From: Candidatus Vogelbacteria bacterium
GTDB taxonomy: Bacteria; Patescibacteriota; Minisyncoccia; Phycocordibacterales; XYD1-FULL-46-19
Assembly: GCA_016188295.1 (NCBI GenBank)
Contig: JACPIA010000011.1
Location: 3,993 to 67,992 of the forward strand
Length of the DNA stretch: 64,000 nt
Direction: 5' to 3'
This document shows, piece by piece, positions 1 to 64,000 of the stretch. The notes beneath the pieces were generated by a model that was not told the DNA's origin, searched no databases, and saw only the letters and a program-made list of their open reading frames with translations. How positions within the stretch are numbered: position 1 is the stretch's first letter; each line of letters opens with the position of its first letter. Both the position numbers and the translations under genes were made by a program.

Positions 1-2246
1 TCGCGGATAATCGGCTCCACTTTGGCCACGACCCCCTCCTCGACCTCATAAATGAGCTCATCGTGGACTTGGAGCAACAAGTGAGCCTGATTAATTAGCC
101 CCGCCTCGCGCAAGGCTTTGTCGGCTCGTGGCATCGCAATTTTAATAATATCGGCGGCGGTACCTTGGATCGGCGCATTCATCGCCATCCGCTCGGCACT
201 CGCCCTGATAAACGGCAACTTCGATTTAATCCCGGCAAAATAGCGCCGACGACCAAAGTAGGTAGTGGTATACCCTAAGCGATAAGCGTCACTTTTAACC
301 TCATCAAAATAATGTTTAATCCGGGGGAAAGTGCGGAAATAATTATCGTAAAATTGCTCCGCCTCCTCGCGGGTACCGCCCAAATTGGTCCGTAGAGCAT
401 TTACCCCCATACCGTAAATAATGCCGAAGTTAATCACCTTAGCCTGGCGACGCATCTCTTTAGTCACCTCCTCTTGCTTGACCCCAAATACCAGCGAGGC
501 CACCCCACTGTGTACATCCTCACCATTTTTAAAAATCTCAATTAAAGCTTTATCACCCGAGAGTTGAGCCAACACCCGCATCTCAATTTGGGAGTAATCG
601 ACGGCCAACCACACGTGTCCAGGTGTCGCCACAAAACCACGTCTGATTTCCAACCCTCGTTCGCCTCGTGTTGGTATATTTTGGAGTCCTGGATTTTGGG
701 AGGACATCCGCCCAGTCGCCGCTCCCGCTTGATTAAGTTGGGTGTGGATCCGATTCTGGTTGTCAGCCAACAGTGGTATCGGATCAATATAAGTACCGGC
801 TAATTTGGCCACCTCCCGATACTCCAGCAATTCATTAATAATCGGGTGAGTGTCTTTGAGCTTAATCAACTCTGACTCACGGGTGGAGCGGGCCCCGCCA
901 GCCGTCTTTTTAAGTCCTTTCACCACCAAACCCAAGCGATCAAACAAAACCTCGCCTAATTGCTTGGGCGAATTAATATTAAACTCTCCTTGGGCTAATT
1001 TATAAATTTTAGTCTCGAGCGCCTTTAACTTCTCATGATAACGCTTAGATAATTGTTTAAAGTGATCGCGATCAATTAAAATCCCCCAGCTCTCGGCCGC
1101 TTTAATAATCGGCATTAGCGGCACCTCTATTTGCTCAAACACTTTCAATAAATCCGCTTGTTTAAGTTTATCAACTAACACTAATTTAGCCTCGGCTAAA
1201 TTAGTGGCTTTAGTATATTCTAAAACATCAGCATAACTTGGCGTCGTCTTTTCTGAATTTAGGAGCCAAAGCATAATAGCCGCTTCCTCCCAGCCAGCTT
1301 CAGTTGCTGAAGCTGGCTGGTCCTGAGCTTTGTCGAAGGGCACACTGTTCATCCCCCCAATCAAACTTTTTACTCTCGTCAACAAACTCTTAAACTCTAG
1401 TTGGGTAAACAAAACTTCAACTGGTTCAAGTTGGAAGCTTTCGCTCCAGGTTTTGTCCGGTAATTTAAACTCAATCGGGGCATCTCGGCGGATAGTAGCG
1501 AGAGTTTTAGAAAAGAATGCTTCCTCCTCTCCTTCGACTAATAAATTAATAATTCGATCGGTTAATTTAAGTTCTTTAAAAACCGCTTTGTCTTTTTTAA
1601 GCACTTTATACAACGCCTCAATGGTGCCAAATTTTTGGATTAAAATAGTGGCCGTCTTCTCGCCGATGCCGGCAATACCAATAATGTTGTCAGACGGGTC
1701 GCCACGTAGACCTTTGTAATCCGGTAAATATTTAGGGGCAAAACCAAAGCGCTCGACCACTTGGGCCTCATCGTACAAAATTGTGTCGTTGATCCCCTTT
1801 TTTAGGGTGTAAACTTGAACTTGCTCTCCCGACACTAATTGCATCGTATCCATATCGCCTGAAGCAATCACCACTTTGATAGCTTTATTCCCTTTTAACT
1901 CCTCAACGATCGTGCCAATAATATCATCAGCCTCAAACCCAGGTTTATCGTAAAGCGGTACCCCAAAAGCGCTAAACACTTCGCGCGAGCGCTCCATTTG
2001 AGCAATTAAATCATCGTCGGTTTTCGCTCGTTTCGCTTTGTACTCGTCATAGACTTGCTTGCGAAAGGTTGGCACCGCTAAATCGTAACAAGCGGCCACG
2101 TAGTCTGGCTTAAGATCGGCTAAAATCTTAATCAGCATCGCGGCTAAGCCATAGAGCGCCCCGGTCGGCTCACCATTGCTCGCCGTAAAGTCAGGCAAGG
2201 CGTGATAAGCCCGATGCAAAATAGCGTGAGCATCAAATAAAACCAT
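1..2246 (-). CDS. polA: DNA polymerase I (N-terminal 5'-3' exonuclease plus polymerase domain; 3' end of gene lies beyond window start)
   Basis: Minus-strand translation from ATG at 2246 starts MVLFDAHAILHRAYHA (5'-3' exonuclease). The window start carries the family A palm motifs (RRxAKxxNFGxxYG, QGTAADIIK, VHDEL). Not in the ORF track because it is truncated. Confidence 0.85.
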   Translation of the reverse strand, partial: MVLFDAHAILHRAYHALPDFTASNGEPTGALYGLAAMLIKILADLKPDYVAACYDLAVPTFRKQVYDEYKAKRAKTDDDLIAQMERSREVFSAFGVPLYDKPGFEADDIIGTIVEELKGNKAIKVVIASGDMDTMQLVSGEQVQVYTLKKGINDTILYDEAQVVERFGFAPKYLPDYKGLRGDPSDNIIGIAGIGEKTATILIQKFGTIEALYKVLKKDKAVFKELKLTDRIINLLVEGEEEAFFSKTLATIRRDAPIEFKLPDKTWSESFQLEPVEVLFTQLEFKSLLTRVKSLIGGMNSVPFDKAQDQPASATEAGWEEAAIMLWLLNSEKTTPSYADVLEYTKATNLAEAKLVLVDKLKQADLLKVFEQIEVPLMPIIKAAESWGILIDRDHFKQLSKRYHEKLKALETKIYKLAQGEFNINSPKQLGEVLFDRLGLVVKGLKKTAGGARSTRESELIKLKDTHPIINELLEYREVAKLAGTYIDPIPLLADNQNRIHTQLNQAGAATGRMSSQNPGLQNIPTRGERGLEIRRGFVATPGHVWLAVDYSQIEMRVLAQLSGDKALIEIFKNGEDVHSGVASLVFGVKQEEVTKEMRRQAKVINFGIIYGMGVNALRTNLGGTREEAEQFYDNYFRTFPRIKHYFDEVKSDAYRLGYTTTYFGRRRYFAGIKSKLPFIRASAERMAMNAPIQGTAADIIKIAMPRADKALREAGLINQAHLLLQVHDELIYEVEEGVVAKVEPIIR

Positions 2247-2256
2247 GGTTTTGGTT

Positions 2257-2706
2257 TTAGTGGCCGACTTTTTGATCATAATTAATTTCCCGGGTCTGAT
2301 TGTCAATAAATTTAAACCTTAACTCTAAATCTGGCGGCGGCAAAATATCCGTCACTCGCTCCGGCCACTCCAAGACCATTAAAGTCTCGGGACTCGCCAA
2401 CCATTCACTGAAACCTAATTTAGCTAAATCCGCTCCGCCCTCCAAGCGATAACAATCAATGTGCATTAATTTTTGCCAATCCGTGTGGCCGGTCTCATAC
2501 GTTTTTTGAATCACAAACGTCGGACTAGTCACCGGCAAATCAATACCCAATTCTTTGGCCAAACTTTGGGTAAAAGTGGTTTTACCTGTCCCTAAATCGC
2601 CGGTTAAAAAAAGTACAGTCGCTTTAACTTCATTAGGTTTTAAAAGCGTAATGATTTGACCAGCCAAAGCACTGGTATCTGCTGGACTTCGGCTAATTAA
2701 TTGCAT
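2257..2706 (-). CDS. tsaE: tRNA t6A37 biosynthesis ATPase TsaE (YjeE)
   Basis: 149 aa with P-loop GDLGTGKTTFTQ. Size and motif are typical of the TsaE/YjeE family. Confidence 0.8.
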   Translation of the reverse strand: MQLISRSPADTSALAGQIITLLKPNEVKATVLFLTGDLGTGKTTFTQSLAKELGIDLPVTSPTFVIQKTYETGHTDWQKLMHIDCYRLEGGADLAKLGFSEWLASPETLMVLEWPERVTDILPPPDLELRFKFIDNQTREINYDQKVGH

Positions 2707-2739
2707 ATGCCAATCTTAACATAGAACAAACCTTCCAAT

Positions 2740-3771
2740 TTAGAGCTGGTTTAAGGCCTTTACTGTTTGCGGACCAACCCTCCCATCCTCTCCTCTTATT
2801 CCATATTTAGCTTGAAAAGTATTAATAGCAGTTCGGGTACAAGGACCAATCACTCCCGTGCGAGCGCAGTCATTTTTAGTCTTATTACTAGGAGGGTAAA
2901 CTTCGTCAAATATTAAGGCGGTTTGTAAAGCAAAGATGTCTAACGGGACAGATCTATTACCCACTAAATTACTCCATTGATGTGGAATTAATAAAGTGCC
3001 GTAAGACTTAACCACATCAACATTATCCGAATTAAAAAAATCTTCCAGTCCTAAATAAGTTTGAAAGGCTAAATCTTTTAGGGCTAAGGTACGCACCTCT
3101 TTGTTTTGAAATTGAGATTCATAAATATAACCATACTCAATTAAAACACTGGCGGTATCAGCGCTATTATTAGCTCCCACCGCAATCAACTCCGGCTCAT
3201 CAATAATACCAGTCGACTCTCCCGGTAAATTACTCACCGGGTTATATTTAGCTAAACGTTTAAACAAACTATCAGCTAATGTTTTAGTGGCCTCACTATT
3301 GCCATACTGACTCGCCGGAACGTAAATAGCAAAACCAGAGTATTCTCCTGGTCGCCGGGTATTAGGCCGAATATTGTCGTTAAAATGAATATTAATAGTA
3401 ATATCGATATCATTTTCGTTAGCCCACTTATTAAGACCATATAAACGTGTAGCCACCTCATTTGGTGCATCATTATGAACTACCGCTGAATAGGTTTTTA
3501 CTATTTGACCCATTACTACAAGACGAGAAAACTCTTCTTTTAAGAGGCTTCTCCATTCAATAATATCGGCCCAATTATTTTGATAATAATTAACAAACTC
3601 CGTACTCCAGGCTTTATTGTCTCGAGCAATAAAGACTTGATAGTGCGGATTGTTCTCTAAAAGTTTTTGTAAAAACTGCCCAAGCTCCATCGTCATATCA
3701 CGCTCTTTTAAATTATTAAATTCGGCCCCGCCAAAATTAGGCTCATGCCCTGGGACAATCAAAATCCGCAC
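2740..3771 (-). CDS. N-acetylmuramoyl-L-alanine amidase (Amidase_3-like) with C-terminal peptidoglycan-binding domain
   Basis: 343 aa. C-terminus TGVIGPCTRTAINTFQAKYGIRGEDGRVGPQTVKALNQL resembles PG_binding_1. GTG start. No signal peptide in this frame. Confidence 0.55.
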   Translation of the reverse strand: MRILIVPGHEPNFGGAEFNNLKERDMTMELGQFLQKLLENNPHYQVFIARDNKAWSTEFVNYYQNNWADIIEWRSLLKEEFSRLVVMGQIVKTYSAVVHNDAPNEVATRLYGLNKWANENDIDITINIHFNDNIRPNTRRPGEYSGFAIYVPASQYGNSEATKTLADSLFKRLAKYNPVSNLPGESTGIIDEPELIAVGANNSADTASVLIEYGYIYESQFQNKEVRTLALKDLAFQTYLGLEDFFNSDNVDVVKSYGTLLIPHQWSNLVGNRSVPLDIFALQTALIFDEVYPPSNKTKNDCARTGVIGPCTRTAINTFQAKYGIRGEDGRVGPQTVKALNQL

Positions 3772-3815
3772 TTTTTTAGGCGAGGAGGTGGTCGCAACGT
3801 CAGTATAATTAGCTT

Positions 3816-3968
3816 TTATTTGGGTAACTGATTTAAAATTATGGCGGTTAATTGATTGGTCATCTCCCCTACTGTCGATAAAGTAGTTAGTATTTGATTA
3901 GAGAAAAAACAAATAAAAACTAAAATCAATCCAAAAATAATTATGGCACCAACTTTAGTCTTATTCAT
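3816..3968 (-). CDS. Small signal-anchor ORF (50 aa); possibly the frameshifted N-terminus of the downstream amidase
   Basis: MNKTKVGAIIIFGLILVFICFFSNQILTT... is a hydrophobic signal-anchor. The ORF ends 44 nt before the amidase GTG. The amidase frame is open upstream through this region (+1 frame offset). Confidence 0.3.
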   Translation of the reverse strand: MNKTKVGAIIIFGLILVFICFFSNQILTTLSTVGEMTNQLTAIILNQLPK

Positions 3969-3989
3969 CCTAAAGCATATTATACAATA

Positions 3990-4027
3990 CAAAAAGGGCC
4001 CGCTGATCTTCTAAATCAATGGGCCCT
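3990..4027 (-). terminator. Rho-independent terminator of lipoprotein gene
   Basis: GGGCCC stems at 3996-4001 and 4021-4026. On the minus strand the hairpin is followed by TTTTTG. Confidence 0.6.
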
Positions 4028-4036
4028 GGTCTGTTA

Positions 4037-4498
4037 TTAGTCACGGCGTATTCGTGGCCGAGGTGATGACTGGACGACTCTCGGGTGGGTGCGATTATGC
4101 TCACGATGATCGAGGAATCGATCGATCGCTTGCGTCGCTACCCTGGCCATATTTTCTTGCCGGCGAGTCTGCTCTCTTTCCAGATCGCGTTGGTGATCCA
4201 AACGATCTCGTTGCCGGCGAGTGTATTCCCGATTCCAATCGCGTTGGTGATAATTGGCCGCTTTAGCCAAATCAACCTGATAACGATACTGCTCGGATTG
4301 CATCCGAGCGGCTGTCTGCAGGGCCTGATTCGATCCCTGCTCGGAGTATACCCCCCCGTGCAACGTCAACGCATTGGCTGTGGCGCTGTCCATTACTGGT
4401 GTTGAACTGTACCCCACCGGTTGGCCAGAATTGGAGGTAACACACCCATTCAACACCAGAACCAATCCCAACGCCATCATTACAAAGTGCTTAAACAT
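4037..4498 (-). CDS. Lipoprotein with R/Q/D/E-rich repeats (hypothetical)
   Basis: Signal peptide plus lipobox (LVLVLNGC). Internal repeated R/D/E/Q-rich segments. Local GC is clearly higher than the flanks. Confidence 0.55.
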   Translation of the reverse strand: MFKHFVMMALGLVLVLNGCVTSNSGQPVGYSSTPVMDSATANALTLHGGVYSEQGSNQALQTAARMQSEQYRYQVDLAKAANYHQRDWNREYTRRQRDRLDHQRDLEREQTRRQENMARVATQAIDRFLDHREHNRTHPRVVQSSPRPRIRRD

Positions 4499-4639
4499 GG
4501 CATTTCTCCCTTATTTTTATGGGCCCAATTGCCCACTTCCATCCCTATCGTCTCTACCTTCTATTATACACCCATTCCTCATTCCTGTCAATAGTCCACC
4601 ACAGAGGACGGTCCTCTGTGGTAAATAACCTTTATTTAT

Positions 4640-4664
4640 CAACAACGAGGCTAAGCCTCGTTGT
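4640..4664. repeat. REP-like palindromic element, copy 1 (ACAACGAGGC-TAA-GCCTCGTTGT)
   Basis: 10-bp perfect stem with 3-nt loop, followed by GTTTTG. Same core as the copies at 32398, 33094 and 44506. Confidence 0.7.
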
Positions 4665-4682
4665 GTTTTGAATAACAAAAAA

Positions 4683-4716
4683 CTGCTCATCCACGTCTAG
4701 GATGAGCAGTTTCAGA
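4683..4716 (-). terminator. Strong hairpin (CTGCTCATCC/GGATGAGCAG) with flanking A/T tracts; terminator-like on the minus strand
   Basis: 10-bp stem (4683-4692 and 4700-4709), 7-nt loop. On the minus strand it is followed by TTTTTTGTTATTC. No annotated minus-strand gene lies upstream of it. Confidence 0.4.
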
Positions 4717-4845
4717 TTGAGTTATGAGAAGCAAAAACAAACGATGTCTAACCTATCGCCGGCGGATGAGTAGACTGGGACAATTTTGCCCATTCCATTT
4801 ATAGTACTCCTCTTTTTTTAATCCCCTGGTTTGTCCAGGTTAACA

Positions 4846-4910
4846 ACTCATCTCAAATCAAGATGAGTATTATAGACATAAAAAAATTATATCTATAATA
4901 CTCATCTTGA
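4846..4910. promoter_or_regulatory. Compound palindrome upstream of pilB: 18-bp perfect inverted repeat (4858-4875 / 4893-4910) with a 17-nt A/T spacer, plus three ACTCATCT half-sites
   Basis: TCAAGATGAGTATTATAG ... CTATAATACTCATCTTGA. ACTCATCT occurs at 4846 and 4900, and AGATGAGT at 4861. Confidence 0.45.
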
Positions 4911-5035
4911 TTATTTTAAGAACATCTTATTTTAAAGTAACAAAAACTATACTATCTAGTCAAGTATTTCATAAATGGACTCTAAATAGACCAATTGTGG
5001 GTTATCCCCAACTTACGCTCTAGTAAGTTTGGCGT

Positions 5036-6784
5036 TTGGTGCTAGGAATAAAAAGAGATTCTGCGATACAATATAAGAACATGCCTAACTTCAATGATGA
5101 TAGCCAATTAAGGCGAGTAGATGACCTCCGCGCCAAGGAGGCAGAAAAATTATCACAGCTATTAGCCGATAAATACCAACTCCCCTATCTTGATCTTTCA
5201 CAAACAGCAATCAATACTGATGCTCTTCGCTTAATCCCAGAGATCGAAGCCCGCGAGGCTGGTGTGGCGGCTTTTAAATTAGTTGGCCGCACAATCTCAT
5301 TGGCGATTATGTCGCCCAATAATCAAAAACTAAATGCTATTTTAGAGGATTTGAAAGGTAAAAACTTTGCTATCACTTTGTACTTAGCTTCGGAGATTGG
5401 TGTGGCTCGTGCTTGGGAACGTTACCGTGAAATTTCCCGTTCCGAGCGCACTGAAGCCGGTTTAATTGAGATCTCCAGTGAGGTCATCACCGAGATTATT
5501 CCCAAAATTAAAACTCTCGACGATATTAAAAACTTACTTGGAGTCGAAGCGGAAAAAACTTTGAGTGAAGGTGGCATCACCGGCATTGTGGAAATGATTT
5601 TGGCTGGTGCCTTAGTCACTGAGGCCTCAGATATTCACCTTGAGCCCGAAGAAGAGGATATCCGCCTACGCTACCGCCTCGATGGTGTCTTAGAGGATAT
5701 TACCCACTTTAATAAAAAAATTAACCGCCAAGTGAACTCCCGTCTCAAATTAATGTCTGGCCTTAAACTTAATGTGACTCAAAGTGCCCAAGATGGTCGT
5801 TTTAGTATTAAGATCGATGATGTCGAGATCGAGATCCGCACATCGGTTTTACCCGGCGCTTATGGTGAAACGATTGTCTTGCGAGTATTAAATCCTAAAA
5901 ACATTGCAGTCTCGTTTACCGATTTAGGTATTGAGACCCACTTGTTTGAGATCTTTAACCGCGAGATTAGAAAACCCAATGGTCTAATCCTCCTCACTGG
6001 TCCGACTGGCTCCGGTAAAACCACTACTCTCTACGCCTTTTTGCGCGAGATTAATAATCCAGAGAGTAAGATTATTACTATTGAGGATCCGATTGAGTAT
6101 CATTTAAATGGTGTCAGTCAGACCCAAGTTAACCGAGCCAAAAAATACACTTTCCTGTCGGGTCTACGCGCCGCTTTGCGTCAAGATCCGGATGTGATTA
6201 TGGTGGGCGAGATTCGCGATGAGGAGACGGCTAAAATTGCCATTAACTCGGCTTTGACTGGTCACTTAGTCCTCTCCACTCTCCACACCAATAATGCCGC
6301 CGGGACGATCCCCCGCTTAATTGATCTAGGAATTAATCCTAAAATTATGAGTTCGTCGCTAACAGTTGCCGCTGCTCAGCGCCTCGTCCGTAAACTGTGC
6401 CTCAAATGTCGTCAAGAAAAAGTGACCGACACTAAAGAATTGGAACTGATTAATAAAGTGTTAGCCAATATTAAAGCTAAGCGCCCCGAGTTTAATCCGC
6501 TATCCGCCAGCTGGCGGAGCGGAAAAACTTGGGAGCCGGTCGGCTGTGAGGATTGTCATCAAACTGGCTACAAGGGCCGTATAGGCGTTTTCGAAGCTAT
6601 TATTATGGATGACAGCATTGCCCAGGTGGCGACCACCAATCCAAGCGAAAGAGATATTGTCTTAGCTGCCAAACCGCAAAAAATCCTCGATATGCGCGAG
6701 GATGGCGTCCTTAAAGTAGTTAGTGGCGTTACCGCTTTGGCCGAGCTAGGGCGAGTAATCGATTTAGATGCTCCGTTCTTTTAA
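5036..6784 (+). CDS. pilB: Type IV pilus assembly ATPase PilB / GspE-family secretion ATPase
   Basis: Walker A GPTGSGKTT, Asp box GEIRD, His box LVLSTLHTNNAAG, and an N-terminal T2SSE_N-like region. The ORF track uses a TTG start. ATG at 5081 (MPNFNDD) is the more probable start. Confidence 0.85.
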   Translation: MVLGIKRDSAIQYKNMPNFNDDSQLRRVDDLRAKEAEKLSQLLADKYQLPYLDLSQTAINTDALRLIPEIEAREAGVAAFKLVGRTISLAIMSPNNQKLNAILEDLKGKNFAITLYLASEIGVARAWERYREISRSERTEAGLIEISSEVITEIIPKIKTLDDIKNLLGVEAEKTLSEGGITGIVEMILAGALVTEASDIHLEPEEEDIRLRYRLDGVLEDITHFNKKINRQVNSRLKLMSGLKLNVTQSAQDGRFSIKIDDVEIEIRTSVLPGAYGETIVLRVLNPKNIAVSFTDLGIETHLFEIFNREIRKPNGLILLTGPTGSGKTTTLYAFLREINNPESKIITIEDPIEYHLNGVSQTQVNRAKKYTFLSGLRAALRQDPDVIMVGEIRDEETAKIAINSALTGHLVLSTLHTNNAAGTIPRLIDLGINPKIMSSSLTVAAAQRLVRKLCLKCRQEKVTDTKELELINKVLANIKAKRPEFNPLSASWRSGKTWEPVGCEDCHQTGYKGRIGVFEAIIMDDSIAQVATTNPSERDIVLAAKPQKILDMREDGVLKVVSGVTALAELGRVIDLDAPFF

Positions 6785-6789
6785 AATCA

Positions 6790-6950
6790 AACTGAGAACC
6801 CTCTAAGCAATCCCTTCAATAGTGCTATTAAAGTTAGGAAAATTCGTCAGGATGGCTCTCGTAAGTCCTCCAAAAGAGGAAACCAAAGCGTCCTGCCAAA
6901 TAGACCCGTACGAGATGTTGCCATCTCAATTGCTTAGAGGGTTCTCGGTT
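6790..6950. repeat. Inverted-repeat-bounded 155-bp element between pilB and ruvB (candidate structured ncRNA or MITE)
   Basis: 18-bp perfect inverted repeat GAGAACCCTCTAAGCAAT (6794-6811) / ATTGCTTAGAGGGTTCTC (6929-6946) enclosing 117 nt that contain smaller hairpins. Confidence 0.4.
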
Positions 6951-6989
6951 GGATTAATACCAGCTCTATGTTAGCATAAAACAAATTAT

Positions 6990-7964
6990 ATGTCAATAGA
7001 ACCTCAAAACGATATCACTTATCTTGATAAATCCCTCCGGCCAACAGTGTGGGGTGATTATATCGGCCAAGCTTCGACTAAGCAAAATTTACAGATTTTA
7101 ATTAATGCCGCGCGAGAGCGGGGTCATCCACCGGAACACTTATTATTTTACGGACCACCTGGTTTGGGCAAAACCACCTTGGCTTATTTAATCGCTGAAG
7201 AAATGGGCGCTCAAATTAAGGTCACCTCCGGTCCGGCGATTGAAAAGGTGGGCGATCTGGCTTCCATTTTAACCAATTTATCCCCGGGTGATATTTTATT
7301 CATTGACGAAGTACATCGTTTGAACAAATTAATCGAGGAGGTATTGTATCCGGCCATGGAATCAGGTTCCCTTAATATTATTTTAGGTAAAGGACCGGGC
7401 GCCCGCGTTATTCAACTTGATTTACCACCCTTTACTTTAGTGGCGGCCACCACTCGCTTAGCTTTACTGTCGGCTCCCTTGCGTTCCCGTTTCTCTGGTG
7501 GCACCTTTCGTTTAGAGCTTTATCAACCAGAGGAAATCGCTCAAATTATTAAGCGCTCCGCTTTATTATTAAATATTGAGCTCGAGAGTGAAGCGGCGCG
7601 GGCTATTGCCGAGCGTAGTCGTTGTACTCCTCGTATTGCTAATCACTTACTTAAGCGTTGTCGCGACTTTGCCCAAGTATCTAAAACGACCTTAACTCGT
7701 GAAAGTGTTAATGATTGTTTGACCATGCTTGGCTTAGATAATTTAGGTTTATCCCCCGCCGATCGTTTATTACTCGAGACTTTAGTGGATAAATTTAATG
7801 GTGGACCGGTAGGAGTTGGTACTTTAGCTACTGCCTTATCGGAGGAGGAAGATACGATTGAAGATGTTCATGAGCCTTATTTAATTCAACTGGGCTTACT
7901 AGAGCGCACTCCGCGTGGCCGAGTAGTAACCACTCATGGCTACAAACATTTGGGCCGACTATGA
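6990..7964 (+). CDS. ruvB: Holliday junction branch migration helicase RuvB
   Basis: GPPGLGKTTLA Walker A. Length and C-terminal winged-helix region match RuvB. Confidence 0.95.
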   Translation: MSIEPQNDITYLDKSLRPTVWGDYIGQASTKQNLQILINAARERGHPPEHLLFYGPPGLGKTTLAYLIAEEMGAQIKVTSGPAIEKVGDLASILTNLSPGDILFIDEVHRLNKLIEEVLYPAMESGSLNIILGKGPGARVIQLDLPPFTLVAATTRLALLSAPLRSRFSGGTFRLELYQPEEIAQIIKRSALLLNIELESEAARAIAERSRCTPRIANHLLKRCRDFAQVSKTTLTRESVNDCLTMLGLDNLGLSPADRLLLETLVDKFNGGPVGVGTLATALSEEEDTIEDVHEPYLIQLGLLERTPRGRVVTTHGYKHLGRL

Positions 7965-8437
7965 ATAAGATTATTTTAGGAATTGACCCGGGTTATGATC
8001 GCTGTGGCGTGGCGGTAATTAGCACTCGACCCACCATCACTCTACTTTATTCTGACTGTCTAACCACTAACCCTAAAGCTGTTTTTTCTAATCGTTTAGC
8101 GAGTTTAGGATCAAGTTTAGATAAAATTATTAAAGAATATAAACCAAGTGATATAGTGCTTGAAAAATTATTTTTTAGTAAAAACCAAAAAACAGCCAGT
8201 CGGGTCGCCGAGGTCCGAGGTGTGATTTTATATTTAGCCGGCATACATCATTTAACCACTACCGAGTATGCCCCATCAGAGATTAAATTAACCATTACTG
8301 GTTTTGGTGGTGCCAACAAACAACAAATCACCGCGATAGTCCCGAAATTAATTAAAATAATTAAATTACCTAGACACGATGATGAGTATGACGCTATCGC
8401 CGTCGCCCTAACCCACCAAGCTCATTCCCCTAATTAG
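7961..8437 (+). CDS. ruvC: Crossover junction endodeoxyribonuclease RuvC
   Basis: MNKIILGIDPGYDRCGVAV matches the RuvC N-terminus. 4-bp overlap (ATGA) with the ruvB stop. Confidence 0.9.
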   Translation: MNKIILGIDPGYDRCGVAVISTRPTITLLYSDCLTTNPKAVFSNRLASLGSSLDKIIKEYKPSDIVLEKLFFSKNQKTASRVAEVRGVILYLAGIHHLTTTEYAPSEIKLTITGFGGANKQQITAIVPKLIKIIKLPRHDDEYDAIAVALTHQAHSPN

Positions 8438-8546
8438 CAGTTTATCCACATCAAACAAAAGGGTGGCTTGCAAAACTATTGGGCTATGTTACAAATATAA
8501 GCACGTTTACAAGTGGGTCGTTTATTAATTAAATAAAATACATCAT

Positions 8547-8678
8547 ATGGATGATGATACAATAATCCCTGGTGGCGTCTTAGACGGCGGTGAAACCGAC
8601 TTAGACCCTGAAGAAAAGGTAGATATTGATGAAGAAGCGGATATCGACAGTGATATCCCAGAAGAAGAAACTTTTTAA
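8547..8678 (+). CDS. Small highly acidic protein (43 aa), hypothetical
   Basis: ATG ORF MDDDTIIPGGVLDGGETDLDPEEKVDIDEEADIDSDIPEEETF, immediately followed by a bidirectional terminator hairpin. Confidence 0.3.
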   Translation: MDDDTIIPGGVLDGGETDLDPEEKVDIDEEADIDSDIPEEETF

Positions 8679-8683
8679 CCAAA

Positions 8684-8710
8684 AGCCCCTATAACAGGGG
8701 CTTTTGGTTT
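8684..8710. terminator. Bidirectional terminator (AGCCCCT-ATAAC-AGGGGCT) shared by the small acidic ORF and tyrS
   Basis: 7-bp GC-rich stem. A-tract before it and TTTGGTTTT after it. Confidence 0.6.
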
Positions 8711-9858
8711 TAGATTACTCTGATTTTCAAAAATCGGTGTTTTCCCACTTTTACCACTAAATCAGATTCTAGTTTAAAATCGGGATCGGAAATCACCTCA
8801 TCCGCCAGCCATAATTTAATCGCCTTACTTTCTAATAATCGCCGATATTCCGCTTTAGAACTGACAATCTTATTATTTACTAGTACCTCCATCAATAAAT
8901 CGCCGGTTTTAACCTCTATTTCGGTCAGCTCTTTCGCTACTCCTTTGGTTTGAAATAGATTAACAAACTGCTCTTCCGCTTTTTTAGCCGCACTTTCGTC
9001 CCAAATTAAAGTCACGATTTCTCGAGCTAAACGCATTTTAGCATCACGCGGATGATCAGTTAAAATAGTAGCAATCTCTCCTTCGGCTACCCGAGTACAC
9101 AACTCAAAAGCCAGTGGCATCATCTCGTCAGACCAACTCATTACTTGGCCGTAGATTTGATCTGGCGCATCATTCAAAGCCACTATATTACCCTCACTTT
9201 TACTCATTTTTTTACCAGAGGGATCGGTTAATAATTTAAGAGTAAGGACTAATTTTTCCTTACCGCGATTTTTTTCCAGAGTCCGACCGATTAACATATT
9301 AAAAGTTTGATCATTACCACCCACCTCCATGTCAGTATTTAAAACTACCGAGTCATAACCTTGTAATATTGGGTAAATAAATTCGTGTAAGTAAATCGGT
9401 TGACCAGTGGCTAAACGTTTAACAAACATATCGCGCTCCAACAATTGTCCAGTGGTAACTTCAGTGGCTAAATTAATAAATGCTGTCAGTGTCATCTCAG
9501 CTAGCCAACTACTGTTGTAAACAAACTTTGTTTTAGTCAAATCCAAGATCCGACCAATTTGTTCTTTGTATCCTTCACAATTAGCCAACACCTCTTCTTT
9601 GGTTAAATTCTGACGCGTGGCATTTTTGTCCGTCGGATCACCAATCATCGCGGTAAAATCACCAATTAAAATAGTAATTTTATGTCCTGCTACCTGTAAG
9701 TCACGTAATTTTAATAAAATAGATAAATGGCCAATATGGAGAGTACGGCCAGTTGGATCAATACCATGATAAATTTCAAGCGGACCATTCACTAGTCGCT
9801 CATTAAAAGCTGTCTCATTAGGGTACAATTTCTCGACTCCGCGACTTAGTAGTGACAT
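8710..9858 (-). CDS. tyrS: Tyrosyl-tRNA synthetase
   Basis: HIGH motif (DPTGRTLHIGHL) and KMSKS motif (GKKMSKSEGN). Typical TyrS N-terminal alignment. C-terminal S4-like region. Confidence 0.85.
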   Translation of the reverse strand: MSLLSRGVEKLYPNETAFNERLVNGPLEIYHGIDPTGRTLHIGHLSILLKLRDLQVAGHKITILIGDFTAMIGDPTDKNATRQNLTKEEVLANCEGYKEQIGRILDLTKTKFVYNSSWLAEMTLTAFINLATEVTTGQLLERDMFVKRLATGQPIYLHEFIYPILQGYDSVVLNTDMEVGGNDQTFNMLIGRTLEKNRGKEKLVLTLKLLTDPSGKKMSKSEGNIVALNDAPDQIYGQVMSWSDEMMPLAFELCTRVAEGEIATILTDHPRDAKMRLAREIVTLIWDESAAKKAEEQFVNLFQTKGVAKELTEIEVKTGDLLMEVLVNNKIVSSKAEYRRLLESKAIKLWLADEVISDPDFKLESDLVVKVGKHRFLKIRVI

Positions 9859-9915
9859 AATTACTTACTGTACCACACTAAAAGCCATCTTCAAAATATG
9901 TTAGTATGAGACAGC

Positions 9916-12417
9916 ATGTTTAAACGTTTTAGTTTAAAGGAGAAAATAGCTACTTTGGTTAGTATCGCCCTTTTTAGCGGTGGTGCTTTATTTATTTGGG
10001 CCAGCACCCTCCCTTTACCTGATTTTAATAATTTTTTTGAGGAGCGGACTGTTAACCAATCAACTAAGATTTACGACCGAACCGGCACAGTCTTGCTTTA
10101 CGACATCCACGGTGATGTTAAGCGCCGAGTGGTCCCTTTTGATCAAATAGCTCCGGCGATCAAACAAGCAACCATTGCGATCGAAGACGACCAATTTTAT
10201 CAACATATCGGCATTAGGCCACTCTCGATTATCCGCGCTTTAATTGCTGATTTGGCTTCCGGTTCACTCCACCAAGGTGGTTCGACTATTACTCAACAAG
10301 TAGTTAAAAATACCTTATTGGTCCAAGATAAGCGGTGGTCGCGTAAAATTAAAGAGTTGATTTTATCGCTCAAACTAGAACGCTCAATGAGCAAAGATGA
10401 TATTTTATCTTTGTATTTAAATGAAAGCCCGTATGGCGGTAATATTTACGGCGTTGAGGAAGCGGTTCAAAATTTTTTTAAAAAAAAAGCTAGTGAAGTT
10501 ACTTTAACCGAAGCGGCTTATTTAGCGGCCTTACCTCAAGCCCCTACCTATTACTCCCCATTTGGTAATAATTTTGATAAATTAGAAGCTCGAAAAAATA
10601 TTGTTTTAAAAAGAATGAAGGATTTAGGTTATATCACTATTGAGCAATATAACCAAGCGTTGACTGAAAAAGTAAAATTTAATCAGCCGGAAGAAAAAGG
10701 GATCAAAGCACCTCATTTTGTTTTTTACATTAAAGCTTATTTAGAGGAGAAATATGGCCAAGAAGCGGTTGAGAATCAAGGTTTTAAAGTCATCACCACC
10801 CTTGATTGGGACTTACAAAAAAAAGCTGATGCGGTGGTGGCTAAATATGGTGCCGAGAATGCTCAAAAATATAACGCCAAAAACGCCGGTTTGGTGGCAA
10901 TTGACCCCCGCTCGGGCCAAATTTTAACTATGGTTGGTTCCCGTGATTATTTTGATACTGCTAATCAAGGCAACTTTAACACTGTTCTAGCTCATCGCCA
11001 GCCTGGTTCCGCTTTTAAGCCTTTTGTTTACGCCACCGCCCTGATCAAAGGCTATACTCCTAATACTGTGGTATTTGATTTACCAACTGAATTTAACACC
11101 GGCTGTACCCCCGATGGTTTACCAGCTAGCTCCAATATTAAACCTGAGGAGTGTTATATGCCGGTTAACTATGATAATACTTACCTGGGACCAATTAGCT
11201 TCCGTGATGCTCTAGCTCAATCGCGAAACATCCCTGCTGTTAAAGTACTTTATTTAGCGGGAATTAAAGCTTCGATTAAAACCGCTCAGGCGATGGGAAT
11301 TACTAGTCTTACGGATCCTAGTCGTTATGGCTTAACTTTAGTTTTGGGTGGTGGCGAAGTTACCCCTCTAGAATTAACTAGTGCTTATGGTGTTTTTGCT
11401 AATAATGGCGTCCGTTACCCTCCTGCTGGAATCTTAAAAATCGAAGATTTAAATGGTCAAGTTTTAGAAGAATACCAAGAAAAACCGCAGACTGTAATAT
11501 CCTCGGATATTACCAGCCAAATTTCCAGTATTTTATCTGATAATGTCGCCCGAACACCAGCTTTTAGTGCTACCTCTCCAATGTATTTCCCTGGTCGAGA
11601 AGTAGCCGCTAAAACCGGTACTACTAACGACTACAAAGATGCTTGGATTGTTGGTTACACCCCCAGTATCGCGGTTGGTGCATGGGTAGGTAATAATGAT
11701 AATAGTCCAATGGAGAAAAAAGTGGCTGGTTTTATTGTGGCTCCAATGTGGAACGAATTTATGAATTTTTATTTAGCGGGAGCACCCAACGAAACCTTTC
11801 CCATTCCACCCAAAATCAATACTAAATTAAAGCCGGTTTTGCGTGGTATTTGGCAAGGTAATCAAATTTACACTATCGATAGTGTCTCTAAACAATTAGC
11901 CACCCCAGATACCCCAGAAGCTGCCAGACAAGATTTAGCTGTTTATAATATACATTCCATCTTGTATTGGGTTAATAAAAATGATCCAACTGGTCCAGTG
12001 CCAAGTAACCCTAGTAATGATCCTCAATTTAATTTATGGGAGACGCCAGTACGCCGTTTTGTAGCCAAACAAGGTATTAAAGAAAATGAAACCAGTTTTA
12101 TTCCTACTAAATATGATCCAATTCATAAACCAGGAATTGGACCTAAATTAACTATTATTTCTCCGACCCCTAACTCGACTATTCCAATCACTGATACTTT
12201 ACTAGTTAATCTACAAATTGAATCATTATTTCCCATCCAAGAAACGATTATCTATATTAATAACCAATTAGTAGTCAGTAATAAAACTAGTCTGACTTAT
12301 TTTGCAATTCCACTTCACTCAATTACCACCACTAAAACTAATCAATTAAGAGTGGTAGTTAGTGATAGTATTAAAAATCAAACCGAACAAATAGTGGAAT
12401 TTAATTTAAATGAGTAG
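9916..12417 (+). CDS. Class A penicillin-binding protein (glycosyltransferase GT51 plus transpeptidase), PBP1A-like
   Basis: GT51 motifs (IAIEDDQFYQHIGI, RQPGSAFKPF). The transpeptidase SxxK motif (SAFK) precedes the KTGT motif (AAKTGTTN). Confidence 0.9.
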   Translation: MFKRFSLKEKIATLVSIALFSGGALFIWASTLPLPDFNNFFEERTVNQSTKIYDRTGTVLLYDIHGDVKRRVVPFDQIAPAIKQATIAIEDDQFYQHIGIRPLSIIRALIADLASGSLHQGGSTITQQVVKNTLLVQDKRWSRKIKELILSLKLERSMSKDDILSLYLNESPYGGNIYGVEEAVQNFFKKKASEVTLTEAAYLAALPQAPTYYSPFGNNFDKLEARKNIVLKRMKDLGYITIEQYNQALTEKVKFNQPEEKGIKAPHFVFYIKAYLEEKYGQEAVENQGFKVITTLDWDLQKKADAVVAKYGAENAQKYNAKNAGLVAIDPRSGQILTMVGSRDYFDTANQGNFNTVLAHRQPGSAFKPFVYATALIKGYTPNTVVFDLPTEFNTGCTPDGLPASSNIKPEECYMPVNYDNTYLGPISFRDALAQSRNIPAVKVLYLAGIKASIKTAQAMGITSLTDPSRYGLTLVLGGGEVTPLELTSAYGVFANNGVRYPPAGILKIEDLNGQVLEEYQEKPQTVISSDITSQISSILSDNVARTPAFSATSPMYFPGREVAAKTGTTNDYKDAWIVGYTPSIAVGAWVGNNDNSPMEKKVAGFIVAPMWNEFMNFYLAGAPNETFPIPPKINTKLKPVLRGIWQGNQIYTIDSVSKQLATPDTPEAARQDLAVYNIHSILYWVNKNDPTGPVPSNPSNDPQFNLWETPVRRFVAKQGIKENETSFIPTKYDPIHKPGIGPKLTIISPTPNSTIPITDTLLVNLQIESLFPIQETIIYINNQLVVSNKTSLTYFAIPLHSITTTKTNQLRVVVSDSIKNQTEQIVEFNLNE

Positions 12418-12680
12418 TTTATTTAATATTAATTATTTTTATTTTAGTTTGTTGTTGATTAATAAAATTTAATAATTTTTGTTTATTAATTATTAAATCA
12501 CTTTTAAACACTGGGTTAAGTTTAATAAATAACACTTTATTTTGTAAAGAAATATTCTTAGTTAAGATTAATTCTTTATATTTTATAAAAATAAACTTTA
12601 TCACCAACTCTTTCACCATCCGTTCAGGATTTGTAAATTTATCTAATAAACCCAATAAACTACTTATTTTTTTAATAATT

Positions 12681-13781
12681 TTAACGATTAACCGGCATTA
12701 CTAAATATTTAAACAACTTATTACCCACTCCTGAAATTAATAATGGTTTATTAACACCTGATGATTTAAGTTCTATCCGCTCAGCATCTAAAGAATTAAA
12801 AGACTCAGTTAAATATCGCGCATTTACTTTTACCTCTATCTCCTCTCCATTAGATTCATTATTAATTGAAGTGGTAGTTTGGCCGATATCTTGATTAATC
12901 GCTGACACTTCACATATTTTATTTTTAGGATTAATTAATAAATTAACATGATGAAATTTGTCAGCAAAAATTGTCGATACTTTAAGTGCTTCTGTTAACT
13001 CTAATTGAGAAATTAAAACGGTGGTTGAAAAGTTTTTTGGTATAATCTGACGATAGTCTGGGTATACCCCATCAATAATCCTTGAGGTAATTAAAAAACT
13101 AGAGTGATAAAGAGATAATTGGTTTTTATCAACCTTAATTACTATTTCCCCTTTAGCCCCTTCTATTACTCGACTAATATCATTAACATTTTTAATTGGA
13201 ATAATAATCGATGGTGTTTCATTAATTAAAGTTAAGGGGATTTTTTTCTCCGCTAATCTAAAAGAATCTGTGGAAACAAATACTAAATACTCCCCATCAT
13301 GATATAAATACACACTCGCAATCTCTGGTTTAATATCGGAGGTAGCTGAAGCATAAACTACTGATTTTAAACCAAGTAAAAATAAACTAATTGGTAAGGA
13401 AAAATTCACTCCATCAATCACTTGTGGGATAGTTGGAAAATCATCCGGTAAAAATCCTTTAATTTTAGAGTGGTGATTAAAAGTATCCACCAACACTATC
13501 CCATCCTTTAATTCAAAAGTAATAATCTCTGTTGGTGGAATAGTCCCTAATACTCCCGCAATTAATTGAGCTGGTAAACAAATTGAACCATTTTTACTAT
13601 CAAATACTGTTAAATAAAATTCCACTCCTACTTCCAAATTAGTTACCTTTAAAGTTAGTTTATTATCTTTAATTAAAAAGAAAATCGTATTAAGTATCGG
13701 TAAGGAAGAATTTTTACCAGCAATTTTTTCAATCAGTAAAATAATATTTTTTATTTCTTTGTAATTACAGGAGAATTTCAT
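12681..13781 (-). CDS. dnaN: DNA polymerase III beta sliding clamp
   Basis: 366 aa. Sits downstream of dnaA. N-terminal pattern typical of DnaN. Confidence 0.85.
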   Translation of the reverse strand: MKFSCNYKEIKNIILLIEKIAGKNSSLPILNTIFFLIKDNKLTLKVTNLEVGVEFYLTVFDSKNGSICLPAQLIAGVLGTIPPTEIITFELKDGIVLVDTFNHHSKIKGFLPDDFPTIPQVIDGVNFSLPISLFLLGLKSVVYASATSDIKPEIASVYLYHDGEYLVFVSTDSFRLAEKKIPLTLINETPSIIIPIKNVNDISRVIEGAKGEIVIKVDKNQLSLYHSSFLITSRIIDGVYPDYRQIIPKNFSTTVLISQLELTEALKVSTIFADKFHHVNLLINPKNKICEVSAINQDIGQTTTSINNESNGEEIEVKVNARYLTESFNSLDAERIELKSSGVNKPLLISGVGNKLFKYLVMPVNR

Positions 13782-13967
13782 AGTTATATTTTATATTTAA
13801 GATTTGTTATTACTATTATACTTGGGGAAAAGTGGATAACCCTTAAAAATACTTTTAAAACATAAGTTTTTATTTAAATTAATTGTGGATAATTTTAAAT
13901 AATTTTCCCCAGAAAAAATATTTTCTAAAAATAAATTAAAAATAATCATAAAGTTATCAATATAATA
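13782..13967. promoter_or_regulatory. Candidate oriC / DnaA-box cluster in the AT-rich dnaA-dnaN intergenic region
   Basis: Perfect DnaA box TGTGGATAA (13884-13892, reverse complement TTATCCACA) and near-consensus GTGGATAAC (13832-13840) in a strongly AT-rich spacer. Confidence 0.5.
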
Positions 13968-15380
13968 TTAAGAGTTATACAGTAATATCCGAATCTGATT
14001 TAACTCTTGGTTTAATAAAGAATTATTTTTAATATCGTTTTTAATCTTTTCATACGCGTGGATTACAGTGGTGTGATCACGACCACCTAATTTTTGACCA
14101 ATATAAGGGTAAGAAGTGTTAAAATCCTCACGTAAAATATACATAATTACTTGACGAGGTTTAACTACTTCTTTACGTCTAGTTTTTTCATATAACATTT
14201 TTTCATCAATATTATAAAAATCAGCAATGATCTTCATCACTTCTTTAATTGAAACTGATTTTTGGGGTTTAATTGAGTTTTTAACAATCACTTTAACTTC
14301 ATTTAAGGTTAAATCCCGTTTTTTAGCTTGTGATTGAATAATAATCGAGTTAAGAGCCCCCTCTAACTCTCGGATATTATCTTGGACAACAGAAGCTAAA
14401 TACTCAATTACCTCATCGATTGGGGTAAAACCCGTTAAAACCTTTATTTTTGAACGTAAAATAGCTAAACGTGACTCAAAATCCGGACGCGAAACATCGA
14501 CCACCATCCCCCCTTCAAAACGGGAGCGCAACCGATCTTCCAGATTAGGAATTTGTTTTGGTGGTTTATCAGAGGAAAAGATAATTTGTTTATTATTTTC
14601 ATAAAAACTATTAAATAAATGAAATAATTCTTCTTGGATCTTTTCTTTACCAGCTAAAAACTGGATGTCATCCATGATTAATAAGTCGTATTTACGATAT
14701 TTTTCTTTAAATAAGTTACCGCGATTATTTTGGAGACAACTCACAAAATCAATTAAAAAAGTCTCAGAGGTAATATAGTAAATCTTTTTTTGATCACTCA
14801 TTTTTCGGATTTGATTACCAACCGCTTGCATTAAGTGGGTTTTTCCTAATCCGGTATGACCGTAAATAAATAAAGGATTGTAATTATTACCGCCGGGATT
14901 TTTAATAATCGCTTGTGCGGCCGCACAAGCGATCTCGTTAAACGGACCAATTACTAAACTATCAAAGGTATATTTGGGGTTTAAATTACTCTCCTTGTTG
15001 ATGTAGAGCTCATTAAGGCCTAGTCCTTCATTAAAAGGGGATGTTTTGTTATAAGAGGAGTGGATTAGTCGTGGTTTATCGTCGTTTTTAGTAATCATAT
15101 ACTCAACCATTCTCACTGATGAGTAATTAGTCCGTAACGACTTAAGTATTATTTTATGATATTTATTAATTAACCAATCCCGAACAAAAGTATTGGGGAC
15201 ACTTAAGTAGATTGTCCCAGCACCATCTTGTTTAGCAATATAGGTGTTTTTAAACCAAGTGCCAAAATTTGCTTTAGAAACCTCTTGCTCAATCACCAAT
15301 AATGATTTTGACCATAAGGTATCGTTATCTGGATTCATGATGCCCTGATTATAACGACAAGCTTTAGTCAATACAAACAT
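13968..15380 (-). CDS. dnaA: Chromosomal replication initiator DnaA
   Basis: AAA+ Walker A GHTGLGKTHLMQAVGN. The C-terminal DNA-binding domain is conserved. The true start may be the internal MNPDND. Confidence 0.95.
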   Translation of the reverse strand: MFVLTKACRYNQGIMNPDNDTLWSKSLLVIEQEVSKANFGTWFKNTYIAKQDGAGTIYLSVPNTFVRDWLINKYHKIILKSLRTNYSSVRMVEYMITKNDDKPRLIHSSYNKTSPFNEGLGLNELYINKESNLNPKYTFDSLVIGPFNEIACAAAQAIIKNPGGNNYNPLFIYGHTGLGKTHLMQAVGNQIRKMSDQKKIYYITSETFLIDFVSCLQNNRGNLFKEKYRKYDLLIMDDIQFLAGKEKIQEELFHLFNSFYENNKQIIFSSDKPPKQIPNLEDRLRSRFEGGMVVDVSRPDFESRLAILRSKIKVLTGFTPIDEVIEYLASVVQDNIRELEGALNSIIIQSQAKKRDLTLNEVKVIVKNSIKPQKSVSIKEVMKIIADFYNIDEKMLYEKTRRKEVVKPRQVIMYILREDFNTSYPYIGQKLGGRDHTTVIHAYEKIKNDIKNNSLLNQELNQIRILLYNS

Positions 15381-15430
15381 TACAGATCTGTTAATAAAAA
15401 GTGGATAATTGGGTATAACTAGTAAAACTA

Positions 15431-15458
15431 TTGAATTATTATTTTAGCTGTGTATAAT
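15431..15458 (+). promoter_or_regulatory. Sigma-70-like promoter of rpmH (TTGAAT, 16-nt spacer, extended -10 TGTATAAT)
   Basis: TTGAAT at 15431-15436. TGnTATAAT ends at 15458, only about 10 nt before the rpmH ATG, so the mRNA is essentially leaderless. A DnaA box GTGGATAA lies at 15401-15408 just upstream. Confidence 0.5.
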
Positions 15459-15468
15459 CAGATCTAGT

Positions 15469-15603
15469 ATGTCTATTACCTACCAACCCAAGAAGCGTAA
15501 ACGTAAAACTACCCACGGTTTTTTAGTTCGGTCTAAAAGTAAAACTGGTAAACAGGTTTTACTTCGTCGTCGCCGTAAGGGTCGAGTTAAGTTAACGGTG
15601 TAA
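15469..15603 (+). CDS. rpmH: 50S ribosomal protein L34
   Basis: 44 aa [44 protein letters not shown], a classic L34. It is shorter than the 60-aa cutoff so it is absent from the ORF track. Confidence 0.9.
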
Positions 15604-15605
15604 TT

Positions 15606-15947
15606 ATGGCCCAGTTAGGCCGTCTTTCTCGCGAGTTGATTACACAAGTACTATCTCAAGGGGTCTCAGTTAGATCACCTTATTTTTTAGTCAAAATCGC
15701 TAAATTGAATCAATTATTACCTAATACTACTGGTTTGGCGGTAATAGTACCAGCTAAGGTGTTTAAACAAGCGGTAGTCCGTAATCGGGTTAAACGACAA
15801 ATCAGAGGCTGTTTAATTAAATTAAAAAGTAAGTTAAAGCCTGGTTATGGAACAGTGTTTTTTGGCCAAGTTGGTATAATTAAAGTGTCTCCTTCAGTAT
15901 TATTTAAGGAAATAACTAAAGCTCTACATGATCTCATCACTCTTTAA
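15606..15947 (+). CDS. rnpA: Ribonuclease P protein component
   Basis: Small basic protein in the conserved rpmH-rnpA-yidC arrangement. Confidence 0.8.
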   Translation: MAQLGRLSRELITQVLSQGVSVRSPYFLVKIAKLNQLLPNTTGLAVIVPAKVFKQAVVRNRVKRQIRGCLIKLKSKLKPGYGTVFFGQVGIIKVSPSVLFKEITKALHDLITL

Positions 15948-16638
15948 TAGTCTTTTGGTTACTCCGTTTTATAATATATTAATTATTTTGACGGGCATAA
16001 TCCCAGGGGCGGATATTGGAGTAGCGATCGTTATTTTAACTATTTTAGTTAAAATTCTTCTTTTGCCGTTATATCAACAATCACTTAAAACTCAAAAAGC
16101 TTTAAAGAAGATTGAGCCGGAATTAACTCAAATCAAAGAGAAATATAAAGACAATAAAGTTGAGCAAACTCGTTTAATTTTAGAGTTATACCAAAAATAC
16201 CAAATTCATCCCCTTTCTAGTGTCTTAATGGTTTTTATCCAAATACCGATTATTTTAGCTTTGTTTTTTGTCTTTCGTGATAGTTTGACGACCACTGGAC
16301 ACACTCTTTACTTTTTTGTGATTAAACCGGAGATTATCAGTACTCACTTTTTAGGTCTAATTGATATCACCACTAAAAGTGTATGGTTTGCCGGTTTAAC
16401 CGCTTTAACCCAAGGGATTTATTTATGGCAAACAGTCCCTAAGCCAGAAAAAAAGGAGTTAGGTCAATCATGGCAAAAAGACTTTCAACACGGGATGTCG
16501 CTCCAAATGCGCTATGGCGCGCCAGTTTTAATCTTTTTTGTTAGTTGGGGTTTTCCAATCGCTGTTTCACTTTACTGGATTACTAGTAATATATTTGCCT
16601 CCGGTTTTGAGTTGATTAAAAAACAGTTTGAAGATTAG
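15928..16638 (+). CDS. yidC: Membrane protein insertase YidC (short form)
   Basis: Multi-TM protein following rnpA. Conserved YidC/Oxa1 core. Confidence 0.85.
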   Translation: MISSLFNSLLVTPFYNILIILTGIIPGADIGVAIVILTILVKILLLPLYQQSLKTQKALKKIEPELTQIKEKYKDNKVEQTRLILELYQKYQIHPLSSVLMVFIQIPIILALFFVFRDSLTTTGHTLYFFVIKPEIISTHFLGLIDITTKSVWFAGLTALTQGIYLWQTVPKPEKKELGQSWQKDFQHGMSLQMRYGAPVLIFFVSWGFPIAVSLYWITSNIFASGFELIKKQFED

Positions 16639-17851
16639 CTCGCCATAATTTAGCATCGGATTTATTGATAAAATAAAGATATTTTTTACTTTGATCTAGG
16701 AAGGGGCTAATGCCATCAATAGTCAAGTTTAGACTGGTCGGATTAATTAAAATATCACTGTTACCGCTAGTAATATTTATAGCTTGCAGATTGTCACTAA
16801 AGGTAATCAAGCCTTGATACCAGCTCTCAGGGTAGTTGTTGGTTGGAATGATTTGAGGGATAAAACACCAAATAGTATCTCCTTTAGGCCAAAAACATTT
16901 CTCGGGTAAGGTGATACTCGCTAAAACCACTACTTGTTTGGTTACTAAATTAAATAAATAAGTGGAAATAGAGCCAAAACGAGCGGTATTGTAAATAAAA
17001 CGTTCACCATTAAGCTCAGGACTTAAACTAATACCCGTTGAATTACCGACTAAACGCTCAAGGGTTTTAGTTTTTAAATTTAGACTATAAACCACACTCG
17101 GCATTGAGGAATCTGCTTTGGTCGCTAAGTACAAATTATCAACACTACCCCACCAGACGCGCCAGTCCGGGTAATTTGAGGTCCAAACTAGGGCGCGGCT
17201 GGTACCATCGGGTTTGCTAACATAACCAGCCACCTTGGTACCATTTTGCTCTAAGCTGAAGATGGTTTTGTGATCAGGAGCAGGTGTAATACTATTGATA
17301 TTATTAGCTAATTTAATTGAATTAGTAGTAGGTTCGGTACTAGTAGCGAATAAATCTTTGTTATTAATAACTACTCGGTACCAACCATTATTAGTTTCTT
17401 GACTAGTTTGAATATAAAAATAAGTGTGGTTGGTATTTTGGGCCCAAGTGGCCGTAATGGCTGGGGCTAAGGTGGCGGCGCTTAAGCGGGTGACCTCGCC
17501 TGTAAGAGGATTTAAACGGTAAATGTGACCGGTGGCGCGCTCAATATAAACAATATTAGAACTGGTGCCGGTGTTAATCCAATCAGCAAAAGCGATTGGT
17601 TCCTTAGTGATAACACTCAAAGCTTGGTCCGGTTGATTATTAGTGTTGCTAAATAAATCACCGGTATCAGTTTGATTCACTACCGAGTCGATAAAATTAG
17701 AGACGGTATTGCCAGCCCGCGGAAAAAAAGTTTGGCTGATGGGTATCGGAGTACCATCAACAGCGATAGTACCAAACCAACCTCTCCCCCACCATAAGAT
17801 GCCTAAAGTGATTAAAAGTGAGATTAAAATAATGATTAGTATTTTTTTCAT
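16616..17851 (-). CDS. Secreted/anchored beta-propeller-like protein (hypothetical); last gene of the T4SS-like operon
   Basis: N-terminal signal anchor MKKILIIILISLLITLGILWW. Repetitive beta-rich sequence. Its 3' end overlaps yidC convergently. Confidence 0.5.
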   Translation of the reverse strand: MKKILIIILISLLITLGILWWGRGWFGTIAVDGTPIPISQTFFPRAGNTVSNFIDSVVNQTDTGDLFSNTNNQPDQALSVITKEPIAFADWINTGTSSNIVYIERATGHIYRLNPLTGEVTRLSAATLAPAITATWAQNTNHTYFYIQTSQETNNGWYRVVINNKDLFATSTEPTTNSIKLANNINSITPAPDHKTIFSLEQNGTKVAGYVSKPDGTSRALVWTSNYPDWRVWWGSVDNLYLATKADSSMPSVVYSLNLKTKTLERLVGNSTGISLSPELNGERFIYNTARFGSISTYLFNLVTKQVVVLASITLPEKCFWPKGDTIWCFIPQIIPTNNYPESWYQGLITFSDNLQAINITSGNSDILINPTSLNLTIDGISPFLDQSKKYLYFINKSDAKLWRANLQTVF

Positions 17852-17858
17852 AGACTAA

Positions 17859-18884
17859 CTAAAAATGATTTTTAAAGGAATTAATATCATTTCTAAGGGG
17901 ATTGGTTAGTGCTTCGATATGATAATGAGGGCCACTACCACCATATTGTCCTCGAGTTTCGTCTAATACTGTAATTGAGTCTCTGGAAAAACCATAACGA
18001 TTACGAAAATCAGTTTGATTTAAATTTTGATAATCTTGATAGAATCGGATTCCCGCATCATTGCTCCGAATATCAATTGCATATCCATTATAATGACTAC
18101 TACCTCCGCTATGGCCAGTTACTTCTGATCCGCCAGTAATTACTAATGATTCACTGACTCCATTATTTTGTAGGCCTAAATTTATCCCATTAGCCACCCA
18201 GACCGTTTCATTAGTCCACCCGCCAACACAAGTGGTCGGACAAGGATTGTTGATCATTACTCCATTTGGTCCCAAAACATCACTTCTAATCACACTTTCT
18301 CGCTGGTTGACATCCGTTAGGTTATTAACCTTAGCAACTTGCTCGAATATTTTTTGAGGGACACCAGTAAAATCAGATGTTACCGCATTGATTGGCGTTA
18401 TGGTGTGATTAGGGTCATTGCCATTATTGGTACCGGTGTTGTATCCTAGTCCGCCACTACCGGAACCACCAAAAGTGCCGGTAGTGGCGGGGGTGCGAGT
18501 AATAGTAAAATTAAAATCCAGTAATTTAGGATTGATAGTGTAAAGGAGGGTGTAAGCGCCAATAGCGATCGCCAAGCCCCATAGAGCATTAGTCCACATA
18601 CTCTCAGCCTCGGAGAGGGCACCCGGAGCGTAGCTAACAATGTAATACACCCCACTTAAGACCAACATAAATATTGCCAAACTAACAGCAACCACGAAGG
18701 CCATATTAAATAATTCTTTAGCATAAGTGACAAAATCAATCGCCACATTATTTTCAGTTCGGCCTATTATTTGCGGTTCAAGTAAAATATAGTCGGAGTT
18801 TTGAGCTAAGACGGTTACGCTTTGACTGGTGGTAATAATTAAAACTAGGCTACAGATGACGATTATTAGAAAGTGTTTAGTCAT
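17859..18884 (-). CDS. Membrane-anchored peptidoglycan peptidase (M15/VanY-like C-terminal domain) with signal peptide and two TM helices; candidate T4SS-associated cell-wall hydrolase
   Basis: Signal peptide plus two hydrophobic helices. The C-terminal domain has SxHxxGxAxD (SGGSSHYNGYAIDI) and a His motif (GPHYHIE), as in M15 zinc peptidases. Confidence 0.5.
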   Translation of the reverse strand: MTKHFLIIVICSLVLIITTSQSVTVLAQNSDYILLEPQIIGRTENNVAIDFVTYAKELFNMAFVVAVSLAIFMLVLSGVYYIVSYAPGALSEAESMWTNALWGLAIAIGAYTLLYTINPKLLDFNFTITRTPATTGTFGGSGSGGLGYNTGTNNGNDPNHTITPINAVTSDFTGVPQKIFEQVAKVNNLTDVNQRESVIRSDVLGPNGVMINNPCPTTCVGGWTNETVWVANGINLGLQNNGVSESLVITGGSEVTGHSGGSSHYNGYAIDIRSNDAGIRFYQDYQNLNQTDFRNRYGFSRDSITVLDETRGQYGGSGPHYHIEALTNPLRNDINSFKNHF

Positions 18885-18887
18885 AGT

Positions 18888-20261
18888 TTAAAAATTATCA
18901 CTCAGATCACCTAAAGTGACGCCTAATAACATTTTAGCAGATTGAAAGAGGCTGTCGGGGTTGTTAATATGCACTTCTAAATTAGCCACACCAGTTGAAC
19001 GACTGTTCTCAACTCCTAAACTAGGGCGATTATTACCAATCATCTCACCATTGAGGAACCAATTGTAATTTAAACCACCATCAATCACTAAATTTTGAGG
19101 AAAAAAGTACGGTACCACCCTAATAATTGATTGATTTTTAGTGAGAGTAAAGTTGGTTTGGAGAGCTTGAGCGTAATTGGGCCCAGTCAAAGCGCTCTCT
19201 TCATAAAACAACAATCGGGGTTTAGTAATGGGAATTAAAATAGTGTTATTAGCTCGGAGACTGCCATCGCGGTTCTCGACTGACACTGTGATTTCTTTAG
19301 TTCCGCCAATTGGCGCCTTAAAAGTATAAGTATCTTTACCAAGACCAGAAGATAAAGTCATAGTTTTACCATCATCGCTCCAGTTATAAACTAATTCTGT
19401 GGGCGGTAATTGACGCTTAGTTCGATCAATTAAGATCGGTAGGGCGGTCACTTGGCCAACGGATTCCAAGCTAATTGGCTTACCACCTAAATAGCCAGGT
19501 GGAGTGTAAGTGTCACCACGCCAGATCAAATCTACCTGAGTCGGGATAATCGAGATCGTTACTGTTTTAGTCGAGCTATTAACTGGTATGATTTGAGCTT
19601 TAACTATTACTGGGACACCAATTTTACCGGTTGTCAGACTCAAATGAGAATCGTTATTATTCAGGATTTTTTTGCCATCAATTTGCCAATTAACCTGCGA
19701 ACGCTCAAGGTCAAAAGAGTAACTGGTTAAATCAATAGTGGTTTGGGTGGCTGGTCCGGGGTCACGTGGAGTAATTCGGATCGTTAAGTCCGGAGTGGTG
19801 ATGATATTAGAATCTGCTAACACACTACTAACAGGCAGTAAACAAAGTAAAACAATCGCCACTTTTTTGATAATTTCTCTACCAATCATTTTGAGTTTAA
19901 CTGGGATTCGATTAGTTGGGTTCGCTGGAGCGGGATTAGCTTTTTCTCGATCTTCTTGGTCGGCTTGACGGATGGTTAAGTAAGTGCCGATTAAAAACCA
20001 AGGTAAAAAATTTAATATCGGCACTGCTTCCGCGAACCATGTACCAACGGTTTTTTTAAGCTGTCTAGTGCCGAATAATTTAACACTATTAAGTAAACAG
20101 ATAGAGCCAAAAATTAGATAATAAATTACAGATACCACAGTATTAATTATAGTACCAATCACCAATAACAGTAAAATAATTTGAATAATATCAGCCAAAG
20201 TCGCCACGGTGTAAAGAGTTATTCGGGTTAGCAAACTTAAACGATATTGAACCGGAGACAT
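18888..20261 (-). CDS. Membrane protein with N-terminal TM helices and extracellular beta-rich (Ig-like) region; hypothetical T4SS component
   Basis: 457 aa with N-terminal hydrophobic helices. The remainder is predicted extracytoplasmic. In the operon between the VirB4 genes and the hydrolase. Confidence 0.45.
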   Translation of the reverse strand: MSPVQYRLSLLTRITLYTVATLADIIQIILLLLVIGTIINTVVSVIYYLIFGSICLLNSVKLFGTRQLKKTVGTWFAEAVPILNFLPWFLIGTYLTIRQADQEDREKANPAPANPTNRIPVKLKMIGREIIKKVAIVLLCLLPVSSVLADSNIITTPDLTIRITPRDPGPATQTTIDLTSYSFDLERSQVNWQIDGKKILNNNDSHLSLTTGKIGVPVIVKAQIIPVNSSTKTVTISIIPTQVDLIWRGDTYTPPGYLGGKPISLESVGQVTALPILIDRTKRQLPPTELVYNWSDDGKTMTLSSGLGKDTYTFKAPIGGTKEITVSVENRDGSLRANNTILIPITKPRLLFYEESALTGPNYAQALQTNFTLTKNQSIIRVVPYFFPQNLVIDGGLNYNWFLNGEMIGNNRPSLGVENSRSTGVANLEVHINNPDSLFQSAKMLLGVTLGDLSDNF

Positions 20262-20266
20262 AATAT

Positions 20267-22078
20267 TTACTGGCTGGTGGCTAAATCAACCTTTGATTGT
20301 TTGATCGCTAAGAGTTGTGACGGGTCCGAGGTGATGATCTGATCTTCGGTATAGGAGGCAATAATCTTAATGGCTACGTGTTTGAGGCCGGCAAAAAAAA
20401 TTCCTTCTCCCACATTAGACTCTAAGAGCAAGAATTTTTCCTCATCGGTTAAATTAAAAGTTTTTTGGACTAAATCAATGGAAGCTGGTGATTGCTTCAG
20501 TAATAATTGGATCGAAGAGTTAGTGATAATCGGTAAGCCATAAGGTGATTTAAGGAAGTCACCGACATCTTGAGTAATAGTAGCAATCCCTAAATAGTAT
20601 TTACGTCCGCGTTTAACCAAGGAAAAAAGGAACGAAGCGGTATCCTCCGTCTTCATCATCCACCATGCCTCGTCCACCACCATTAAGCGCTTTTTCAGAT
20701 TGCGACGGACGGCATTCCAAATATGATGCATCACCACATACATGGCTACTGGTTTAAGTTCATCCTCCATGTCTCGCACCGAGAAGACGACAAACTTTTT
20801 ATTAATATCCACATTGGTCGGCCGATTAATAAAACCAGACCATGAGCCTTGAGTGTATTTGAGCAAGCGTTGGGCCAACGATTCCCCGCCTTCCATTCCC
20901 GCAAGCACCAGCTCCAAGTCAGACAATAGCGGGGCTGGCTTGTTTGAAAAATCAGTATCCGGAGTAATATCTTTAAGGGCGTAAGTCTCACTAATAGCAC
21001 TATCAATAATCGAATCTTCTTCCGGAGTCAGGCCACCCAACATAATCCGGAACAAGCCCACTAAGTTGATAATATTGGAGCGCAAAATATCGGCTGGCGA
21101 TTCATCATCACGAGGGATCGGTAAATCAAACGGATTGATATGGTGCTCGGAAGTAAGTGAAATATTAAAATAACGTCCACCGACCGCCTCGCTTAAAAAC
21201 TCATACTCCCGCTCGGGATCGATGACAATCACATCAGTTTCAAACATTAAACTGCGCAAAATCTCAAGTTTAGTAGTGTAGGATTTACCGGCGCCCGATT
21301 TGGCAAAAATGACCGAGTTATAGTTTTCCAGTGAAAAACGATCAAACAAGACCAGCGAAGCGTTGTGACGATTAACGCCATAGAGAATCCCTTGATTAGA
21401 AGTAAGATCAAAAGAAATAAACGGGAACAGACTGGAAAGAGGTGACGAATTTAATTTGGAATTGATATTAAGCAAATCAAGACCAAGAGGAACCACACTC
21501 TTAAAACCATCTTCTTGTCGGAGAAAAGCCGGCTTTAAGTAAATTAATTTAGAATCTAAAATCGATTTAATGGTATTTTCCGTTTTAGATAATTCTTCCT
21601 CGGTATCCTCATAAATAGTGATGTAGAGACCCACGGAAAAAAGTTTTTCCCGAGCTTGTTGGAGTTGGTCGCGCAGGCTCTCGATGTCGCGATAAGCGAC
21701 ATCGAGTACGGGATCACGAACCAACCCCTTTTCTTCTCTAATCTGGACTTGACTTTGGACTTCAGCCACTTTTCTTTGTAAGTTGCGCAAAGCGCCAGCG
21801 GTATCGATCGGATGGACATAAATCGAGACATCAAACACTTTATCAAGATTGATGATTGGTGAAAACCAACCTTCACTTAAAAAGCGCGGGTATGAGATGA
21901 CAAAAAACGTACGCGCCACCTTTTCCCCCAAGTTAATGCTTTGGGAACTAATTTGCAGTGCCGCCGGAGCGATAATATCTTTTAACTCTAAGATCCCAGC
22001 CTGATATACATCGGCCGGTAAAATTGGTAAGACCGAGGTGTCGGTAACCGAGTTTAAAGTTTTTCTAAATAAAGCCAT
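20267..22078 (-). CDS. VirB4/TrbE-family T4SS ATPase, C-terminal ATPase part (split gene)
   Basis: Walker A AKSGAGKSY and Walker B MVVDEAWWMM (the DEAW motif typical of VirB4). 603 aa. Begins 6 nt after the stop of the upstream N-terminal part. Confidence 0.75.
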   Translation of the reverse strand: MALFRKTLNSVTDTSVLPILPADVYQAGILELKDIIAPAALQISSQSINLGEKVARTFFVISYPRFLSEGWFSPIINLDKVFDVSIYVHPIDTAGALRNLQRKVAEVQSQVQIREEKGLVRDPVLDVAYRDIESLRDQLQQAREKLFSVGLYITIYEDTEEELSKTENTIKSILDSKLIYLKPAFLRQEDGFKSVVPLGLDLLNINSKLNSSPLSSLFPFISFDLTSNQGILYGVNRHNASLVLFDRFSLENYNSVIFAKSGAGKSYTTKLEILRSLMFETDVIVIDPEREYEFLSEAVGGRYFNISLTSEHHINPFDLPIPRDDESPADILRSNIINLVGLFRIMLGGLTPEEDSIIDSAISETYALKDITPDTDFSNKPAPLLSDLELVLAGMEGGESLAQRLLKYTQGSWSGFINRPTNVDINKKFVVFSVRDMEDELKPVAMYVVMHHIWNAVRRNLKKRLMVVDEAWWMMKTEDTASFLFSLVKRGRKYYLGIATITQDVGDFLKSPYGLPIITNSSIQLLLKQSPASIDLVQKTFNLTDEEKFLLLESNVGEGIFFAGLKHVAIKIIASYTEDQIITSDPSQLLAIKQSKVDLATSQ

Positions 22079-22084
22079 ATCTTA

Positions 22085-22708
22085 TTATACCGTCTCAGGG
22101 ATATTAACCTCGCCGGGATTAAAAGCCTTGAAGTAAAGCTCGACCAGTTCTTCGGTGCCCAAAAGCTCGACGCGGACCCCCAAGCGTCCCAAACCTTGAC
22201 GGACTACGTCGACTCTCTGCTCTAATTGATTGCGCTCCTCTTCAAACGCCAGGGTCTCCACCGTCTTAGCTGGTTGGCGTTTGAATAATTTAATCCACCA
22301 GCCTTGGCGATTTTGAATAATCGGTGGAGTGTAAGGGATGACCACAAAAAAACTTTTGGTCATAATATTATTATTCTCGGTAAAACTTTTAATAAATTCG
22401 ATATACTCTTGTGTCTGGACTTTAAGCAAGTCATTGGTTTGGCTTTTTAAGCGTTCTTCTAAAATACTGATGTAGGGGCGGATATCTAATCGGCGCGATT
22501 GAACAAATATTTGCAAGTAAAAATCCAGCGAATTAAGAAAGTTTTGGTATTGGAGCAATAGGCCTTGTTGTTCGTCACGGGACTTTAAAGCAAAATTAAT
22601 AGATGAGGCAATAAGTACAGCCCGTAGCGATCCATCTTTTAGTACCACGACGCCGTCGCGGACTTCTTCGATAGGGACAAATGATTGAGTGCTTTTAGGA
22701 GTGGTCAT
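22085..22708 (-). CDS. VirB4-family ATPase, N-terminal part (split gene)
   Basis: 207 aa. The N-terminal region VPIEEVRDGVVVLKDGSLRAVL resembles the VirB4 N-terminus. Ends with tandem stops TAA TAA. Combined with the next ORF it is about 810 aa, a typical VirB4 length. Confidence 0.6.
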   Translation of the reverse strand: MTTPKSTQSFVPIEEVRDGVVVLKDGSLRAVLIASSINFALKSRDEQQGLLLQYQNFLNSLDFYLQIFVQSRRLDIRPYISILEERLKSQTNDLLKVQTQEYIEFIKSFTENNNIMTKSFFVVIPYTPPIIQNRQGWWIKLFKRQPAKTVETLAFEEERNQLEQRVDVVRQGLGRLGVRVELLGTEELVELYFKAFNPGEVNIPETV

Positions 22709-22712
22709 ATTA

Positions 22713-23114
22713 TTATTTAATCTTTTCCGTGATATCCAAACTCCAAGCTAAGTCGTGTAATTTGCTTTTTGATAATTTAGGGATGGTGGGCGCTAGTGGT
22801 TTAGTAGTTATTTGAGACGTTATTGTTTTGGGCGCCTCTTTTTTCCAGATGTAATTTTTACGAGCCAAGGCAAAATAGAGACCAGCTTCGAGTATCGCAA
22901 TGAAGGGCTGGTTATTGTACTTAAAAAAAGCCAGCGCCAGCCCTAGTCCGGCCACTGCCAGCATCGGGATAATTTTAATCGCAAAAGGTAAGGGTAAAGT
23001 ATAAACCAAAAAGGCCAATCCTCCCCCACCAGTCAAATAGATAAATTGTTTAAAAGTAAGGGGGCCAAAGACCTGATCCTCGACCTCGATAAATTGTGGG
23101 ACTTGAAAGTTCAT
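22713..23114 (-). CDS. VirB3-like small two-TM membrane protein
   Basis: 133 aa, two hydrophobic helices, immediately upstream of VirB4 as in T4SS loci. Confidence 0.4.
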   Translation of the reverse strand: MNFQVPQFIEVEDQVFGPLTFKQFIYLTGGGGLAFLVYTLPLPFAIKIIPMLAVAGLGLALAFFKYNNQPFIAILEAGLYFALARKNYIWKKEAPKTITSQITTKPLAPTIPKLSKSKLHDLAWSLDITEKIK

Positions 23115-23120
23115 AATTGT

Positions 23121-23567
23121 TTACTCGATCGATTCGCGATACGGATCATTTACCTGACGCACGGTCTCGGTGCGAGCCAGTGAGATTGGATGAGACAAGC
23201 GCTCTCGGAAAATAGGCTGATTAGGTGCGGGGACATTTGTTTTGGGTTCCGTTAAAGCTAAGAGCGACTCTCTAATTTTAGCAAAAATCTCAGCATTTAC
23301 CTCACTGGTAACTACCCGGGCCTCATCAGGGGTAAAACCGTACTCCTCACGGAGATTAATCGGTAAGCGATTAGGGTGGATTAAACCAAGTAAAATAAGC
23401 CCAACCTCATCAGCTAATCCTCCAATTTTGTCTAAATGAAGATTATGACGTAAGCCAATGGATTTAATGGTTTTGGCGGTGTCTAGAGAGTTAAAAACCT
23501 CCTGAATCTCCTCCGGTAATAATTTAAATTGGTTATTCAATTCTTCTGGAGTGTAAGTTTTAGACAT
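23121..23567 (-). CDS. Hypothetical cytoplasmic protein of the T4SS-like operon
   Basis: 148 aa with no TM segment. Position is conserved between the VirB6-like and VirB3-like genes. Confidence 0.4.
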   Translation of the reverse strand: MSKTYTPEELNNQFKLLPEEIQEVFNSLDTAKTIKSIGLRHNLHLDKIGGLADEVGLILLGLIHPNRLPINLREEYGFTPDEARVVTSEVNAEIFAKIRESLLALTEPKTNVPAPNQPIFRERLSHPISLARTETVRQVNDPYRESIE

Positions 23568-23569
23568 AG

Positions 23570-26524
23570 TTACATTATTAATCCAGTAGTCTGGTCAACA
23601 TAAGCCGGGTTATTTATAAATTGATCAAATTGACCATTAACATTAGCGCGCAGAGGAGCGGTCTGGTTTATTGCCGCTCTTTGTAATTCTTGTTTAATCC
23701 GCAATATCACATCACCATTCATTTTGCGGCCAATATTTTTAAAGTCATCAATCGACAAGCCCGCTTGGTCAATCTTAGTTAACATTTGCGCGTTCTGAGT
23801 AAATAAGTTAACTGCTTCTGATTTATTGCCAGACACTAGGTTTGGTAGATGATCATTAATCGCTCCAACTAAAGTTTGTCGATCAGCGGTAGTGGCTTGA
23901 GCAATACTTCTTAATTCGGACAATGCTTGCTGAACTTGCGCTGGAGTAATTGGTGGAGTTTGGCCACTAGTCTGATTACTTCCCCCGGCACGATCGCTAC
24001 CATCTCTAATTGGAGTGGTATTAGTATTACCGATTTGATTAGTGTTACCAGTCGGATTAGTTTCTGTTGTTTGTGTAGTTGAAGTTGGTTTAGGAATACC
24101 CCAACTGGCTCTAGTGTTGCCGGCTCCAATTTCCTGATAAAGGGCATTATTTTGGTTTTGGATATAGTTACGCATCTGTTCCAATTGACTATGGTTGAGC
24201 TTATCACGAATGGCATTAATCTCACTGTAGTTTAGGGATTTTGCAACCACTGGATTAATTAGCGTGTCGATCTTAAAGTCTTTAAGATCGTTATTATTAA
24301 AGCCAGCCAAGGTCTCATTAACCGCTTTTTCGGTGGCATCAATTTTATCTTGAGTGGCCTTGTTGGCAACATTTTTACCATTTACCTTAACAACATTACC
24401 ACTGCTATCTTTTGCGTGTTCGTCTTTAATATTTCCTGCTTCATCAAATAGATCATTTACTGATTTAGTGGCGTTTTCAATAGTTTTGCCCGCTTTATCA
24501 ATTTTATCTTTTTTATCTTTCTTCTTCTTGTCCTCCTCCTCTTTTTCAACGTCTTTTAATTTTTTAGCATCTTCCGCCCGCTCTTTACCCGCTTTGCCTA
24601 AAAAGCCAATCCCTAAACCACTAGTAGTAGCAACAGTGTCGCTCGCATAACGAAGAGGGTGTAATATATTTTCCTTGATTGGTTTGGTGGTAGAAATAAC
24701 TTTTTTACCTAGATCGGTTTTAGCCAAATAATCACCGACTGGTTTTATTTTTTTATACGTTGTATCCACTAGTCGACCACCCGCTCCCCCAAGGAATGTT
24801 TTATCAGTTTTTGAGGCGACCGCACCAATTGCTCGGCCACCATAACCACCTGTTTTTCTAATCGTACCCCAGGCGGCCCCAGCACCCAAAGCGGTGATTC
24901 CCCCTGCTAGTGCCATGGCGCCAGTCGCGCCAATACCACCAATCTTTTTGGCAATGACTAGTGAATAGACCATAAAGCCGATTAAAATGATATAAGCAAT
25001 CAAGAGACGGAAAAAATCAAAACTAACACTACCAGTGCCATCAGCATCAACACGGGGCGCGCCTGTATTACTAATTGTAATAGCTTGAGCAATTTGAATG
25101 GTGATATAAAACATAATCATAAACACCGGCAACCAGACCGTTTCAGAAATTAACTTGTTCCACCAACCACCAGTTTCTTTTTTAAGAAAGTCTGGTAAAA
25201 TCATCGAACCAAAGGCAATTGGTGAGGTCATGATTAACATCAACAGGGTGATAATTCTCACTATCAACATAAAAGCCACCGTTAATAATACAAAGGCGGC
25301 TACTAACACTAGAATAATCTGCACAAATGAATCAAAAATGATCCGATAAGCTTCATATCGGCTAGTATTTTCATTTAGTCCAAATTGATTATTGGTATCG
25401 CCATTATAATCATTAAGACCCAGTGGCATTTTATCGATTAGTGCTCTAACTAAGTCAGGAGCCTTGGTAATGCTGGTATTGTTTGTTTGGCCGTTGATCG
25501 GAGTCATTCCACGATAAAAGGTTACCGATATCACATTGGTGGCATCAATGATTATTTTAGGGAAAATGGCGCTGAAGTTGATCAGCAGAGCGGCAATAAT
25601 GATATTAGTGATCATTTTTTTAGCATTAACTTCCGATCGGCGTAAAATGGTGCCAATGGCCACGTAAAGTAAAATAAAAATAAAAGCGATATTAAACAAA
25701 TCACGAATGATGGTCCAACCGATATTGATCGCGGTACCCAATGGGAAATATAATTTGTCACTGTTTCCTCCGGAAGTTTTAAGATACTCATGAAAATCTA
25801 TCACTGATAATTTTAATATGGCGTTAAATAATTCATTGGCCAAATACAGGATCCAAGCAAAAACAGATAAAACTATACGCATTAGGTAAGCCGTACCATA
25901 GAGTAGACAATCTTGGATCGTCCAACTAAGTATTCCGGAACACCGAAGCATATTATCCTTATTCCGGATCTCGGTTTCGTGATCACTAATACTACTAGTA
26001 AGGGTAGTCTGGTGATTAGTGGCAATTTGACGCTCGTTTTCCAAGAATCGTATTTGATTTTGCAGATACTCATTTTCTACCGCATCTTCGCTAGTCGATA
26101 AATCTAAACCAATTTGTTGATCCCTTAAGTTTTGGATTTGTTCGTCATAATTAGCCCATCCAACATAATCTCTGATTGCGTCTCTTTGGCGATAAAAGTT
26201 ACTGATGCCAGCACTGGTTGGGTATTTTTCATTAAGCCAATTATTAAAACTAGTGATAGTTTGACGAGAGCAACCATCCCGCCCAGTGTTTTGAGTGTCC
26301 CGACAAAATCTATCTAAATAATCTCGCCCATAATCTTGCCCAACCACCTGACTAGTGGTGTAATCGATCATTCCAGTACCACCTTGAGCATAAATAATTT
26401 GTGGTAGAGTTATTAAAAACAACACCATCAACAACCGTAATAACTGGCTATTTTTAATAGTAAAAAACTCTTTCATCTTACAATAGTAGTTTCGACTTCG
26501 GCGGATTGGGTACCGTTGGTGCAA
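23570..26524 (-). CDS. VirB6/TrbL-like polytopic membrane protein with long low-complexity C-terminal tail
   Basis: 984 aa. Signal peptide, about 200-aa extracytoplasmic domain, many TM helices, then an about 400-aa G/K/D/E/T/N-rich tail. Confidence 0.45.
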   Translation of the reverse strand: MHQRYPIRRSRNYYCKMKEFFTIKNSQLLRLLMVLFLITLPQIIYAQGGTGMIDYTTSQVVGQDYGRDYLDRFCRDTQNTGRDGCSRQTITSFNNWLNEKYPTSAGISNFYRQRDAIRDYVGWANYDEQIQNLRDQQIGLDLSTSEDAVENEYLQNQIRFLENERQIATNHQTTLTSSISDHETEIRNKDNMLRCSGILSWTIQDCLLYGTAYLMRIVLSVFAWILYLANELFNAILKLSVIDFHEYLKTSGGNSDKLYFPLGTAINIGWTIIRDLFNIAFIFILLYVAIGTILRRSEVNAKKMITNIIIAALLINFSAIFPKIIIDATNVISVTFYRGMTPINGQTNNTSITKAPDLVRALIDKMPLGLNDYNGDTNNQFGLNENTSRYEAYRIIFDSFVQIILVLVAAFVLLTVAFMLIVRIITLLMLIMTSPIAFGSMILPDFLKKETGGWWNKLISETVWLPVFMIMFYITIQIAQAITISNTGAPRVDADGTGSVSFDFFRLLIAYIILIGFMVYSLVIAKKIGGIGATGAMALAGGITALGAGAAWGTIRKTGGYGGRAIGAVASKTDKTFLGGAGGRLVDTTYKKIKPVGDYLAKTDLGKKVISTTKPIKENILHPLRYASDTVATTSGLGIGFLGKAGKERAEDAKKLKDVEKEEEDKKKKDKKDKIDKAGKTIENATKSVNDLFDEAGNIKDEHAKDSSGNVVKVNGKNVANKATQDKIDATEKAVNETLAGFNNNDLKDFKIDTLINPVVAKSLNYSEINAIRDKLNHSQLEQMRNYIQNQNNALYQEIGAGNTRASWGIPKPTSTTQTTETNPTGNTNQIGNTNTTPIRDGSDRAGGSNQTSGQTPPITPAQVQQALSELRSIAQATTADRQTLVGAINDHLPNLVSGNKSEAVNLFTQNAQMLTKIDQAGLSIDDFKNIGRKMNGDVILRIKQELQRAAINQTAPLRANVNGQFDQFINNPAYVDQTTGLIM

Positions 26525-29433
26525 CGGAGACGATACACTGGCGGTGCGGTGGTAATATCAATTTGACCAGTGCCAATCGAGGTTAATGAGGTGTAAGTAA
26601 AGCGGTACAAAGCAAAAGTGGGGTTGGCGCCAATTGCCGCTTTTAGTTTATCAATCATTGTGCTTACAGTATCGTTCTCGGCAACAGTGACACTAACACT
26701 GCTCGGAGTGCCACCGGCCGCCAGTTTAATAGTTATGACATCTCCCGTCACAATATCACTAGTCTGTAATGCCAAAGAGGCATTACCCCTTAGGCGATCA
26801 CCACTAATGCTTGGGGCAATAGTTAAATTAGACTCAGTTGTGTTTCGGGTTCGGGTAAAAGCGACCTCAAAAGTAAAAGGGAATTTAATACTCAATGAGC
26901 CATAGCGTTCAACTTCTTCACCACTGCGTTTAAGGACTTGGAGCGTGCCAGTGGCGCTTCCGGCCGAGAGCCAAGGATTGCCGGCCACACAACTGTCACC
27001 AATGATTAGCGACCAGTTGATTGTGGCGGTATTAGGCGCTGTACCGTTGGTAATATTACCTAAACTAGGTGAGGTAAAACGGATGCGAGCGGTGGGAGGA
27101 ATCAGGTTTAATAAATCACCAGGGTTGATATTAGGTAAATTACCACCCAGATTCGAACCACCATTGCCACCACCGAGGTGGAAGAAATTAATTAGGCCAT
27201 TGGCACGAGAGGCCCCCGGAGCGTTGAGAGTTTGGATGAGTTCAGTATTTGGTTCGGCGCCTTTAACTAAGTCGGTTTGTTCATCAACGCTGACTAATTT
27301 TTCAATCCGAGCTTCGTTAACCGACTCTAAATTAGCGCCAATAATTCGACCCGGGGTAACGGTGATCCATTTTACACAATTATTCTCTTGGTCGTACTTG
27401 TTACACTCTTTTTTAGGGGCAATACCTTGGCCGGCCAAGTATTCATCACGGGCATTTTGCTCGGCCGCCGCTTGACGCTGGCTTTGGATTGCTAAATTGT
27501 TTAACAGCGAGGAACTCGGATTGTTATTTTTAGTAAAATCGTGGAATTTGAGAAAGCGATCCCAAAAGGTTGCGGAGTCAAGCTGGTCCGGATTATTGAT
27601 TAGTTCTTGATATTCACTTCGACTTAAAGTTGATTGGTAAGGGTCATTCAACTCATCACCCTTTAGCGTTTTAAGGGTCTGTTTGCGAAAGGTGTCGCTC
27701 GAGCGTTCCAATTCAGCTAAGCCGATTTTCATAGCCTCCTCGCGCGCCTCCCTCACATAAGTGGCCGGATCTTTAACTAATTCATTTTTCTTAATAAAAT
27801 TAACCACTTGATTACCAATTTTATCGAGATTTTTAGCTGACTGTTCCGAAGCTTTGCGATCATCCACTAATTCTTTTTTCTGCATATCGGCGGCGATTTT
27901 TTTAGCTGTCTCGGTATCGGCACAATTTTTGTTTTCGAGATCTCTGATTTTTTTAGTATCGATACTGATGCCACTCTGATCATTAACCAATGCGTCCGTC
28001 GGTACTCGGGCGAATGGTAGAATGTTTATTACTTGATCAATTGCACCATTAACAAAATCATTTACTCGTTGAGTAATACGATTGGAGAGTTCGGTGATGG
28101 GACTTAATACTCGATCCATCATATCGCTTAAACCATCAGCAAAGGGTTGGACCACACTATCAACCAAGCCATCCATAGCGGAGGTAAAGGGCTCGGTAAT
28201 GCTATTAACTAAGCCACCAGTGATTGCTACGATCGGTTCAGTTATTAAATTGACCATACCGCCAATCGCGGCGTTTATTGGGTTAGCGACGGCCGAGAGG
28301 GCGGTGGTCATCGTATCGGAGACCGCTTGGGAGATTGGAGCACTAATTTGAGCCACTACTTCATTAATAGTGTTGTCCAAGCTGGTTAAGGCGATATCGG
28401 AGAGTTCGTCACCCAAGTCGGCCAGCTCATCGCTTAGCGAATCTGCCAATTGATTGCTAGCCGAATTTATTGATTCTCTAAATTCTTGTTGAGAAAAAAT
28501 GATGTTTAATTGCTGGGACAAAATATCCTCCATTTGGCCGGCGATTTCATTGCTAAATTGACCAAACATCGGATTATTTTCAATAGAATCTCCGATTAAG
28601 TTAATTGATCCGTTTAATAATTCATCTCGGAATTGTCCGGCATTGCCTATTAAAATACCTAATTGATTGCGACCTTGAGCTGAAAGAGGTTCGTCATTCA
28701 AATCATCAATGGTGTCGTCAATAGCATCATTAAACTCATCTAACAATTCACCACGAATGTCGGTCGTTAAACCACTGTTCGGATCACGCAGGGCTCCTTG
28801 CAAGATACCTGGTCCCAAGGTACGGAAGTCGTTACTTAAAACTCGCGGTAATTCTCGTTGTAGGCCGTTAAGCAAAATAATCGGTAACTGTTGTTGAATA
28901 ATCGCTCTAATAATGTCTGGGCCAATGTCTTGCGGATCAACCCCTTGATTAATTAAACCGGCAATTTGCGTGGTTAGTTCACGGGTAATACCCTCTGTCA
29001 CTACTTGATTAACCACATCAGGCATACGCTCATTTAAAATACCAGCAAATTGTTCCGGTAATTGCTCTAATAAAGCACCTTCGATAATTTCCGGTAAGCG
29101 CTCTTGGAGCACCCCTTGTAATTTACCAGCCAAACCATCAAAATATTTACTACCCTGACATTTTTGTTTGTCTTTACTGCGATTTTGCTGGAGCTGGCTG
29201 GAGGCTTGATTGCTACCGCTGTTGTAATTATCGGGAACCAATTCCCGATCCTGATTAGGATCGCCATCATAGGTGATATTGTCTCCAGTAACGGTATTAT
29301 TCCAAACACCAGAATCTTCAGTTTCTACAAACACTGCCGCTTGAGTAATGACTGGCAACAAATTTACTACCAACAACAGCCAAGCGATATTAAATTTAAT
29401 TTTGTGAGGTTGAAGTGGCATAAGTAGTATCAT
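26473..29433 (-). CDS. Large secreted repeat protein (986 aa), candidate surface/adhesin component of the T4SS-like locus
   Basis: Signal peptide (LLLVVNLLPVITQAAVF). Internal degenerate repeats (GxVNxITEPxxxA). Overlaps neighbours by 52 nt and 38 nt. Confidence 0.5.
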   Translation of the reverse strand: MILLMPLQPHKIKFNIAWLLLVVNLLPVITQAAVFVETEDSGVWNNTVTGDNITYDGDPNQDRELVPDNYNSGSNQASSQLQQNRSKDKQKCQGSKYFDGLAGKLQGVLQERLPEIIEGALLEQLPEQFAGILNERMPDVVNQVVTEGITRELTTQIAGLINQGVDPQDIGPDIIRAIIQQQLPIILLNGLQRELPRVLSNDFRTLGPGILQGALRDPNSGLTTDIRGELLDEFNDAIDDTIDDLNDEPLSAQGRNQLGILIGNAGQFRDELLNGSINLIGDSIENNPMFGQFSNEIAGQMEDILSQQLNIIFSQQEFRESINSASNQLADSLSDELADLGDELSDIALTSLDNTINEVVAQISAPISQAVSDTMTTALSAVANPINAAIGGMVNLITEPIVAITGGLVNSITEPFTSAMDGLVDSVVQPFADGLSDMMDRVLSPITELSNRITQRVNDFVNGAIDQVINILPFARVPTDALVNDQSGISIDTKKIRDLENKNCADTETAKKIAADMQKKELVDDRKASEQSAKNLDKIGNQVVNFIKKNELVKDPATYVREAREEAMKIGLAELERSSDTFRKQTLKTLKGDELNDPYQSTLSRSEYQELINNPDQLDSATFWDRFLKFHDFTKNNNPSSSLLNNLAIQSQRQAAAEQNARDEYLAGQGIAPKKECNKYDQENNCVKWITVTPGRIIGANLESVNEARIEKLVSVDEQTDLVKGAEPNTELIQTLNAPGASRANGLINFFHLGGGNGGSNLGGNLPNINPGDLLNLIPPTARIRFTSPSLGNITNGTAPNTATINWSLIIGDSCVAGNPWLSAGSATGTLQVLKRSGEEVERYGSLSIKFPFTFEVAFTRTRNTTESNLTIAPSISGDRLRGNASLALQTSDIVTGDVITIKLAAGGTPSSVSVTVAENDTVSTMIDKLKAAIGANPTFALYRFTYTSLTSIGTGQIDITTAPPVYRLRCTNGTQSAEVETTIVR

Positions 29434-30112
29434 CAGTAATGGTTAGGTAAAAAATAATTCCCTCGTTCGGTTGGAAAGTTACTTTATTCTTAGTAAAAAA
29501 ATCATTAATACTCTCGGATTTGCGGTAAAATGAGAGCGCGTAACGAATATAGCGGTTGGCGCTCTCTAAAGCTAAGATTGGCTCATCTAACACTTGAGCC
29601 ATATTGCCAGCGAGGTAGGCCATTCGACTGGTGTGAAAAAGGAGTGACAAATGGAGTGACACTGCTGGTTTTGGCACGGTGGTCGCCAGCAATTTAGTTG
29701 TCGCCTCTTGATGTATCGCTTGAGCTTGTTTTATTGTCTCAAGTGCGGCGCCATTTTTTTGCTCAATCGCTTGGTCTAAGGCGGCCAGCTCACTCCCTCG
29801 GGGAGTGGCGTAGGCTCGTAAAGTATCGGCTAAAGCCAAACCATACTGCCTCAGGATGGCGGTATCGGTTTTAGTGGTAACAATTAAGTCTTTTTCTGTA
29901 AATTCTCGAGGCAATAAGGCGGCATCATATTGCTTTAAAGCCTTTTTTTGAGTTGCTACTTCGGCGACTAATTTTTCGACCGGAGTGGTGGGGACGCTGG
30001 CAGGTGTTCGCCCGAGATACCAAAGTCCCCCGGCTAAAACCAAGAGGATAATTAAAATTACCAGTACTACCTTTTTGCTGGGTAGAAGATTATACATAAC
30101 CACTTTCTCCAC
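29396..30112 (-). CDS. Bitopic membrane protein (N-terminal TM plus about 200-aa external domain); VirB8-like by architecture only
   Basis: 238 aa. Single TM KVVLVILIILLVLAGGLWYL. First gene of the operon. GTG start; ATG at 30097 is possible. Confidence 0.4.
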   Translation of the reverse strand: MEKVVMYNLLPSKKVVLVILIILLVLAGGLWYLGRTPASVPTTPVEKLVAEVATQKKALKQYDAALLPREFTEKDLIVTTKTDTAILRQYGLALADTLRAYATPRGSELAALDQAIEQKNGAALETIKQAQAIHQEATTKLLATTVPKPAVSLHLSLLFHTSRMAYLAGNMAQVLDEPILALESANRYIRYALSFYRKSESINDFFTKNKVTFQPNEGIIFYLTITDDTTYATSTSQN

Positions 30113-30193
30113 TCTCTATTATAATATGCTTTAAACTAGTTTGGTCCTTAATTTAAGCGATATTAGTGGATAAACTTATGTTATAGTGGCAAT

Positions 30194-30814
30194 ATGTTGT
30201 GTCGCTCGGGAATTATTTTAGGTTTAATTATTTTAATTAGTACTTCGAGTGTCTCGGCGGCGGTTGATTTAACTAGCGAGGTGTCGCGTTTACAAGCATT
30301 AGTGGCTAGTTTACAGGCCAAGCTTAATCAACTACTTAATCAAGTAATTGAGCGAGCTACTTTAGGTGGAGCGGCCTCCCCTTTACCTCAAACGGTACCA
30401 GTTAGTCCAGTTAACACACCTAGTTTGCCGGCATTAGGGGTATCTGGAATGAATTTCCCTCCCGAGCCCAAGCGCTCAACTACCACGTTTATTGAGAATT
30501 TAAGTCCAAGTTCCGGTCCGGTTGGTACAGTAGTAACCATTAAAGGTCGTGGCTTTACTACCCAATCTCCTAATACCATTTATGCCAGTTATCAGGTGAT
30601 TAAAGGGGTAAAATCGCGTGATGGTACTACCCTTACTTTTATCGTTTCGGCCTTTGATAATGATTTTGCCGGCCCTAAGGTGTTTAAAAATCGTCCAGCA
30701 GGCCGAACAGTCTCACTGCCTTTGATTGTGACGGTTCAAAATGATACTGGTATTAGTAATGATATGATGTTTACAGTCACTTACCCGGCTCCAATTTATG
30801 AACCACAAATTTAA
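30194..30814 (+). CDS. Secreted protein with N-terminal coiled coil and IPT/TIG-like beta-sandwich
   Basis: Signal peptide (ILISTSSVSAA). SPSSGPVGTVVTIKGRGFTT is an IPT/TIG-like motif. Divergent from the T4SS operon. Confidence 0.5.
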   Translation: MLCRSGIILGLIILISTSSVSAAVDLTSEVSRLQALVASLQAKLNQLLNQVIERATLGGAASPLPQTVPVSPVNTPSLPALGVSGMNFPPEPKRSTTTFIENLSPSSGPVGTVVTIKGRGFTTQSPNTIYASYQVIKGVKSRDGTTLTFIVSAFDNDFAGPKVFKNRPAGRTVSLPLIVTVQNDTGISNDMMFTVTYPAPIYEPQI

Positions 30815-31193
30815 ATTATTGATTGCAGTAATAATGTTAAGTACCTTAGTGTTGCCTAATGCTTATGCAATCGGTAATCCCTCGGTATTGGTAGCGTCTA
30901 ATTTTGGCGGTCGAATTTTAGCTACTATCCCCTGTACTTGTACTTTTAATTTAAAATTAATTTTAAGTCCAGTGGCACCTACTTTACCTGTAGAGGTAAT
31001 CTTTCAACCGGGGATTAGTATTTTGTATCGTTACGGGATGTTAGTACCAACCGCTTGGGTGTTAGGGCGGACCATCGGTTCGTCTACGTGTTGGGTCGGT
31101 TTAATCCCGTTTTGTGTACCAGTACCGAGTGTGGAGGGGGGAATTGTAAGCCCATTGATTCATATGGTGGGCACTTCTTTGCCAGGAATATAG
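30798..31193 (+). CDS. Small secreted hydrophobic Cys-containing protein; candidate pilin-like subunit
   Basis: Signal peptide (LVLPNAYA), then an about 105-aa mature part with two hydrophobic segments and 6 Cys. Confidence 0.4.
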   Translation: MNHKFKLLIAVIMLSTLVLPNAYAIGNPSVLVASNFGGRILATIPCTCTFNLKLILSPVAPTLPVEVIFQPGISILYRYGMLVPTAWVLGRTIGSSTCWVGLIPFCVPVPSVEGGIVSPLIHMVGTSLPGI

Positions 31194-31633
31194 ATTGCAC
31201 TAGTGCCAGTGGCGATATTGTTTTGGCTAGTCCACCTAGCATTTACTTCTAAAACATACTGTGCTGGTTCGGTGGGGTAAAAGACTGTCGGGTAAGTGCT
31301 TGGGTTAATATTGTAGTGTATCCCTACTATCCGCCATTCGCTGTCTAACCAAATGATGTCGATGGCAAAACGCATCTCCTTCATCCAAAAGCCATAACGA
31401 CCGGGTTTATCAAAAATAAATAGCATTCCCGTGTCTTGGGCTAAACTTTCTCTACCTGATAAACCTAGTTCTTGTTTGGCTGGAGTGTCTGCTAATTCAA
31501 TTTTTATATTAGTTTCACCAAAACTTAAATAATTTTGATCCGGTTTGATTTTTTTAGGCCAAATTAAAATAGCTAAGATTAAAATAATAATTACTACAAC
31601 AATTAAACTTATTTTCGAGCGAGACATAACCAC
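31160..31633 (-). CDS. DUF192-family protein (COG1430)
   Basis: N-terminal TM. Motifs MLFIFDKPGRYGFWMKEMRFAIDIIWLD are typical of DUF192. Confidence 0.65.
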   Translation of the reverse strand: MVMSRSKISLIVVVIIILILAILIWPKKIKPDQNYLSFGETNIKIELADTPAKQELGLSGRESLAQDTGMLFIFDKPGRYGFWMKEMRFAIDIIWLDSEWRIVGIHYNINPSTYPTVFYPTEPAQYVLEVNARWTSQNNIATGTSAIYIPGKEVPTI

Positions 31634-32391
31634 TTTTCAAACTCCACATTCTCAGGGCGAACATCAGGATTAATCCCACACTTAATTAATTGCTCATTAT
31701 ACTCGGTTAAAGTATTACTTAATTTTTTACGCTTACCACTAAAGGCTTGTTTGACTAGTTTAAAAAAGTGCTCAACTTCAATGTTTTTTGGCGCCGGATG
31801 AATATTATCAAATAAAATAATACTAGAATCAACTTTGGGCGCTGGGTTAAATAAAATTTTGGGTACAGTCGCGATGTAACTCGGCTTGCAATATAATTTT
31901 ACCGCTAAAGAGAGCACGCTCTCTTTATTTTTGTAACTAGTGACACGCTCGCCTACCTCTTTTTGGATTAATAACACTGCAAGTGTTGGTCGCTGATTAG
32001 CTTGTAAAAATAATTTAATTAATTCACCAGTTAAATAGTATGGGATATTGGCAATTAATTTATGTTTTTTAGTTTTTAAAGTAGTTGGTAAATTTTCTTG
32101 ATAATATAAATCTAAAATATCACCCTCAATTAATTCTAATTTACCCTCTTTAATCTCCTGCTCAAATTTTTTAGCTAAAATAGGGATTAATCGGGCATCT
32201 TTCTCAATTGCCACCACTTTGGCACCGACATTAAGTAAATTTGTGGTTAATGTCCCCTCGCCTGGGCCGACCTCCAGTACCATATCCCCAGCCTTTACCG
32301 CTCCCGTTTTAATCATCAAATTAAGTATCTCTTGGTCATCCAAAAAGTGCTGCCCTAATGACTTTTTCGCTCTAATCGCTCTAATACTCAT
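31609..32391 (-). CDS. rsmA: 16S rRNA (adenine1518/1519-N6)-dimethyltransferase RsmA/KsgA
   Basis: SLGQHFL motif and SAM-binding LEVGPGEGTLT. ATG at 32391 chosen. The ORF-track TTG at 32403 lies inside the REP element. Confidence 0.85.
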   Translation of the reverse strand: MSIRAIRAKKSLGQHFLDDQEILNLMIKTGAVKAGDMVLEVGPGEGTLTTNLLNVGAKVVAIEKDARLIPILAKKFEQEIKEGKLELIEGDILDLYYQENLPTTLKTKKHKLIANIPYYLTGELIKLFLQANQRPTLAVLLIQKEVGERVTSYKNKESVLSLAVKLYCKPSYIATVPKILFNPAPKVDSSIILFDNIHPAPKNIEVEHFFKLVKQAFSGKRKKLSNTLTEYNEQLIKCGINPDVRPENVEFEKWLCLARK

Positions 32392-32396
32392 ATTTT

Positions 32397-33062
32397 TCAA
32401 CAACGAGGCTTAGCCTCGTTGGAGTAGGATAGCCAGTCATGTAAGTAATCTACCACTTCTTTTTTGGATTCAAAAACTGACAAAGACTCTTTGTTGATAA
32501 TCTTATTTTCGATTCGCTCTTGATCTAGCCAATCGTGGAGACTAGAATAATGGTAATTTTTTAAAAAATCCTCCGTTTTTACTAAATCAGCAAGACCGGA
32601 CTCTTTCCAATCGGCCTTGACCATTTTTACTGGATTTAAATGAATGTAAGTATGGACATAAGCAAGGTATTCTTCTGAATCGATGTGTTTGGCTTGGAAA
32701 TTAGACTCAAATAGTCTTCCTTTGCGCTCCTTAATTTTATTAAAATACATGGTGTAAGAGGTGGCGACTCGGTGCATAAAAGCGCTGATACCATTTTCTT
32801 TTCTTTCTTTAGCTAATATATGAAAGTGATTATCCATTAGACAATAACCGGCAATATCAACCAATAACTCTCCTCGATCAAACTCGTATTCCTCACCTGG
32901 TTTAAGATAAAAAAAGTGAAATGGATTTTGGCCATTGCATAAGTACAATAGCTTTACAAAGCGATCACGATCTTTATCAGTATGAAAGATAATACGTTTA
33001 TCGTTTCCACGGTTATAAAGGTGATACCACTCGTCTGGAGCAAAGCTAATTTTTCTACTCAT
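32397..33062 (-). mobile_element. REP-associated tyrosine transposase (RAYT; IS200/IS605-like Y1 HuH transposase, COG1943)
   Basis: YHLYNRGN N-terminal motif. HuH motif MDNHFHIL. Catalytic-Tyr region YLAYVHTYIHLNPVK. Flanked on both sides by the same 23-bp palindrome. Confidence 0.75.
32398..32422. repeat. REP-like palindromic element, copy 2 (flanks the RAYT gene)
   Basis: CAACAACGAGGC-TTA-GCCTCGTTGG. Identical to the copy at 33094. Overlaps the last codons of the RAYT ORF. Confidence 0.7.
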
Positions 33063-33093
33063 ACCCTAAATATCTTAACATATCCTTATTTTT

Positions 33094-33118
33094 CAACAAC
33101 GAGGCTTAGCCTCGTTGG
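33094..33118. repeat. REP-like palindromic element, copy 3 (flanks the RAYT gene)
   Basis: TTTTTCAACAACGAGGCTTAGCCTCGTTGG, 32 nt upstream of the RAYT start. Same orientation as copy 2. Confidence 0.7.
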
Positions 33119-33128
33119 GGATAAGGCC

Positions 33129-33164
33129 AAAGAAAACACCTGGGTGCGTGTACGCACCCAGGTG
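33129..33164 (-). terminator. Rho-independent terminator of uvrD/pcrA
   Basis: 12-bp perfect stem CACCTGGGTGCG/CGCACCCAGGTG with loop TGTA. On the minus strand it is followed by TTTTCTTTGG. Confidence 0.65.
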
Positions 33165-33271
33165 GCAGAATAATCCAGCTGATTGCCAAAAATTTCCGGC
33201 AACTTTCTGGAAAAAGGAGAAAAGCGCTTATAACTCATGTCAGTCATATACTACTATATTTTTTTGTCAAT

Positions 33272-35161
33272 CTAAAAATCGACAATACTCAAACGATTAG
33301 TTTCGGTGGTGAGGAGGTGATTGGGAATCTCAGAGAGGAATTCAGATGGAATATTAAAGCGACGATTACCAAAAACTAGACGAGTTTCAGTATAAGAAAG
33401 ATAGATTTTTTTACGAGCCCGGGTGAGAGCGACGTAAAAAAGGCGTCGTTCTTCCTCGTTGTCGCGCTCCTCGGTGCCTATTGGCGCGTGAGGAAAGAGA
33501 TCTTGCTCCAGGCCGGTAATAAACACATAATCAAATTCCAAACCTTTGGCCGCATGCACGGTCATTAATTTAACACCATCAACTTGACCATTATCATCAT
33601 CTTGATCACTAGTCAAAGCAATATCGGCTAAAAGCATAAAAAGGCCATCACTGCCGTGTGGGTCATAAGCAGTAGCCACGGTTACCAATTCCCGCAAGTT
33701 TTCCAATCGATCAATGTCATCTTCGCTCCCTTTTTTTAACTCCGCTTCCAAACCAGTCAATCGTAATACTTCTTTAATAATTGAGGAGGGTAAACTCGTT
33801 TCGGTCAGTAATTTGATTTTATCAAGCAATAAATAAAATTGATCCACTTTTTGGCGGGTGCCGGCGGGTAACTCAGTATATTGTCCGGCGGCCAATTTAA
33901 TTAAAGTAGTTTTACCGATCCCTCGGGCCGGTACATTAATAACGCGCCGGATGCTCCCCCAATCCTCACGATTGATCGCCGCTTTAATAAAAGCGATTAA
34001 ATCTTTAATTTCTTTGCGTTCATAAAAGCGGGTACCAAGTAAAATGTAAGGAATAGTATTTTTAATCAGCGCTTCTTCTAAAATACGAGATTGAAAATTG
34101 GTCCGATACAATAACGCTATTTCTTTATAGTTTACTTTACCTTCACCTACTAACTGTTCAATAATAGTGGCAATACCTAGAGCTTCGTCAGCCTCGGTGC
34201 TGTAAGCACTTAACGTCAGTTGCTCACCGTTTGCTCCTCGAGTAAATAAATTTTTGGCTTTGCGTTTTTTATTATTAACAATCACGGCATTAGCCGCCTC
34301 TAAAATGATTTTAGTAGAGCGATAATTTTCTTCCAAAGTAATTGTTTTGACATTATCAAAATCACGTTCAAAACGCAGTAAGTTTTCAAAATCGGCACCA
34401 CGCCAACTATAAATCGATTGATCAATGTCGCCCACTACACAAATGTTCTGCTTGCTTCCGGCTAATTGGCGCGAGAGTTCATATTGAATACCATTCGTAT
34501 CTTGATACTCATCAATATGGACATGTGACCACTTGATTTGGTAATGTTTCAAGATATCCGGTCGTTCTCTAAATAAAATAGTAGTTTTCAATAATAAATC
34601 GTCAAAATCAAGCCCGCCCCGCTCGCGTAATAAGTTCTCGTATTTTTCCCAAACTGGTTTTACCAGCTTGGAAAAAAAATCATAAGTTGTCGGTACGTAA
34701 TCATTCACCATTAAACCATCGCTTTTAGCTTTAGAGATGGCACCTAAAAAACGTTTCGGTTCAAACTTTTTAGGATCAATGTTTTGTGCAATCAATACTT
34801 CTTTAACTACATCCGTAGATTCACCTCGATCATAGATTGAAAAATTTTTCGGTACGCCGATAGTCAAACCATGCTCGCGTAAAATTCGGACACCAAGACC
34901 GTGAAACGTGGTGGCTAACAATGGCTCGTTTCCCTCAGGCAAGAGCTGATGTAAACGCTCGCGCAATTCTTTAGCCGCTTTATTGGTAAAAGTAATGGCG
35001 ATAATCGCGCGCGCCGGTATACCCTGATTAATTAAATGCAAAATCCGATGAGTCACCGTTTTAGTTTTACCGGCGCCGGCGCCGGCCAATACCAATAATG
35101 GTCCATCGGTAGTCAGCACAGCCTGCTTTTGAGCTTCATTTAGAGTGTCTAAGTAATACAC
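33272..35161 (-). CDS. ATP-dependent DNA helicase, UvrD/PcrA/Rep family
   Basis: Motif I GAGAGKTKT. Conserved SF1 helicase motifs throughout. 629 aa. Confidence 0.85.
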   Translation of the reverse strand: MYYLDTLNEAQKQAVLTTDGPLLVLAGAGAGKTKTVTHRILHLINQGIPARAIIAITFTNKAAKELRERLHQLLPEGNEPLLATTFHGLGVRILREHGLTIGVPKNFSIYDRGESTDVVKEVLIAQNIDPKKFEPKRFLGAISKAKSDGLMVNDYVPTTYDFFSKLVKPVWEKYENLLRERGGLDFDDLLLKTTILFRERPDILKHYQIKWSHVHIDEYQDTNGIQYELSRQLAGSKQNICVVGDIDQSIYSWRGADFENLLRFERDFDNVKTITLEENYRSTKIILEAANAVIVNNKKRKAKNLFTRGANGEQLTLSAYSTEADEALGIATIIEQLVGEGKVNYKEIALLYRTNFQSRILEEALIKNTIPYILLGTRFYERKEIKDLIAFIKAAINREDWGSIRRVINVPARGIGKTTLIKLAAGQYTELPAGTRQKVDQFYLLLDKIKLLTETSLPSSIIKEVLRLTGLEAELKKGSEDDIDRLENLRELVTVATAYDPHGSDGLFMLLADIALTSDQDDDNGQVDGVKLMTVHAAKGLEFDYVFITGLEQDLFPHAPIGTEERDNEEERRLFYVALTRARKKIYLSYTETRLVFGNRRFNIPSEFLSEIPNHLLTTETNRLSIVDF

Positions 35162-35206
35162 GTGCCTACTATATCATAGACATTCTCTGGTATAATAAAA
35201 TCAATT

Positions 35207-35602
35207 ATGACGGAAGCAATTATCCCTTCTATTGAGTTTGAGCAAGAATTACAAGCGCTCTCTAAAAAAGTGGAGATGGTTCGTGAAGCGCGTGAGAGTG
35301 AAGCTGGTATTGTAAATGAATTACCAACCGAGACTATTCGCCAAGTGATTGGTGAAATGGTTACCGTCGAATCATCATCAGTCAAACCGGAATCAGCGCC
35401 AATTAATACCCAAACTAGTTATTTAAGTAGTGTCAGTAGTGATCAAGCTCAACTGGTTAATGATTTAATTGTCCAAGTGCCAATTAAAGGACTCAAAAAA
35501 ACAATTGCCAGTGTGGCCGATAATCCGGCTTTGCTTGATATGTTTCACGATTCGTTAATCGATTTTTTATACGATGAGCTTAAACAGCGTAATTTGGTTT
35601 AA
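35207..35602 (+). CDS. Hypothetical protein upstream of the coupling protein gene
   Basis: 131-aa ORF ending 3 nt before the T4CP gene. No recognizable motif. Confidence 0.4.
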   Translation: MTEAIIPSIEFEQELQALSKKVEMVREARESEAGIVNELPTETIRQVIGEMVTVESSSVKPESAPINTQTSYLSSVSSDQAQLVNDLIVQVPIKGLKKTIASVADNPALLDMFHDSLIDFLYDELKQRNLV

Positions 35603-35605
35603 ACT

Positions 35606-37981
35606 ATGGATCCATTTTTGTTGACGATCGGTGCCTTAGGTACGGTATTTTTAGTGTCAGGAGTGGCGCTCTTAGTCATGTATATTTTGCGTCAGCGTAA
35701 AATTGAGTCGCTCAATTTAAAATTATTATTAATTACGGTACCGCGCCCGGAGGAGAAAGAAGGCTCTAATCAACTCGATGCGATTGCTTCCACTGAGCAA
35801 TTGATGGTCGCTTTGGCCGGGATTAGCCGCTCGTTTGTCTTTGAGGTAGTGGTCCAAAATGCCGGAGAGGAAATTTTATTTTATTTAGCGGTACCGCGCT
35901 CCCAATTAACAAGTGCTAAAACACAAATCGAAGGGCTCTTCCCTCGGGCGGAGGTAACCGAGATTTCCGACTATACTATTTTCCATCCTGATGGTGGCAG
36001 TGCCGCGGCGCATTTAACTTTAACCGAAAATGAAGCTTTACCACTCCGGACTTATAAAGAAGCAGGTGTCGACACTTTTGCGGCAATTGTAAACACCTTA
36101 TCGCATCTGCGCGAGTCGGGCGATGGTGCCACTATCCAATTGGTGGTAACACCAACCGATAACAGTATCAAAAAAACTTTAGCGAAAATGGTGGAACAAT
36201 TAAAGCAGGGCAATTCCTTTTCCTCTCTGGTTAAAAAAGGTAATTTATCTTTAGAGGTGGTAGCTAAGGCGTTAATGAGTGATAAATCATCAACCAAAAA
36301 AGATAAGTCAGAAAATAAGATAGTTGATGAGGAGGCAGTCAAAGCGCTTAGTCTTAAAATGGCTAAACCCTTATTTAAGGTCAATATCCGGGTAATTACC
36401 GCCTCGGACACCACAGCCGTGGCTGAAGATTTACTGCTGGCCATTGCTGGGCAATTTAATCAATTTGCTTCACCCTATCGTAATAATTTTAAATTAGTTA
36501 AAGCTCGCCGGCCCAAAAAGTTACTCTATCAATATATCTTCCGCGAGTTTGATCCCAGCCAAGCTTTTACTTTAAATGCCGAGGAGTTGGCTAGTATTTT
36601 CCATTTACCTACCGCCACTACCGCCGGTCCGCGGATTAGTTGGCTTAATACTAAAGAGGCACCACCACCACCTAATTTACCGCGAACTGGTACTTTAATT
36701 GCCGAGAGTATTTTTAGGGGTGAGACTAAACCGGTTTATCTCTCGGATGCTGATCGCCGCCGCCACTTGTATTTGATTGGTCAGACCGGTACTGGTAAAT
36801 CGCTCTCGATGCTTAATATGATTAATCAGGATTTACTCAATGATAAGGGTTTATGTTTAATTGATCCGCATGGTGACCTAGTCGATGCCGTCCTAGAGCG
36901 TGTGCCTAAAAGTCGGATTGATGATGTGATTGTATTTAATCCCGGTGATCTGGCTCGACCACTAGGACTCAACATGCTTGAGTACAATTTTGACCGACCA
37001 GAGGAAAAAACTTTCATCGTCAACGAGATCCAATCGATTTTTAATCAGCTCTTTGATAAAGAGACAATGGGTCCGATGTTTGAGCAGTATATGAGGAATG
37101 CCCTCCTTTTATTAATGGAAGATGCCAATCCCGCCAAAGGTGGAGAGTCCGCCACTTTAATGGAAGTGTCGCGTTTATTCACCGACACCGAGTTTCGTAA
37201 TCGTAAATTGGCTCGGATCACTAATCCAAGCGTGATCGATTTTTGGACTAAAGAGGCAGTTAAGACCAGCGGGGAGCAAGGTTTGGCCAATATGACACCA
37301 TATATTACTTCAAAATTTGGTAATTTTGTGGCTAACGACTATATGCGGCCGATTATCGGTCAGCCGCAATCAGCGTTTAATTTCCGCACAGTCATGGATG
37401 AGGGTAAAATTTTGCTCGTCAATTTAGCTAAAGGTAAAATTGGCGATATTAACTCGGGGCTCTTGGGTATGATTATTACAGGTCGCCTGTTGTTAGCGGC
37501 ACTCTCTCGCTCCGATATTCCCGAAACTGAGCGCCGTGACTTTAACTTATATATTGATGAATTCCAAAACTATACCACTGACTCGATTTCGACCATCTTG
37601 TCGGAAGCGCGGAAATATCGACTTAATCTAACAATTGCTCATCAATTTATTGCCCAACTTAAAGACAATATCCGGGAATCAGTCTTTGGTAACGTTGGTT
37701 CGATTATCTCCTTTAGAGTTGGTACTCCTGATACGGAAGTATTACTTAAACAATTTGGCTCGGTATTTACCTCCCATGATTTAGTTAATAATGAGAATCG
37801 CCACGGCTTTGCTCGAATCTTAATTAATGGTGAACCAAGTATTCCTTTCTCGATCCAAGTGCCCTTGCCTAAACTCGGCTCGGTGGAAGTCAAAGATAAA
37901 CTTAAAGAACTCTCTCGCCTCACTTATGGCCGTGATTTAACAAGGATTGAAGGTGATATTTTAACTCGCCTGCGCTCATAG
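35606..37981 (+). CDS. Type IV coupling protein (VirD4/TraG/TrwB-like ATPase) with N-terminal TM
   Basis: N-terminal TM. Walker A LIGQTGTGKS, IDPHGD motif, Walker B LYIDEFQNY. 791 aa. Confidence 0.7.
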   Translation: MDPFLLTIGALGTVFLVSGVALLVMYILRQRKIESLNLKLLLITVPRPEEKEGSNQLDAIASTEQLMVALAGISRSFVFEVVVQNAGEEILFYLAVPRSQLTSAKTQIEGLFPRAEVTEISDYTIFHPDGGSAAAHLTLTENEALPLRTYKEAGVDTFAAIVNTLSHLRESGDGATIQLVVTPTDNSIKKTLAKMVEQLKQGNSFSSLVKKGNLSLEVVAKALMSDKSSTKKDKSENKIVDEEAVKALSLKMAKPLFKVNIRVITASDTTAVAEDLLLAIAGQFNQFASPYRNNFKLVKARRPKKLLYQYIFREFDPSQAFTLNAEELASIFHLPTATTAGPRISWLNTKEAPPPPNLPRTGTLIAESIFRGETKPVYLSDADRRRHLYLIGQTGTGKSLSMLNMINQDLLNDKGLCLIDPHGDLVDAVLERVPKSRIDDVIVFNPGDLARPLGLNMLEYNFDRPEEKTFIVNEIQSIFNQLFDKETMGPMFEQYMRNALLLLMEDANPAKGGESATLMEVSRLFTDTEFRNRKLARITNPSVIDFWTKEAVKTSGEQGLANMTPYITSKFGNFVANDYMRPIIGQPQSAFNFRTVMDEGKILLVNLAKGKIGDINSGLLGMIITGRLLLAALSRSDIPETERRDFNLYIDEFQNYTTDSISTILSEARKYRLNLTIAHQFIAQLKDNIRESVFGNVGSIISFRVGTPDTEVLLKQFGSVFTSHDLVNNENRHGFARILINGEPSIPFSIQVPLPKLGSVEVKDKLKELSRLTYGRDLTRIEGDILTRLRS

Positions 37982-38160
37982 CCAAAAGGGGTCTAAAAGG
38001 CTATAATAAGGCGGTTAGTCTAAATTCCCTTTAAACCTTTATTCAGACGCCTCACTATTCTCGTATAGCTAAACTTAAAAGCCGTTACCGACGGGTATTT
38101 ATTGGTGGTGGGCTTTTATTACTAATAACTACGCCGGTATATGCCTCCTGGGATACTTTA

Positions 38161-39084
38161 ATGGAACGTTTTTTAGACTCAATTAGTTCAAATCAGTTAA
38201 TGGGGCGCTCCCAAACCGCTCAAACAATGTCTCTACTCCAAGCTATTTCCTCGCCTGATCCTAAAGTGGCAGTTGGCGGTGGCGATATTACGATTGTTAA
38301 TGATTCAGCCTTACTTCCCGACATTGGGCCATTAGGGACGATTGCTGATATTGTCGAGATTCCACCTTCCGATCAAATCAGTATTTATGTGGTGCGCAAG
38401 GGCGATACTCTCTTGGCGATTGCTAAAATGTTTAATGTTTCGGTTAACACCATTATGTGGGGCAATGATTTGGCTCGTGGGACTGCTCTTAAAGAAGGTC
38501 AGACCTTGACTATTTTGCCAATTTCCGGTATCCGCTACACTGTTAAGTCGGGTGATACTCTCGCCTCAATCGCGACCAAATACAAAGGCGACGCTGAAGA
38601 AATTGCTCAGTTTAATGGTCTAGATCATGGTGCCCGTTTAACGGTGGGTAATATTTTAATTGTGCCTAATGGTGAGATAGCGGTAGCGACACCGGTTAGA
38701 ACTACTACCGGCACTGTAGGCAGTAATTTGTCCACTTTTATCGGTAACTTGATGCGTCCAATCCGCGGTGGAATCAAAACTCAAGGGATACATGGTTTTA
38801 ATGGAGTAGATCTATCTAGTGCTTATGGAGCTGAGGTTTTTGCTGCTTCGGCTGGCACTGTGATTATTGCTCGAAATGGTGGTTGGAATGGTGGCTATGG
38901 TAGTTATGTGGTGGTCGATCATAGTAATGGAGTCCAAACTTTATATGCCCACCTAAGCAAAGTAATGGTGGCGCAAGGTCAACGAGTGATCCAAGGTCAA
39001 GTAGTGGGTGCCCTCGGCAATAGTGGTCGCTCTACCGGTCCTCATCTCCACTTTGAAGTTCGCGGTACTAAAAATCCGTTTTAA
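38161..39084 (+). CDS. LysM-LysM-M23 (LytM-family) peptidoglycan endopeptidase
   Basis: Two LysM repeats (YVVRKGDTLLAIAKMF, YTVKSGDTLASIATKY). M23 motifs (HxxxD region, HLHFEVR). An in-frame signal-peptide-like extension lies upstream of the ATG with no canonical start codon. Confidence 0.8.
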   Translation: MERFLDSISSNQLMGRSQTAQTMSLLQAISSPDPKVAVGGGDITIVNDSALLPDIGPLGTIADIVEIPPSDQISIYVVRKGDTLLAIAKMFNVSVNTIMWGNDLARGTALKEGQTLTILPISGIRYTVKSGDTLASIATKYKGDAEEIAQFNGLDHGARLTVGNILIVPNGEIAVATPVRTTTGTVGSNLSTFIGNLMRPIRGGIKTQGIHGFNGVDLSSAYGAEVFAASAGTVIIARNGGWNGGYGSYVVVDHSNGVQTLYAHLSKVMVAQGQRVIQGQVVGALGNSGRSTGPHLHFEVRGTKNPF

Positions 39085-39095
39085 GATCAAAATAT

Positions 39096-39132
39096 AAGGT
39101 CTCGCCTTTTTGGAGATCCAAGGCGAGACCTT
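39096..39132. terminator. Hairpin between convergent M23 peptidase and lexA-operon genes
   Basis: 11-bp perfect stem AAGGTCTCGCC/GGCGAGACCTT with a 15-nt loop. Confidence 0.45.
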
Positions 39133-39135
39133 GGA

Positions 39136-39342
39136 CTAAAGTAATAAAGATAATGCGCTGGTAGTGAGTGAGCGCCAGAGACCGAGGTGATCGCGATTGA
39201 GACGGCGGAGCTCGCTTGTTAATTGTTTGTGGCGTCGCGCGTCGCACGCGTATGATAAACGATGCATTATCTTCCAATCGATTTGATCGTTTAATTTATT
39301 GAGTTCATCTTGTAGGGCTGATTTAAATTGTTGTTTACTCAT
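39136..39342 (-). CDS. Small protein (68 aa) encoded 6 nt downstream of lexA; candidate SOS-operon member
   Basis: ATG ORF directly following the lexA stop. Hydrophobic C-terminus. No homology recognized. Confidence 0.35.
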   Translation of the reverse strand: MSKQQFKSALQDELNKLNDQIDWKIMHRLSYACDARRHKQLTSELRRLNRDHLGLWRSLTTSALSLLL

Positions 39343-39348
39343 GTTATT

Positions 39349-39918
39349 TTATAATTGTCTGATAATAGCGGTAACGACAGCGGCGATGTTTAAACTATGT
39401 TTAGGGTAAATGTTTTTAAATTGACTATTCGCGGGTTCTAAATAATTTTGGCCATTTTGTTCTTTTAAATATTTCATTGTCCAACCGCCGTCTATTTCCG
39501 CAATCACAATATCGCCCATCATCCCTTTTTTACTTTTATCCGCTAAGACCAAGTCACCGTCGTAAATGCCGGCCTCCATCATTGAATCGCCTTTAACAGT
39601 GAGGAGGTACGAGTGTTCACGATCTTCCACCAACATCTCATCTAAACTGACAGTGTCCAACTCCACAGCCTCGACACTAGTTGGTATCCCCGCCTCGACG
39701 ATACCTAATAATTTTAACGAACCAAATAAATTGCCCGGGACTAAGTGGCCGGTGTGATCTTTATTTACAACACCCTCGTCTAACATTTTTTGGACTAATT
39801 TATAAACCGCGTTTTTAGATTTAAAACCAACCAGAGACATGATCTCACTGTAGCTGGGCAGGCGTCGGTGACGATTATAAAACTGGCTGATTTTTTGTTT
39901 ATATTCCCCATAACTCAT
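39349..39918 (-). CDS. lexA: LexA repressor (S24 peptidase)
   Basis: C-terminal catalytic GDSM (TVKGDSMMEAG) and Lys. N-terminal HTH. Start set at MSYGEY (ATG 39918) because the SOS box lies upstream of it. Confidence 0.85.
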   Translation of the reverse strand: MSYGEYKQKISQFYNRHRRLPSYSEIMSLVGFKSKNAVYKLVQKMLDEGVVNKDHTGHLVPGNLFGSLKLLGIVEAGIPTSVEAVELDTVSLDEMLVEDREHSYLLTVKGDSMMEAGIYDGDLVLADKSKKGMMGDIVIAEIDGGWTMKYLKEQNGQNYLEPANSQFKNIYPKHSLNIAAVVTAIIRQL

Positions 39919-39930
39919 GTAAATAGTATA

Positions 39931-39948
39931 AGTGAACATCCGTTCACT
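39931..39948. promoter_or_regulatory. LexA/SOS box (Cheo-type GAAC-N4-GTTC) upstream of lexA
   Basis: AGTGAACATCCGTTCACT is a palindromic GAAC-N4-GTTC immediately upstream of the lexA start. Confidence 0.6.
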
Positions 39949-39987
39949 AGTCAATAACTCTACTGTGGATAACCCTAGTGAAACAGC

Positions 39988-41529
39988 TTAAGCTCTTTTT
40001 GGTCGATATTGGAGAGCCTCAAGTAAATGGCTCTCGTTGATATTGTCAGTATCAGTGAGATCAGCAATAGTGCGAGCCAATTTAATAACGCGATGAAAAG
40101 CGCGCGCCGATAAATTTAATCGGCGCGCGGCATCTTCCAACAAAGTTGAGGCACTATCGGATAGGGGGGCAAATTGTTTAAGCTCTTTAACTGTCATCTC
40201 GCTGTTGGTGGTGATATTCTTGTTGGCGGTTTTAAATCTTTTATTTTGACGTTTGCGTGCGGCAATCACTCGTTCGCGGACATTACTTGATGGTTCCTCA
40301 CTTCCCTCGCCGCGCAAGCTCGCTGGGTCCACCACGCCCACCTCCAACCACAAATCAATTCGATCAATAATCGGTCCGGATAATTTACGATCATAACGGT
40401 CGAGGGCTTGTGGTGTACAAATACATTCGCGCACTTTGTTGCCACGGTGTCCGCAGGGACAGGGATTCATTGATGCCACTAAAGTAAAACTGGCCGGGAA
40501 AGTCATTGAGCCCTTGGAGCGGCTAATGGAAACAATCCGATCCTCTAATGGTTGGCGTAAAGCTTCTAAAACTCTCTTTTCAAACTCGGGGAATTCATCT
40601 AGGAATAAAACACCACGATGGGCTAATGTAATCTCACCCGGCTTGGGCCAAGCACCACCGCCAACTAATGAGACATAACTAGCGGTGTGGTGCGGTGAGC
40701 GAAAAGGGGCTTCGGTTAAATAATGTCCATCAAGAGCACCGGAGGCGGAATGGATACCGGTGGTCTCAATAATCTCGTCAAAAGAGAGTGGTGGTAACAG
40801 GCTAGCAAAAGCCCGCGCCAACATTGTTTTGCCGGTGCCGGGGGGACCAAACATCGCTACGTTGTGTCCACCGGCGGCGGCGATTTCCAATCCGCGTTTG
40901 GCGGTGTGCTGACCACGAATGTCAGCTAGATCATATGTAGCGCTATTTTGATTAGTCACAATTTCGGTCGGCATCGCTGGGGTTAAGAGAAACTTTTTAT
41001 CGTCTCCTCTTTTGATTGGCGCCAAATGAGCCACAATCTCGGCTAAAGTTTTTACCGGGTAAACGGCAATATCGCGCACTAATGCCGCCTCGGTGGCATT
41101 GGCATCTGGTAAATACACTTCAGTAAAACCGGCATCCCGCGCTTTTTTGACTAACACTAAAGTGCCGGTAATTGGTCGGAGCTCGCCAGACAATCCTAAT
41201 TCACCTAAAAATAATTTACCAGTTGGTTCAAAATGTAAAATATCGCTCGCCGCCAAGGTGGCGAGAGCGATCGCCAAGTCAAAAACCGAACCCTCCTTTT
41301 TAATATCGGCCGGAGCGAGTGAGACAATGATTTTACGATTACCTTTGTGTGGCGGTGGGAAGCCGGAGTTTTTAATTGCCGCACTAATCCGGTCGCGCGC
41401 TTCTTCGACGGCTTTGTCGGGCAAGCCCACAATATTAAACGAGTGTAAACCACGAGAAACATCCACTTCCACATCGATAATATCTGATTTTAGTCCCGAT
41501 AACTGCGCGGCCCGGACTATAGCGATCAT
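39988..41529 (-). CDS. comM: YifB/ComM-family Mg-chelatase-like AAA+ ATPase
   Basis: 513 aa. N-terminal Lon-like domain. AAA+ Walker A GPPGTGKTMLA. C-terminal Mg-chelatase domain. Confidence 0.85.
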   Translation of the reverse strand: MIAIVRAAQLSGLKSDIIDVEVDVSRGLHSFNIVGLPDKAVEEARDRISAAIKNSGFPPPHKGNRKIIVSLAPADIKKEGSVFDLAIALATLAASDILHFEPTGKLFLGELGLSGELRPITGTLVLVKKARDAGFTEVYLPDANATEAALVRDIAVYPVKTLAEIVAHLAPIKRGDDKKFLLTPAMPTEIVTNQNSATYDLADIRGQHTAKRGLEIAAAGGHNVAMFGPPGTGKTMLARAFASLLPPLSFDEIIETTGIHSASGALDGHYLTEAPFRSPHHTASYVSLVGGGAWPKPGEITLAHRGVLFLDEFPEFEKRVLEALRQPLEDRIVSISRSKGSMTFPASFTLVASMNPCPCGHRGNKVRECICTPQALDRYDRKLSGPIIDRIDLWLEVGVVDPASLRGEGSEEPSSNVRERVIAARKRQNKRFKTANKNITTNSEMTVKELKQFAPLSDSASTLLEDAARRLNLSARAFHRVIKLARTIADLTDTDNINESHLLEALQYRPKRA

Positions 41530-41553
41530 GATGTGGCGATGGTTCTAAAAAAA

Positions 41554-41868
41554 TTAGGCGTCGCGGTGAGTAATACAGGTGGTCGCGGCGGGGTTGGCGT
41601 CCAAGCGTTCGGACTCAATCGGTTGTTTGCAAATAACGCAGTAGCCGTAAGTCTCATCCTCAATTTTAGCTAAAGCGGTTTTAACTTGGTGTAATTCTTC
41701 TTTCAACTCATCGGTACCAGCTGCTTCTTCACCTTGTTCTTCTAAGCGGTCAGCAATCTCATCACGGAAAGCGACCTCGCTCTCTTCCGTTTGACTGAGC
41801 TCGGCCAACTCTCCCTCTAAACGTTTTTTTTCGGACTCTAATTGTTGTCGGTATTTAGTGATATCCAT
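41554..41868 (-). CDS. DksA/TraR-family C4-type zinc-finger protein
   Basis: Coiled-coil N-terminus. C-terminal CVICKQPI...CITH zinc finger. Confidence 0.7.
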   Translation of the reverse strand: MDITKYRQQLESEKKRLEGELAELSQTEESEVAFRDEIADRLEEQGEEAAGTDELKEELHQVKTALAKIEDETYGYCVICKQPIESERLDANPAATTCITHRDA

Positions 41869-41872
41869 ACCA

Positions 41873-43072
41873 TTACTCTACCACAGGCAAGCGGGACAAG
41901 GCCACCACTTTTTCCATCGTGGCGGGTGAGATGGTAATGACTAAAGTTTGATTATCGATAAAAGCATAGAGTAAGTGTGGTTGGCCATTGGTGTCGACAA
42001 TGGCTCGGGCATCAATATTTTTAATCAATAAATCAGTAAATCCGCCAGCTGGCGGAACGGTCTTTAAAGTGTTGTAGCTAGTATCTGGGAAATACGGTTT
42101 GATTAACGGCGCTAAAATACTTGATCCGTGAGCTAGTAATTGAGCAGCTATATTCTCATATGAATTGATCGTCAAAATGATAAACGGTTCAGTGCCGGTG
42201 GGGGTGTGATACAGGCCCAACAGCCAATTATTATTCAAAAAACGGATAAATGGTCGTGGCAGTTCGATGCCGAGTATTTCATTGGTTTCGCGCAAACCGA
42301 GTACTGCTTTAGCTTCTAAAGTCTTATCATCTTCATCGATCTCGGCGATCACTTTAGTAAAGTAAAGACCGGTGGTGCTGTCGGTAGGGCCACTAGCTTG
42401 GACAGTCCGCCTGACTTTAGGGAGTAGGGTTTCTGTTGTTTCACCACTGGTGATCACCTCATATTGAGTATCGGTGGGGAGTATCAATTTAACTGCTGTT
42501 TGCGGAGTAATGGTGGTCGAGGCGATCGGATTTAATTTAAAAACATAAGCGATCACTAATCCCCCACCGGCTAAAAGTACTAAAGTTAAAGCAATAATGG
42601 CAATAGTAGTATAGGCTTGATGCTCCACTTGTTTAGCGCTTTGACGACGTAAGGCTTGAGCTTCGAGAGCGATTTTAGCCATTGAAAGTTTGCGGCTGGA
42701 GGCGGCATCTTGGACATCAGTTTTTAAGGTCCGTACAGAACTTAAACTGACGCGTGGTTCACCACGCAATTGTTCGGTTAAAGTGGCCGCTTCGCGTCCT
42801 TTAGCTATCCGACTGGCTTTAGCGGCCTCAGACTCGCGGGCGCTCGCCTCAGCCGCCGCTCGCTCTTTAGCCTCTTTAGCGGCTACCTCCGCATTATGTT
42901 TTTTGATTTGTTCGTCGTGAATTTTTTGGGCCAGTTTTTTCTCGGCTTCTAAGCGTTCAGCTTCGACACGTTTACTGCGGCGGGCCGAGCCCTCCATCGC
43001 CAAAATAGCCTGTTCACGACGTTTAGCTAATGTCTCTGTATCGGTGGGGATTCTCTGCTCCTCGGGAGGCAT
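41873..43072 (-). CDS. Hypothetical membrane protein with charged coiled-coil N-terminus and single TM
   Basis: A/E/K-rich N-terminus, TM LTLVLLAGGGLVIAYVF, C-terminal globular region. Confidence 0.45.
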   Translation of the reverse strand: MPPEEQRIPTDTETLAKRREQAILAMEGSARRSKRVEAERLEAEKKLAQKIHDEQIKKHNAEVAAKEAKERAAAEASARESEAAKASRIAKGREAATLTEQLRGEPRVSLSSVRTLKTDVQDAASSRKLSMAKIALEAQALRRQSAKQVEHQAYTTIAIIALTLVLLAGGGLVIAYVFKLNPIASTTITPQTAVKLILPTDTQYEVITSGETTETLLPKVRRTVQASGPTDSTTGLYFTKVIAEIDEDDKTLEAKAVLGLRETNEILGIELPRPFIRFLNNNWLLGLYHTPTGTEPFIILTINSYENIAAQLLAHGSSILAPLIKPYFPDTSYNTLKTVPPAGGFTDLLIKNIDARAIVDTNGQPHLLYAFIDNQTLVITISPATMEKVVALSRLPVVE

Positions 43073-43088
43073 ATTATTTTAAAAAATT

Positions 43089-43646
43089 CTAAACACTTAA
43101 TTCGGCTTTAATGGCATCTAACTTGGCCTGCAACGACTCTTCCTCATCCAACAATTTTTGATAACTGGCGGTTTGCTCGGCAATTTTGCCGTCAATCACA
43201 TCAATCTCTGCTTGTAATTTCCATTTGGCGTCCTCTAAACTGCGGCGCTTATCCTCCACGATTCGCCGATTCGCTTCGATTTTATGTTTTTCGGATGGTA
43301 AACCGGTTTCGTTCTCTGTTTTTTCTAGACCAGTTTCTTCGGCTTCAACTTTAGCTTCCTGCTCGACAATTGGTGTCATTTTTTGTTTAATTATTGTTTT
43401 CTCGTCATCAAGTTTGACCCAGAGTAACTCTAACTGCTCCTTTTTTTTAACGATTACCGCTAATTTAGTTTCTAGTTCTTTACTTTCTTCTTTGATCTCG
43501 CGCTCGTGCTCGGCTTGCTCAATCTTAGCCGCCCGCTCCGGCCCCGCCAACGCTTTTTTAGCCTCGGCTAATTTATCAACCACCTTTGGTTCCACGTTGG
43601 TATAATCTGGCACACCGACGGGATTAGGATTATTATTCTCGTCCAT
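43089..43646 (-). CDS. Acidic coiled-coil protein, hypothetical
   Basis: 185 aa, E/K-rich heptad-like sequence. Confidence 0.45.
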   Translation of the reverse strand: MDENNNPNPVGVPDYTNVEPKVVDKLAEAKKALAGPERAAKIEQAEHEREIKEESKELETKLAVIVKKKEQLELLWVKLDDEKTIIKQKMTPIVEQEAKVEAEETGLEKTENETGLPSEKHKIEANRRIVEDKRRSLEDAKWKLQAEIDVIDGKIAEQTASYQKLLDEEESLQAKLDAIKAELSV

Positions 43647-43747
43647 AGTCTTTTTATTATAGCAAAAGAATGACTAAATATTGAAAATAAAACTCCCGAA
43701 GCCAATTGCTGGACGACGGAAGTAGTAAACTGTTGGATCTGATACGG

Positions 43748-44155
43748 TCAGGCTGGCAGATCAATCTTCTCGATCTGCCAATCATCAGGTTCCACTTGTC
43801 TCAAATATTGACTACAAAACCTAATGATCAGTTTAATCCCCTCTAGCCCTTGAGTCAGGCCTGGGTAATAGACTTTCAAGGCATCAGGTAATCCAACTTG
43901 TTCATTCATAAATCGTGCTAATTCAGCTGGAGATGCAGTACGAAGACTGTCAACCAATCCTTGTCCCAATTCATCGAGGACATGACTACTATCACCTTGG
44001 GAAAAGAAAACAAGAGACTGAGCAATCCGGCTTCGTGTCGACTGTGGAAGTCTATTGAATTGATCAACGATATAATTTAGTTCTGCTCCATGACTCCATT
44101 TCAGACGCTTTTCTTTGATTCCCAGTGACTGACACACTTCTGGTAATGTCGGCAT
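43748..44155 (-). CDS. Hypothetical protein
   Basis: 135-aa ORF. Tandem TTGACCTC direct repeats lie 35-50 nt upstream of it. Confidence 0.4.
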   Translation of the reverse strand: MPTLPEVCQSLGIKEKRLKWSHGAELNYIVDQFNRLPQSTRSRIAQSLVFFSQGDSSHVLDELGQGLVDSLRTASPAELARFMNEQVGLPDALKVYYPGLTQGLEGIKLIIRFCSQYLRQVEPDDWQIEKIDLPA

Positions 44156-44359
44156 GTCTTTCTCCTTATACTTATAGTTGAGTTAAGTTTGACCTCAGGT
44201 TGACCTCTGAATCTACTACTAGCACTTAATTAAGCTAACTGTCAAGGTCTCGCCTTGGCAATGGTTTTATTCAGTTAGATGTGGTTTAATTGAAATTGGA
44301 ATTGGCTAGTTGCTAGTTGAATCGAGTTCTCATTGGGATTGTCTAAAAATAGGAGAAAA

Positions 44360-44497
44360 ATGATGAAAAGGATCATTAAATGGCTCCGCCGGTTAAGAAA
44401 GAACTGGATTCGGAGAAGGCGACACCGGGAAGGTCTTCGGCAATTAGATGAGCAACTAAGTCTGATTCGCCGACAACAAAGATTGGGCCGGTCATGA
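44360..44497 (+). CDS. Small arginine-rich protein (45 aa) with strong RBS, hypothetical
   Basis: AGGAG 5 nt upstream of the ATG. MMKRIIKWLRRLRKNWIRRRRHREGLRQLDEQLSLIRRQQRLGRS. Followed by the REP hairpin acting as a terminator. Confidence 0.4.
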   Translation: MMKRIIKWLRRLRKNWIRRRRHREGLRQLDEQLSLIRRQQRLGRS

Positions 44498-44505
44498 GAA
44501 TACCA

Positions 44506-44545
44506 CCGCAACGAGGCTAAGCCTCGTTGCGGTTTCTGTTTACTT
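44506..44545 (+). terminator. REP-like palindromic element, copy 4, functioning as an intrinsic terminator
   Basis: 12-bp stem CCGCAACGAGGC/GCCTCGTTGCGG, loop TAA, followed by TTTCTGTTTACTT. Confidence 0.55.
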
Positions 44546-44589
44546 ATAATCAACTAGTCTTTATAATCAAATTATTATTTTAATTATTC

Positions 44590-44967
44590 ATGAGACGAGA
44601 GTCGTTATCATTCAAATCATCGGAGGTAGAACCATCATTCTTGGCTAATTATTGGCGACGACTTGGTCTACCGGGGCAGCCACCTCGGTTGGGATCGGTA
44701 GCCGAGAGTCGCTTGCTGGACCGCTGTCAAGCTTATACCGATTTAGTGTTATCGGGAAAAAATCGTATTGGTAGAGAAGATGAACGTCGGCGATTGCATA
44801 ATGAGTTGGCCGTAATGATTTTTGGACAAACTCGCACGGAAATGCCTTATGATCTCGCGGAAAAAATTTCTGAATTGGCATGTCTGGCTACCACTGGCGA
44901 GACATTAGAGCAGGCTTTTACTCGTTTAGCACAAGCTCGTCTGGATCGTGAGCAAGAAGACGAATAA
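44590..44967 (+). CDS. Hypothetical protein
   Basis: 125-aa ORF with elevated GC. No motif recognized. Confidence 0.35.
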   Translation: MRRESLSFKSSEVEPSFLANYWRRLGLPGQPPRLGSVAESRLLDRCQAYTDLVLSGKNRIGREDERRRLHNELAVMIFGQTRTEMPYDLAEKISELACLATTGETLEQAFTRLAQARLDREQEDE

Positions 44968-45310
44968 AATTAAGACCGCCAATCACGAGGATGACAGTCT
45001 TTAAAGATCACAGATCGGGTTGTTGGTGACAGCACAGAATGTTTGTCGTTGGTACTCTACTTCGTGAATCCAGCATCCTTGGTCATTTGATTTATTGATG
45101 CTGATAACGACCGCTCCGGCCCTTAGTAATATCCCAAGTTCCGCTGGGGTGATGAAGTATTTATCTTTCCTCCCCCAATCCCGCCGACATTCCCTTGCTA
45201 TCCTGCTTGCTTGTCTTGGCGCTAGAGCTGTCACGTTTGTCCCATTCATCACACTCGTCTCCTTTCTCCGATTTTTAGACTATAACATTATAGCAGATAT
45301 TTGTCTAATT

Positions 45311-45850
45311 TTAGTCGGATTTACCGTTTTTGTTCCCGGTTCCGGTAGTGAGTAAATATTTACGAGGATTATCATCCAAGTTCATAAAATCGTCTACCGC
45401 CTCCTTAAGTTTAGAGGAAGTGCTTTTGCCAAAGGAAATTGCCTCCACCTGACAACCCATGTGATCTTGTAAATATTCGACTAATGGAACAAAATCGCCA
45501 TCACCCGAAACCAGGATAACGGCGTCGAGTTTAGGGGCCAGTTTAACGGCGTCCATCGCTAAGCCTACGTCCCAATCAGCTTTTTTAGCGCCGCCGGCAA
45601 AAATTTGTAAATCTTTGGTTTTAACCTCAATACCCATTTTACCTAAAGCCTCAAAAAAGTTTTTTTCATCACCACTCTCGGTGGTCACCACATAGGCTCG
45701 GGCGCGCACTAACTGTCGGCCGGCCAAAGCATCTTTCATGATCGCGCCAAAGTTGACGCGAGCGTGATACAAATTTTTAGCACAATGGTATAAATTTTGC
45801 GTATCAATAAAAACGCCAACCCGTTGGCTCTTGTGTTTGATAATCGACAT
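45311..45850 (-). CDS. NYN-domain (LabA-like, PIN-like) protein
   Basis: VGVFIDTQNLYH and GDGDF motifs typical of NYN/DUF88. Confidence 0.65.
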   Translation of the reverse strand: MSIIKHKSQRVGVFIDTQNLYHCAKNLYHARVNFGAIMKDALAGRQLVRARAYVVTTESGDEKNFFEALGKMGIEVKTKDLQIFAGGAKKADWDVGLAMDAVKLAPKLDAVILVSGDGDFVPLVEYLQDHMGCQVEAISFGKSTSSKLKEAVDDFMNLDDNPRKYLLTTGTGNKNGKSD

Positions 45851-45858
45851 GTTTAACT

Positions 45859-46104
45859 TTATTTAATTACCGCTTCGGCTTTTTTGCGCTTAGTTAAAAG
45901 ATACTTTTCGTGAGTACGACGCTCGGAGACAAGCTTGAGCAGACCGCGACGCGAGTGATTATCTTTAGCATGCTTTTTTAAATGTGAGGCCAACTCATTG
46001 ATCCGCTCGGTGAGCAGGGCAATTTGGACTTCCGGCGAGCCGGTGTCTTTAGTATGGCGTGCAGTCTTTTTAATGACTGCGCTCTTTTTCTTAGTCGTAA
46101 GCAT
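45859..46104 (-). CDS. rpsO: 30S ribosomal protein S15
   Basis: [39 protein letters not shown] is an S15 signature. Start set at the internal ATG (46104). Confidence 0.85.
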
Positions 46105-46174
46105 GAAATAAGGTATAAAAACCGTTGCAATTAATAATGGTTTATAAAAAGTGGTGCATTTCTGCACCGCTCCA

Positions 46175-46204
46175 ATACTAGCATAATTCCCCCTTTTTTG
46201 TCAA
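46175..46204 (-). promoter_or_regulatory. Candidate rpsO promoter (TTGACA, 18-nt spacer, TAGTAT) with small leader hairpin downstream
   Basis: Minus strand reads TTGACAaaaaagggggaattatgcTAGTAT. A GGTGCA-TTTC-TGCACC hairpin (46152-46167) lies in the leader. Confidence 0.35.
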
Positions 46205-46328
46205 TCTGTCATAAGGTTTTGTTTTAGTGGGAGGAAGTAAAACCAAACATTCAATGTTTGGTTTAAAAAACCTGACCGTAAATCTGATAAGTAGTCCCAC
46301 GTCGCACAATATTTGATACAATGGGAGC

Positions 46329-47204
46329 ATGGCTGGGAGCGAAATTCAAAAGTTAAAACAAGAGTTTTTGGAGTACTTGGAGATTGAGCGCGGGCGGAGC
46401 GTTAAAACGGTGGAGAATTATGATCGCTACCTTACACGACTTTTTATTTTTGGTAAAGTAACTAAAATTAGTGACATTGATGACGACTTAGTGCGTCGCT
46501 TCCGCCTCACTATTAATCGTGAGAATTTAAAAAAGAACACTCAAAACTATCATTTAATCGCTTTACGCACTTTTCTTAAGTTTTTAGCTAAAAAAGGGAT
46601 TAAATCCCTCGCCCCCGAGCGCATTGAGCTCGCTAAAGTGGGTGCCCGTGAGCTTGACCTTATTACCGAGGCCGAACTTAAGCGCTTACTTGATGGTCCT
46701 AAAACTAATACCCTCTCGGGCTTGCGCGATAAAGCACTATTAGAACTCTTATTTTCCACTGGTCTACGCGTCTCGGAATTATGCTCCTTAGATCGCGACA
46801 GTATTGACCTTTCTCGCGGTGAGTTTACCATCCGTGGTAAGGGAGAGAAGGTTCGCCTCGTTTTCCTCTCTCCAGAAGCGGCGAGTTATTTAAAAAGTTA
46901 TGAGGGGAAGCGTAAGGATTTAGACGAGGCTTTATTTATTAACCCTGATGGTGGCCGGCTTAGTCCTCGCTCTATTGAGCGTTTGGTTAAAAAATATGCC
47001 ACCCAAGCCGGTATTGGCCGCCGAGTCACACCCCACACCCTCCGCCACTCCTTTGCCACTGACCTGCTCCAAAATGGGGCGGACATTAGATCAGTACAAG
47101 TGATGTTAGGTCACGCCAATATTACCACTACTCAAGTGTATACCCATGTTACCGACCGCCAACTCCGCGAGATCCACAAAAATTTTCATAATAAGAAAAA
47201 ATGA
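46329..47204 (+). CDS. Tyrosine recombinase, XerC/XerD-like
   Basis: C-terminal R..HxxR..Y motifs (HTLRHSFATDLL ... TTQVYTHV). 291 aa. Confidence 0.8.
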   Translation: MAGSEIQKLKQEFLEYLEIERGRSVKTVENYDRYLTRLFIFGKVTKISDIDDDLVRRFRLTINRENLKKNTQNYHLIALRTFLKFLAKKGIKSLAPERIELAKVGARELDLITEAELKRLLDGPKTNTLSGLRDKALLELLFSTGLRVSELCSLDRDSIDLSRGEFTIRGKGEKVRLVFLSPEAASYLKSYEGKRKDLDEALFINPDGGRLSPRSIERLVKKYATQAGIGRRVTPHTLRHSFATDLLQNGADIRSVQVMLGHANITTTQVYTHVTDRQLREIHKNFHNKKK

Positions 47205-47414
47205 CTTTATAAAGTTATCCACAGTTTTGTTTGTTGTCCTTTAAAACAGTTATAGTACAATAAAGGACAGACGATGATCAGGACCTATAGGACGAGAACC
47301 TCAGATAATTTTGTTAGATATTTTTTCTCCTCATAGTCTAGCAGATTGTGCCCTTTTTATCGGCGTTTCGCAATCAACTATCATTGTTTCCGTGCCCTGC
47401 ATGTCCTCGTCCGC

Positions 47415-47451
47415 CCCGCCCATTTATCTGAGGCGGGTTGTTTGTTTATTT
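47415..47451 (+). terminator. GC hairpin plus T-tract, plus-strand terminator about 210 nt downstream of xerC
   Basis: CCCGCC/GGCGGG stem with an 11-nt loop, then TTGTTTGTTTATTT. Overlaps the cca stop codon. Confidence 0.4.
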
Positions 47452-48918
47452 AACTCGATGCTTAGCCTTAATTTTAGCCAATTCCCCTTCTTCTACTTCA
47501 TCTTTCTTTTCTTTTCCGCTCTCACCTAATTTTTTAAGCTCACTGTCAGATAACAGCATTAATTCTTTAGCTTTAGTCAGTAAATAATCTTTGGTATTTT
47601 TAGTTGGATCCTCTAACACCTCCTCCAATAGAGCGTGCAAGATAAAGCCGATTTTTGGTCCCGGCTTTAGTGTTAACTTCCCCATCAAGTCAGTCCCATC
47701 TAGGGCTAACATGCCAACGGAGGTAGGTGCCCGCAAAGCCTCGTCAATCATCGCTTCATATTTACGGAGGCGGTAAGGATCCTCCTTAGGGCGACCCATG
47801 CCAATGCGGTCAGCCATCCGGACATTAATCAGTTCCCAGATAAGCTCACGGCCGACATTAGCGATAATCCGCCGCACGGCCGAAAGGGTTACCTTTCCTG
47901 TATCGCTGAAAAACATATGATTCCGGACCAATTTGGTCACTGTTTCGATGGTTTTGGTCGGATATTTAAGTCTGGTCAATAATTGTTTAGCCATTTTGGC
48001 ACCCACCACTTCATGACCGTAAAAAGTGTAATCCTGTTTGATGGTATCAAAACGACGGGTTCGTGGCTTGCCGATATCGTGACAAAGCGCACTAAGCCTC
48101 ACTTCTAAACCAAACTCTTTATCTGCGGCATGTTGGAGGGCTCTCAAGGTGTGTTGCCAGACATCGTAGATGTGCTCACCGTTTTGCTCAATACCCACAC
48201 CCTCAAGCAGTTCTGGGGCCAAGTGCTCCAATAAGCCATATTGCTTTAATAATTCAAGCCCTAGCATCGGTCGGGGCGACATAATAATCTTATTAAACTC
48301 AATTTGAATGCGTTCAATGGCGATATCTTTAATTAACGGTGCTAATTTAGTCATTTGCTTGGTGGTTTCGGTTTCAATAGCAAAATCTAAACTGCAAGCT
48401 AGGCGGATACCACGCATAATTCGTAGTGGATCCTCGTTTAGACGCTTACTGGCCTCCCCCACTGTCTTAATCAACTTGTCTTTTAAGTCTTTAATCCCAC
48501 TATAAAGGTCAATCAATTCGCCGGTACTGATTCTATAAGCCAAAGCATTGATCGTAAAATCGCGGCGCGAAAGATCTTCTTCAATTGTTTGACTAAATTT
48601 AACTTCATCGGGGTGGCGCTTGTCGCTATACTTCCCTTCTTGTCTGAAGGGGGTAATTTCTAAGGTCTTAAGAGTCAAATCAGTCTCTTCTTCATTAATC
48701 ACCGTAACGGTGCCAAAGCTATTTTCATAAACCGTTTTAGGATAAAGCGCGATAATCTCCTCTGGCGTGGCATTAGTGGTGATGTCCCAGTCCTCGGGCA
48801 CGCGACCTAAAACGAGATCGCGGACACAACCGCCCACCACATAAGCTGAAAAACCCCTATCTTCCAAGGTTTTGGTTGCACGTGAAACGGTGGTAGGGAT
48901 GGGTAGCTCTAGCTTCAT
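47446..48918 (-). CDS. cca: CCA-adding tRNA nucleotidyltransferase with HD domain
   Basis: Poly(A) polymerase head motif GGCVRDLVLG. HD-domain residues in the C-terminal half. Confidence 0.8.
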   Translation of the reverse strand: MKLELPIPTTVSRATKTLEDRGFSAYVVGGCVRDLVLGRVPEDWDITTNATPEEIIALYPKTVYENSFGTVTVINEEETDLTLKTLEITPFRQEGKYSDKRHPDEVKFSQTIEEDLSRRDFTINALAYRISTGELIDLYSGIKDLKDKLIKTVGEASKRLNEDPLRIMRGIRLACSLDFAIETETTKQMTKLAPLIKDIAIERIQIEFNKIIMSPRPMLGLELLKQYGLLEHLAPELLEGVGIEQNGEHIYDVWQHTLRALQHAADKEFGLEVRLSALCHDIGKPRTRRFDTIKQDYTFYGHEVVGAKMAKQLLTRLKYPTKTIETVTKLVRNHMFFSDTGKVTLSAVRRIIANVGRELIWELINVRMADRIGMGRPKEDPYRLRKYEAMIDEALRAPTSVGMLALDGTDLMGKLTLKPGPKIGFILHALLEEVLEDPTKNTKDYLLTKAKELMLLSDSELKKLGESGKEKKDEVEEGELAKIKAKHRVK

Positions 48919-48951
48919 TGTTTCTTTATGATAGTATAAATAAGGTGATTT

Positions 48952-49023
48952 GTCCCCATGGTGAAATGGATATCACAACAGTCTTCGGAACTGTCGTTGG
49001 GGGTTCGAGTCCCTCTGGGGACA
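48952..49023 (+). tRNA. tRNA-Arg (anticodon TCG)
   Basis: Cloverleaf folded by hand. Acceptor GTCCCCA/TGGGGAC. Anticodon loop CTTCGGA. T-loop TTCGAGT. No encoded CCA. Confidence 0.8.
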
Positions 49024-49086
49024 CACTTCGATTTATCTCAGTCAATACAAACAATTAATTTATTATGATAAGATAAATTCGTTTAA

Positions 49087-49157
49087 GCGGGTATGGTTTA
49101 GTGGTAGAACACGTCCTTGCCAAGGATGAGACGGGAGTTCGATTCTCCCTACCCGCA
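49087..49157 (+). tRNA. tRNA-Gly (anticodon GCC)
   Basis: Acceptor GCGGGTA/TACCCGC. Anticodon loop TTGCCAA. T-loop TTCGATT. No encoded CCA. Confidence 0.85.
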
Positions 49158-49342
49158 CACTATTTCTATGGGCACCACCGGCAATTATGGGGATAAGTCT
49201 GGGGATAATGTGCATAACGGACAAAAGGTCTAGGACTAAAGTCTCACATAAAATCGTTATTTATCAATAAAATAAAAATTAAAGTCAATTTAAAGGTCTA
49301 AAATGGACAGTTTGTTACTTAAGTAACGTTACACGTGAAAAT

Positions 49343-49735
49343 ATGTTCAAGATTAACCCTTCAGACAAGCAAAAGATCGGTTTAAAGGGAGAAGAAGTAG
49401 CTGCTAATTACCTTAAAAGCCAAGGTTTCACTATTATCGGTCAAAATGTCTGGAATAAGTGGGGTGAGATTGATTTAGTGGCTAAACAGGGGAGTAAATG
49501 GCACTTTGTGGAGGTAAAAACAGTCACACGTGAAACATTTTCACGTGAAACTGAAGTATTTAGTCCTGAAGATCAACTCCATCCTGGTAAATTGCGTCGT
49601 TTAGCTCGGTCGGTCGAGATTTATTTATTAAAAAATAATCTAGACGAAATAGATTGGCAAATAGATGGGCTTTTGGTGTATTTAAAACCCAATAGGGAGA
49701 CGTTACACGTGGAACTAGTGGAGGATATTATTTAA
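49343..49735 (+). CDS. YraN-family (UPF0102) endonuclease-like protein
   Basis: GEEVAANYLKSQGFTIIGQNVWNKWGEIDLVA matches the YraN family. Confidence 0.7.
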   Translation: MFKINPSDKQKIGLKGEEVAANYLKSQGFTIIGQNVWNKWGEIDLVAKQGSKWHFVEVKTVTRETFSRETEVFSPEDQLHPGKLRRLARSVEIYLLKNNLDEIDWQIDGLLVYLKPNRETLHVELVEDII

Positions 49736-49759
49736 ACATGGTAAGCTGATTTGGTGTTA

Positions 49760-49832
49760 CGGAGTGTGGTGTAACGGCTAACATTCTCGCTTTGGGAGCG
49801 AGCGACTCAGGGTTCGAATCCCTGCACTCCGA
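49760..49832 (+). tRNA. tRNA-Pro (anticodon TGG)
   Basis: Acceptor CGGAGTG/CACTCCG. Anticodon stem CTCGC/GCGAG with loop TTTGGGA. T-arm CAGGG-TTCGAAT-CCCTG. Confidence 0.8.
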
Positions 49833-49863
49833 CTTTATTAGGTTTAAGGTATAATAAAAGTAT

Positions 49864-50046
49864 ATGAAAAACGTAAATTTTAAGCGGGGAGTGAGTTGGC
49901 CGATTGTGGCGATTGTAGTGGTGATTATCGCCTTGGCTTTAGCTTGGTGGTACTCGCGTTCACTTAACACAGCAGTCGAGAGTAATGTCTCGGACTATCA
50001 AACCACCGGCCAAACCGCCATCAGCGATGAATTTGGTGGTAACTAA
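49864..50046 (+). CDS. Small membrane protein (60 aa), hypothetical
   Basis: Single TM WPIVAIVVVIIALALAWWY. Confidence 0.3.
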   Translation: MKNVNFKRGVSWPIVAIVVVIIALALAWWYSRSLNTAVESNVSDYQTTGQTAISDEFGGN

Positions 50047-50047
50047 T

Positions 50048-50800
50048 CTAAGATAGGGGATTAAAACTCCAAAAGTGCTCAAACATTGAGCGTAAAGTAA
50101 AGTTGACCGTAGGACTACGCAAAACAATACCAAACATCTCGTCTTTGTGATAAGAAACAAAGGCGACTTTTTGGCGGTAAGCATAAATGCCAATAGTAAA
50201 AGGGTAATCATCAACCGATAAATAACGCACCTCCTCAAACTCCTCCGGTTTAGGGAAAATTTTATAATCTCTGCGGTGGTCGCCAGTTAAATTGATGTTG
50301 ACCCGACGCAATTTGATCTCGCCGGCAATGCGCCGTGGCTCCCAGTCCTCGCGCAAAAACTCCAACATCCCTTTAGAGATTAGGTCTTTAGGGGCGGCCA
50401 GGGCCAAAATCTCGCCGGGCTTTTTAAGCATATCGTCGTAAATTTTTTCCAGCCCCAGCTTGCCCTCGTAGACGCGCACGGCGGGCTTTTTAGTTTTTTG
50501 ATTTTGGAGTGCCTCTAAGTCCGGCAAGATTTGCTTAAAAATACTCTCGCGCTGTTTTAAAAAGAGACCCACATTCTCGGGTTCCTCCATAATAAAAATT
50601 CTTTTTTTGTTATTTTGACTTTGATTGACCAGCTTTTTCTCTTGCAAACCCTTAATAATCTCGTAAATAGTGGTGCGCTTAAGTCCCGACTCACTGGCTA
50701 GGTCTTGGATAGTAGCTGGGCCCAGTTGTAGCCCAGCCACGTACAGCGCCGCCTCCTTATCACTTAAGCCTATTTTTTGTAAATAATTTTCTAATTGCAT
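50048..50800 (-). CDS. TrmB-family transcriptional regulator
   Basis: N-terminal wHTH (LYVAGLQLGPATIQDLASESGLKRTTIYEIIKGLQEKKLV) plus a C-terminal TrmB-like domain. Confidence 0.7.
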   Translation of the reverse strand: MQLENYLQKIGLSDKEAALYVAGLQLGPATIQDLASESGLKRTTIYEIIKGLQEKKLVNQSQNNKKRIFIMEEPENVGLFLKQRESIFKQILPDLEALQNQKTKKPAVRVYEGKLGLEKIYDDMLKKPGEILALAAPKDLISKGMLEFLREDWEPRRIAGEIKLRRVNINLTGDHRRDYKIFPKPEEFEEVRYLSVDDYPFTIGIYAYRQKVAFVSYHKDEMFGIVLRSPTVNFTLRSMFEHFWSFNPLS

Positions 50801-50986
50801 ATCCTTTTATTATATATCTGTCAGCTTTTTCGTCAACATAATTATTACAAAAATACCTATGAATCAAGCTATTTTAGATTAGTTTTTAAAAAATGACCAA
50901 AATTAAGACGTTTTAATAATTTTAATTTAAGCTTAAGCCAGACCTAGGTCATTGAAAACAAAATAAACCAATGGGAGGGAGAAAAT

Positions 50987-51613
50987 ATGAAGAGCATGTG
51001 GAAGTTTGTGATTACAGGCGGACCGTGCGGTGGCAAGACCTCGGTGATCAAGGCACTGCAGTGCAAGTTTGCCGGCCAAGTCGCCTTTGTGGGCGAGATG
51101 GCTACTGCGCTACTTGATGTTTTTCCGCTACCACACAGAGATGTTGTGTTCAGTTCCGACTGGCTGTACCAATTCCAGTCAGTCGTCTACGCGGCGCAAG
51201 TCGGGGCCGAAGTGGCCTGGCTCGCCTCACCTTACGAGGTGATGATCTGCGACCGCGGCCGCCTCGACGGCGCCGCCTACCTCGGCAATAAAGAAGTTTT
51301 CTGCCGCTTGGTAGGCGAAAGCGAGTCAGCGATGTTGGCAGCTTATGACTGGGTGTTCCATCTCGAGTCATTAGCTGTCCAATGTCCCGACCGGTACTTG
51401 GCGCTCAAAGCGGGTAATTCTAACCGTTACGAGAGCGTGGAGGAGGCACAAAAAGTTGACACCGCCCTCAAAGAGGCCTGGTCGGGCCATGTTAACCGTC
51501 TTGTCTTATCCGGACAGGATGATCTGGAGTCAAAAATCCAACTCATCCGCCAGGTGATTGCTGACCATCTAGCTCAACCACAAGGAGATCTGACTAATGT
51601 CTGCCACTACTAA
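50987..51613 (+). CDS. P-loop NTPase, AAA_28 / NadR-kinase-like
   Basis: Walker A ITGGPCGGKTS. About 57% GC versus about 40% background. Strong SD GGGAGGGAG. Confidence 0.55.
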   Translation: MKSMWKFVITGGPCGGKTSVIKALQCKFAGQVAFVGEMATALLDVFPLPHRDVVFSSDWLYQFQSVVYAAQVGAEVAWLASPYEVMICDRGRLDGAAYLGNKEVFCRLVGESESAMLAAYDWVFHLESLAVQCPDRYLALKAGNSNRYESVEEAQKVDTALKEAWSGHVNRLVLSGQDDLESKIQLIRQVIADHLAQPQGDLTNVCHY

Positions 51614-52088
51614 AGTTGAGATTGAGCGCAAGTGGCTCTTGAGACAAGTACCACAAGACGAGATCCGCGACTATCGACAAGTACCTTGTGTCTACATTGA
51701 CCAAGCCTACTTGCTGACGGGTAAGCGTGAGCTCCGTCTCCGTCGCTACGGCAATGCCTTTTACCTGACCGAAAAGGTGGGTAGTGGCTTGTCGCGCCAA
51801 GAGAGCGAGATCGCCATCACTCGCGAGCACTACGAGGTACTCCTGCCTCAAGCCTCCAACTTGATCCGTAAGTATCGTTTTAAGATCAAGTTAGAGGGCG
51901 GTCTCACGCTCGAGATCGACCAATATCGCGACACGCTTGCTGGCCTGGTGGTGGCTGAGTGTGAGTTTACCACCCCCGAGAGCGCCGCCCTCTTTACCCC
52001 TCCCGCCTGGTTGCCGGTAATTAAGGAGGTTACCGGCGACATCGACTACTCTAATCAGTTTCTCTCCAAATACGGTCTGCCTACTTAG
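51597..52088 (+). CDS. CYTH-domain protein (triphosphate tunnel metalloenzyme)
   Basis: N-terminal ExExK motif (KVEIERKW). 163 aa. Overlaps the upstream gene by 17 nt. GC-rich. Confidence 0.6.
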   Translation: MSATTKVEIERKWLLRQVPQDEIRDYRQVPCVYIDQAYLLTGKRELRLRRYGNAFYLTEKVGSGLSRQESEIAITREHYEVLLPQASNLIRKYRFKIKLEGGLTLEIDQYRDTLAGLVVAECEFTTPESAALFTPPAWLPVIKEVTGDIDYSNQFLSKYGLPT

Positions 52089-52131
52089 GCGGGCCTTTTC
52101 TTTATCTATCCAGCCTGCTACGATAGTAATA

Positions 52132-53253
52132 ATGAAGTATCTCCAATCATTGATTTTAATTTCCGTTTTAGTTTTAGCACCGAGCGCCGCTTGGGCGGCC
52201 GAGGCGCGGGTGGGTAAGACTTTTAATTTACCAGCGACAGCTAATTTGGCTACCAATCTTTACGCTTTAGTGGGAGATCTAAATTTGGCTGGGCCAGTAA
52301 TGGGTGATATTTTTACTGCCGCGGGGCGGACGGTGATTACGGCGCCAGTCCAGGGTGACTTATTTGTTGCTAGTGGTAATATCACGGTTACGGGGCCGGT
52401 TTATGGTGATGTTCGCGTGGTTGGTGGTACGGTGGCAATCGGTGATGAAGTGGGAGGAGATGTGGCGGTTGCCGGCGGCCAAGTCCATTTATTACCAGCC
52501 TCACGAGTGGATCAAGATGTTTTAGTGCTCGGTGGTGCGACCATTATTGATGGTTCGATCGACGGTTCTTTGAGGGCGATCGGCGGTAAGCTACTAATTA
52601 ACGGAGCCATTACTGGGCCAGTTAGTGCTCGGGTAGATGAACTAGTGCTAGGGGAGCAAGCGGTACTAAGTCAAGGGATTAATTACCAATCACCGCAGGC
52701 TTTAGTGCGGCACGTCAGAGCTCAAGTCAGTGGCGCGACCATATTTAATCAATTATCAAGTCGTTTGCCGGCGGTCTTAGCTTTAGTCGGTGTCTGGGCT
52801 TTATTTAAGTTTTTGACTTTATTAGTTTTTGCTACTTTTTTGTATGTGGTTTTGCCTCGACCGGTTGGCGCGATTGTAACTACCACTTTAACACACTTTG
52901 GCCGCTCGCTTGGAGCTGGACTGGCCACTTTGATTTTGGTCCCAGCTCTGGTTATTATCTTATCGCTGACGATTGTGGGTTTGCCCTTGGGTTTTTTTAT
53001 CACCTGTCTCTATCTAGCTTTGCTTGTTATGGCTTCGGTATTTGCTGGTTTAGTTTGTGGGGCAATACTGGAGAAATTATTTAGACGCAAAAAGGAGTAC
53101 GAACTTTCGTGGTGGGGAGTGCTCGGCGGCACGACAGCTTTGTTTATTGTTTCGCTGGTGCCGATTATCGGCTGGTTAGTTGGAATCGTTGTTTTTGTGG
53201 CTACTTTTGGCGGTTTAGCGATTACTACTTATCATCTCATCACCAAACCTTAG
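52132..53253 (+). CDS. Secreted/membrane protein with bactofilin-like beta-helical repeats and C-terminal TM helices
   Basis: Signal peptide. Repeated GDxxVxGxVxIGD-type motifs. Four C-terminal TM helices. GC-rich. Confidence 0.5.
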   Translation: MKYLQSLILISVLVLAPSAAWAAEARVGKTFNLPATANLATNLYALVGDLNLAGPVMGDIFTAAGRTVITAPVQGDLFVASGNITVTGPVYGDVRVVGGTVAIGDEVGGDVAVAGGQVHLLPASRVDQDVLVLGGATIIDGSIDGSLRAIGGKLLINGAITGPVSARVDELVLGEQAVLSQGINYQSPQALVRHVRAQVSGATIFNQLSSRLPAVLALVGVWALFKFLTLLVFATFLYVVLPRPVGAIVTTTLTHFGRSLGAGLATLILVPALVIILSLTIVGLPLGFFITCLYLALLVMASVFAGLVCGAILEKLFRRKKEYELSWWGVLGGTTALFIVSLVPIIGWLVGIVVFVATFGGLAITTYHLITKP

Positions 53254-53351
53254 TAGTGTTTGTTTGACTTTAAAACATAGCCAGTGCATACTGTTAAGGT
53301 TGTAAGTTTTTGGTCGCGTCTTACATTTATTTAATCACACTATCGAACTTT

Positions 53352-53618
53352 ATGGCTACTAAGCTTTATGTTGGTGGAATTCCTTATTCTACCAATGCTG
53401 ATGCATTAAAGGCGGCTTTCTCCCAAGCGGGTGAGGTTAGCTCTTCAACCATCATTACCGACAAGATGACCGGCCGCTCCCGTGGCTTTGGTTTCGTCGA
53501 AATGGCCAATGATGCTGATGCACAAAAGGCAATCGAGTTGTGGCACGGCAAGGACTTTGAGGGTCGAACTCTCACGGTTAACGAGGCCCGCCCACTGGCT
53601 GATCGTCCAATGCGTTAA
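53352..53618 (+). CDS. RRM-domain RNA-binding protein
   Basis: RNP2 KLYVGGIPY and RNP1 RGFGFVEM. Start set at the ATG (MATKLYVGG). Confidence 0.85.
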   Translation: MATKLYVGGIPYSTNADALKAAFSQAGEVSSSTIITDKMTGRSRGFGFVEMANDADAQKAIELWHGKDFEGRTLTVNEARPLADRPMR

Positions 53619-53632
53619 TTAAACGCTAGGAT

Positions 53633-53677
53633 GACCAACCCCCGATCCTCTTAAAGAGGATCGGGGGTTGGTCTTTT
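53633..53677 (+). terminator. Strong intrinsic terminator of the RRM protein gene
   Basis: 18-bp perfect stem GACCAACCCCCGATCCTC/GAGGATCGGGGGTTGGTC, loop TTAAA, then TTTT. Confidence 0.8.
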
Positions 53678-54224
53678 ATAATAAAATAAATAGAGGCCGA
53701 GCATTGTGGAGCGCTCGGCCTCGGGGTGGGGGATGGGGTAAAAATCAAGCTACTGCCAGATCTCGAGAAAGATCGGGATTATAACAACTACCACAAGCGA
53801 TTTCTCCGACATGGAGACAAAAGACACCTTGGCAGTCAGTTACCGCAAATTGTCCACCGCGTATGAGCAGAGTCAGATGGCCATCGCGGTACATTTCTGG
53901 TGGATACCTAAAGGTGACCACCAAATCGACACCTTGTCTCTTCTCTGTTGCTTCGATCCGACGACTGATTTTCCGATGAAGGATTCCTGTCGCTGCTTCG
54001 ATGATTCTTGTTGCCGTGTCCCTCCTTTTTCCATCAGTATCTTCAGTAGTAGCAACCCTGGTACCCATCCTGCTTTCTCCTTATACTAACGACCTTGGCA
54101 CTTCCCCCTTCTGTCGCTTACCATCAAAAGCTACTAAAGAGTACCAAGAAGCGCCTCCAATATCTAGTTTACGCTCTCTAAACCCTTTGTCAATATTGGT
54201 TTTTCGGAGTAAAGTGGATAGCGA

Positions 54225-54295
54225 GCGAGTGTGGTTCAATGGTAGAATAACTGCCTTCCAAGCAGTAGACATGGGTCCGATCCCCATCACTCGCA
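54225..54295 (+). tRNA. tRNA-Gly (anticodon TCC)
   Basis: Acceptor GCGAGTG/CACTCGC. Anticodon stem ACTGC/GCAGT with loop CTTCCAA. T-arm ATGGG-TCCGATC-CCCAT. Confidence 0.8.
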
Positions 54296-54463
54296 CACTT
54301 GCCATGTACCGCACGGCTCTTTTGATACCCAGATTGTCTGCACTACTGTGTCTAGTATATGGGGTACTTGCCAGGCGGGTTTAACAGAATTAGTTATCCA
54401 CTTTTTCTTTTGTGGAGTGTTGACAATACCCCCTCGGGGGTATACACTTATTATGGCAATCTT

Positions 54464-54868
54464 ATGAAATCCATACTTACACTAATTTTGATTGTTAGTT
54501 TTGCGGGAATAGCCGTCTTTGGCTTTACTATTTTTAGCCATAGTATGAGTGAATCAACCTCTGGTTGTGTTACTTCTCCCATAGATGGAACACCTTGTCC
54601 AACAAATATTGTTGCTATGACTTTGCAACACGTCTCTGCATTGCAAACGCTTACAACATCAGTAACATCATCTATCTCTAGTTGGATTTTATTACTTGCA
54701 TTTATACTCCTGGTTTCATTTTCGATATCTATATTTTATAAAAATTTACTCTTTCCAAAACTGGAATTATTGCATCAACGTTTACGGGATCTAGTATTTA
54801 ATTCTTTCTATAGTAAACAAAAAATTACCTCTTGGCTTTCATTGTTTGAGAATAGTCCAGCCTTCTAA
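54464..54868 (+). CDS. Small membrane protein with Cys residues (hypothetical); first gene of the low-GC island
   Basis: MKSILTLILIVSFAGIAVFG start. Two TM segments. CxxSPIDGTPC. Confidence 0.4.
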   Translation: MKSILTLILIVSFAGIAVFGFTIFSHSMSESTSGCVTSPIDGTPCPTNIVAMTLQHVSALQTLTTSVTSSISSWILLLAFILLVSFSISIFYKNLLFPKLELLHQRLRDLVFNSFYSKQKITSWLSLFENSPAF

Positions 54869-54977
54869 TATTGGCACGTATTAAGCGCAAGCTTTTTTCG
54901 TGCTATTTAATATCCTTTTATCGGGGTATTTTTGTTATTTTACTAACTTTAATCATTAAATCTATGTAAAAAATTAT

Positions 54978-55844
54978 ATGGAAACATTAGTAGGAACATC
55001 ATTAATAGCAGCGTTTGTGGCTGGAGTTGCCGCACTCTTTGCTCCTTGCTGTATTACAGTGCTTCTCCCGTCTTACTTGGGAAATATCTTCAGAGAGAAA
55101 TACAAAATCTTCTTTATGACTTTTGTCTTTTTCTTGGGAGTCGCAACAGTCTTTCTGCCAATCGGACTGGGGGTATCTTTCTTAGCACAAGCATTAAGTA
55201 AGTACCACAATATAATCTTTAGTGTCGGTGGAATCTTCTTACTTATACTAGGGATAATAATGCTTTTAGGCAAGAAGTTTTCTACTCCAACTTCTGTTCG
55301 AGATGAAATGAAAAAGCATGTGTCTTCAATTTACGTTCTAGGAATTTTCTCAGCAATAGCTACTACTTGCTGTGCTCCCGTATTGGCTGGAGTGCTTACA
55401 CTATCAATGGCAAGCGGGACAATTGCTTGGGGATTACTCTATACCTTGGCTTACATAATCGGGATGACACTGCCGTTGTTTATAATCGCGGCGTTTCTCG
55501 ACAAATTTAATCTAACTGAAAAGTTCACTGGAATAAAGAAAACTATCTCTATGAAAATTGGAGGTTTTAGTTGGCAGATTACTATTTCAGAGCTGATCTC
55601 TGGATTAATCTTTCTTCTAATGGGTGGTTATATAACTTACTTAGCTTTCAGTAGTAAATTATTTGTTCACTCAGATTATCAATTGGAAATGAATATATGG
55701 AATGCCAAGTTTTTGGGGGCAATTAATGGCTTTACGTCTTTGATCCCTGAATATATTTGGGCGTTCATCTTTATTGGAATAGTGTCGTATGTGTCTTATG
55801 TATTTATTAAACAATATAAAAAACAAAAATATGAGCAAAAATAA
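54978..55844 (+). CDS. DsbD/CcdA-family (ScsB-like) thiol-disulfide transporter membrane protein
   Basis: Polytopic. Paired Cys in TM helices (FAPCCITVLLP and TTCCAPVLAG). Confidence 0.45.
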   Translation: METLVGTSLIAAFVAGVAALFAPCCITVLLPSYLGNIFREKYKIFFMTFVFFLGVATVFLPIGLGVSFLAQALSKYHNIIFSVGGIFLLILGIIMLLGKKFSTPTSVRDEMKKHVSSIYVLGIFSAIATTCCAPVLAGVLTLSMASGTIAWGLLYTLAYIIGMTLPLFIIAAFLDKFNLTEKFTGIKKTISMKIGGFSWQITISELISGLIFLLMGGYITYLAFSSKLFVHSDYQLEMNIWNAKFLGAINGFTSLIPEYIWAFIFIGIVSYVSYVFIKQYKKQKYEQK

Positions 55845-56496
55845 TAATGATAAAAAATCCCCTGTAATTTCGATTGTTATCGTTTCAGTTGTGGTGTTGG
55901 GTTTGGGGTATTTTCTGTTCAAGAGTTCACCAGATAATTCTCAACAAAAGCAAAGTTCTAATCAGACTGCTCTTGTTGATAATATGCACGGAGGATCAGC
56001 TGGGGCTCCAACTAGCGAACAACTAAATTCACTTGTTGGAAAGCCTATGCCAGATTTTCAACTGTCAGATAAGGACGGGAAAGTATATAGTGTCGCTGAT
56101 TTGAAAGGTAAAGATACAGTTTTGTTCTTTAACGAAGGCCTTATGTGCTATCCAGCCTGTTGGAATCAGATAGCTGCCTTTGGTAGTGATCCAAGATTTA
56201 ACAATGATCAAATTCAAGCTATATCTGTCGTAGTTGATTCTGCAAAAGATTGGGAAACCGCAAAAGCTAAAATGCCAGAGCTTGTAAAGGCTACCACCAT
56301 GTTTGACACAGGGGCGGCTGTATCTCGACAGCTTGGTATGCTAACTACCACTTCATCAATGCATAGAGGTTCATTACCTGGTCATACCTATATGATTGTA
56401 GACAAGAATGGGGTTGTCAGATATGTACTTGATGATCCAAATATGGCGATAGCCAATGATATGCTCTTCGGTAAAATTGGAGAATTAAAATTATAA
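55831..56496 (+). CDS. Membrane-anchored thioredoxin-fold protein (redoxin/TlpA-AhpC-like)
   Basis: N-terminal TM, then GKPMPDFQLSDKDGKVYSVADLKGKDTVLFFNEGLMCYPAC redoxin-like motif. Start set at the ATG 55831. Confidence 0.5.
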   Translation: MSKNNNDKKSPVISIVIVSVVVLGLGYFLFKSSPDNSQQKQSSNQTALVDNMHGGSAGAPTSEQLNSLVGKPMPDFQLSDKDGKVYSVADLKGKDTVLFFNEGLMCYPACWNQIAAFGSDPRFNNDQIQAISVVVDSAKDWETAKAKMPELVKATTMFDTGAAVSRQLGMLTTTSSMHRGSLPGHTYMIVDKNGVVRYVLDDPNMAIANDMLFGKIGELKL

Positions 56497-56506
56497 AATA
56501 AATATT

Positions 56507-57031
56507 ATGAATAAACCAACAATGGAAGAACTTATTGCAAAAGTGGAAAAACTTAAATCTACAGGTGAATTGGATCTCTCAATAGAGGAAGATTTGAGTA
56601 TTGCTGTAATGAACCTTATTAGCCTAGAAGAGCATTTTTACTTTACTGCCGAGAAAACTGGGAATAATGAATACTTTGATTTATTAAATCAGACAAGGGA
56701 GATGAGGAAACAACTCTTGGAAAAAATGATTGATAAACATGAGGGTGAAACGTGGTGTATCGCTAAACATTTACTTGCTACGACTATGAGGTTAATGGAA
56801 GTCGGTACCAAACTTCAATCATCGGGTAAAAAAGAAGAAGCGCAAGATATGTTTAAAAAAGCTTATGAAATTTATTCGCTTTTTTGGGCATTACGATTGA
56901 AATTGATTGATGTATCTGATGTTAAAAGGGTTGAAGATAATCGATTAAATATTCACGACAAATCTGGTTCTGGTAAATCAATGACAAAGGAAGACATTAT
57001 TAGTAAATTAGTCGATTGCTGTAAGGAATAA
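56507..57031 (+). CDS. Hypothetical cytoplasmic protein
   Basis: 174-aa ORF. Helical. No motif recognized. Confidence 0.4.
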   Translation: MNKPTMEELIAKVEKLKSTGELDLSIEEDLSIAVMNLISLEEHFYFTAEKTGNNEYFDLLNQTREMRKQLLEKMIDKHEGETWCIAKHLLATTMRLMEVGTKLQSSGKKEEAQDMFKKAYEIYSLFWALRLKLIDVSDVKRVEDNRLNIHDKSGSGKSMTKEDIISKLVDCCKE

Positions 57032-57045
57032 CTAAATTAAAAAAA

Positions 57046-57966
57046 ATGGAAAACGAAAAACTTGAAGAAAAAATAATAAAAAAAGATAGTCCATATGCGA
57101 CACCAACAGCTATTATTATCGTTGGAGTTATGTTATCTCTATCTGTGTTTTATGGTTTACGTAATCCCTCAAAAGGAACACCTTTACAAAAGGCAGACAC
57201 ACAAGTTTCTGCGCTCGAAGAAGCTGTTTTGCCATCTAAGGGGGTAGTTTTACCTGCATCGTGGGGTAACCTTGGTGTGCAACTCGTAGACAGTGGAGCT
57301 ATTGATACTGATAAATTCAAAGCTATTTATGAACAGAGAGGAGCTTTCACTGATGAGTATAAAAACTTATTGCTTGGAAATAATAATGGTCAGATTAAAA
57401 TTACTAGAGAAAATTCAGGATATTATCTCAATCTATTTTGGGCTCTTGGTCTCGCAAATAAAAATCCTATTTTAGACACAGGCGAGATGGTAGATCTTGA
57501 ATATGGTGGAGCAGGAAACTTTGCATCTACTGGTGGTTGGACAATCGCAAAAGGTAAGCCAATGGACCACTATAGCAAGCATGCATTAATTACACTAACT
57601 CCAGAACAGCAAGCCCTAGTCGATAAAATATCACGTGGAATATATAGACCCTGTTGTGGCAATTCAGTTCATTTTCCAGACTGTAATCATGGGATGGCAA
57701 TACTCGGGCTCTTGGAGCTAATGGCTTCACAAGGTGCAAGCGAACAAGACATGTGGAAAACAGCGTTAATAGTTAATTCTTACTGGTTCCCCGACACTTA
57801 TCTTACAATAGCGACTTATATGAAAGAAAAAGGAATTGAATGGAAAAATGTAAATCCGCAAGAAATGTTAAGTGCCAGTCATTCTAGTGCCCAAGGTTAT
57901 GCAAAAATTGCATCACAAGTAATTAAACCAGCTGATTCACAAAGTGCAGGTGGATGTGGAATATAA
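57046..57966 (+). CDS. Membrane-anchored Cys/His-rich protein (hypothetical metal-binding)
   Basis: N-terminal TM. RPCCGNSVHFPDCNHGMA cluster. C-terminal GGCGI. Confidence 0.4.
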   Translation: MENEKLEEKIIKKDSPYATPTAIIIVGVMLSLSVFYGLRNPSKGTPLQKADTQVSALEEAVLPSKGVVLPASWGNLGVQLVDSGAIDTDKFKAIYEQRGAFTDEYKNLLLGNNNGQIKITRENSGYYLNLFWALGLANKNPILDTGEMVDLEYGGAGNFASTGGWTIAKGKPMDHYSKHALITLTPEQQALVDKISRGIYRPCCGNSVHFPDCNHGMAILGLLELMASQGASEQDMWKTALIVNSYWFPDTYLTIATYMKEKGIEWKNVNPQEMLSASHSSAQGYAKIASQVIKPADSQSAGGCGI

Positions 57967-58088
57967 ATACTAATAAAAATAATTATGAAAACAAAACACA
58001 AAGTATTTATAGAAACGAATAATGATAGAGCTCCTGAAAGCGCGGTAATTTAGAAGACATTGACAAATAGGGGATGGGGGTATAAAGT

Positions 58089-58400
58089 ATGGGAAAGGTC
58101 GAACTTATACTATTAACTTATAAAACTATGTTAGATCAAAAATTAAAGAAGAAAGCACTCCATAGAGCAAGAATAATTCGTGGACAGGTTGATGGCCTTG
58201 TAAAGGCCATAGAAGCAGAGAAATATTGTATTGACTTAATAACACAGTCGAGATCAGTGCAACTTTCTCTAAAAAGTATGGATAGAGTTCTTTTGGCAAA
58301 TCATCTTAGTAGTCATGTAAAGCATATGCTTAATGATACAAAACAAGAAAGTAAAGCAATTAAAGAACTCGTAGATTTGTACACATTATCAAACAAATAA
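58089..58400 (+). CDS. CsoR/RcnR/FrmR-family metal-sensing transcriptional repressor
   Basis: RIIRGQVDGLVKAIEAEKYCIDLITQSRSVQLSLKSMDRVLLANHLSSHV matches the DUF156/CsoR fold with Cys and His ligands. Confidence 0.7.
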   Translation: MGKVELILLTYKTMLDQKLKKKALHRARIIRGQVDGLVKAIEAEKYCIDLITQSRSVQLSLKSMDRVLLANHLSSHVKHMLNDTKQESKAIKELVDLYTLSNK

Positions 58401-58413
58401 AACAATAACAAAT

Positions 58414-58635
58414 ATGAAACTATCTAAATTAATGCATATCGCCAGTGTTGTCGTGGGTCTAGTTGGAGTGATTACGTTTCTGGGGTCCATTTTGGGTGGA
58501 TCAGATAATTTGGTTTTTGGAATTACAAAAATAGATGCTTTGATTTGTTCTGCGATTCTTATTCTAATCGCTACTTGGCTTCAAATTGCAACAATTCATC
58601 ACATGATGCTTGAGAAGCGTGGAGAAATAGTTTAA
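58414..58635 (+). CDS. Small membrane protein (73 aa)
   Basis: Two TM helices. Confidence 0.35.
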   Translation: MKLSKLMHIASVVVGLVGVITFLGSILGGSDNLVFGITKIDALICSAILILIATWLQIATIHHMMLEKRGEIV

Positions 58636-58653
58636 TAAATTAATTAAAAATAT

Positions 58654-58917
58654 ATGGAACTATCATTAAAAAAATACGGTTGGAAATGTGTTCTTGGGTC
58701 CGAAATAGCTTATGTTCTTTGTGTGTTGGGCGGATTTATACCGCTTCGTAGTACAGCAGGTCTTGAGCTTCATCACACACTCTTTGAGACATTGCCTGGT
58801 TTTACTTGGATAACTACTGGAAGTTTTATATTGGGCGCAGTCTATATGTTTATCTTTGCTTGGATTTTCGGTTTCTATTTCGTGTGGATGCACAATTCAA
58901 GTCTTATCAGTAAATAG
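58654..58917 (+). CDS. Small membrane protein (87 aa)
   Basis: Two to three TM helices. Confidence 0.35.
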   Translation: MELSLKKYGWKCVLGSEIAYVLCVLGGFIPLRSTAGLELHHTLFETLPGFTWITTGSFILGAVYMFIFAWIFGFYFVWMHNSSLISK

Positions 58918-58925
58918 TAAAATAT

Positions 58926-59219
58926 ATGCACAATCATGATGAAAAAGGTAATAAAAATATGATGTGGATGATGGCAATTTGTTGTGGATTGCCATTTCTT
59001 TTCATATTTGTCGTTGGTGGAGGCGGTAGGACTCTGGGTGTTTCAACATGGGTCGTATTTGGCGGAATAGCAGTAATGATATTAGCTTACTTCTTTATAA
59101 TGGGGAAACATAAAGGTAATGGTAATTCAGATGAAAAGGATAAACTTACCGGAGAAGAAGATAAAAACAAAGATAACAAGGACGATAAAAATCATTCTGG
59201 TCACGGATGTTGTCACTAA
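58926..59219 (+). CDS. Small membrane protein with C-terminal His/Cys metal-binding tail (HSGHGCCH)
   Basis: Two TM helices. K/D-rich tail ending HSGHGCCH. Confidence 0.4.
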   Translation: MHNHDEKGNKNMMWMMAICCGLPFLFIFVVGGGGRTLGVSTWVVFGGIAVMILAYFFIMGKHKGNGNSDEKDKLTGEEDKNKDNKDDKNHSGHGCCH

Positions 59220-59228
59220 AAAATCATT

Positions 59229-59870
59229 ATGGAAAACTCTTACGGCCTTTGGTCACTTGTCATTATAAATTCGCTGGTTTTCATTATCTTTGCGTTTAGT
59301 TTTACTAAACCAAAGACTTCTAGAGATTGGCGATCATTTGGTGGCTTTTCGGCATTTATTGTCGCGCTCTTTACGGAGATGTATGGTTTTCCACTTACAA
59401 TATATTTTTTTTCTGGTTGGCTCTCTTCAAAATTTCCTGATGTTGATTTCTTTGCACACAATTCTGGGCATCTTTTTGAAGACTTCTTTGGTTGGGGTGG
59501 TGATCCGCATTTTGGACCGTTCCATATTGCAAGTTATATTCTAATCATTTACGGTCTTGCACTTCTCTCTATGGCATGGAAGATTCTTTACAAAGCTCAA
59601 AATGAACACACTTTAGCTCTTACTGGACCTTATACTTATATTCGTCATCCGCAATATGTTGGTTTTATATTAATTATGTTTGGATTTTTCTTGCAATGGC
59701 CGACACTTCTAACTCTAGTCATGTTTCCAATTCTTGTTTGGATGTACACACGACTTGCTAAAAGCGAGGAGAAAGATTCTCAAAAAGAATTTGGAGAATT
59801 GTGGAATGAGTATGCAGAAAGAACCCCGGCTTTTATTCCACGACGAAAAAAATTAACAGCTAATTCTTAA
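59229..59870 (+). CDS. Isoprenylcysteine carboxyl methyltransferase / phospholipid methyltransferase family membrane protein
   Basis: YTYIRHPQYVGFILIMFGF and the C-terminal EE..L..FGE..Y motif typical of the ICMT/PEMT family. Confidence 0.65.
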   Translation: MENSYGLWSLVIINSLVFIIFAFSFTKPKTSRDWRSFGGFSAFIVALFTEMYGFPLTIYFFSGWLSSKFPDVDFFAHNSGHLFEDFFGWGGDPHFGPFHIASYILIIYGLALLSMAWKILYKAQNEHTLALTGPYTYIRHPQYVGFILIMFGFFLQWPTLLTLVMFPILVWMYTRLAKSEEKDSQKEFGELWNEYAERTPAFIPRRKKLTANS

Positions 59871-59957
59871 ATTATAAGGTGAAAATTATTTTTTCTGTTC
59901 AAATCATTGTAAACAACAGTTTGAGAAAGATCACGAAACTTATATCTTAAAATAGTT

Positions 59958-60851
59958 ATGAACAACAAAACAAAATCAATCTTATACGGAACACTAGCAA
60001 GCTCAATTCTACTCGGAGTTTATTTTACAGTACTCACTCTGGTTTCTGGTTGGAGTTTTACTCAAGAGCAGTTCGTAGATTATTGGTATTTTATTGTTAG
60101 TTTGGCTGTAGGTTTCGGAGTTCAGATCGCTTTGTATCAATACATTAAAAGTTTGGTGCATAGTGGAAAAGGTATGGGGAAAGTAGTTGGAGTATCTGGA
60201 ACAACTTCTACAGCAGCAATGATTTCTTGCTGTACTCATTATTTAGTTAATTTAGTACCTATTCTTGGGGTGACAGGACTGGCGACATTCGCCGCACAAT
60301 ATCAAGTTAAGTTATTTTGGGTGGGAATTTTCTTTAATATTGCCGGAGTCGTGTATATGATAAATAGAATTCTTAAATTTAAAAAAATTATGAATAATAA
60401 GACTTTAACAATACTCACATTAGTGCTTGCTTTCCTGGGAGGTTTTCTCTTTTTTTATCGTGGTGGTCAGACAAAAGAATTAGCCCCTGTTGCTAATCAA
60501 GCAAATCAGCAAACAATCACTAAACAAACTTGGAAAACGAAAACTGAAGAACAAGCTTATGTGACAGTGGTAGTTACCCCCATAGATCTATCACTAAATT
60601 CTAAAGAATGGAGATTTGATGTCGGCATGAATACTCATTCGGTTGAATTGGATCAAGATATGATAAAGATTGCTGTTCTCGTTGATGATCAAGGCAAAGA
60701 GTATAAACCAATTAGTTGGGAAGGACCAGTTGGAGGACACCACAGAGAGGGCATGTTAATATTTAATCAGATAATACCAAATCCGAAATCCGTGGAATTA
60801 AAAATTTCTAATATTGGAGATGTTGTCAGAAGTTTTGTTTGGCAACTTTAA
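59958..60851 (+). CDS. Hypothetical membrane protein
   Basis: 297 aa. Several TM helices plus a C-terminal beta-rich domain. Confidence 0.4.
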   Translation: MNNKTKSILYGTLASSILLGVYFTVLTLVSGWSFTQEQFVDYWYFIVSLAVGFGVQIALYQYIKSLVHSGKGMGKVVGVSGTTSTAAMISCCTHYLVNLVPILGVTGLATFAAQYQVKLFWVGIFFNIAGVVYMINRILKFKKIMNNKTLTILTLVLAFLGGFLFFYRGGQTKELAPVANQANQQTITKQTWKTKTEEQAYVTVVVTPIDLSLNSKEWRFDVGMNTHSVELDQDMIKIAVLVDDQGKEYKPISWEGPVGGHHREGMLIFNQIIPNPKSVELKISNIGDVVRSFVWQL

Positions 60852-60860
60852 ATAAAAAAT

Positions 60861-61991
60861 ATGGATACATTGGTAGACAATAATTATCATGATCACTTTG
60901 GAGACAAACCAAATAAGTGGATAGTTATTATTATTTTAATAATATCATTTGCGGGAATTATTTATTCTCTTTCAAAACCCGTTGGGAAAGATGTGCTTAG
61001 TGGAAGAGTTTTAAAAGTGTTATCTGAGAAAGAAATAACACAAGAAATAGGCGATAAAAGCGGAATTTTAAAAGAACAAGATCTCTTGGTGGAAATTACT
61101 GAAGGATCGGAGAGAAAAGAAATAAATGTTTTGAATGATTATGGACCGGTGGCAATAGGTGACAAAATATTTTTAAGCCAATCGTTGTTTGGAGACAGTG
61201 AGTGGAGTATGGCTAACATCTCAAGAACAAGAGATTTAACGATATTGTTTGCTTTCTTTATTATTCTAGTGATTTTAACTAGTGGCTGGAAGGGGTTTTA
61301 TTCGCTCGTAGGTTTACTTTTTACTTTTGCGGTTATCTTCATATTCATACTGCCGCAGATACTAAAAGGTGTTTCGCCTGTTTTCATTGGTATTAGTGGT
61401 GCCTCTTTAATTCTAATCCCAACACTTTATTTATCATATGGTTTTAATAAGAAATCAGTAGCCGCTTTTTTGGGTATAATTATCGCTTTGATTTTTGTTG
61501 GTTTTATCTCTAATTATTTTGTTAACTCTCTAAATTTTACTGGAGCGAACGAGGCATTTTTATACTTAAATATGGTGTCGACCAATTCAATTAATGTTAT
61601 GGGACTTTTAATAACTGGTATAATCATTGCTGCCGTTGGTGTATTAGATGACGTGGCAGCCATTCAATCGTCTGTAGTTTTTAGTCTTGCGAGGGCCAAT
61701 AAGGATTTACGTGGTTTGAGACTTTTCAAGGAAGCAATGCATGTAGGAAAAGATCATATCTCTGCCGTAGTTAATACGCTAGTTCTTGCTTACACTGGCG
61801 CATCTCTCCCAGTTATTCTTCTTTTATTTATTCAAAAAATGCCCTTAGACTACTCGATCAGTTTGGAAATTGTTGCCGAAGAAATTACCCGAACTTTAAT
61901 ATCATCTTCCGGACTTTTGTTGGCTGTTCCTTTGACAACAATAATAGCTGTATTTATGGTCGACAAAAAATATAATAATCTTAATAAATAA
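60861..61991 (+). CDS. YibE/F-like polytopic membrane protein
   Basis: N-terminal TM plus extracellular region, followed by about 7 TM helices, the architecture of the YibE/F family. Confidence 0.45.
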   Translation: MDTLVDNNYHDHFGDKPNKWIVIIILIISFAGIIYSLSKPVGKDVLSGRVLKVLSEKEITQEIGDKSGILKEQDLLVEITEGSERKEINVLNDYGPVAIGDKIFLSQSLFGDSEWSMANISRTRDLTILFAFFIILVILTSGWKGFYSLVGLLFTFAVIFIFILPQILKGVSPVFIGISGASLILIPTLYLSYGFNKKSVAAFLGIIIALIFVGFISNYFVNSLNFTGANEAFLYLNMVSTNSINVMGLLITGIIIAAVGVLDDVAAIQSSVVFSLARANKDLRGLRLFKEAMHVGKDHISAVVNTLVLAYTGASLPVILLLFIQKMPLDYSISLEIVAEEITRTLISSSGLLLAVPLTTIIAVFMVDKKYNNLNK

Positions 61992-61995
61992 AATC

Positions 61996-62301
61996 ATGGA
62001 ACATAATCACACAGCAAAAGAAAAAATAATATATACATGTGTAATGCATCCAGAAGTTATTTATGATAAGCCTGGTGTTTGTCCTAAATGTGGCATGACG
62101 CTTATCAAAGTGAATACACAAGAAAAAAATAATCATTCTGGGCATGTTATGGGTAATCCATCTAAAATGAGTTTTTGGGGAAAATTCAAAATGAGTATGT
62201 CTATGACTATGGGGATGGACCACACGGGTCTTGCTGAACGAGAAGTGGCTCGTCTTATGGAACTCGACATTAAAAATAAATTCTTTTCATCAGGGGATTA
62301 A
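61996..62301 (+). CDS. Heavy-metal-binding-domain protein (YTCxMHPEV...CPKCGM motif) with Met-rich copper-binding segment
   Basis: YTCVMHPEVIYDKPGVCPKCGMTL matches the HMBD consensus. MSMSMTMGMDH is a Met-rich Cu(I)-binding-like motif. Confidence 0.65.
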   Translation: MEHNHTAKEKIIYTCVMHPEVIYDKPGVCPKCGMTLIKVNTQEKNNHSGHVMGNPSKMSFWGKFKMSMSMTMGMDHTGLAEREVARLMELDIKNKFFSSGD

Positions 62302-63400
62302 GACGAGTGACTATCTCATAATTAATCGTATCACTCAAATAAGCGATATTATCGGTCGATATCTCTAATTTTCCACTTTTACCAATTAAAATGGCCTCCA
62401 TTCCAACGGCTACCTTTTTAATATCAGTGACATCAATACTAATCATATCCATTGAAACGCGACCAATAATTTTTGCTTCATTGCCATTAATCAATACTTT
62501 ACCAATACTAGAGAGAGATCTAGGAAATCCATGCCAATAACCGACCGGCAAAATAGCGATTTTTGAGGGGCGAGTGATGGTCTCGGTTAAATCATAACCA
62601 ATTTTACTTCCTTTTGGGAAAGTTTTAATTTGAGTGACGATTGTTTTCCAAGTTAAAACCGGGGCTAATTTGATTTTTTGCTTAAAAGCTTCTTTGATCT
62701 CCTTAGCTGGCCACAGTCCATAAAGTCCGATCCCTACCCTTACTAGATCAAAGTGACTCTGTGGAAAAATGATTGTGCCGGAGGTAGCCGCGGCATGTTT
62801 TATTGCTATTTTAAAACCGGCTGACTCTAACAGATCAATCACTTTTTTAAATTCTTCTATTTGATTTAGGGTAGTAGTGGGAAAAGCGGGATTTTTAGCT
62901 GAAGAAAAGTGAGTATAAACACCCTCAAGGGTTATTGATAATTTTTTTGATTTTAAAATTTTTATTACCGTTGGGATTTCCGAAACTAGAAAACCCTGAC
63001 GATGCATCCCGGTATCAATTTTAAGATGGATTTTTAATTTACCGTCGCTCTTATTGATTGCTGTTAAATTTTTGAGAGTGGGTAGGTCGGCAATGGTTAA
63101 AGTAATGTTGCTTTTAATTGCTACTTTAATTTTGTTAGGCAAGGTGTAACCTAAAACTAAAATTGGTTTTTTTAAACCAGCTTGTCTTAAGCTTTCCGCC
63201 TCAACAATCGAATCAACGCCAAGCCAATCAACTCCTAAATTTTCTAAAGCTCGAGAAAAATCAATCAAACTATGACCGTAAGCGTTGGATTTAACCACGG
63301 CCATTAGCAGACATTTTGGGCCGATCAAATGTCGAAACATTTGATAATTATTTTTTAACGCTATTTGACTGATTTCAATCCAGGTTCTTAAGTTCTGCAT
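62270..63400 (-). CDS. alr: Alanine racemase
   Basis: PLP-binding motif VVKSNAYGHS. Length and C-terminal domain are typical. Overlaps the HMBD gene end convergently. Confidence 0.9.
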   Translation of the reverse strand: MQNLRTWIEISQIALKNNYQMFRHLIGPKCLLMAVVKSNAYGHSLIDFSRALENLGVDWLGVDSIVEAESLRQAGLKKPILVLGYTLPNKIKVAIKSNITLTIADLPTLKNLTAINKSDGKLKIHLKIDTGMHRQGFLVSEIPTVIKILKSKKLSITLEGVYTHFSSAKNPAFPTTTLNQIEEFKKVIDLLESAGFKIAIKHAAATSGTIIFPQSHFDLVRVGIGLYGLWPAKEIKEAFKQKIKLAPVLTWKTIVTQIKTFPKGSKIGYDLTETITRPSKIAILPVGYWHGFPRSLSSIGKVLINGNEAKIIGRVSMDMISIDVTDIKKVAVGMEAILIGKSGKLEISTDNIAYLSDTINYEIVTRLNPLMKRIYF

Positions 63401-63450
63401 TTGGATTTTTCTATCCTAACACAAAAACGCTCTACTGAGGGGGGTTTACT

Positions 63451-63591
63451 ATGGATACCGTGGATGGTATTTGGCAGCAGTACTGTCGCATGCAAGACGT
63501 ACTCCTAAACATTATGTCTGCCAAAGAATTATTCGCGGTGCTTGGTTATGCTCGCGGAAACAGGAAGTGTCACCCTGACTGCCGATACTGA
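63451..63591 (+). CDS. Small Cys-containing ORF (46 aa) or sRNA, hypothetical
   Basis: GAGGGGGG 6 nt upstream of the ATG. MDTVDGIWQQYCRMQDVLLNIMSAKELFAVLGYARGNRKCHPDCRY. Followed by a terminator. Confidence 0.3.
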   Translation: MDTVDGIWQQYCRMQDVLLNIMSAKELFAVLGYARGNRKCHPDCRY

Positions 63592-63616
63592 TTTAAAAGG
63601 TGATCGCACAAAACTT

Positions 63617-63650
63617 GGGCGCGTACGGATTTCCGTGGGCGCTCTTTTTT
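63617..63650 (+). terminator. Plus-strand intrinsic terminator (12-bp stem, loop ATTT, T6)
   Basis: GGGCGCGTACGG/CCGTGGGCGCTC (one mismatch, two G-U pairs) followed by TTTTTT. Confidence 0.6.
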
Positions 63651-63654
63651 AAAA

Positions 63655-63682
63655 CCAAAAAACCCCTGCCGTAAGGCAGAGG
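63655..63682 (-). terminator. Terminator of hup (CCTCTGCC-TTAC-GGCAGGGG plus T-tract on minus strand)
   Basis: 8-bp GC stem. The minus strand continues TTTTTTGG. Confidence 0.6.
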
Positions 63683-63745
63683 ATTTTTGGGTAGTGTCCA
63701 GCTCGGGGCTGGTTAATTGTTTTTCGAGCTCGAAAAACAAGAGAA

Positions 63746-64000
63746 TTAACGGACCGCGTCTTTGAGCGCTTTAGCGGCGCGGAATTTTGGCACCTTCATC
63801 GCCGCTACCTTAACCGCTTCTCCAGTGCGCGGATTGCGCGCGGTGCGGGCGGCTCGCGTTTTAGCGCTAAAGATACCTAAACCGGCAATCGAGACCTCGT
63901 CACCCTTTTTAAGAGTGTTAACAATCGACTCGATCACGGTGTCTACCGCCTTTTCAGATCCAGCTTTGGTACCGCCAATCGCTTCATTTACTGCGTCAAC
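63746..64000 (-). CDS. hup: HU/IHF-family DNA-binding protein (5' end beyond window)
   Basis: GLGIFSAKTRAARTARNPRTGEAVKVAAMKVPKFRAAKALKDAV is an HU signature. The reading frame stays open to the window edge. Confidence 0.85.
   Translation of the reverse strand, partial: VDAVNEAIGGTKAGSEKAVDTVIESIVNTLKKGDEVSIAGLGIFSAKTRAARTARNPRTGEAVKVAAMKVPKFRAAKALKDAVR

Follow-up and report, generated by a model that had tools for sequence, protein, structure and literature searches.

A RAYT-like Y1 HUH gene and its accompanying hairpin family in a Candidatus Vogelbacteria genome

Nearly all work on REP-associated tyrosine transposases (RAYTs) and on REPs has been carried out in Proteobacteria, and the role that they play in their hosts is unsettled. 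The bacteria of the CPR possess very small genomes, and a 64,000-nucleotide stretch of DNA from one of them (the entire stretch is referred to here as the window) raises the question of what a RAYT-like gene, bracketed by palindromes, represents in such a setting. An earlier, sequence-only reading of the window had described the gene as a RAYT flanked by REP-like elements and had supposed that the genome was CPR-like; its source, a Candidatus Vogelbacteria bacterium of the CPR, bears out the latter point. The analysis described here indicates that the gene and its palindromes are a new example, in the CPR, of a known kind of RAYT/hairpin system, and weighs how that system would operate against several rival explanations.

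The RAYT-like protein

The translation of the 221-residue ORF contains the strings ...MDNHFHILA... and ...YIHLNPVKM..., and the Y1 HUH hallmarks that had been noticed in it were upheld by independent comparisons. In particular, the Pfam family PF01797 (Y1_Tnp) covers residues 68-141 with a score of 30.5 bits, above the gathering cut-off of 23, and the active-site motifs are intact, with the HUH histidines at H78 and H80 (NHFH) and the catalytic Tyr138 within YIHLNP. Across an alignment of 35 homologs, which range in length from 215 to 260 aa, residues H78, H80, Y138, N142 and P143 are invariant. The C-terminal tail contains a YSS motif, and no HTH or DnaA-C-like domain was detected in that tail with Pfam. 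An AlphaFold2 model of the protein (pLDDT 93) displays a RAYT-like fold: its top match in the PDB is 4er8_A, the E. coli RAYT in complex with a REP hairpin (E=1e-5, TM 0.63), the matches to the TnpA proteins of IS608 and ISDra2 are weaker (~2e-3), and the stronger matches are all Y1 transposases except for three Thg1 chains. Structural comparison was used because the family profile, when searched against PDB sequences, returned a best match of only E=0.5.

Membership in the RAYT branch, as originally proposed, is therefore supported by the Y-x3-NP motif and by the 4er8 match, but the protein is not a canonical RAYT, since its score against the NCBIfam model NF047646 (REP_Tyr_transpos) is 43.8 bits, below the equivalog cut-off of 80. 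Its hhalign comparison with E. coli RayT gives a probability of 24% (E=8e-4), whereas strong profile matches link it to a Sporomusa protein (E=4e-20) as well as to a P. aeruginosa plasmid protein bearing the subclass 2.1 signature NHVH/WE/YIELNP (E=3e-18). In the published classification, Y-x3-Q denotes IS200 and Y-x3-NP denotes the class 2 TnpA-Y1 proteins (PMC6006769, Table 1), within which subclass 2.1 is recognized by NH[YF]H, by F-Q/E in place of W, by Y[IV]HLNP, by an SS tail and by a length of ~238 aa (PMC6006769). The window protein displays the class 2 signature as Y138-I-H-L-N142-P143 and the subclass 2.1 set as N77-H-F/Y-H80, L116-F117-E, YIHLNP and Y-S172-S173. Placed in this manner, by motif and profile rather than by phylogeny, the enzyme appears to be a class-2 Y1 HUH protein closest to subclass 2.1, or Group 1 ('TIRYT').

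That subclass corresponds to Bertels Group 1 (PMC5581495) and to the TIRYT/TIRtron system (Di Nocera et al. 2013, PMC3733652), which resemble the present case in motif signature, in protein length (~220-240 aa), and in flanking repeats that may be self-complementary, may overlap the gene ends and may form only moderately abundant families; the 16-mers flanking Group 1 genes number ~12 per replicon (PMC5581495). In contrast, subclass 2.1 genes have been reported to lack nearby REP-like hairpins (Quentin et al. 2018, PMC6006769), whereas the window gene has perfect ones, and the GGGGWSAS sequence that the subclass 2.1 terminal repeats often contain is absent from the flanks of the window gene. 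The CPR is not mentioned in the earlier surveys of RAYT groups, and among the papers that could be searched none was found that links RAYT, REP or IS200 elements with CPR or Patescibacteria.

Comparison with E. coli RayT (YafM, TnpA-REP; 4ER8; subclass 2.2 / Bertels Group 2), which shares with the window protein its Y1 HUH fold, as the best structural match, along with the Y-x3-NP motif and vertical inheritance, also reveals substantial differences. The two proteins are only 14% identical in the structural alignment, and the E. coli protein is 165 aa long, whereas the window protein reaches 221 aa and ends in a helical C-terminal tail of ~75 aa. A tblastn search of the window identified this RAYT gene and no second one, so that the single-copy status which had been put forward for checking holds within the 64 kb covered; no tnpB adjoins the gene or is present elsewhere in the same 64 kb.

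Hairpin units in the window

The accompanying palindrome, CAACGAGGC-TWA-GCCTCGTTG (as a countable string, CAACGAGGCTWAGCCTCGTTG), is 21 nt in length, and not 23 nt as first described. Exact copies are found at 4643-4663, 32401-32421, 33097-33117 and 44509-44529, where 0.01 copies would be expected by chance and where none of 100 shuffles reached four; the earlier statements that two copies bracket the gene in the same orientation, and that related copies (those beginning at 4643 and 44509) lie elsewhere in the window, thus both stand. No additional degenerate copies were detected in the window at three or fewer mismatches, or at one mismatch across the 13-nt apex, and among its 14 strong perfect palindromes this four-copy hairpin is the only repeated family. 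All four copies are located outside genes or at gene ends, and all are single units; inverted doublets (REPINs), the form in which REPs replicate, are absent for this family from the window. A different small repeat forms an inverted doublet at 39097-39134. The exact 21-mer had no matches in a collection containing one genome per species, and an Rfam scan of the window returned four tRNAs only. The features of the locus and the dispersed units are collected in Table 1.

Table 1. Features of the RAYT-like locus and hairpin units, in window coordinates
Feature	Positions	Strand	Description
Dispersed hairpin unit A	4626-4673	+	core 4642-4664; 10-bp stem; central base A
DUF192 gene	31160-31633		after ksgA
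ksgA/rsmA (RrnaAD)	31609-32391	minus	downstream syntenic anchor; 46% identical to L003 orthologue
Hairpin unit B	32384-32430	+	downstream of RAYT-like gene; AT-rich tail ATATTTTTCAA, 9-bp stem and 3-nt loop (32401-32421), short right flank
RAYT-like Y1 HUH nuclease/transposase gene	32397-33062	minus	221 aa, ATG start; identified by Pfam, alignment and model
Hairpin unit C	33080-33126	+	35 nt upstream of RAYT-like ATG; same orientation as B
UvrD/PcrA-type helicase gene	33272-35161	minus	upstream syntenic anchor, outside the element; 52% identical to L003 orthologue
Dispersed hairpin D	44505-44533	.	13-bp stem; core 44509-44529; intergenic

The dispersed copies had been assigned the opposite loop orientation. 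The use of the loop (TTA or TAA) as an orientation marker was rejected, because the two forms differ by a single central base; the tails were used in its place, and the 5' tail TTATTTATCAACAAC shows that the copy at 4643 points the same way as units B and C. Unit A shares that tail with both (79% over 39 nt) and is intergenic, lying between two other strong hairpins. Hairpin D, which had been placed at 44506-44545 and is in fact the 13-bp-stem structure listed in Table 1, possesses no recognisable tail. When folded as DNA, unit B yields -10.7 kcal/mol (z=-6.3), unit C -12.1 kcal/mol (z=-5.8) and hairpin D -18.2 kcal/mol (z=-7.5); in unit C an outer stem, CCTTAT/ATAAGG, surrounds the core hairpin. 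Unit B overlaps the RAYT stop region, as had been claimed, covering the stop codon and the last seven codons of the gene. The alternative ksgA start, the TTG at 32403, is merely the first possible start chosen by the ORF lister, and ksgA likely begins at the ATG at 32391, 10 nt past hairpin B.

The units that bracket the gene belong to a 39-nt direct repeat (32384-32422 and 33080-33118; 36/39 positions, or 92%, identical) with a start-to-start spacing of 696 bp. This arrangement would suit an autonomous IS200-like insertion sequence, that is, a mobile unit of ~0.7 kb extending from hairpin to hairpin, with the same-strand hairpins forming its ends and the solo hairpins representing remnants or miniature derivatives. 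IS200 (IS200/IS605 family, subclass 1.1) similarly comprises ~0.7 kb with a single Y1 gene between subterminal hairpins, the hairpin units of the window lie on the same strand as in such an element, and its TnpA and the window enzyme belong to one superfamily. The motif is nevertheless Y-x3-NP and not the Y-x3-Q of IS200 (PMC6006769, Table 1), solo hairpins are dispersed in the window, and the absence of both tnpB and a second copy from the 64 kb likewise argues against such an element.

A second explanation, that the palindromes are terminators, mRNA stabilisers or dimer-bound double-stranded operators which the enzyme does not move, and that the gene-end copies insulate or regulate expression (possibly including autoregulation through the C-terminal domain of the RAYT-like protein), draws on several properties of the same units. 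Read on the plus strand, unit A (4642-4664) and hairpin D (44505-44533) each match a simple pattern for terminators. Hairpin D is preceded by a 45-aa basic ORF (44360-44497), but no family match was found for that ORF, and the suggested domestication of the repeat as the terminator of a small ORF is accordingly no more than a possibility. In addition, a -35-like TTGAAA lies in the tail of unit C, where a candidate promoter-like element (TTGAAA-16-GATATT, 9/12, minus strand) begins. Perfect symmetry is frequent in dimer-binding sites, and the palindromes could equally serve as double-stranded sites for a dimeric protein. Against this explanation, no T-run accompanies B or C on either strand, uvrD has a terminator-like hairpin of its own (33137-33164) 20 nt ahead of unit C, and the partner protein has the fold of a single-strand DNA nuclease, the nearest structurally solved relative of which was crystallised together with a hairpin of this kind.

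The hairpins of the window can also be set beside the classical case. Canonical RAYTs are accompanied by REPs with a 5' GT[AG]G foot, by inverted copies flanking the gene, and by extragenic copies that number in the tens to hundreds per genome. The window resembles the E. coli REPtron in its single-copy chromosomal gene (here, within the window) and in flanking cognate palindromes that also occur elsewhere, and its repeat behaves as a REP in being a short, dispersed, mostly extragenic palindrome with genome-specific stems. It differs from E. coli in that its hairpins combine a perfect stem of 9-13 bp with a loop of 3 nt, have neither GTAG foot nor bulge, and are present as single units rather than inverted doublets, at four copies per 64 kb, with the flanking copies direct.

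Inheritance and distribution of the gene and its hairpins

The gene order uvrD-RAYT-ksgA-DUF192 is kept in two relatives (the P0009 contig and locus L003), and in a third (L053), where a single additional gene separates uvrD from RAYT. In two short contigs the upstream gene was not identified; RAYT-ksgA-DUF192 is visible in one of them (L209), and in the other (L210) a ksgA-like ORF begins after the RAYT. The RAYTs of these five relatives are 57-70% identical to the window protein, and the identity of the RAYT to its L003 counterpart (57%) matches or exceeds that of its neighbours, among them the T4SS coupling protein (T4CP, 56%), DUF192 (46%) and the two anchors of Table 1. The shared position in five relatives, in combination with conservation equal to that of the neighbouring genes, indicates that the RAYT-like gene is vertically inherited and chromosomally fixed, as judged from these sequence comparisons, and is not a recent insertion sequence.

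These observations bear most heavily upon the IS200-like explanation, as IS200 is found in multiple, near-identical copies rather than as a syntenic single copy, and IS200/IS605 insertion sequences vary in location and often carry tnpB. Unit B has its orthologue in the downstream hairpin of L053 and L209, the two closest relatives, and the correspondence extends base for base through the tail GTTGTTGRAAAATATG. Unit C is inverted with respect to their upstream unit, such that the flanking hairpins, direct in the window, are inverted in those relatives, as they are in the majority of the other loci. Among 80 loci a single genome is represented twice; its paralogs share just 49% identity, and a separate hairpin accompanies each. 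An excess of homologous genes within 1 kb of a contig end (25/80, versus 14.5 expected) is of the sort that repeated sequences produce in assemblies and favors the IS200-like explanation, which on balance is nonetheless very improbable.

The neighbours themselves suggest a third explanation, in which the enzyme would participate in host processing of single-stranded DNA together with the UvrD-type helicase and the VirD4/TraG-like coupling protein; in DNA transfer or uptake it would nick a hairpin origin much as a relaxase does, with the hairpins beside the gene as its nic or recognition sites and with hairpin dispersal as a side effect. The window, L003 and the P0009 contig have in common a block consisting of an M23 peptidase, the T4SS coupling protein, a small protein, UvrD and RAYT, in L001 the RAYT-like gene adjoins RecJ and lies near ComEC, and retention in streamlined genomes argues for some benefit. 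Across 73 loci, however, the upstream neighbours represent 99 Pfam families, with UvrD present only twice; a relaxosome-like link to UvrD and the coupling protein was rejected at the family level on account of this diversity. Plain vertical inheritance explains the synteny equally well, and the protein has no relaxase-specific features. We consider host processing of this type to be highly unlikely. A replication origin near the GC-skew minimum of the window (~47 kb), against which the strand bias of the three oriented hairpin units might have been read, was rejected: no dnaA was found there, and the ORFs encode a CCA-adding enzyme and a Xer-like recombinase.

The presence of a RAYT system in a CPR genome had been regarded as noteworthy, a view that the breadth of the family does not sustain. 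It comprises 1,125 clusters (50% identity) at E<=1e-30, and a scan of one genome per species recovered at least 556 relatives, the best 80 of which are almost all Patescibacteria; the family being common in the CPR, its presence in this genome is not exceptional. Genes of this type are at present annotated merely as 'transposase'.

The association of hairpin and gene extends across that family. Protein similarity was the sole criterion for gathering 75 homologous loci, and in 40 of them one and the same perfect palindrome flanks the gene on either side at a distance of no more than 150 nt, an arrangement seen at 0 of 740 control placements; loci scored as negative (for example L139) may still bear shorter stems. 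Across the family, a hairpin precedes the gene by 19-140 nt and a second coincides with or closely follows its stop codon, positions that would also suit control of transcription or read-through. The lower stem is uniform within a genome (CAAC/GTTG in the window, L053 and L209; CCAC/GTGG in L003; CCCAC/GTGGG in L210; AGTC/GACT in L001), and between genomes it differs by paired changes on both arms. This combination requires copying or conversion among sites. That dispersed stems change in step with those flanking the gene is unexplained by terminators. No conserved GTAG-like foot was found on the hairpins.

Some copies have entered coding sequence. L003 contains one in-frame copy within ksgA, and at least 12 relatives, although not the window, contain in-frame copies within a RAYT ORF that remains intact, at approximately +150 to +190 nt, before the HUH motif and in a loop ahead of strand beta-2. 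Such copies stand against a purely structural or regulatory role for the palindromes, which in light of all of the above seems improbable. An in-frame REP within the gene had been called unique to the subclass 2.4 RAYTs of Cyanobacteria and Bacteroidetes; many CPR relatives share the property, but the insertion in subclass 2.4 falls between the HUH motif and the tyrosine instead of before HUH, the motif there is YIxNNP, and the REPs have GT[AG]G feet.

The correspondence between enzyme and hairpin is less simple than one hairpin per enzyme lineage. A metagenome scan with a 15-nt apex, a query that was too short, gave 120 loci among the matches listed, most of them probably by chance, and the seven RAYT homologs among those loci are apex-biased and illustrative only. 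The same apex, GAGGCTWAGCCTC, accompanies RAYTs that are just 33-37% identical to the window protein (L075, L112, L070 and L123, a biased set in that the loci were selected by apex), while RAYTs 45-50% identical use quite different hairpins, and a picture of simple co-evolution between one enzyme and one hairpin is therefore incomplete. Distal hairpin copies are rare in the 10-20 kb loci of relatives; together with the four copies in 64 kb, this indicates that amplification, if it occurs, is weak.

A probable REPtron-like unit and its possible significance

The explanation that we favor, with a probability of roughly 60%, is that the locus is a REPtron-like unit, in which a fixed, vertically inherited class-2 Y1 HUH enzyme is paired with a cognate DNA hairpin that is copied at low copy number. 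The 21-nt palindrome and its AT-rich tail of ~13 nt would fold in single-stranded DNA, the lagging-strand template being one such setting; the enzyme would then recognise the hairpin through its HUH/Tyr active site, and would cut and rejoin the DNA beside it. Hairpin units would thereby be copied or replaced in trans at low frequency, giving rise to a small, genome-homogeneous family with two copies at the ends of the gene itself and a few dispersed copies, some of which may happen to act as terminators. The comparisons establish the intact catalytic residues and the RAYT-like fold, the association of hairpin and gene across the family, the genome-specific stems that evolve in concert, and the syntenic, vertical inheritance of the gene; binding, cleavage and copying by the enzyme are inferred, as are the single-strandedness of its substrate and the point at which it would cut. 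The flanking units of a classical REPtron are inverted, and the direct units of the window, as in an IS200-type element, count against the REPtron-like reading.

A broader reading, which we regard as doubtful, is that these genes constitute a large CPR clade of vertically inherited Y1 HUH enzymes, undescribed in the searchable papers, whose hairpins form part of a self-targeting or self-regulating circuit, retained by streamlined genomes because the enzyme benefits the host, rather than being mainly parasitic repeats. Under that reading the hairpin occupies up to three fixed positions in the enzyme's own gene, one ~20-60 nt ahead of it, one within the ORF, in frame and preceding the HUH motif, and one at the stop codon or immediately beyond it; the stop codon in the Vogelbacteria group is the TAG of the hairpin loop, with a change of the central base adding five residues.

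Returning to the REPtron-like unit, the fixed position of the gene, its conservation at the level of housekeeping genes and the mere handful of hairpins argue that the enzyme is kept for some reason besides repeat amplification. Perfect palindromes of this type may be among the causes of broken contigs when CPR metagenomes are assembled. The system is also a minimal one, comprising one enzyme and a 21-nt perfect hairpin, and as such is suited to tests of binding, cleavage and copying.

Class and competence of the Y1 enzyme

The sequence-only reading of the RAYT open reading frame proved accurate, in that its 221-residue product carries both the NHFHIL and the YIHLNPVK motifs; its score against the Pfam Y1_Tnp profile exceeds the cut-off, and the NCBIfam model for REP-associated tyrosine transposases returned 43.8 bits, under its cut-off of 80. 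The protein is a competent Y1 enzyme, in which the HUH histidines (H78 and H80), the segment Y138-I-H-L-N-P143, F117 and the pair S172-S173 are invariant, or nearly so, across an alignment of 35 homologs. Searching the PDB by sequence alone gave no useful match for RAYT. A confident AlphaFold2 model (pLDDT 93) found its best solved-structure match in the E. coli RAYT with its REP hairpin (4er8_A, E=1e-5), and matched the IS608 and ISDra2 transposases two orders of magnitude more weakly.

The motif set (NH[FY]H, F-E, YIHLNP and an SS-tail) and the length of the protein agree with subclass 2.1 of Quentin et al. 2018 (Table 1, PMC6006769), which is Group 1 of Bertels, a subclass placement that derives from motifs and profile scores rather than from a tree. 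A profile of the RAYT family matched a Sporomusa protein (E=4e-20) and a protein encoded on a Pseudomonas plasmid and bearing the subclass-2.1 signature (E=3e-18), but E. coli RayT only at E=8e-4 (probability 24%). Its motif set, length and profile matches make this a Y1 enzyme of class 2, a RAYT if the term is taken broadly, but not one of the canonical E. coli type.

Gene order and inheritance of the locus

A Candidatus Vogelbacteria MAG encodes the identical protein. Along the minus strand, the locus reads VirD4/TraG-like coupling protein with a small ORF (both encoded on the opposite strand to the rest of the block), UvrD-type helicase, hairpin unit C, RAYT, hairpin unit B, ksgA and DUF192. 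The order UvrD-RAYT-ksgA-DUF192 recurs in relatives (the P0009 contig and loci L003-L005 and L053), with one or two additional genes in some contigs and with RAYT proteins 57-70% identical; L053 is the closest relative with DNA to compare (RAYT 70% identical). Two short contigs (L209 and L210), in which the upstream gene was not identified, display only the RAYT-ksgA side, with a RAYT from the same 57-70% group, and the L001 homolog (60% identical) lies at a different site, between HIT and RecJ. Between the window and L003, identity is 57% for RAYT, 56% for the coupling protein, 52% for UvrD, and 46% for both KsgA and DUF192. Given this synteny and these similar identities, RAYT has remained at one locus, inherited vertically and diverging at much the same pace as the housekeeping genes beside it. 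That the gene is instead an autonomous IS200-like element is quite improbable, since the synteny, the kind of motif and the copy number (one gene in the 64 kb covered) all speak against it.

A conserved Vogelbacteria block adjoins the locus, and comprises a LysM/M23 peptidase, the coupling protein (791 aa), a small protein and the UvrD-type helicase. Between uvrD and RAYT, L053 has a gene with no window counterpart, in a cassette-like arrangement; its 291-aa product has an N-terminus that is hydrophobic and signal-like.

Hairpin units in the window and in close relatives

The palindrome CAACGAGGC-TWA-GCCTCGTTG occurs in four exact copies against 0.01 expected, a count that covers 64 kb of the source genome; no shuffled sequence held four copies, and a relaxed-stringency search of the window added none. 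Dispersed copies beyond the gene flanks, as claimed from sequence alone, are indeed present, but the unit measures 21 nt rather than 23 bp, and the 'opposite loop orientation' ascribed to those copies amounts to a single central-base difference. Predicted single-stranded folding of all four copies is far above that of shuffled sequence (z = -5.8 to -7.5, plus strand), and theirs is the sole repeated family among the 14 strong perfect palindromes of the window. The gene-bracketing copies sit within a 39-nt direct repeat (92% identical) in which the hairpin comes after an AT-rich tail, TTATTTTTCAA; this tail is also found at copy A and is absent at copy D.

Coordinates of the RAYT gene, hairpin units and other features (window positions unless a relative's locus is named)
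Feature	Position	Strand	Remark
RAYT ORF	32397-33062	minus	221 aa
Palindrome copy A	4643		core
Palindrome copy B	32401		downstream of RAYT
Palindrome copy C	33097		upstream of RAYT
Palindrome copy D	44509
Terminator-like hairpin	33164..33137	minus	belongs to uvrD (UvrD-type helicase)
Three different strong hairpins in a row	4598-4622, 4642-4664 (copy A), 4680-4712		one intergenic region, 4598-4712
Sigma-70-like promoter match	4591..4563	minus	perfect, 12/12
AT-rich palindrome	4856-4912		26-nt arms, 96% complementary; upstream of T2SSE/PilB-like ATPase gene
Inverted repeat pair, 27 nt	6785-6955		93% complementary, around 117 nt; just downstream of the same ATPase gene
Palindrome ATCCGCCAGCTGGCGGA, 17 nt	6502-6518, 42040-42056		none expected; both within long ORFs
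Low-GC segment	12001-14000		27% vs ~41% elsewhere
Conserved Vogelbacteria block	35207-39084		homologous in L003 and P0009 contig
AAGGTCTCGCCTT inverted doublet	39097-39134		REPIN-like, 12-nt spacer, between convergent genes
AAGGTCTCGCCTT single unit	44242-44258
Cumulative GC skew minimum	about 46000-48000		near 47 kb
Xer-like tyrosine recombinase	46329-47204		near skew minimum, as are a CCA-adding enzyme and a tRNA cluster
291-aa gene	L053 365-1510		between two same-orientation hairpin units
Cognate hairpin CCACGAGGCTAAGCCTCGTGG	L003 7862-7891		in frame within ksgA CDS, variable loop (..SPHEAKPRGK..); also in L004, L005

A second small palindromic family, with the unit AAGGTCTCGCCTT, has two matches in the window against 0.05 expected, and looks similar to the hairpin that goes with a different RAYT clade (L130, TCCAAGGT-CTC-ACCTTGGA). 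The window holds no second RAYT gene, so a partner enzyme for this unit, if any, would lie elsewhere in the genome. No dnaA gene is found near the skew minimum at ~47 kb.

The window shares with L053 and L209 an orthologous downstream hairpin and tail (GTTGTTGRAAAATATG, reaching into the start of ksgA), and its upstream unit is inverted relative to the upstream unit of those two loci; the direct-repeat arrangement of the window is thus a derived flip, and the inverted arrangement ancestral in this clade. In L001, L003, L053 and L209 the RAYT frame stops at the TAG of the hairpin loop (...EA*). Since the central loop base of the window differs (TAA on the gene strand), its frame is extended by five codons (NEAKPRC*).

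The Vogelbacteria-related group has the apex CGAGGCTWAGCCTCG in common, and the lower stem varies between genomes with both arms changed: CAAC/GTTG in the window, L053 and L209, CCAC/GTGG in L003, CCCAC/GTGGG in L210 and AGTC/GACT in L001. Within any one genome, every copy, flanking or dispersed, has the identical stem version. Sites that drifted separately would not end up so uniform, as they would through copying or conversion among sites; the hairpins evolve in concert.

The same apex, GAGGCTWAGCCTC, also accompanies RAYT homologs only 33-37% identical to that of the window (L075, L112, L070 and L123), and homologs 45-50% identical (among L126-L205) have unrelated hairpins; this mismatch may be affected by the way the loci were found, as those from the metagenome scan were picked through the hairpin apex and form a biased sample.

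The family across CPR and its possible mechanism

The gene is no exception in CPR but common there: when one genome was scanned for each species, relatives numbered at least 556, with Patescibacteria making up nearly all of the best 80, and a profile search at E<=1e-10 returned 14,643 clusters (50% identity), of which 1,125 lay at E<=1e-30. The best 80 of these at least 556 loci, found by protein similarity only, were surveyed for perfect palindromes (stem of at least 7 bp, loop of 3-7 nt) within 150 nt on both sides of the gene. The hairpin and the gene are associated, the same perfect palindrome standing on both flanks at 40 of the 75 loci with both flanks available and at none of 740 control placements; loci scored negative may have 6-bp stems. 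The sequence of the palindrome varies from genome to genome, its arrangement is inverted at about 19 loci and direct at about 13, and two paralogs within one genome (49% identical) have a hairpin each of their own. Distal copies are scarce within the 10-20 kb loci of relatives. RAYT genes are modestly enriched close to contig ends (25 against 14.5 expected), which could reflect assemblies broken by repeats or palindromes.

In at least 12 loci (L127, L135, L138, L144, L154, L169, L175, L176, L191, L116, L075 and L112), the hairpin specific to the genome occurs a third time, in frame within the RAYT ORF, some 150-190 nt from its start and before the HUH motif, and these ORFs are intact (218-234 aa). 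Such in-gene hairpins had been reported for subclass 2.4 only, at a different protein site; the window gene has no in-frame internal copy. The hairpins might be ordinary terminators or operators, none of them moved by the enzyme, and copies A and D do match a terminator pattern; this account is nonetheless unlikely, as copies B and C do not match it, other copies lie within coding sequences, and the stems change in concert. A host function in single-stranded DNA processing, linked to the adjoining helicase and coupling protein, is very doubtful, and lacks family-level support, the upstream neighbours spanning 99 Pfam families at 73 loci.

We favour, with a probability of roughly 0.6, a REPtron-like system in which the gene is static and its cognate hairpin is copied at low frequency. 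The Y1 enzyme would (i) recognise its own hairpin within single-stranded DNA, (ii) cut and rejoin beside it, and (iii) thereby replace or add hairpin units at low frequency, while the RAYT gene would stay in place as the hairpins are copied; it is the analogy to E. coli RayT and to IS608 that suggests binding, a single-stranded substrate, and cleavage and its site.

The architecture of the window element is the one known from REPtrons and TIRtrons, and its protein resembles the subclass 2.1 (Group 1) type. Whereas REP hairpins are reported absent from that subclass (PMC6006769), the window RAYT is flanked by perfect hairpins, which have no GTAG foot, are low in copy number (four in 64 kb) and reside in a CPR host. 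Our literature search found no paper on RAYT or REP systems in CPR. What could merit separate study is the clade spread across CPR, whose gene keeps its hairpins at set positions.

Follow-up and report, generated by a model that had tools for sequence, protein, structure and literature searches.

The window analysed here is a stretch of 64,000 nucleotides from the genome of Candidatus Vogelbacteria, a member of the CPR. The part of it considered below (Table 1) holds two overlapping genes, encoding an AAA_28 kinase-like protein and a CYTH triphosphate tunnel protein, with a divergently transcribed gene for a TrmB-like regulator upstream and a gene for a DUF8173 protein downstream. A preliminary description had read the interval 50950-53260 as a horizontally acquired island of three genes and about 57% GC lying between two tRNA genes.

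Between tRNA-Pro and the pair are a 60-aa ORF and the TrmB-like gene, and an RRM gene and a convergent ORF precede tRNA-Gly. An Rfam scan of the window at gathering thresholds returned four tRNAs and nothing else.

Table 1. Features of the locus, with coordinates in the window
Feature	Coordinates	Strand	Basis and remarks
tRNA-Pro(tgg)	49760..49833	+	ARAGORN and Rfam
TrmB-like winged-HTH regulator, 250 aa	50048..50800	-	Pfam TrmB, 51.6 bits; divergent from the pair
AT-rich divergent control region	50801..50986		Consensus promoter scan
Shine-Dalgarno site GGGAGGGAG	50973..50981	+	Sequence and SD scan; 5 nt 5' of the AAA_28 ATG
AAA_28 P-loop kinase-like protein, 208 aa	50987..51613	+	Pfam AAA_28 (PF13521), alignment, AF2, Foldseek
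Shine-Dalgarno site AAGGAG for the CYTH gene	51582..51587	+	Sequence and SD scan; within the 3' end of the AAA_28 gene
CYTH / triphosphate tunnel metalloenzyme, 163 aa	51597..52088	+	Pfam CYTH, profile match to NeuTTM, alignment
Intrinsic terminator, 9-bp stem and T-run	52074..52105	+	Terminator scan; lies over the CYTH stop codon and ends the two-gene unit
DUF8173 / bactofilin-like protein	52132..53253	+	PF26514 and faint PF04519 (precomputed), AF2, fold matches
tRNA-Gly(tcc)	54225..54296	+	ARAGORN and Rfam

Composition and expression signals

The interval 50950-53260 averages 50.5% GC, compared with 40.8% for the window as a whole, and no other stretch of 2311 nt in the window is richer in GC (best elsewhere, 47.7%). 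The earlier figure of about 57% holds for its peak but not for the whole: the rise starts exactly at the AAA_28 start, and the 400 nt from 51000 to 51399 reach 57.3%. The sharp departure from flanks of about 40% GC is therefore real, but it is smaller and narrower than had been claimed, and the flanks are not uniform, as GC in the window ranges from 27% (dnaA/dnaN region) to 48%.

Codon usage separates the pair from the third gene. Among the three genes of the interval only the AAA_28 and CYTH genes have deviant codons, with a GC-rich, C-ending usage. Their overall GC is 54.7% and 53.7%, their GC3 values of 0.63 and 0.65 are the two highest of the 63 ORFs in the window (0.37±0.09), and the synonymous residuals reach +0.09 and +0.11 (z 3.5 and 4.0), respectively. 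The DUF8173 gene, on the other hand, has native codons. Its GC is 47.7% and its GC3 0.42 (window mean 0.37). As the synonymous residual amounts to +0.01 (z 0.4), the raised GC comes from amino-acid content. The strong Shine-Dalgarno (SD) sequences that were said to set these genes apart are likewise present in front of the AAA_28 and CYTH genes but not the third gene. An SD match of at least 5 nt was found for only three of the 63 window ORFs, two of which are the members of the pair.

The control region upstream contains a strong sigma-70-like promoter for the TrmB gene on the minus strand (50836-50809, TTGACG-16-TATAAT, 11/12 in the consensus scan) and a weaker promoter-like site on the plus strand (50893-50920). 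The block with the TrmB promoter is kept in the related loci L003, L088 and L008. The leader of the AAA_28 gene has no unusual structure (z +0.9). At the other end of the pair, the terminator has a free energy of -15.7 kcal/mol (z -4.5), and a hairpin followed by a T-run is also found in L088 and L003. The TrmB-like regulator probably controls the pair in response to a small molecule.

The product of the third gene had correctly been called a beta-helical membrane protein. Its AF2 model (pLDDT 89.4) consists of a signal peptide, a beta-helix (residues 24-205) and a six-helix membrane bundle, with weak fold matches to beta-helix and bactofilin structures. Its gene sits after the conserved terminator, and its more distant homologues are not adjacent to AAA_28 or CYTH genes. 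On the grounds of codon usage, terminator and separate homologue contexts we rejected a place for this gene in the functional module; it is an unrelated native neighbor outside the functional unit, and the island of three genes does not hold.

The kinase-like and CYTH proteins and their fusion

Both domain calls of the preliminary description were right. The first protein scores 61.4 bits against Pfam AAA_28 (cut-off 27), carries a Walker A motif, GGPCGGKT, at residues 11-18, and shares with its aligned relatives the invariant motifs PE, W, FQ, CDRG and R-x-E. Its AF2 model (pLDDT 88.4, pTM 0.85) had 399 Foldseek matches in the PDB at E<=0.001, the best of which were thymidylate kinases (TMPK) and deoxycytidine kinase (dCK; E about 1e-7, TM 0.6-0.7). 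As modelled, the protein has a predicted thymidylate/deoxynucleoside-kinase fold with core sheet, lid and acceptor-binding subdomain.

The label “NadR-kinase-like” could be kept at the level of the Pfam clan only; the nearest structures are thymidylate and deoxycytidine kinases. No NadR chain appeared among the PDB sequence matches at E<=1 or among the top 50 Foldseek matches, and the AAA_28 protein and the NadR ribosylnicotinamide-kinase domain have only their Pfam family in common. With TMPK, dCK and the NadR domain the protein shares the P-loop, the DR(x) motif and the lid arginine, besides the structural similarity to TMPK and dCK given above. It differs from them in that no solved kinase resembles it more than marginally in sequence (best PDB match a TMPK at E 0.1) and that no NCBIfam model fits it; the NCBIfam searches gave no informative match.

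For the CYTH protein the single-sequence Pfam score (PF01928, 21.2 bits) falls slightly below the 23.2-bit cut-off. Its profile matched NeuTTM of Nitrosomonas europaea (NE1496, PDB 2FBL/3TYP) over the full length, positions 1-151 of 157, at E 2.6e-31, and NeuTTM is its only solved relative at E<=0.01. The ExExK motif (EIERK, residues 8-12) is invariant in the alignment and matches EIERK of NE1496. The invariant tunnel residues R47, R49, K60, R67, E69, E71, E106, E121 and E123 align with the NeuTTM blocks RLR, K, SRQEYE, ELD and EVEF. Judged from these residues, the protein is a predicted triphosphate tunnel metalloenzyme (TTM) of the NeuTTM type with its catalytic residues intact, and by homology a putative PPPi or NTP phosphohydrolase. 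NeuTTM and CthTTM are bacterial single-domain TTMs of cluster 2 of the CYTH superfamily, and they resemble the CYTH protein in length (about 155-165 aa), in full-length alignment (E 3e-31) and in the ExExK motif and basic and acidic tunnel residues. They stand alone, however, whereas the CYTH gene in the window is translationally coupled to that of a P-loop kinase-like protein and is fused to it in most relatives.

The two genes do overlap, as had been described, by 17 nt, and AAA_28 and CYTH are fused in a single ORF in 94 of 137 related loci. Both domains are recognized by Pfam in one Ruminococcus protein, WP_295126941. The functional link between AAA_28 and CYTH is thus strongly supported, and with it the earlier idea of a joint role for the two proteins. 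The family is large, with 2605 cluster representatives at E<=1e-3 and with more than 569 species-level genomes, and it is concentrated in CPR, gut Bacilli and Clostridia, lineages with reduced genomes that depend on salvage. Our literature search found no paper that puts CYTH together with AAA_28.

Analogues have been described in plants. Arabidopsis TTM1 and TTM2 are tandem proteins of a P-loop kinase and a TTM, described as a plant-unique cluster (PMC9582702). Like the fused bacterial proteins, they have an N-terminal P-loop phosphotransferase followed by the TTM domain, so that the tunnel domain is partnered with a nucleoside-kinase-like domain. Their kinase, however, belongs to the uridine-cytidine kinase family, whereas that of the window is an AAA_28 protein with a TMPK/dCK-like predicted fold and no PRK/UCK match. 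The TTM domain of AtTTM1 is inactive, whereas the CYTH residues in the window are intact. The plant proteins also end in a C-terminal membrane anchor; the window pair is bacterial, is encoded by two separate genes and has no anchor, as transmembrane segments are absent from the sequences of both proteins. The kinase type, the intact tunnel residues and the lack of a transmembrane segment ruled out a plant-type TTM1/TTM2 identity.

The explanation that we hold with moderate confidence, taken as a whole, is that the GC peak corresponds to an operon of two cistrons (50987-52088), self-contained in having strong ribosome-binding sites and a terminator of its own, and that the pair represents, in split form, a bacterial two-domain protein, AAA_28-CYTH, that is widespread and experimentally uncharacterized.

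Origin of the pair

As a recent island, the pair would have come from a higher-GC, SD-using donor by insertion between tRNA genes. Its codon dialect, its outlying GC3 and its holding two of the window's three strong SD sites fit such a donor. The site does not fit an insertion: the tRNAs neither abut the pair nor flank an island, as tRNA-Pro ends 1154 nt before the pair and tRNA-Gly starts 972 nt downstream, with conserved native genes between. Nor did we find att-like direct repeats matching the tRNA 3' ends. Over 48.8-54.5 kb there were only short, chance-level repeats, with none that repeats the 3' end of tRNA-Pro; a candidate repeat of the 3' end of tRNA-Gly (15/16 nt, 51809-51824 and 54279-54294) was rejected as it lies inside the CYTH coding sequence. 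Mobility genes and integrases are absent from 49.8-54.3 kb. The nearest tyrosine recombinase gene (46329-47204) is Xer-like; 3.8 kb separate it from the pair, and a CCA-adding enzyme gene, tRNAs and a YraN gene lie in between.

Comparison with relatives also argues against recent acquisition. The gene order TrmB, AAA_28-CYTH, DUF8173, RRM is kept in L003 and L088, and the pair with the same neighbors is present in L003 and L088/L089, that is, the site is not empty there. In the two relatives that share the flanking genes the pair is only about 59-74% identical; in L003 the identities are 90% for TrmB, 92% for RRM and 72-74% for the pair. The tRNA-Gly(tcc) gene is at the same relative position in L003 and is therefore a member of the conserved local synteny. 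Upstream of the pair, on the opposite strand, a TrmB homologue is encoded in L003 (90% identity) as well as in L005, L008, L012, L014 and L015 (51-56%); the linkage of TrmB with the pair extends to six further CPR loci, and the split pair stands beside a divergent TrmB-like gene in Parcubacteria. Pairwise identities of TrmB and AAA_28 correlate (rho 0.8).

The composition itself recurs. Over 43 loci, in stand-alone and split copies, the GC excess is systematic (mean +5.4 points, p 1e-7), and the GC of the genes follows that of the host (r 0.82, slope 0.9) at a constant offset, which speaks against a recent island. With 13 GC points more than its flanks, the pair in the window belongs to the upper tail of the family. 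GC excess and SD sites are found in distant CPR relatives as well, and the SD sites are kept in relatives that are SD-poor. The offset is not universal, because the AAA_28 gene of L088 has an ordinary GC3 (0.39). The preliminary description would have been refuted by the same genes, with the same composition, being core genes in relatives, and this is largely the case: in distant Parcubacteria they are found with a similar GC and SD excess beside the same TrmB-like regulator. Together with the native third gene, these data make a recent island unlikely. In Parcubacteria the pair would instead be a long-resident cassette beside a divergently transcribed TrmB-like regulator, and the GC-rich, C-ending codons and SD sites would be persistent properties of this cassette across CPR genomes and not the scar of a recent insertion at a tRNA site.

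Some exchange may still have taken place. Between L014 and L015 identity is 82% for TrmB, 51% for AAA_28 and 42% for CYTH, a discordance that suggests the pair is exchangeable and hints at in-situ allele replacement with some horizontal exchange.

A further point in favor of mobility comes from ribozymes. Type III hammerheads accompany the AAA_28 and CYTH cistrons of seven CPR relatives; they are found on either side of the two cistrons as well as between them, always on the coding strand. Bacterial hammerheads clustered around genes have been described chiefly for prophage regions (Perreault et al. 2011, PMC3088659). The arrays in the CPR relatives resemble these in that they would fit the cutting of a long transcript into single-gene mRNAs. 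Their context differs, being a TrmB-linked operon on the chromosome where no phage genes are seen, and the window has no hammerhead: a covariance model, R1, built from eight relatives and run with filters off, gave a best hit of 11.0 bits (E 0.34) far from the pair. A possible relic in the window leader, a hairpin GACC-UA-GGUC followed by UUGAAAAC and loosely resembling stem II with a GAAA remnant, is speculative, as the covariance model found nothing there and the leader is unstructured. The hammerheads of the relatives fall under the Rfam thresholds (HH9, 21 bits vs 52), and an Rfam scan of ten relatives returned tRNAs only. The literature search found no paper linking hammerheads with CPR. 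A viral origin was rejected: the exact hammerhead pattern is absent from IMG/VR, and viral homologues are few and weak, with 21 AAA_28 relatives, mostly at contig ends.

It could be speculated that the pair is a semi-autonomous expression cassette circulating in CPR, with its own SDs, a GC-rich dialect and, in most lineages, self-cleaving hammerheads that release each cistron from a longer transcript, that the copy in the window has lost its ribozymes, and that the product is an unrecognized kinase/triphosphatase pair acting on a nucleotide-like metabolite central to a salvage lifestyle. We regard this as a doubtful proposition.

Possible functions and their significance

Gene neighborhoods give one pointer to function. 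In five loci of low-GC gut Bacilli the fusion is the last gene of an operon that opens with an NrtR-type regulator and also encodes a thymidine kinase, histidine phosphatases (one or two) or, in L065 and L071, both; one representative of each neighbor family was confirmed by Pfam. Across Firmicutes the fused gene has no conserved neighbors outside this Bacilli subset. Because of these operons we infer that the pair may serve in nucleoside or nucleotide salvage. The kinase would phosphorylate a salvaged nucleoside or nucleotide with ATP, and the tunnel enzyme would hydrolyse a triphosphate (inorganic PPPi, or an NTP-like compound at its terminal phosphate), which would drive or limit the kinase reaction. 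The two proteins would form a working complex, on the pattern of the fused forms. Separately, the NrtR-type regulator of the Bacilli operons is a weak hint toward NadR ribosylnicotinamide kinase.

Another possibility is a polyphosphate or triphosphate energy module, in which the protein with the TMPK fold, on the model of PPK2/PPK3, would either act as a nucleotide kinase dependent on polyphosphate or triphosphate or form PPPi, and CYTH would trim PPPi. The kinase has a TMPK-superfamily fold and PPK3 kinases were long annotated as thymidylate kinases (PMC12995831); NeuTTM, the closest solved relative of the CYTH protein, is a specific PPPi-ase (PMC8233210); and histidine phosphatases adjoin the fusion in Bacilli, just as the PPK3 operon contains a SixA histidine phosphatase, a PPX and a CHAD protein (PMC12995831). 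However, PPX, PPK and CHAD genes are missing near the pair, from the window and from related loci, the sequence search brought up neither PPK2 nor the PPK3 structure 5h70 at E<=1, and the thymidine kinase and NrtR neighbors point to nucleoside or NAD salvage. We therefore think such a module improbable.

Less credible still, indeed very improbable, is a second-messenger or defence module with CYTH as a CyaB-like class IV cyclase and the P-loop protein as its sensor or effector. The CYTH superfamily includes class IV cyclases (PMC8233210), NCBI names the CYTH protein “adenylate cyclase”, and the AAA_28 protein has a weak PADLOC “Cyclase” match (E 0.015). None of the three proteins, however, matches PADLOC-DB below E 0.01, effector genes are lacking nearby, the solved relative of CYTH is a PPPi-ase and not a cyclase, and the fusion partner has a small-molecule kinase fold. 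Salvage remains the role that we propose.

For the prediction of genomic islands, this locus is a caution that a sharp anomaly in GC and codons need not stem from recent transfer and may instead be conserved within a gene family. The recurrent GC3 and SD excess, together with the ribozyme-punctuated operons of CPR relatives, offers a tractable case of how SD-poor, AT-rich genomes select single genes for special expression. Proteins combining a P-loop kinase with a TTM have been studied only in plants and described as plant-unique, whereas bacteria have an analogous and very common AAA_28-CYTH architecture, fused or split, with the tunnel residues intact. Since it is concentrated in reduced-genome, salvage-dependent lineages, this architecture could mark an unrecognized step of nucleoside, nucleotide or triphosphate metabolism.

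Composition and limits of the AAA_28-CYTH pair

The preliminary description read window positions 50950-53260 as a horizontally acquired, 57% GC island of three genes lying between two tRNAs. This interval is indeed the GC maximum among 2311-nt stretches of the window (next best elsewhere, 47.7%), at 50.5% as a whole. The GC content rises from the AAA_28 start codon, peaks at 57.3% (51000-51399) and declines through the third gene, with gene values of 54.7% (AAA_28), 53.7% (CYTH) and 47.7% (third gene, DUF8173). GC3 is 0.63 for AAA_28 and 0.65 for CYTH, the top two among the 63 window ORFs (mean 0.37, sd 0.09); the third gene, at 0.42, is unremarkable. When amino-acid sequence was held fixed and the codon usage of the window itself was applied, the pair lay 9-11 GC points above synonymous expectation (z 3.5 and 4.0) and the third gene 1 point above it (z 0.4), its GC being raised because the beta-helix is rich in Gly, Ala and Val. 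Codons favored by the pair are C-ending (CTC, GGC, GCC, ATC, GAC, TAC), and also GAG and AAG. The anomaly is therefore real and confined to two genes, and the third does not belong to it.

Two of the three Shine-Dalgarno matches of at least 5 nt in these 63 ORFs precede AAA_28 (GGGAGGGAG) and CYTH (AAGGAG). None was found for the third gene, so that the strong sites previously attributed to all three genes hold for the pair. Outside the pair, the only window gene with a strong site is the 135-aa minus-strand ORF.

The AAA_28 and CYTH reading frames overlap by 17 nt. The hairpin terminator at the CYTH stop codon (-15.7 kcal/mol, z -4.5) is kept in both closest relatives, and the transcription unit is therefore AAA_28-CYTH, with the third gene outside. 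The promoter block GTTGACGAAAAAGCTGACAGATATATAAT of the divergent TrmB-like gene is near-identical among Vogelbacteria-clade loci and still recognizable in the more distant L008; a TGAC-N8-TGAC repeat within it could be an autoregulatory operator.

Genomic setting and the horizontal island reading

The window is ordinary chromosomal sequence, and a protein identical to its AAA_28 protein occurs in a Candidatus Vogelbacteria (CPR/Parcubacteria) MAG with contigs from runs SRR12113421/22. Other window genes encode PBP, PilB, ribosomal protein S15, CCA-adding enzyme and a Xer-like recombinase, besides a tRNA cluster. Overall GC is 40.8%, and 2-kb values span 27%-48%; flanks of about 40% are therefore no flat baseline. 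The lowest GC (12.7-16.6 kb) is in the dnaA/dnaN/rnpA/yidC region, where composition deviates most within the window, toward AT. This region lies around a cumulative GC-skew minimum and probably contains the chromosomal replication origin. A further small outlier, the 153-aa ORF, ranks third in GC3. The 13-nt motif GTTACACGTGAAA, with an internal CACGTG palindrome, occurs in five copies (48875-49714), some as inverted pairs, around the tRNA-Arg/Gly cluster and within and around the YraN (UPF0102) gene; it may be a regulator binding site.

The tRNAs do not directly flank the proposed island. Between the end of tRNA-Pro and the island lie 1154 nt, which hold a 60-aa ORF and the TrmB-like regulator gene. 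On the downstream side the distance to the start of tRNA-Gly(tcc) is 972 nt and takes in the RRM gene, a strong bidirectional terminator region and a convergent ORF. A direct-repeat search found no att-like repeat that matched a tRNA end where a boundary could plausibly lie, and no integrase was found next to 50950-53260. The relative L003 has the same gene order, TrmB, AAA_28, CYTH, DUF8173, RRM and tRNA-Gly(tcc), with identities to the window of 90% (TrmB), 72% (AAA_28), 74% (CYTH), 74% (DUF8173) and 92% (RRM). L088/L089 (AAA_28 59% identical) retain the TrmB-through-RRM order on short contigs. The pair is therefore older than the divergence of these genomes, between which its similarity does not exceed that of its neighbors. 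The reading of a three-gene, tRNA-bounded horizontal island is thus not supported.

Five CPR loci at greater distance (L005, L008, L012, L014, and L015) likewise have a divergent TrmB-like gene (51-56% identical) ahead of the split pair, and pairwise TrmB and AAA_28 identities correlate across TrmB-linked loci (rho 0.8). The pair also stands out in GC3 from its surroundings in most such loci (z 2.8 to 7.8), where it has Shine-Dalgarno sites that are rare among neighboring genes. In 43 stand-alone or split copies, the AAA_28 gene is on average 5.4 GC points richer than its flanks (p 1e-7); no copy falls more than 5 points below them, and gene GC follows flank GC (r 0.82, slope 0.9). The offset is 0.7 points in 94 fused copies, mostly from Firmicutes. 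This pattern fits a persistent gene-specific offset, does not match the composition of a single foreign donor, and argues against a recent foreign origin. On the other side, L014 and L015 share 82% identity in the TrmB-like protein, 51% in AAA_28 and 42% in CYTH, which suggests that the pair was either replaced in situ or diverged very rapidly, and GC3 of the L088 AAA_28 gene is ordinary. Some exchange of the pair between genomes is possible.

Hammerhead ribozymes in related CPR loci

Complete type III hammerhead motifs occur upstream of AAA_28 (L005, L012, L014, L015, L094), between AAA_28 and CYTH (L008, L014, L015) and downstream of CYTH (L012, L015). Their form is CCGAUC, stem I, CUGAUGA, stem II, GAAA and UCGG, written with a vertical bar after CCGAUC. 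In an alignment of eight sequences, 99% of cells form pairs and compensatory changes are seen at 13 of the 15 pairs, a result not reached in any of 500 shuffles. A covariance model found 16 copies in seven distinct CPR loci, all on the coding strand and within an interval that reaches from 3.0 kb before the AAA_28 start to 1.5 kb after it, and none in Firmicutes loci. They score under Rfam thresholds. No hammerhead was found in the window (best score 11 bits, E 0.34, filters off).

In relatives, small Cys-rich (zinc-ribbon-like) ORFs occupy segments that ribozymes delimit between the TrmB-like gene and AAA_28; no counterpart exists in the window, where the intergenic region measures only 186 nt. 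Gene-flanking clustered hammerheads are known from prophage regions (PMC3088659), and we found no report of hammerheads in CPR.

Coordinates of features in the window and in related loci
Locus	Feature	Position	Strand	Details
Window	153-aa ORF	4037-4498	-	no Pfam match; GC 53.5%, GC3 0.55, synonymous residual z 2.0
Window	dnaN, dnaA (-); rnpA, yidC (+)	12681-16638		27-30% GC
Window	135-aa ORF	43748-44155	-	no Pfam match; AAGGAG
Window	TrmB-gene promoter block	50809-50836	-	counterparts in L003, L088, L008
Window	Hairpin terminator	52074-52105		9-bp GC-rich stem, then T-run; CYTH stop codon inside
Window	Perfect hairpin terminator	53633-53673		20-bp arms; 3' of RRM gene
Window	Convergent terminator	53722-53693		3' of 107-aa ORF
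Window	107-aa ORF	53745-54068	-	no Pfam match; no homologue in L003
L003	Hammerheads	5034-5088, 7068-7122	coding	
L005	Hammerhead	7888-7962	coding	
L008	Hammerhead	6854-6908	coding	
L012	Hammerheads	5131-5185, 5915-5969, 7416-7476	coding	
L014	Hammerheads	5922-5976, 6635-6689	coding	
L015	Hammerheads	3959-4025, 4344-4410, 4919-4973, 5744-5829, 6541-6607	coding	
L094	Hammerheads	1846-1929, 3918-3972	coding	
L003	Cys-rich ORF	6582-6905		
L012	Cys-rich ORF	4828-4956		
L014	Cys-rich ORF	5695-5889		
L015	Cys-rich ORFs	4066-4290, 4452-4778		
L044, L055, L065, L071, L075	Bacilli fusion operons	~3.4-7.1 kb in each		

Protein identities, fusion and function

The domain identities given in the preliminary description were borne out. 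The AAA_28 protein matches Pfam AAA_28 (61 bits), with a Walker A GGPCGGKT and invariant PE, W, FQ, CDRG and R-x-E. Its AF2 model (pLDDT 88) best matches thymidylate kinases and deoxycytidine kinase (TM 0.6-0.7), and in sequence it resembles solved kinases only marginally. A CYTH profile of five sequences had NeuTTM (2FBL/3TYP) as its sole match among solved structures (E 3e-31, full length), and ExExK and the tunnel Arg, Lys and Glu residues are conserved. NeuTTM is a Nitrosomonas PPPi-ase, and one CYTH cluster of inorganic triphosphatases holds NeuTTM and CthTTM (PMC8233210). The DUF8173 protein has a signal peptide, a bactofilin-like beta-helix and a six-helix membrane bundle; its more distant homologues occupy unrelated gene contexts.

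AAA_28 and CYTH are joined in a single ORF (~360 aa) in 94 of 137 related loci, which upholds the earlier view of one module. Pfam finds both domains in a Ruminococcus protein named "AAA family ATPase" in RefSeq, and IMG names a Dialister homologue "CYTH domain-containing protein/thymidylate kinase". We found no NCBIfam model for the fusion and no publication that deals with this domain combination. Among described proteins, plant TTM1/TTM2 come closest; they are called plant-unique and combine a UCK-type kinase with an inactive tunnel and a membrane anchor (PMC9582702). The bacterial proteins differ in all three respects.

Five loci from low-GC gut Bacilli have the fusion at the end of an operon whose first gene encodes an NrtR-type regulator (NUDIX plus NrtR_WHD) and which also encodes a thymidine kinase, one or two histidine phosphatases, or both (both in L065 and L071). 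Such neighbors point toward salvage of nucleosides, nucleotides or NAD. The main functional rival is a polyphosphate or triphosphate role, in favor of which TMPK-superfamily PPK3 enzymes share operons with the SixA histidine phosphatase (PMC12995831). Any biochemical mechanism for the pair is inferred; the two-enzyme module itself is real, widespread (2605 cluster representatives) and uncharacterized, and it is present in the window in its split form.

Follow-up and report, generated by a model that had tools for sequence, protein, structure and literature searches.

The region between positions 54420 and 62287 of the DNA analysed here (a 64-kb stretch, hereafter the window, from a MAG of an uncultivated Candidatus Vogelbacteria of the Patescibacteria) is quite probably one copy of a metal-stress cluster of mosaic make-up that is exchanged horizontally, the metal most likely being copper. 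The limits of this island were set by DNA homology to islands of other Patescibacteria. It holds 13 co-directional ORFs on the plus strand (54464-62301), the number also obtained by independent gene calls on Logan contig L001, and not the 14 counted in an earlier reading made from the letters alone (the sequence-only reading). These are arranged in two predicted operons, one running from promoter P1 through g1-g5 and the other from promoter P2 through csoR to g13, with a predicted CsoR-type G/C-tract operator between the -35 and -10 boxes of both. The sequence-only reading had proposed an acquired copper or metal stress island, and this is supported by the predicted CsoR boxes in both promoters, their recurrence in 17 of 34 related loci, P1B copper pumps beside the same families in other Patescibacteria, a plasmid on which counterparts lie next to cueR, and sharp homology borders.

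From 54420 to 62287 the nucleotide identity is 85-92% to locus L002 and 72-87% to L003 and L004, with sharp ends. Homology at the DNA level to these three loci and to L023 begins at P1, and at the right junction (62280-62290) homology to an ATPase stops at 62287, where the C-terminus of the native alanine racemase gene alr (Pfam; 62270-63400, minus strand), the right flank outside the island, lies on the opposite strand. This junction, also seen in the Logan assembly L001, is a putative scar of deletion or recombination. The flanking genes differ at every one of the 34 other loci; alr is absent from all 34 related islands, and an island lies beside alr in none of 80 alr loci. The C-terminus of alr was compared with L041; the nearest alr relative is just 76% identical, and the search for a close relative whose site is empty gave none. 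On the left, a tRNA-Gly(TCC) gene (54225-54296, plus strand; ARAGORN, Rfam 70.8 bits) has its 3' end toward the island, and nine island edges, in 8 of 35 loci, lie no more than 150 nt from a tRNA gene, against an expectation of about 0.5. Gene order is mosaic across loci, with modules swapped. As in tRNA-associated genomic islands, the region adjoins a tRNA 3' end and carries accessory stress cargo, mosaic in content and with genome-specific flanks; unlike in those, there is no integrase or mobility gene at the island and no direct repeat of the tRNA 3' end, and the composition does not clearly set the island apart as foreign.

Composition across the window is not uniform: positions 54360-62301 have a GC content of 35.2% as against 41.6% in the remainder, and GC3 is lower too (0.23-0.35 in island genes, mostly 0.30-0.50 elsewhere). 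The AT-rich island of the sequence-only reading therefore stands, at 35.2% and not at about 33% GC. The shift is genuine yet unexceptional: of 466 windows of the same length taken outside the island, 48 (10%) have an equal or higher AT content, and the GC minimum of the window is a patch at 12.7-16.6 kb whose genes (dnaN, dnaA, rnpA, yidC) have 29.6-36.0% GC. Because the core replication genes dnaN (29.6%) and dnaA (32.8%) are more AT-rich, low GC is weak evidence for acquisition. It could be argued that the locus is native and vertically inherited, its lower GC reflecting no more than the make-up of membrane proteins and a base composition that varies across the genome; dnaN, dnaA and the flanking alr (35.7%) match or exceed the island in AT content, a tenth of same-size windows equal it, integrase and att repeat are lacking, and the gene families occur nearly throughout the Paceibacteria. 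We regard this as unlikely, however, since the homology to L002 stops sharply at a promoter and within a truncated gene, none of the 34 other loci has related flanks, modules are swapped within a mosaic order, tRNA genes are enriched at island edges, and a proteobacterial conjugative plasmid holds five of the families.

P1 (54420-54448, plus strand) is a predicted sigma70-type promoter, TTGACA-17-TACACT, recognised by sequence match and conserved in its arrangement in related loci. Its spacer is occupied by a perfect 18-bp CsoR-box palindrome, ATACCCCCTCGGGGGTAT (54426-54443), which overlaps the -10 box. P2 (58060-58088, plus strand; TTGACA-17-TAAAGT), also predicted to be of sigma70 type, has a G-tract variant of the operator, ATAGGGGATGGGGGTAT (58067-58083), in its spacer, and this variant is conserved 5' of csoR in L002, L003, L004, L023 and L035. 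The box TACCC-N(2-8)-GGGTA is present in 17 of 34 related loci, compared with 4 occurrences in 866 kb of control loci, and all 16 examined lie within a TTGAC-type promoter immediately 5' of g1 or csoR. The island box agrees with published CsoR boxes, those defined experimentally being ATACCCCnnnGGGGTAT, TAC-X9-GTA and ATATACCCCTNAGGGGTATAT (PMC5057107, PMC3902906). Directly 5' of the -35 box of P1 there is a DnaA-box-like sequence, TTATCCACT, with an inverted partner (TCCAC-N10-GTGGA; 54394-54416, plus strand), and 11 of the 19 promoters that have an operator also have a TT(T/A)TCCACA-like motif, placed at -22 to -35 relative to that operator (background rate 0.12 per 75 nt).

The product of csoR (58128-58400; 90 aa, the start being taken at the second ATG) had been read as a CsoR/RcnR-family metal sensor, and Pfam bears this out (Trns_repr_metal, 66 bits, above the curated cut-off); its closest NCBIfam match, under the cut-off, is RicR. 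Alignment with Bsu CsoR, Mtb CsoR and Eco RcnR adds a ligand set of Cys-His-His, not the canonical C-H-C; at three of the four positions this is the set of RcnR, which senses Ni/Co. A C-H-H CsoR governing copZ-csoR-copA is known from Thermus thermophilus (PMC5057107, PMC10318464). P1B ATPases occur in 27 of 35 loci, often right after csoR, and in L005, L017, L022, L023 and L035 the regulator is of the C-H-H kind and its partner pump has a CPC motif, with an HMA domain in four of the five. Sister islands also hold YHS, DUF305, DUF302, HMBD and CDF genes and a cupredoxin-like gene. Judged from context only, copper is the most likely metal. That the regulator would instead sense a divalent metal (Ni/Co or Zn/Cd), making the island a divalent-cation tolerance cluster, seems improbable. 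Its Cys-His-His ligands and its HLSSH, which aligns to HLTEH of RcnR, would fit such a role, as would the CDF transporter and His-rich CPH- or CPD-motif ATPases of sister islands, the origin of the ICMT homolog CzcN in a Cd/Zn/Co cluster (PMC7563307) and the low metal selectivity of the T. thermophilus C-H-H CsoR (PMC5057107). However, the operator is a type-2 CsoR box and not of the RcnR TACT-G6-N-AGTA type (PMC3902906), and in sibling islands this operator is also used by regulators of the C-H-C kind. The pumps that accompany C-H-H regulators in the five loci are CopA-type, the position 3 His of RcnR is absent, the ATPase remnant has a Met-rich motif, and Cu(I)-responsive cueR adjoins the proteobacterial counterpart.

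We compared the island, read as a copper cluster, with CsoR-regulated cop operons (csoR-copZ-copA in M. tuberculosis, B. subtilis, S. lividans and C. glutamicum; copZ-csoR-copA in T. thermophilus). Shared features are a DUF156-family repressor, a G/C-tract pseudopalindrome TAC-N9/10-GTA over the promoter, a site 5' of csoR, the P1B ATPase usual in sister islands, and C-H-H ligands as in the T. thermophilus protein. The island differs in lacking CopZ and, in the copy described here, the pump as well, in the change of the helix alpha-1 RLxR motif of CsoR to HRARI, and in a regulon composed mostly of an extracytoplasmic thiol-redox and Cys/His module and small membrane proteins without a known family.

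The first operon encodes three proteins, g1, g4 and g5, that by homology searches are conserved yet in no known Pfam family. g1 (54464-54868; 134 aa), found in 24 of 35 loci, has two TM segments, a loop C-x(8-10)-C(P) and a C-terminal WLSLFENSPS, both conserved in the alignment, and no Pfam or NCBIfam match above cut-off. g4 (56507-57031; 174 aa) is soluble and predicted to be a four-helix bundle (AF2 mean pLDDT 69), with invariant EEH, EGETWC..KH and C-terminal DCC; none of its 3422 homologs has a Pfam domain, and its model matched only generic helical bundles in the PDB (best E = 0.3). The Cys/His-rich anchored protein noticed earlier is g5 (57046-57966; 306 aa; AF2 pLDDT 72), which has an N-terminal anchor, is predicted to be extracytoplasmic, and has the invariant motifs YRPCC.NS..FPDCNHG, HYS.H and C-terminal GCG. 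Its more than 7000 homologs, with 58-94% identity among the matches listed and the loci, have no Pfam domain, its profile search gave 691 clusters at 50% identity, and its model has no fold match in the PDB (best E = 2.4). The earlier claim of several uncharacterised membrane components is supported.

Between these lie g2 (54978-55844), a CcdA-type thiol-disulfide transporter (Pfam DsbD_TM, 42.7 bits) with vicinal Cys pairs in APCC and TTCCAPVLAGV, and g3 (55831-56496), a membrane-anchored AhpC/TSA-Redoxin protein (Pfam AhpC-TSA 60 bits, Redoxin 56 bits) with an invariant FFNEGLMCYPACWNQ motif (CxxxC), which overlaps g2 by 14 nt. The sequence-only reading had seen a DsbD/CcdA (ScsB-like) protein and a redoxin as an Scs-like pair; Pfam finds both families, but the pair is only an analogue of Scs and not a member. 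It is alike in principle to Salmonella ScsABCD, where a DsbD-superfamily membrane electron transporter has a membrane-anchored thioredoxin-fold partner in copper stress. However, g2 consists of the CcdA-type TM domain only and lacks ScsB's periplasmic domains, g3 is AhpC/TSA-like with CxxxC and not a CxxC Dsb-like protein, and the island is predicted to be CsoR-regulated and has no ScsA or ScsC. In the classical reducing branch of system II, CcdA is paired with a thiol-disulfide oxidoreductase anchored in the membrane, and the g2-g3 pair, with its weak NCBIfam similarity to ResA and TlpA, could on this ground be assigned to cytochrome c maturation or to general envelope protein folding with no link to metal. 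We consider this very improbable: no CcsBA/ResBC, cytochrome or haem genes were found nearby, the redoxin is AhpC/TSA-like with CxxxC, the promoter of the operon has a CsoR box, and in metal islands a DUF1573 plus CcdA-like module can occupy the position of the pair.

A counterpart of the island lies on a conjugative plasmid of Burkholderia contaminans (NZ_CP090638.1), on which homologs of g2, g3, g10, an HMBD-ATPase and g5 are co-oriented downstream of cueR. In this uncharacterised cluster the CcdA protein, with SCCAPVLAGV, is 33% identical to g2 over its full length, and there are an overlapping Prx-family redoxin (27% to g3), an ICMT protein (42% to g10), a g5-family protein (31%) and an HMBD-bearing P1B ATPase, although the plasmid pump is intact (CPC). 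It differs in that the neighbouring MerR-type cueR, and not CsoR, is apparently the regulator, in that the distant g5 homolog has a Tat signal in place of a membrane anchor, and in having additional Trx, Prx, SAM-methyltransferase and Sco/TlpA genes and no g1, g4 or YibE/F.

All families named in the sequence-only reading were recovered by Pfam above the curated cut-offs, and in the second operon these include an ICMT-family methyltransferase and a YibE/F-like permease. The former, g10 (59229-59870; ICMT, 39.7 bits), is a membrane protein that can be likened at family level to CzcN/NccN of Cupriavidus metallidurans, ICMT-family membrane proteins of unknown role in the czc/ncc metal-resistance determinants (PMC7563307), though these stand in a Cd/Zn/Co context with RND efflux. 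The latter, g12 (60861-61991; YibE_F, 212.7 bits), was seen in the window and L009 only, its slot being taken by a CDF transporter in sister islands (L003 order). The small membrane proteins noted earlier are g7 (58414-58635; 73 aa, in 7 loci), for which family searches, Pfam included, gave no match, the two-TM g8 (58654-58917; 87 aa, in 9 loci), with a weak DUF5676 match below the Pfam cut-off (E = 3e-4), and g9 (58926-59219; 97 aa), with CC in TM1 and the HSGHGCCH tail. g11 (59958-60851) is a 4-TM domain with an SCCTHY motif fused to a DUF5643-like domain, the two being separate genes in L003 and L004.

The last ORF, g13 (61996-62301), does have the YTCxMHP...CPKCGM heavy-metal-binding domain and the MSMSMTMGMDH motif reported for it (Pfam HMBD, 47.5 bits), but it is what remains of the 5' end of a truncated P1B-type ATPase gene, about its first 100 codons. 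The ATPase in L003 and L004 is 747 aa long; g13 is 67% identical to, and collinear with, its residues 3-104, retains the HMBD and a Met/His-rich N-terminal extension, and stops where TM1 would start. No further ATPase sequence was found anywhere in the 64-kb window. The pump body has been deleted, leaving an orphaned N-terminal extension, and the island is therefore without its pump; this loss may mean that it is decaying instead of functional. That the genes left after the deletion no longer confer resistance and are heading for loss is possible but doubtful. A gene fragment closing in a junction scar would suggest it, as would the single GCG repeat at the C-terminus of g5 where relatives have two or three, and the lack in the window of the DUF3105, SHOCT, DUF302/YHS, HMBD70, DUF305, YHS, CDF and pump-body sequences of L002-L004. 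However, the remaining 12 ORFs are intact with conserved motifs, as are both promoters and operators, several related islands also have no ATPase, and a pump could lie elsewhere, outside the window.

A possible mechanism for the copper cluster is that at low metal the Cys-His-His repressor would sit on both operators and block RNA polymerase, and that on binding Cu(I) or another soft metal it would be released, inducing both operons, csoR included. The first operon could then supply an envelope module in which the CcdA-type transporter draws reducing equivalents from the cytoplasm and delivers them to the anchored redoxin, which would maintain the cysteines of g5 and g1 in the reduced state; these could bind or pass on Cu(I), or copper-induced non-native disulfides could be repaired, while g4, with its C-terminal CC, may work at the cytoplasmic side. 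The second operon would contribute the CC- and His-tailed small membrane proteins, the CzcN-like methyltransferase, g11 and the YibE/F permease. Because the island ATPase is gone, export might proceed via YibE/F or a pump elsewhere in the genome. For g1, g4, g5, g7-g9 and g11 the proposed roles are inferred from conserved Cys/His motifs and neighbourhood. The island belongs to an already known type, that of copper or soft-metal stress, its envelope module is uncharacterised, and clusters of this type are common in the Patescibacteria (Paceibacteria).

The island lies between a tRNA-Gly(TCC) gene and alr, and contains 13 plus-strand open reading frames between 54464 and 62301 (numbered g1 to g13), not the 14 co-directional genes counted in the sequence-only reading. 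All of the families named in that reading (CsoR/RcnR, DsbD_TM, AhpC-TSA/Redoxin, ICMT, YibE_F and HMBD) were recovered by Pfam above the curated cut-offs. The locus is an island of a known general kind, dealing with metal stress and most probably with copper, and the sequence-only reading was right in outline. The product of g12 is a YibE/F protein (PF07907, 212.7 bits versus a cut-off of 27.2) and that of g10 a CzcN-like ICMT protein (PF04140, 39.7 bits versus 24). CzcN and NccN provide a precedent for ICMT-family genes within metal determinants (PMC7563307). An NCBIfam search of the island products returned nothing above cut-off, the isoprenylcysteine methyltransferase match to g10 included. 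Six products belong to no family in the Pfam and NCBIfam searches (g1, g4, g5, g7, g9 and the N-terminal half of g11), and only sub-threshold matches were obtained for g8 (DUF5676) and the C-terminal half of g11 (DUF5643).

The AT-richness that first set these genes apart is real, with an island GC content of 35.2% compared to 41.6% in the remaining window and a GC3 of 0.23–0.35, but it is not exceptional, as an AT content at least as high is found in 48 of 466 windows of this length outside the island. The most AT-rich patch of the window (12681–16638, with genes of 29.6–36.0% GC) contains dnaN, dnaA, rnpA and yidC, and the right-flank gene alr has a GC content of 35.7%. Composition alone therefore cannot show foreign origin, and we rejected it as proof of acquisition because the AT content of dnaA, dnaN and alr is as high or higher. 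The four genes at 12681–16638 indicate that the chromosomal replication origin region is probably located there. A second GC outlier, close to the island, consists of two overlapping genes with AAA_28 and CYTH domains (50987–52088, 54% GC, versus a window mean of 41%).

The island borders were placed by nucleotide homology to sister islands, which are 85–92% (L002) and 72–87% (L003 and L004) identical to the window. This homology starts at 54420–54423, in the -35 box of the promoter upstream of g1 (P1), and stops at 62287. L002 (JAGVGM010000243.1) is a 6.9-kb contig that consists of the island alone and was placed in a Thermodesulfovibrionia MAG bin, reflecting either a binning error or transfer beyond the Patescibacteria. 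We compared the window with 34 other genomic loci encoding a g5 homolog, from Nomura-, Yanofsky-, Yonath-, Zambryski-, Sung- and Campbellbacteria and from bins labelled Saccharibacteria. The island gene families recur in these loci with different flanks and a mosaic gene order, the usual arrangement being csoR, P1B ATPase, (SHOCT), g1, DUF1573, CcdA-like gene, g4 and g5. In six of the loci, a CcdA and redoxin pair of the window type takes the place of the DUF1573 and CcdA-like pair.

The tRNA adjacency characteristic of genomic islands is present, as tRNA-Gly ends 123 nt before P1. Among the 35 loci, eight have a tRNA gene within 150 nt of an island edge, giving nine such edges (four of them with tRNA-Gly), where approximately 0.5 would be expected from the tRNA density of the loci. 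The integrase and att sites of a tRNA-integrated island were not seen: Pfam identified no recombinase among the 13 island genes, and neither an att-type direct repeat of the tRNA-Gly 3' end nor terminal inverted repeats were found. The island of locus L035 is flanked by two tRNA-Cys genes, and a tRNA duplication was ruled out there because these are different genes. The island is present in none of 80 metagenome loci encoding alr relatives, the closest of which is only 76% identical and lacks conserved synteny, and no phage carriage of g5 was detected in IMG/VR.

To the left of the tRNA, a perfect 20-bp inverted repeat followed by a T-run (53633–53673), 3' of a gene encoding an RRM protein, is a strong candidate for an intrinsic terminator. 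The 550 nt between this putative terminator and tRNA-Gly (53674–54224; 44–52% GC in 250-nt windows) contain only unsupported minus-strand ORFs of 107 aa and 74 aa. This segment was considered as a transposase remnant or structured RNA and rejected, as there was no Pfam or NCBIfam match and Rfam showed the terminator hairpin only; no similarity to it was found in 119 other loci. The window also contains conjugation- or secretion-like genes (5036–6784, 20267–22078, 23570–29433, 35606–37981 and 38161–39084), encoding a TraG/VirB4-like ATPase, a VirD4/TraD-like coupling protein, a LysM-M23 peptidase, a PilB-type ATPase and two proteins of approximately 985 aa, one without a Pfam match and the other with a DUF445 match only. 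These genes may belong to a type IV system or to an integrated element.

P1 (TTGACA-17-TACACT, 54420–54448) is the best promoter-like site of the region, and its spacer is occupied by the 18-bp palindrome ATACCCCCTCGGGGGTAT, which occurs once in the window compared to 0.16 occurrences expected by chance. A second promoter, P2 (TTGACA-17-TAAAGT, 58060–58088), has ATAGGGGATGGGGGTAT in its spacer and is located just upstream of csoR, the sixth island gene, a position which implies that csoR starts at its second ATG (58128). The box TACCC-N(2–8)-GGGTA is present in 17 of the 34 related loci versus four matches in 866 kb of control loci, and in the 16 loci whose upstream sequence was read it falls within a promoter of the TTGAC type immediately 5' of g1 or csoR. 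A G-tract variant of the operator is kept upstream of csoR in L002, L003, L004, L023 and L035. Like a type-2 CsoR operator, ATACCCCCTCGGGGGTAT in the P1 spacer is a G/C-tract pseudopalindrome with TAC/GTA flanks that overlaps the promoter. The 21-nt streptomycete CsoR operator consensus is ATATACCCCTNAGGGGTATAT, with the general motif TAC-X9-GTA (PMC3902906), and the C. glutamicum CsoR box is ATACCCCnnnGGGGTAT (PMC5057107); judged by sequence comparison, the P1- and P2-type sites match these experimentally defined operators. In 11 of 19 promoters with an operator, a DnaA-box-like motif, TT(T/A)TCCACA, is located between -22 and -35 relative to the operator (background 0.12 per 75 nt), with sites at 54394–54416 in the window and in L005, L006, L008, L015, L021, L023, L027 and L033. 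Possible roles for this motif are an UP element, a site for a second regulator or a recombination site.

The repressor is a member of the DUF156 family (PF02583, Trns_repr_metal, 66.3 bits versus a cut-off of 22.8). It does not have the x-C-H-C fingerprint of Cu(I)-sensing CsoR (Cys36, His61 and Cys65 in Mtb numbering), as its ligand positions by alignment are Cys-His-His (YC...NHLSSH), the pattern of both T. thermophilus CsoR and RcnR (PMC5057107). RcnR is characterized by H-C-H-H ligands including His3 and by a TACT-G6-N-AGTA operator, whereas the island protein is C-H-H with no His at position 3, its operator is of the CsoR and not the RcnR type, and the NCBIfam RcnR score is 26.5 bits versus a cut-off of 138. 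A persulfide sensor (CstR) was ruled out because the second Cys is missing. In sibling islands the same operator is found with either a C-H-H or a C-H-C regulator, and in five loci C-H-H regulators are paired with CPC-motif CopA-type pumps, four of which have an HMA domain. The C-H-H CsoR of T. thermophilus controls copZ-csoR-copA and has low metal selectivity (PMC5057107, PMC10318464). From the shared operator, the pairing with CPC pumps and the T. thermophilus precedent, we infer that copper is most likely the inducer.

The CcdA-type protein g2 and the redoxin g3 had been likened to an Scs copper-tolerance pair. CcdA/DsbD_TM proteins are defined by a DsbD_TM domain with an essential Cys in each of two transmembrane helices; g2 matches this domain (Pfam 42.7 bits versus 27.1), and its cysteines form vicinal pairs (APCC and TTCCAP); g3 contains an invariant CYPAC (CxxxC). 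Scs systems comprise an ScsB with periplasmic domains, CxxC thioredoxin-fold ScsC/ScsD proteins and ScsA. The island pair does not belong to this group because g2 is a bare CcdA, matching the transmembrane domain only (NCBIfam DsbD 20 bits versus a cut-off of 330), and g3 is an AhpC/TSA redoxin with a CxxxC motif; the island encodes no counterpart of ScsA or ScsC. What the island pair shares with Scs is the way in which it would work in the mechanism proposed below.

The last gene, g13, had been taken for a separate protein with an HMBD and a Met-rich motif. The HMBD was confirmed by Pfam, but g13 is an ATPase fragment: it aligns collinearly, at 67% identity, with residues 3–104 of the 747-aa P1B ATPase encoded in L003 and L004, it ends precisely at the start of the pump's first transmembrane helix, and tblastn with seven ATPases found no other ATPase-like sequence in the 64-kb window, so that it represents the orphaned N-terminal extension of a pump. 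The 3' end of alr, in reverse complement, supplies the last codons of g13, and alr has kept its native C-terminus. The pump body has been deleted, with the junction at approximately 62280–62290; this junction is seen in both assemblies, and the whole locus is also found on a Logan contig from run SRR12113422. The window copy does not contain the intact P1B ATPase (DKTGT and CPx core) of a cop operon, and no HMA-type chaperone is present in the island. A Cus (CusCFBA) system is likewise not indicated, as the HMBD region scores only 14.6 bits against NCBIfam CusB (cut-off 390) and no RND or OMF gene is present in the island. Genes for DUF3105, SHOCT, DUF302/YHS, a 70-aa HMBD protein, DUF305, YHS and a CDF transporter are absent from the window and present among L002–L004, and the slot of the CDF gene is occupied by YibE/F, which among the 35 loci is found only in the window and L009. 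Four P1B ATPases of window-type islands (L003, 16645–18888; L004, 16060–18306; L019, 12097–14247; L034, 9134–11356) have CPD instead of the usual CPC or CPH in their transmembrane metal site, together with a Met/His-rich N-terminus and, in three of the four, an HMBD. To our knowledge, CPD is not a recognised signature of a P1B subgroup.

The anchored 306-aa Cys/His protein g5 is 100% identical to HYV76_03180, in keeping with the origin of the window in a Candidatus Vogelbacteria (Patescibacteria) MAG. It has more than 7000 homologs, 58–94% identical in the listed hits and loci and none with a Pfam domain, and a profile search returned 691 clusters at 50% identity. The motifs YRPCC.NS..FPDCNHG, HYS.H and FA.T.GW are invariant, and the C-terminus carries one to three GCG repeats. 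Window g5 ends after a single GGCGI (57940–57966) versus the two or three C-terminal ...QQxGCG[IV] repeats of relatives, a possible C-terminal truncation. The AF2 model of g5 (pLDDT 72, pTM 0.72) has no relative in the PDB (best Foldseek E = 2.4). Fusions also occur in some members of the family, either to a small membrane protein with a terminal CC or to an N-terminal membrane domain with GCPxCG, which matches no Pfam family. The soluble 174-aa protein g4 has 3422 homologs, no Pfam domain and a predicted four-helix bundle with invariant EEH, EGETWC..KH and C-terminal DCC motifs, whose PDB matches are generic helical bundles only; g1 has an invariant C-x(8–10)-C loop and a WLSLFENSPS tail.

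The g5 family is represented by thousands of proteins in Patescibacteria and, more distantly, on Burkholderia plasmids, where homologs of 31–33% identity were found on ten plasmids of Burkholderia and Paraburkholderia. The B. contaminans conjugative plasmid NZ_CP090638.1 carries, in one orientation downstream of cueR, genes encoding a Met-rich protein, a DUF2933 protein, a CcdA (33% identical to g2, with a shared SCCAPVLAGV motif), an overlapping Prx-family redoxin (27% identical to g3), a thioredoxin, a peroxiredoxin, an ICMT protein (42% identical to g10), an HMBD-bearing CPC ATPase and a g5 homolog with a twin-arginine signal. By its gene neighbourhood, this cueR-linked cluster independently ties five island families to copper, and it places g5 outside the cytoplasm. 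On a P. fungorum plasmid (NZ_CP099644.1), a g5 homolog is found amid P-type ATPases, HMA proteins, a MerR-family regulator, a Trx and CcdA pair and merB/merA, and there the family is associated with a broader soft-metal (mercury) region. For the window island itself, a mercury (mer-like) reading of the CC motifs was ruled out, as MerA, MerR and MerP are lacking.

The elements seen directly in the window are two operons, operator-bearing promoters, a CsoR-family gene, a thiol-redox pair and a truncated pump, and a possible mechanism can be built upon them. The repressor without metal would block P1 and P2, and Cu(I) would free it from both promoters. The CcdA protein g2 would then hand reducing power to the anchored redoxin g3, which would hold cysteines in g5 and g1 in the reduced state, so that they could bind copper or so that copper-induced disulfides could be repaired. 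The second operon would contribute membrane proteins with CC or His tails, the ICMT enzyme and the YibE/F permease, and export would have to proceed via YibE/F or a pump encoded elsewhere. We found nothing relevant in the literature on this cluster in Patescibacteria or on YibE/F function. More tentatively, and at somewhat less than an even chance, the core (g1, the CcdA-type transporter with its redoxin or DUF1573 partner, g4 and g5, often with ICMT and a P1B pump) may be an undescribed cross-phylum copper-defence module, centred on g5, that handles Cu(I) outside the cytoplasmic membrane with CcdA-reduced cysteines. If so, its mechanism would be distinct from those of Cop, Cus, Pco and Scs.

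What the analysis adds to the sequence-only reading is the operator, the exact borders, the absence of the pump and a core of abundant unclassified families common to Burkholderia plasmids. The truncated pump provides a dated example of island decay, and its HMBD fragment is a caution against annotating such sequences as stand-alone metal-binding proteins. Although very few stress systems are recognised in the tiny genomes of Patescibacteria, this cluster ranks with the most conserved and most exchanged of their accessory loci (the g5 homologs that were listed or fetched are 58–94% identical across named candidate lineages), with a predicted classical CsoR switch whose operator is legible straight from the sequence. 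Three abundant families absent from family libraries, those of g1, g4 and g5, are linked to copper by neighbourhood in two phyla, and the homologous clusters on plasmids of cultivable Burkholderia make the function of these families directly testable by genetics.
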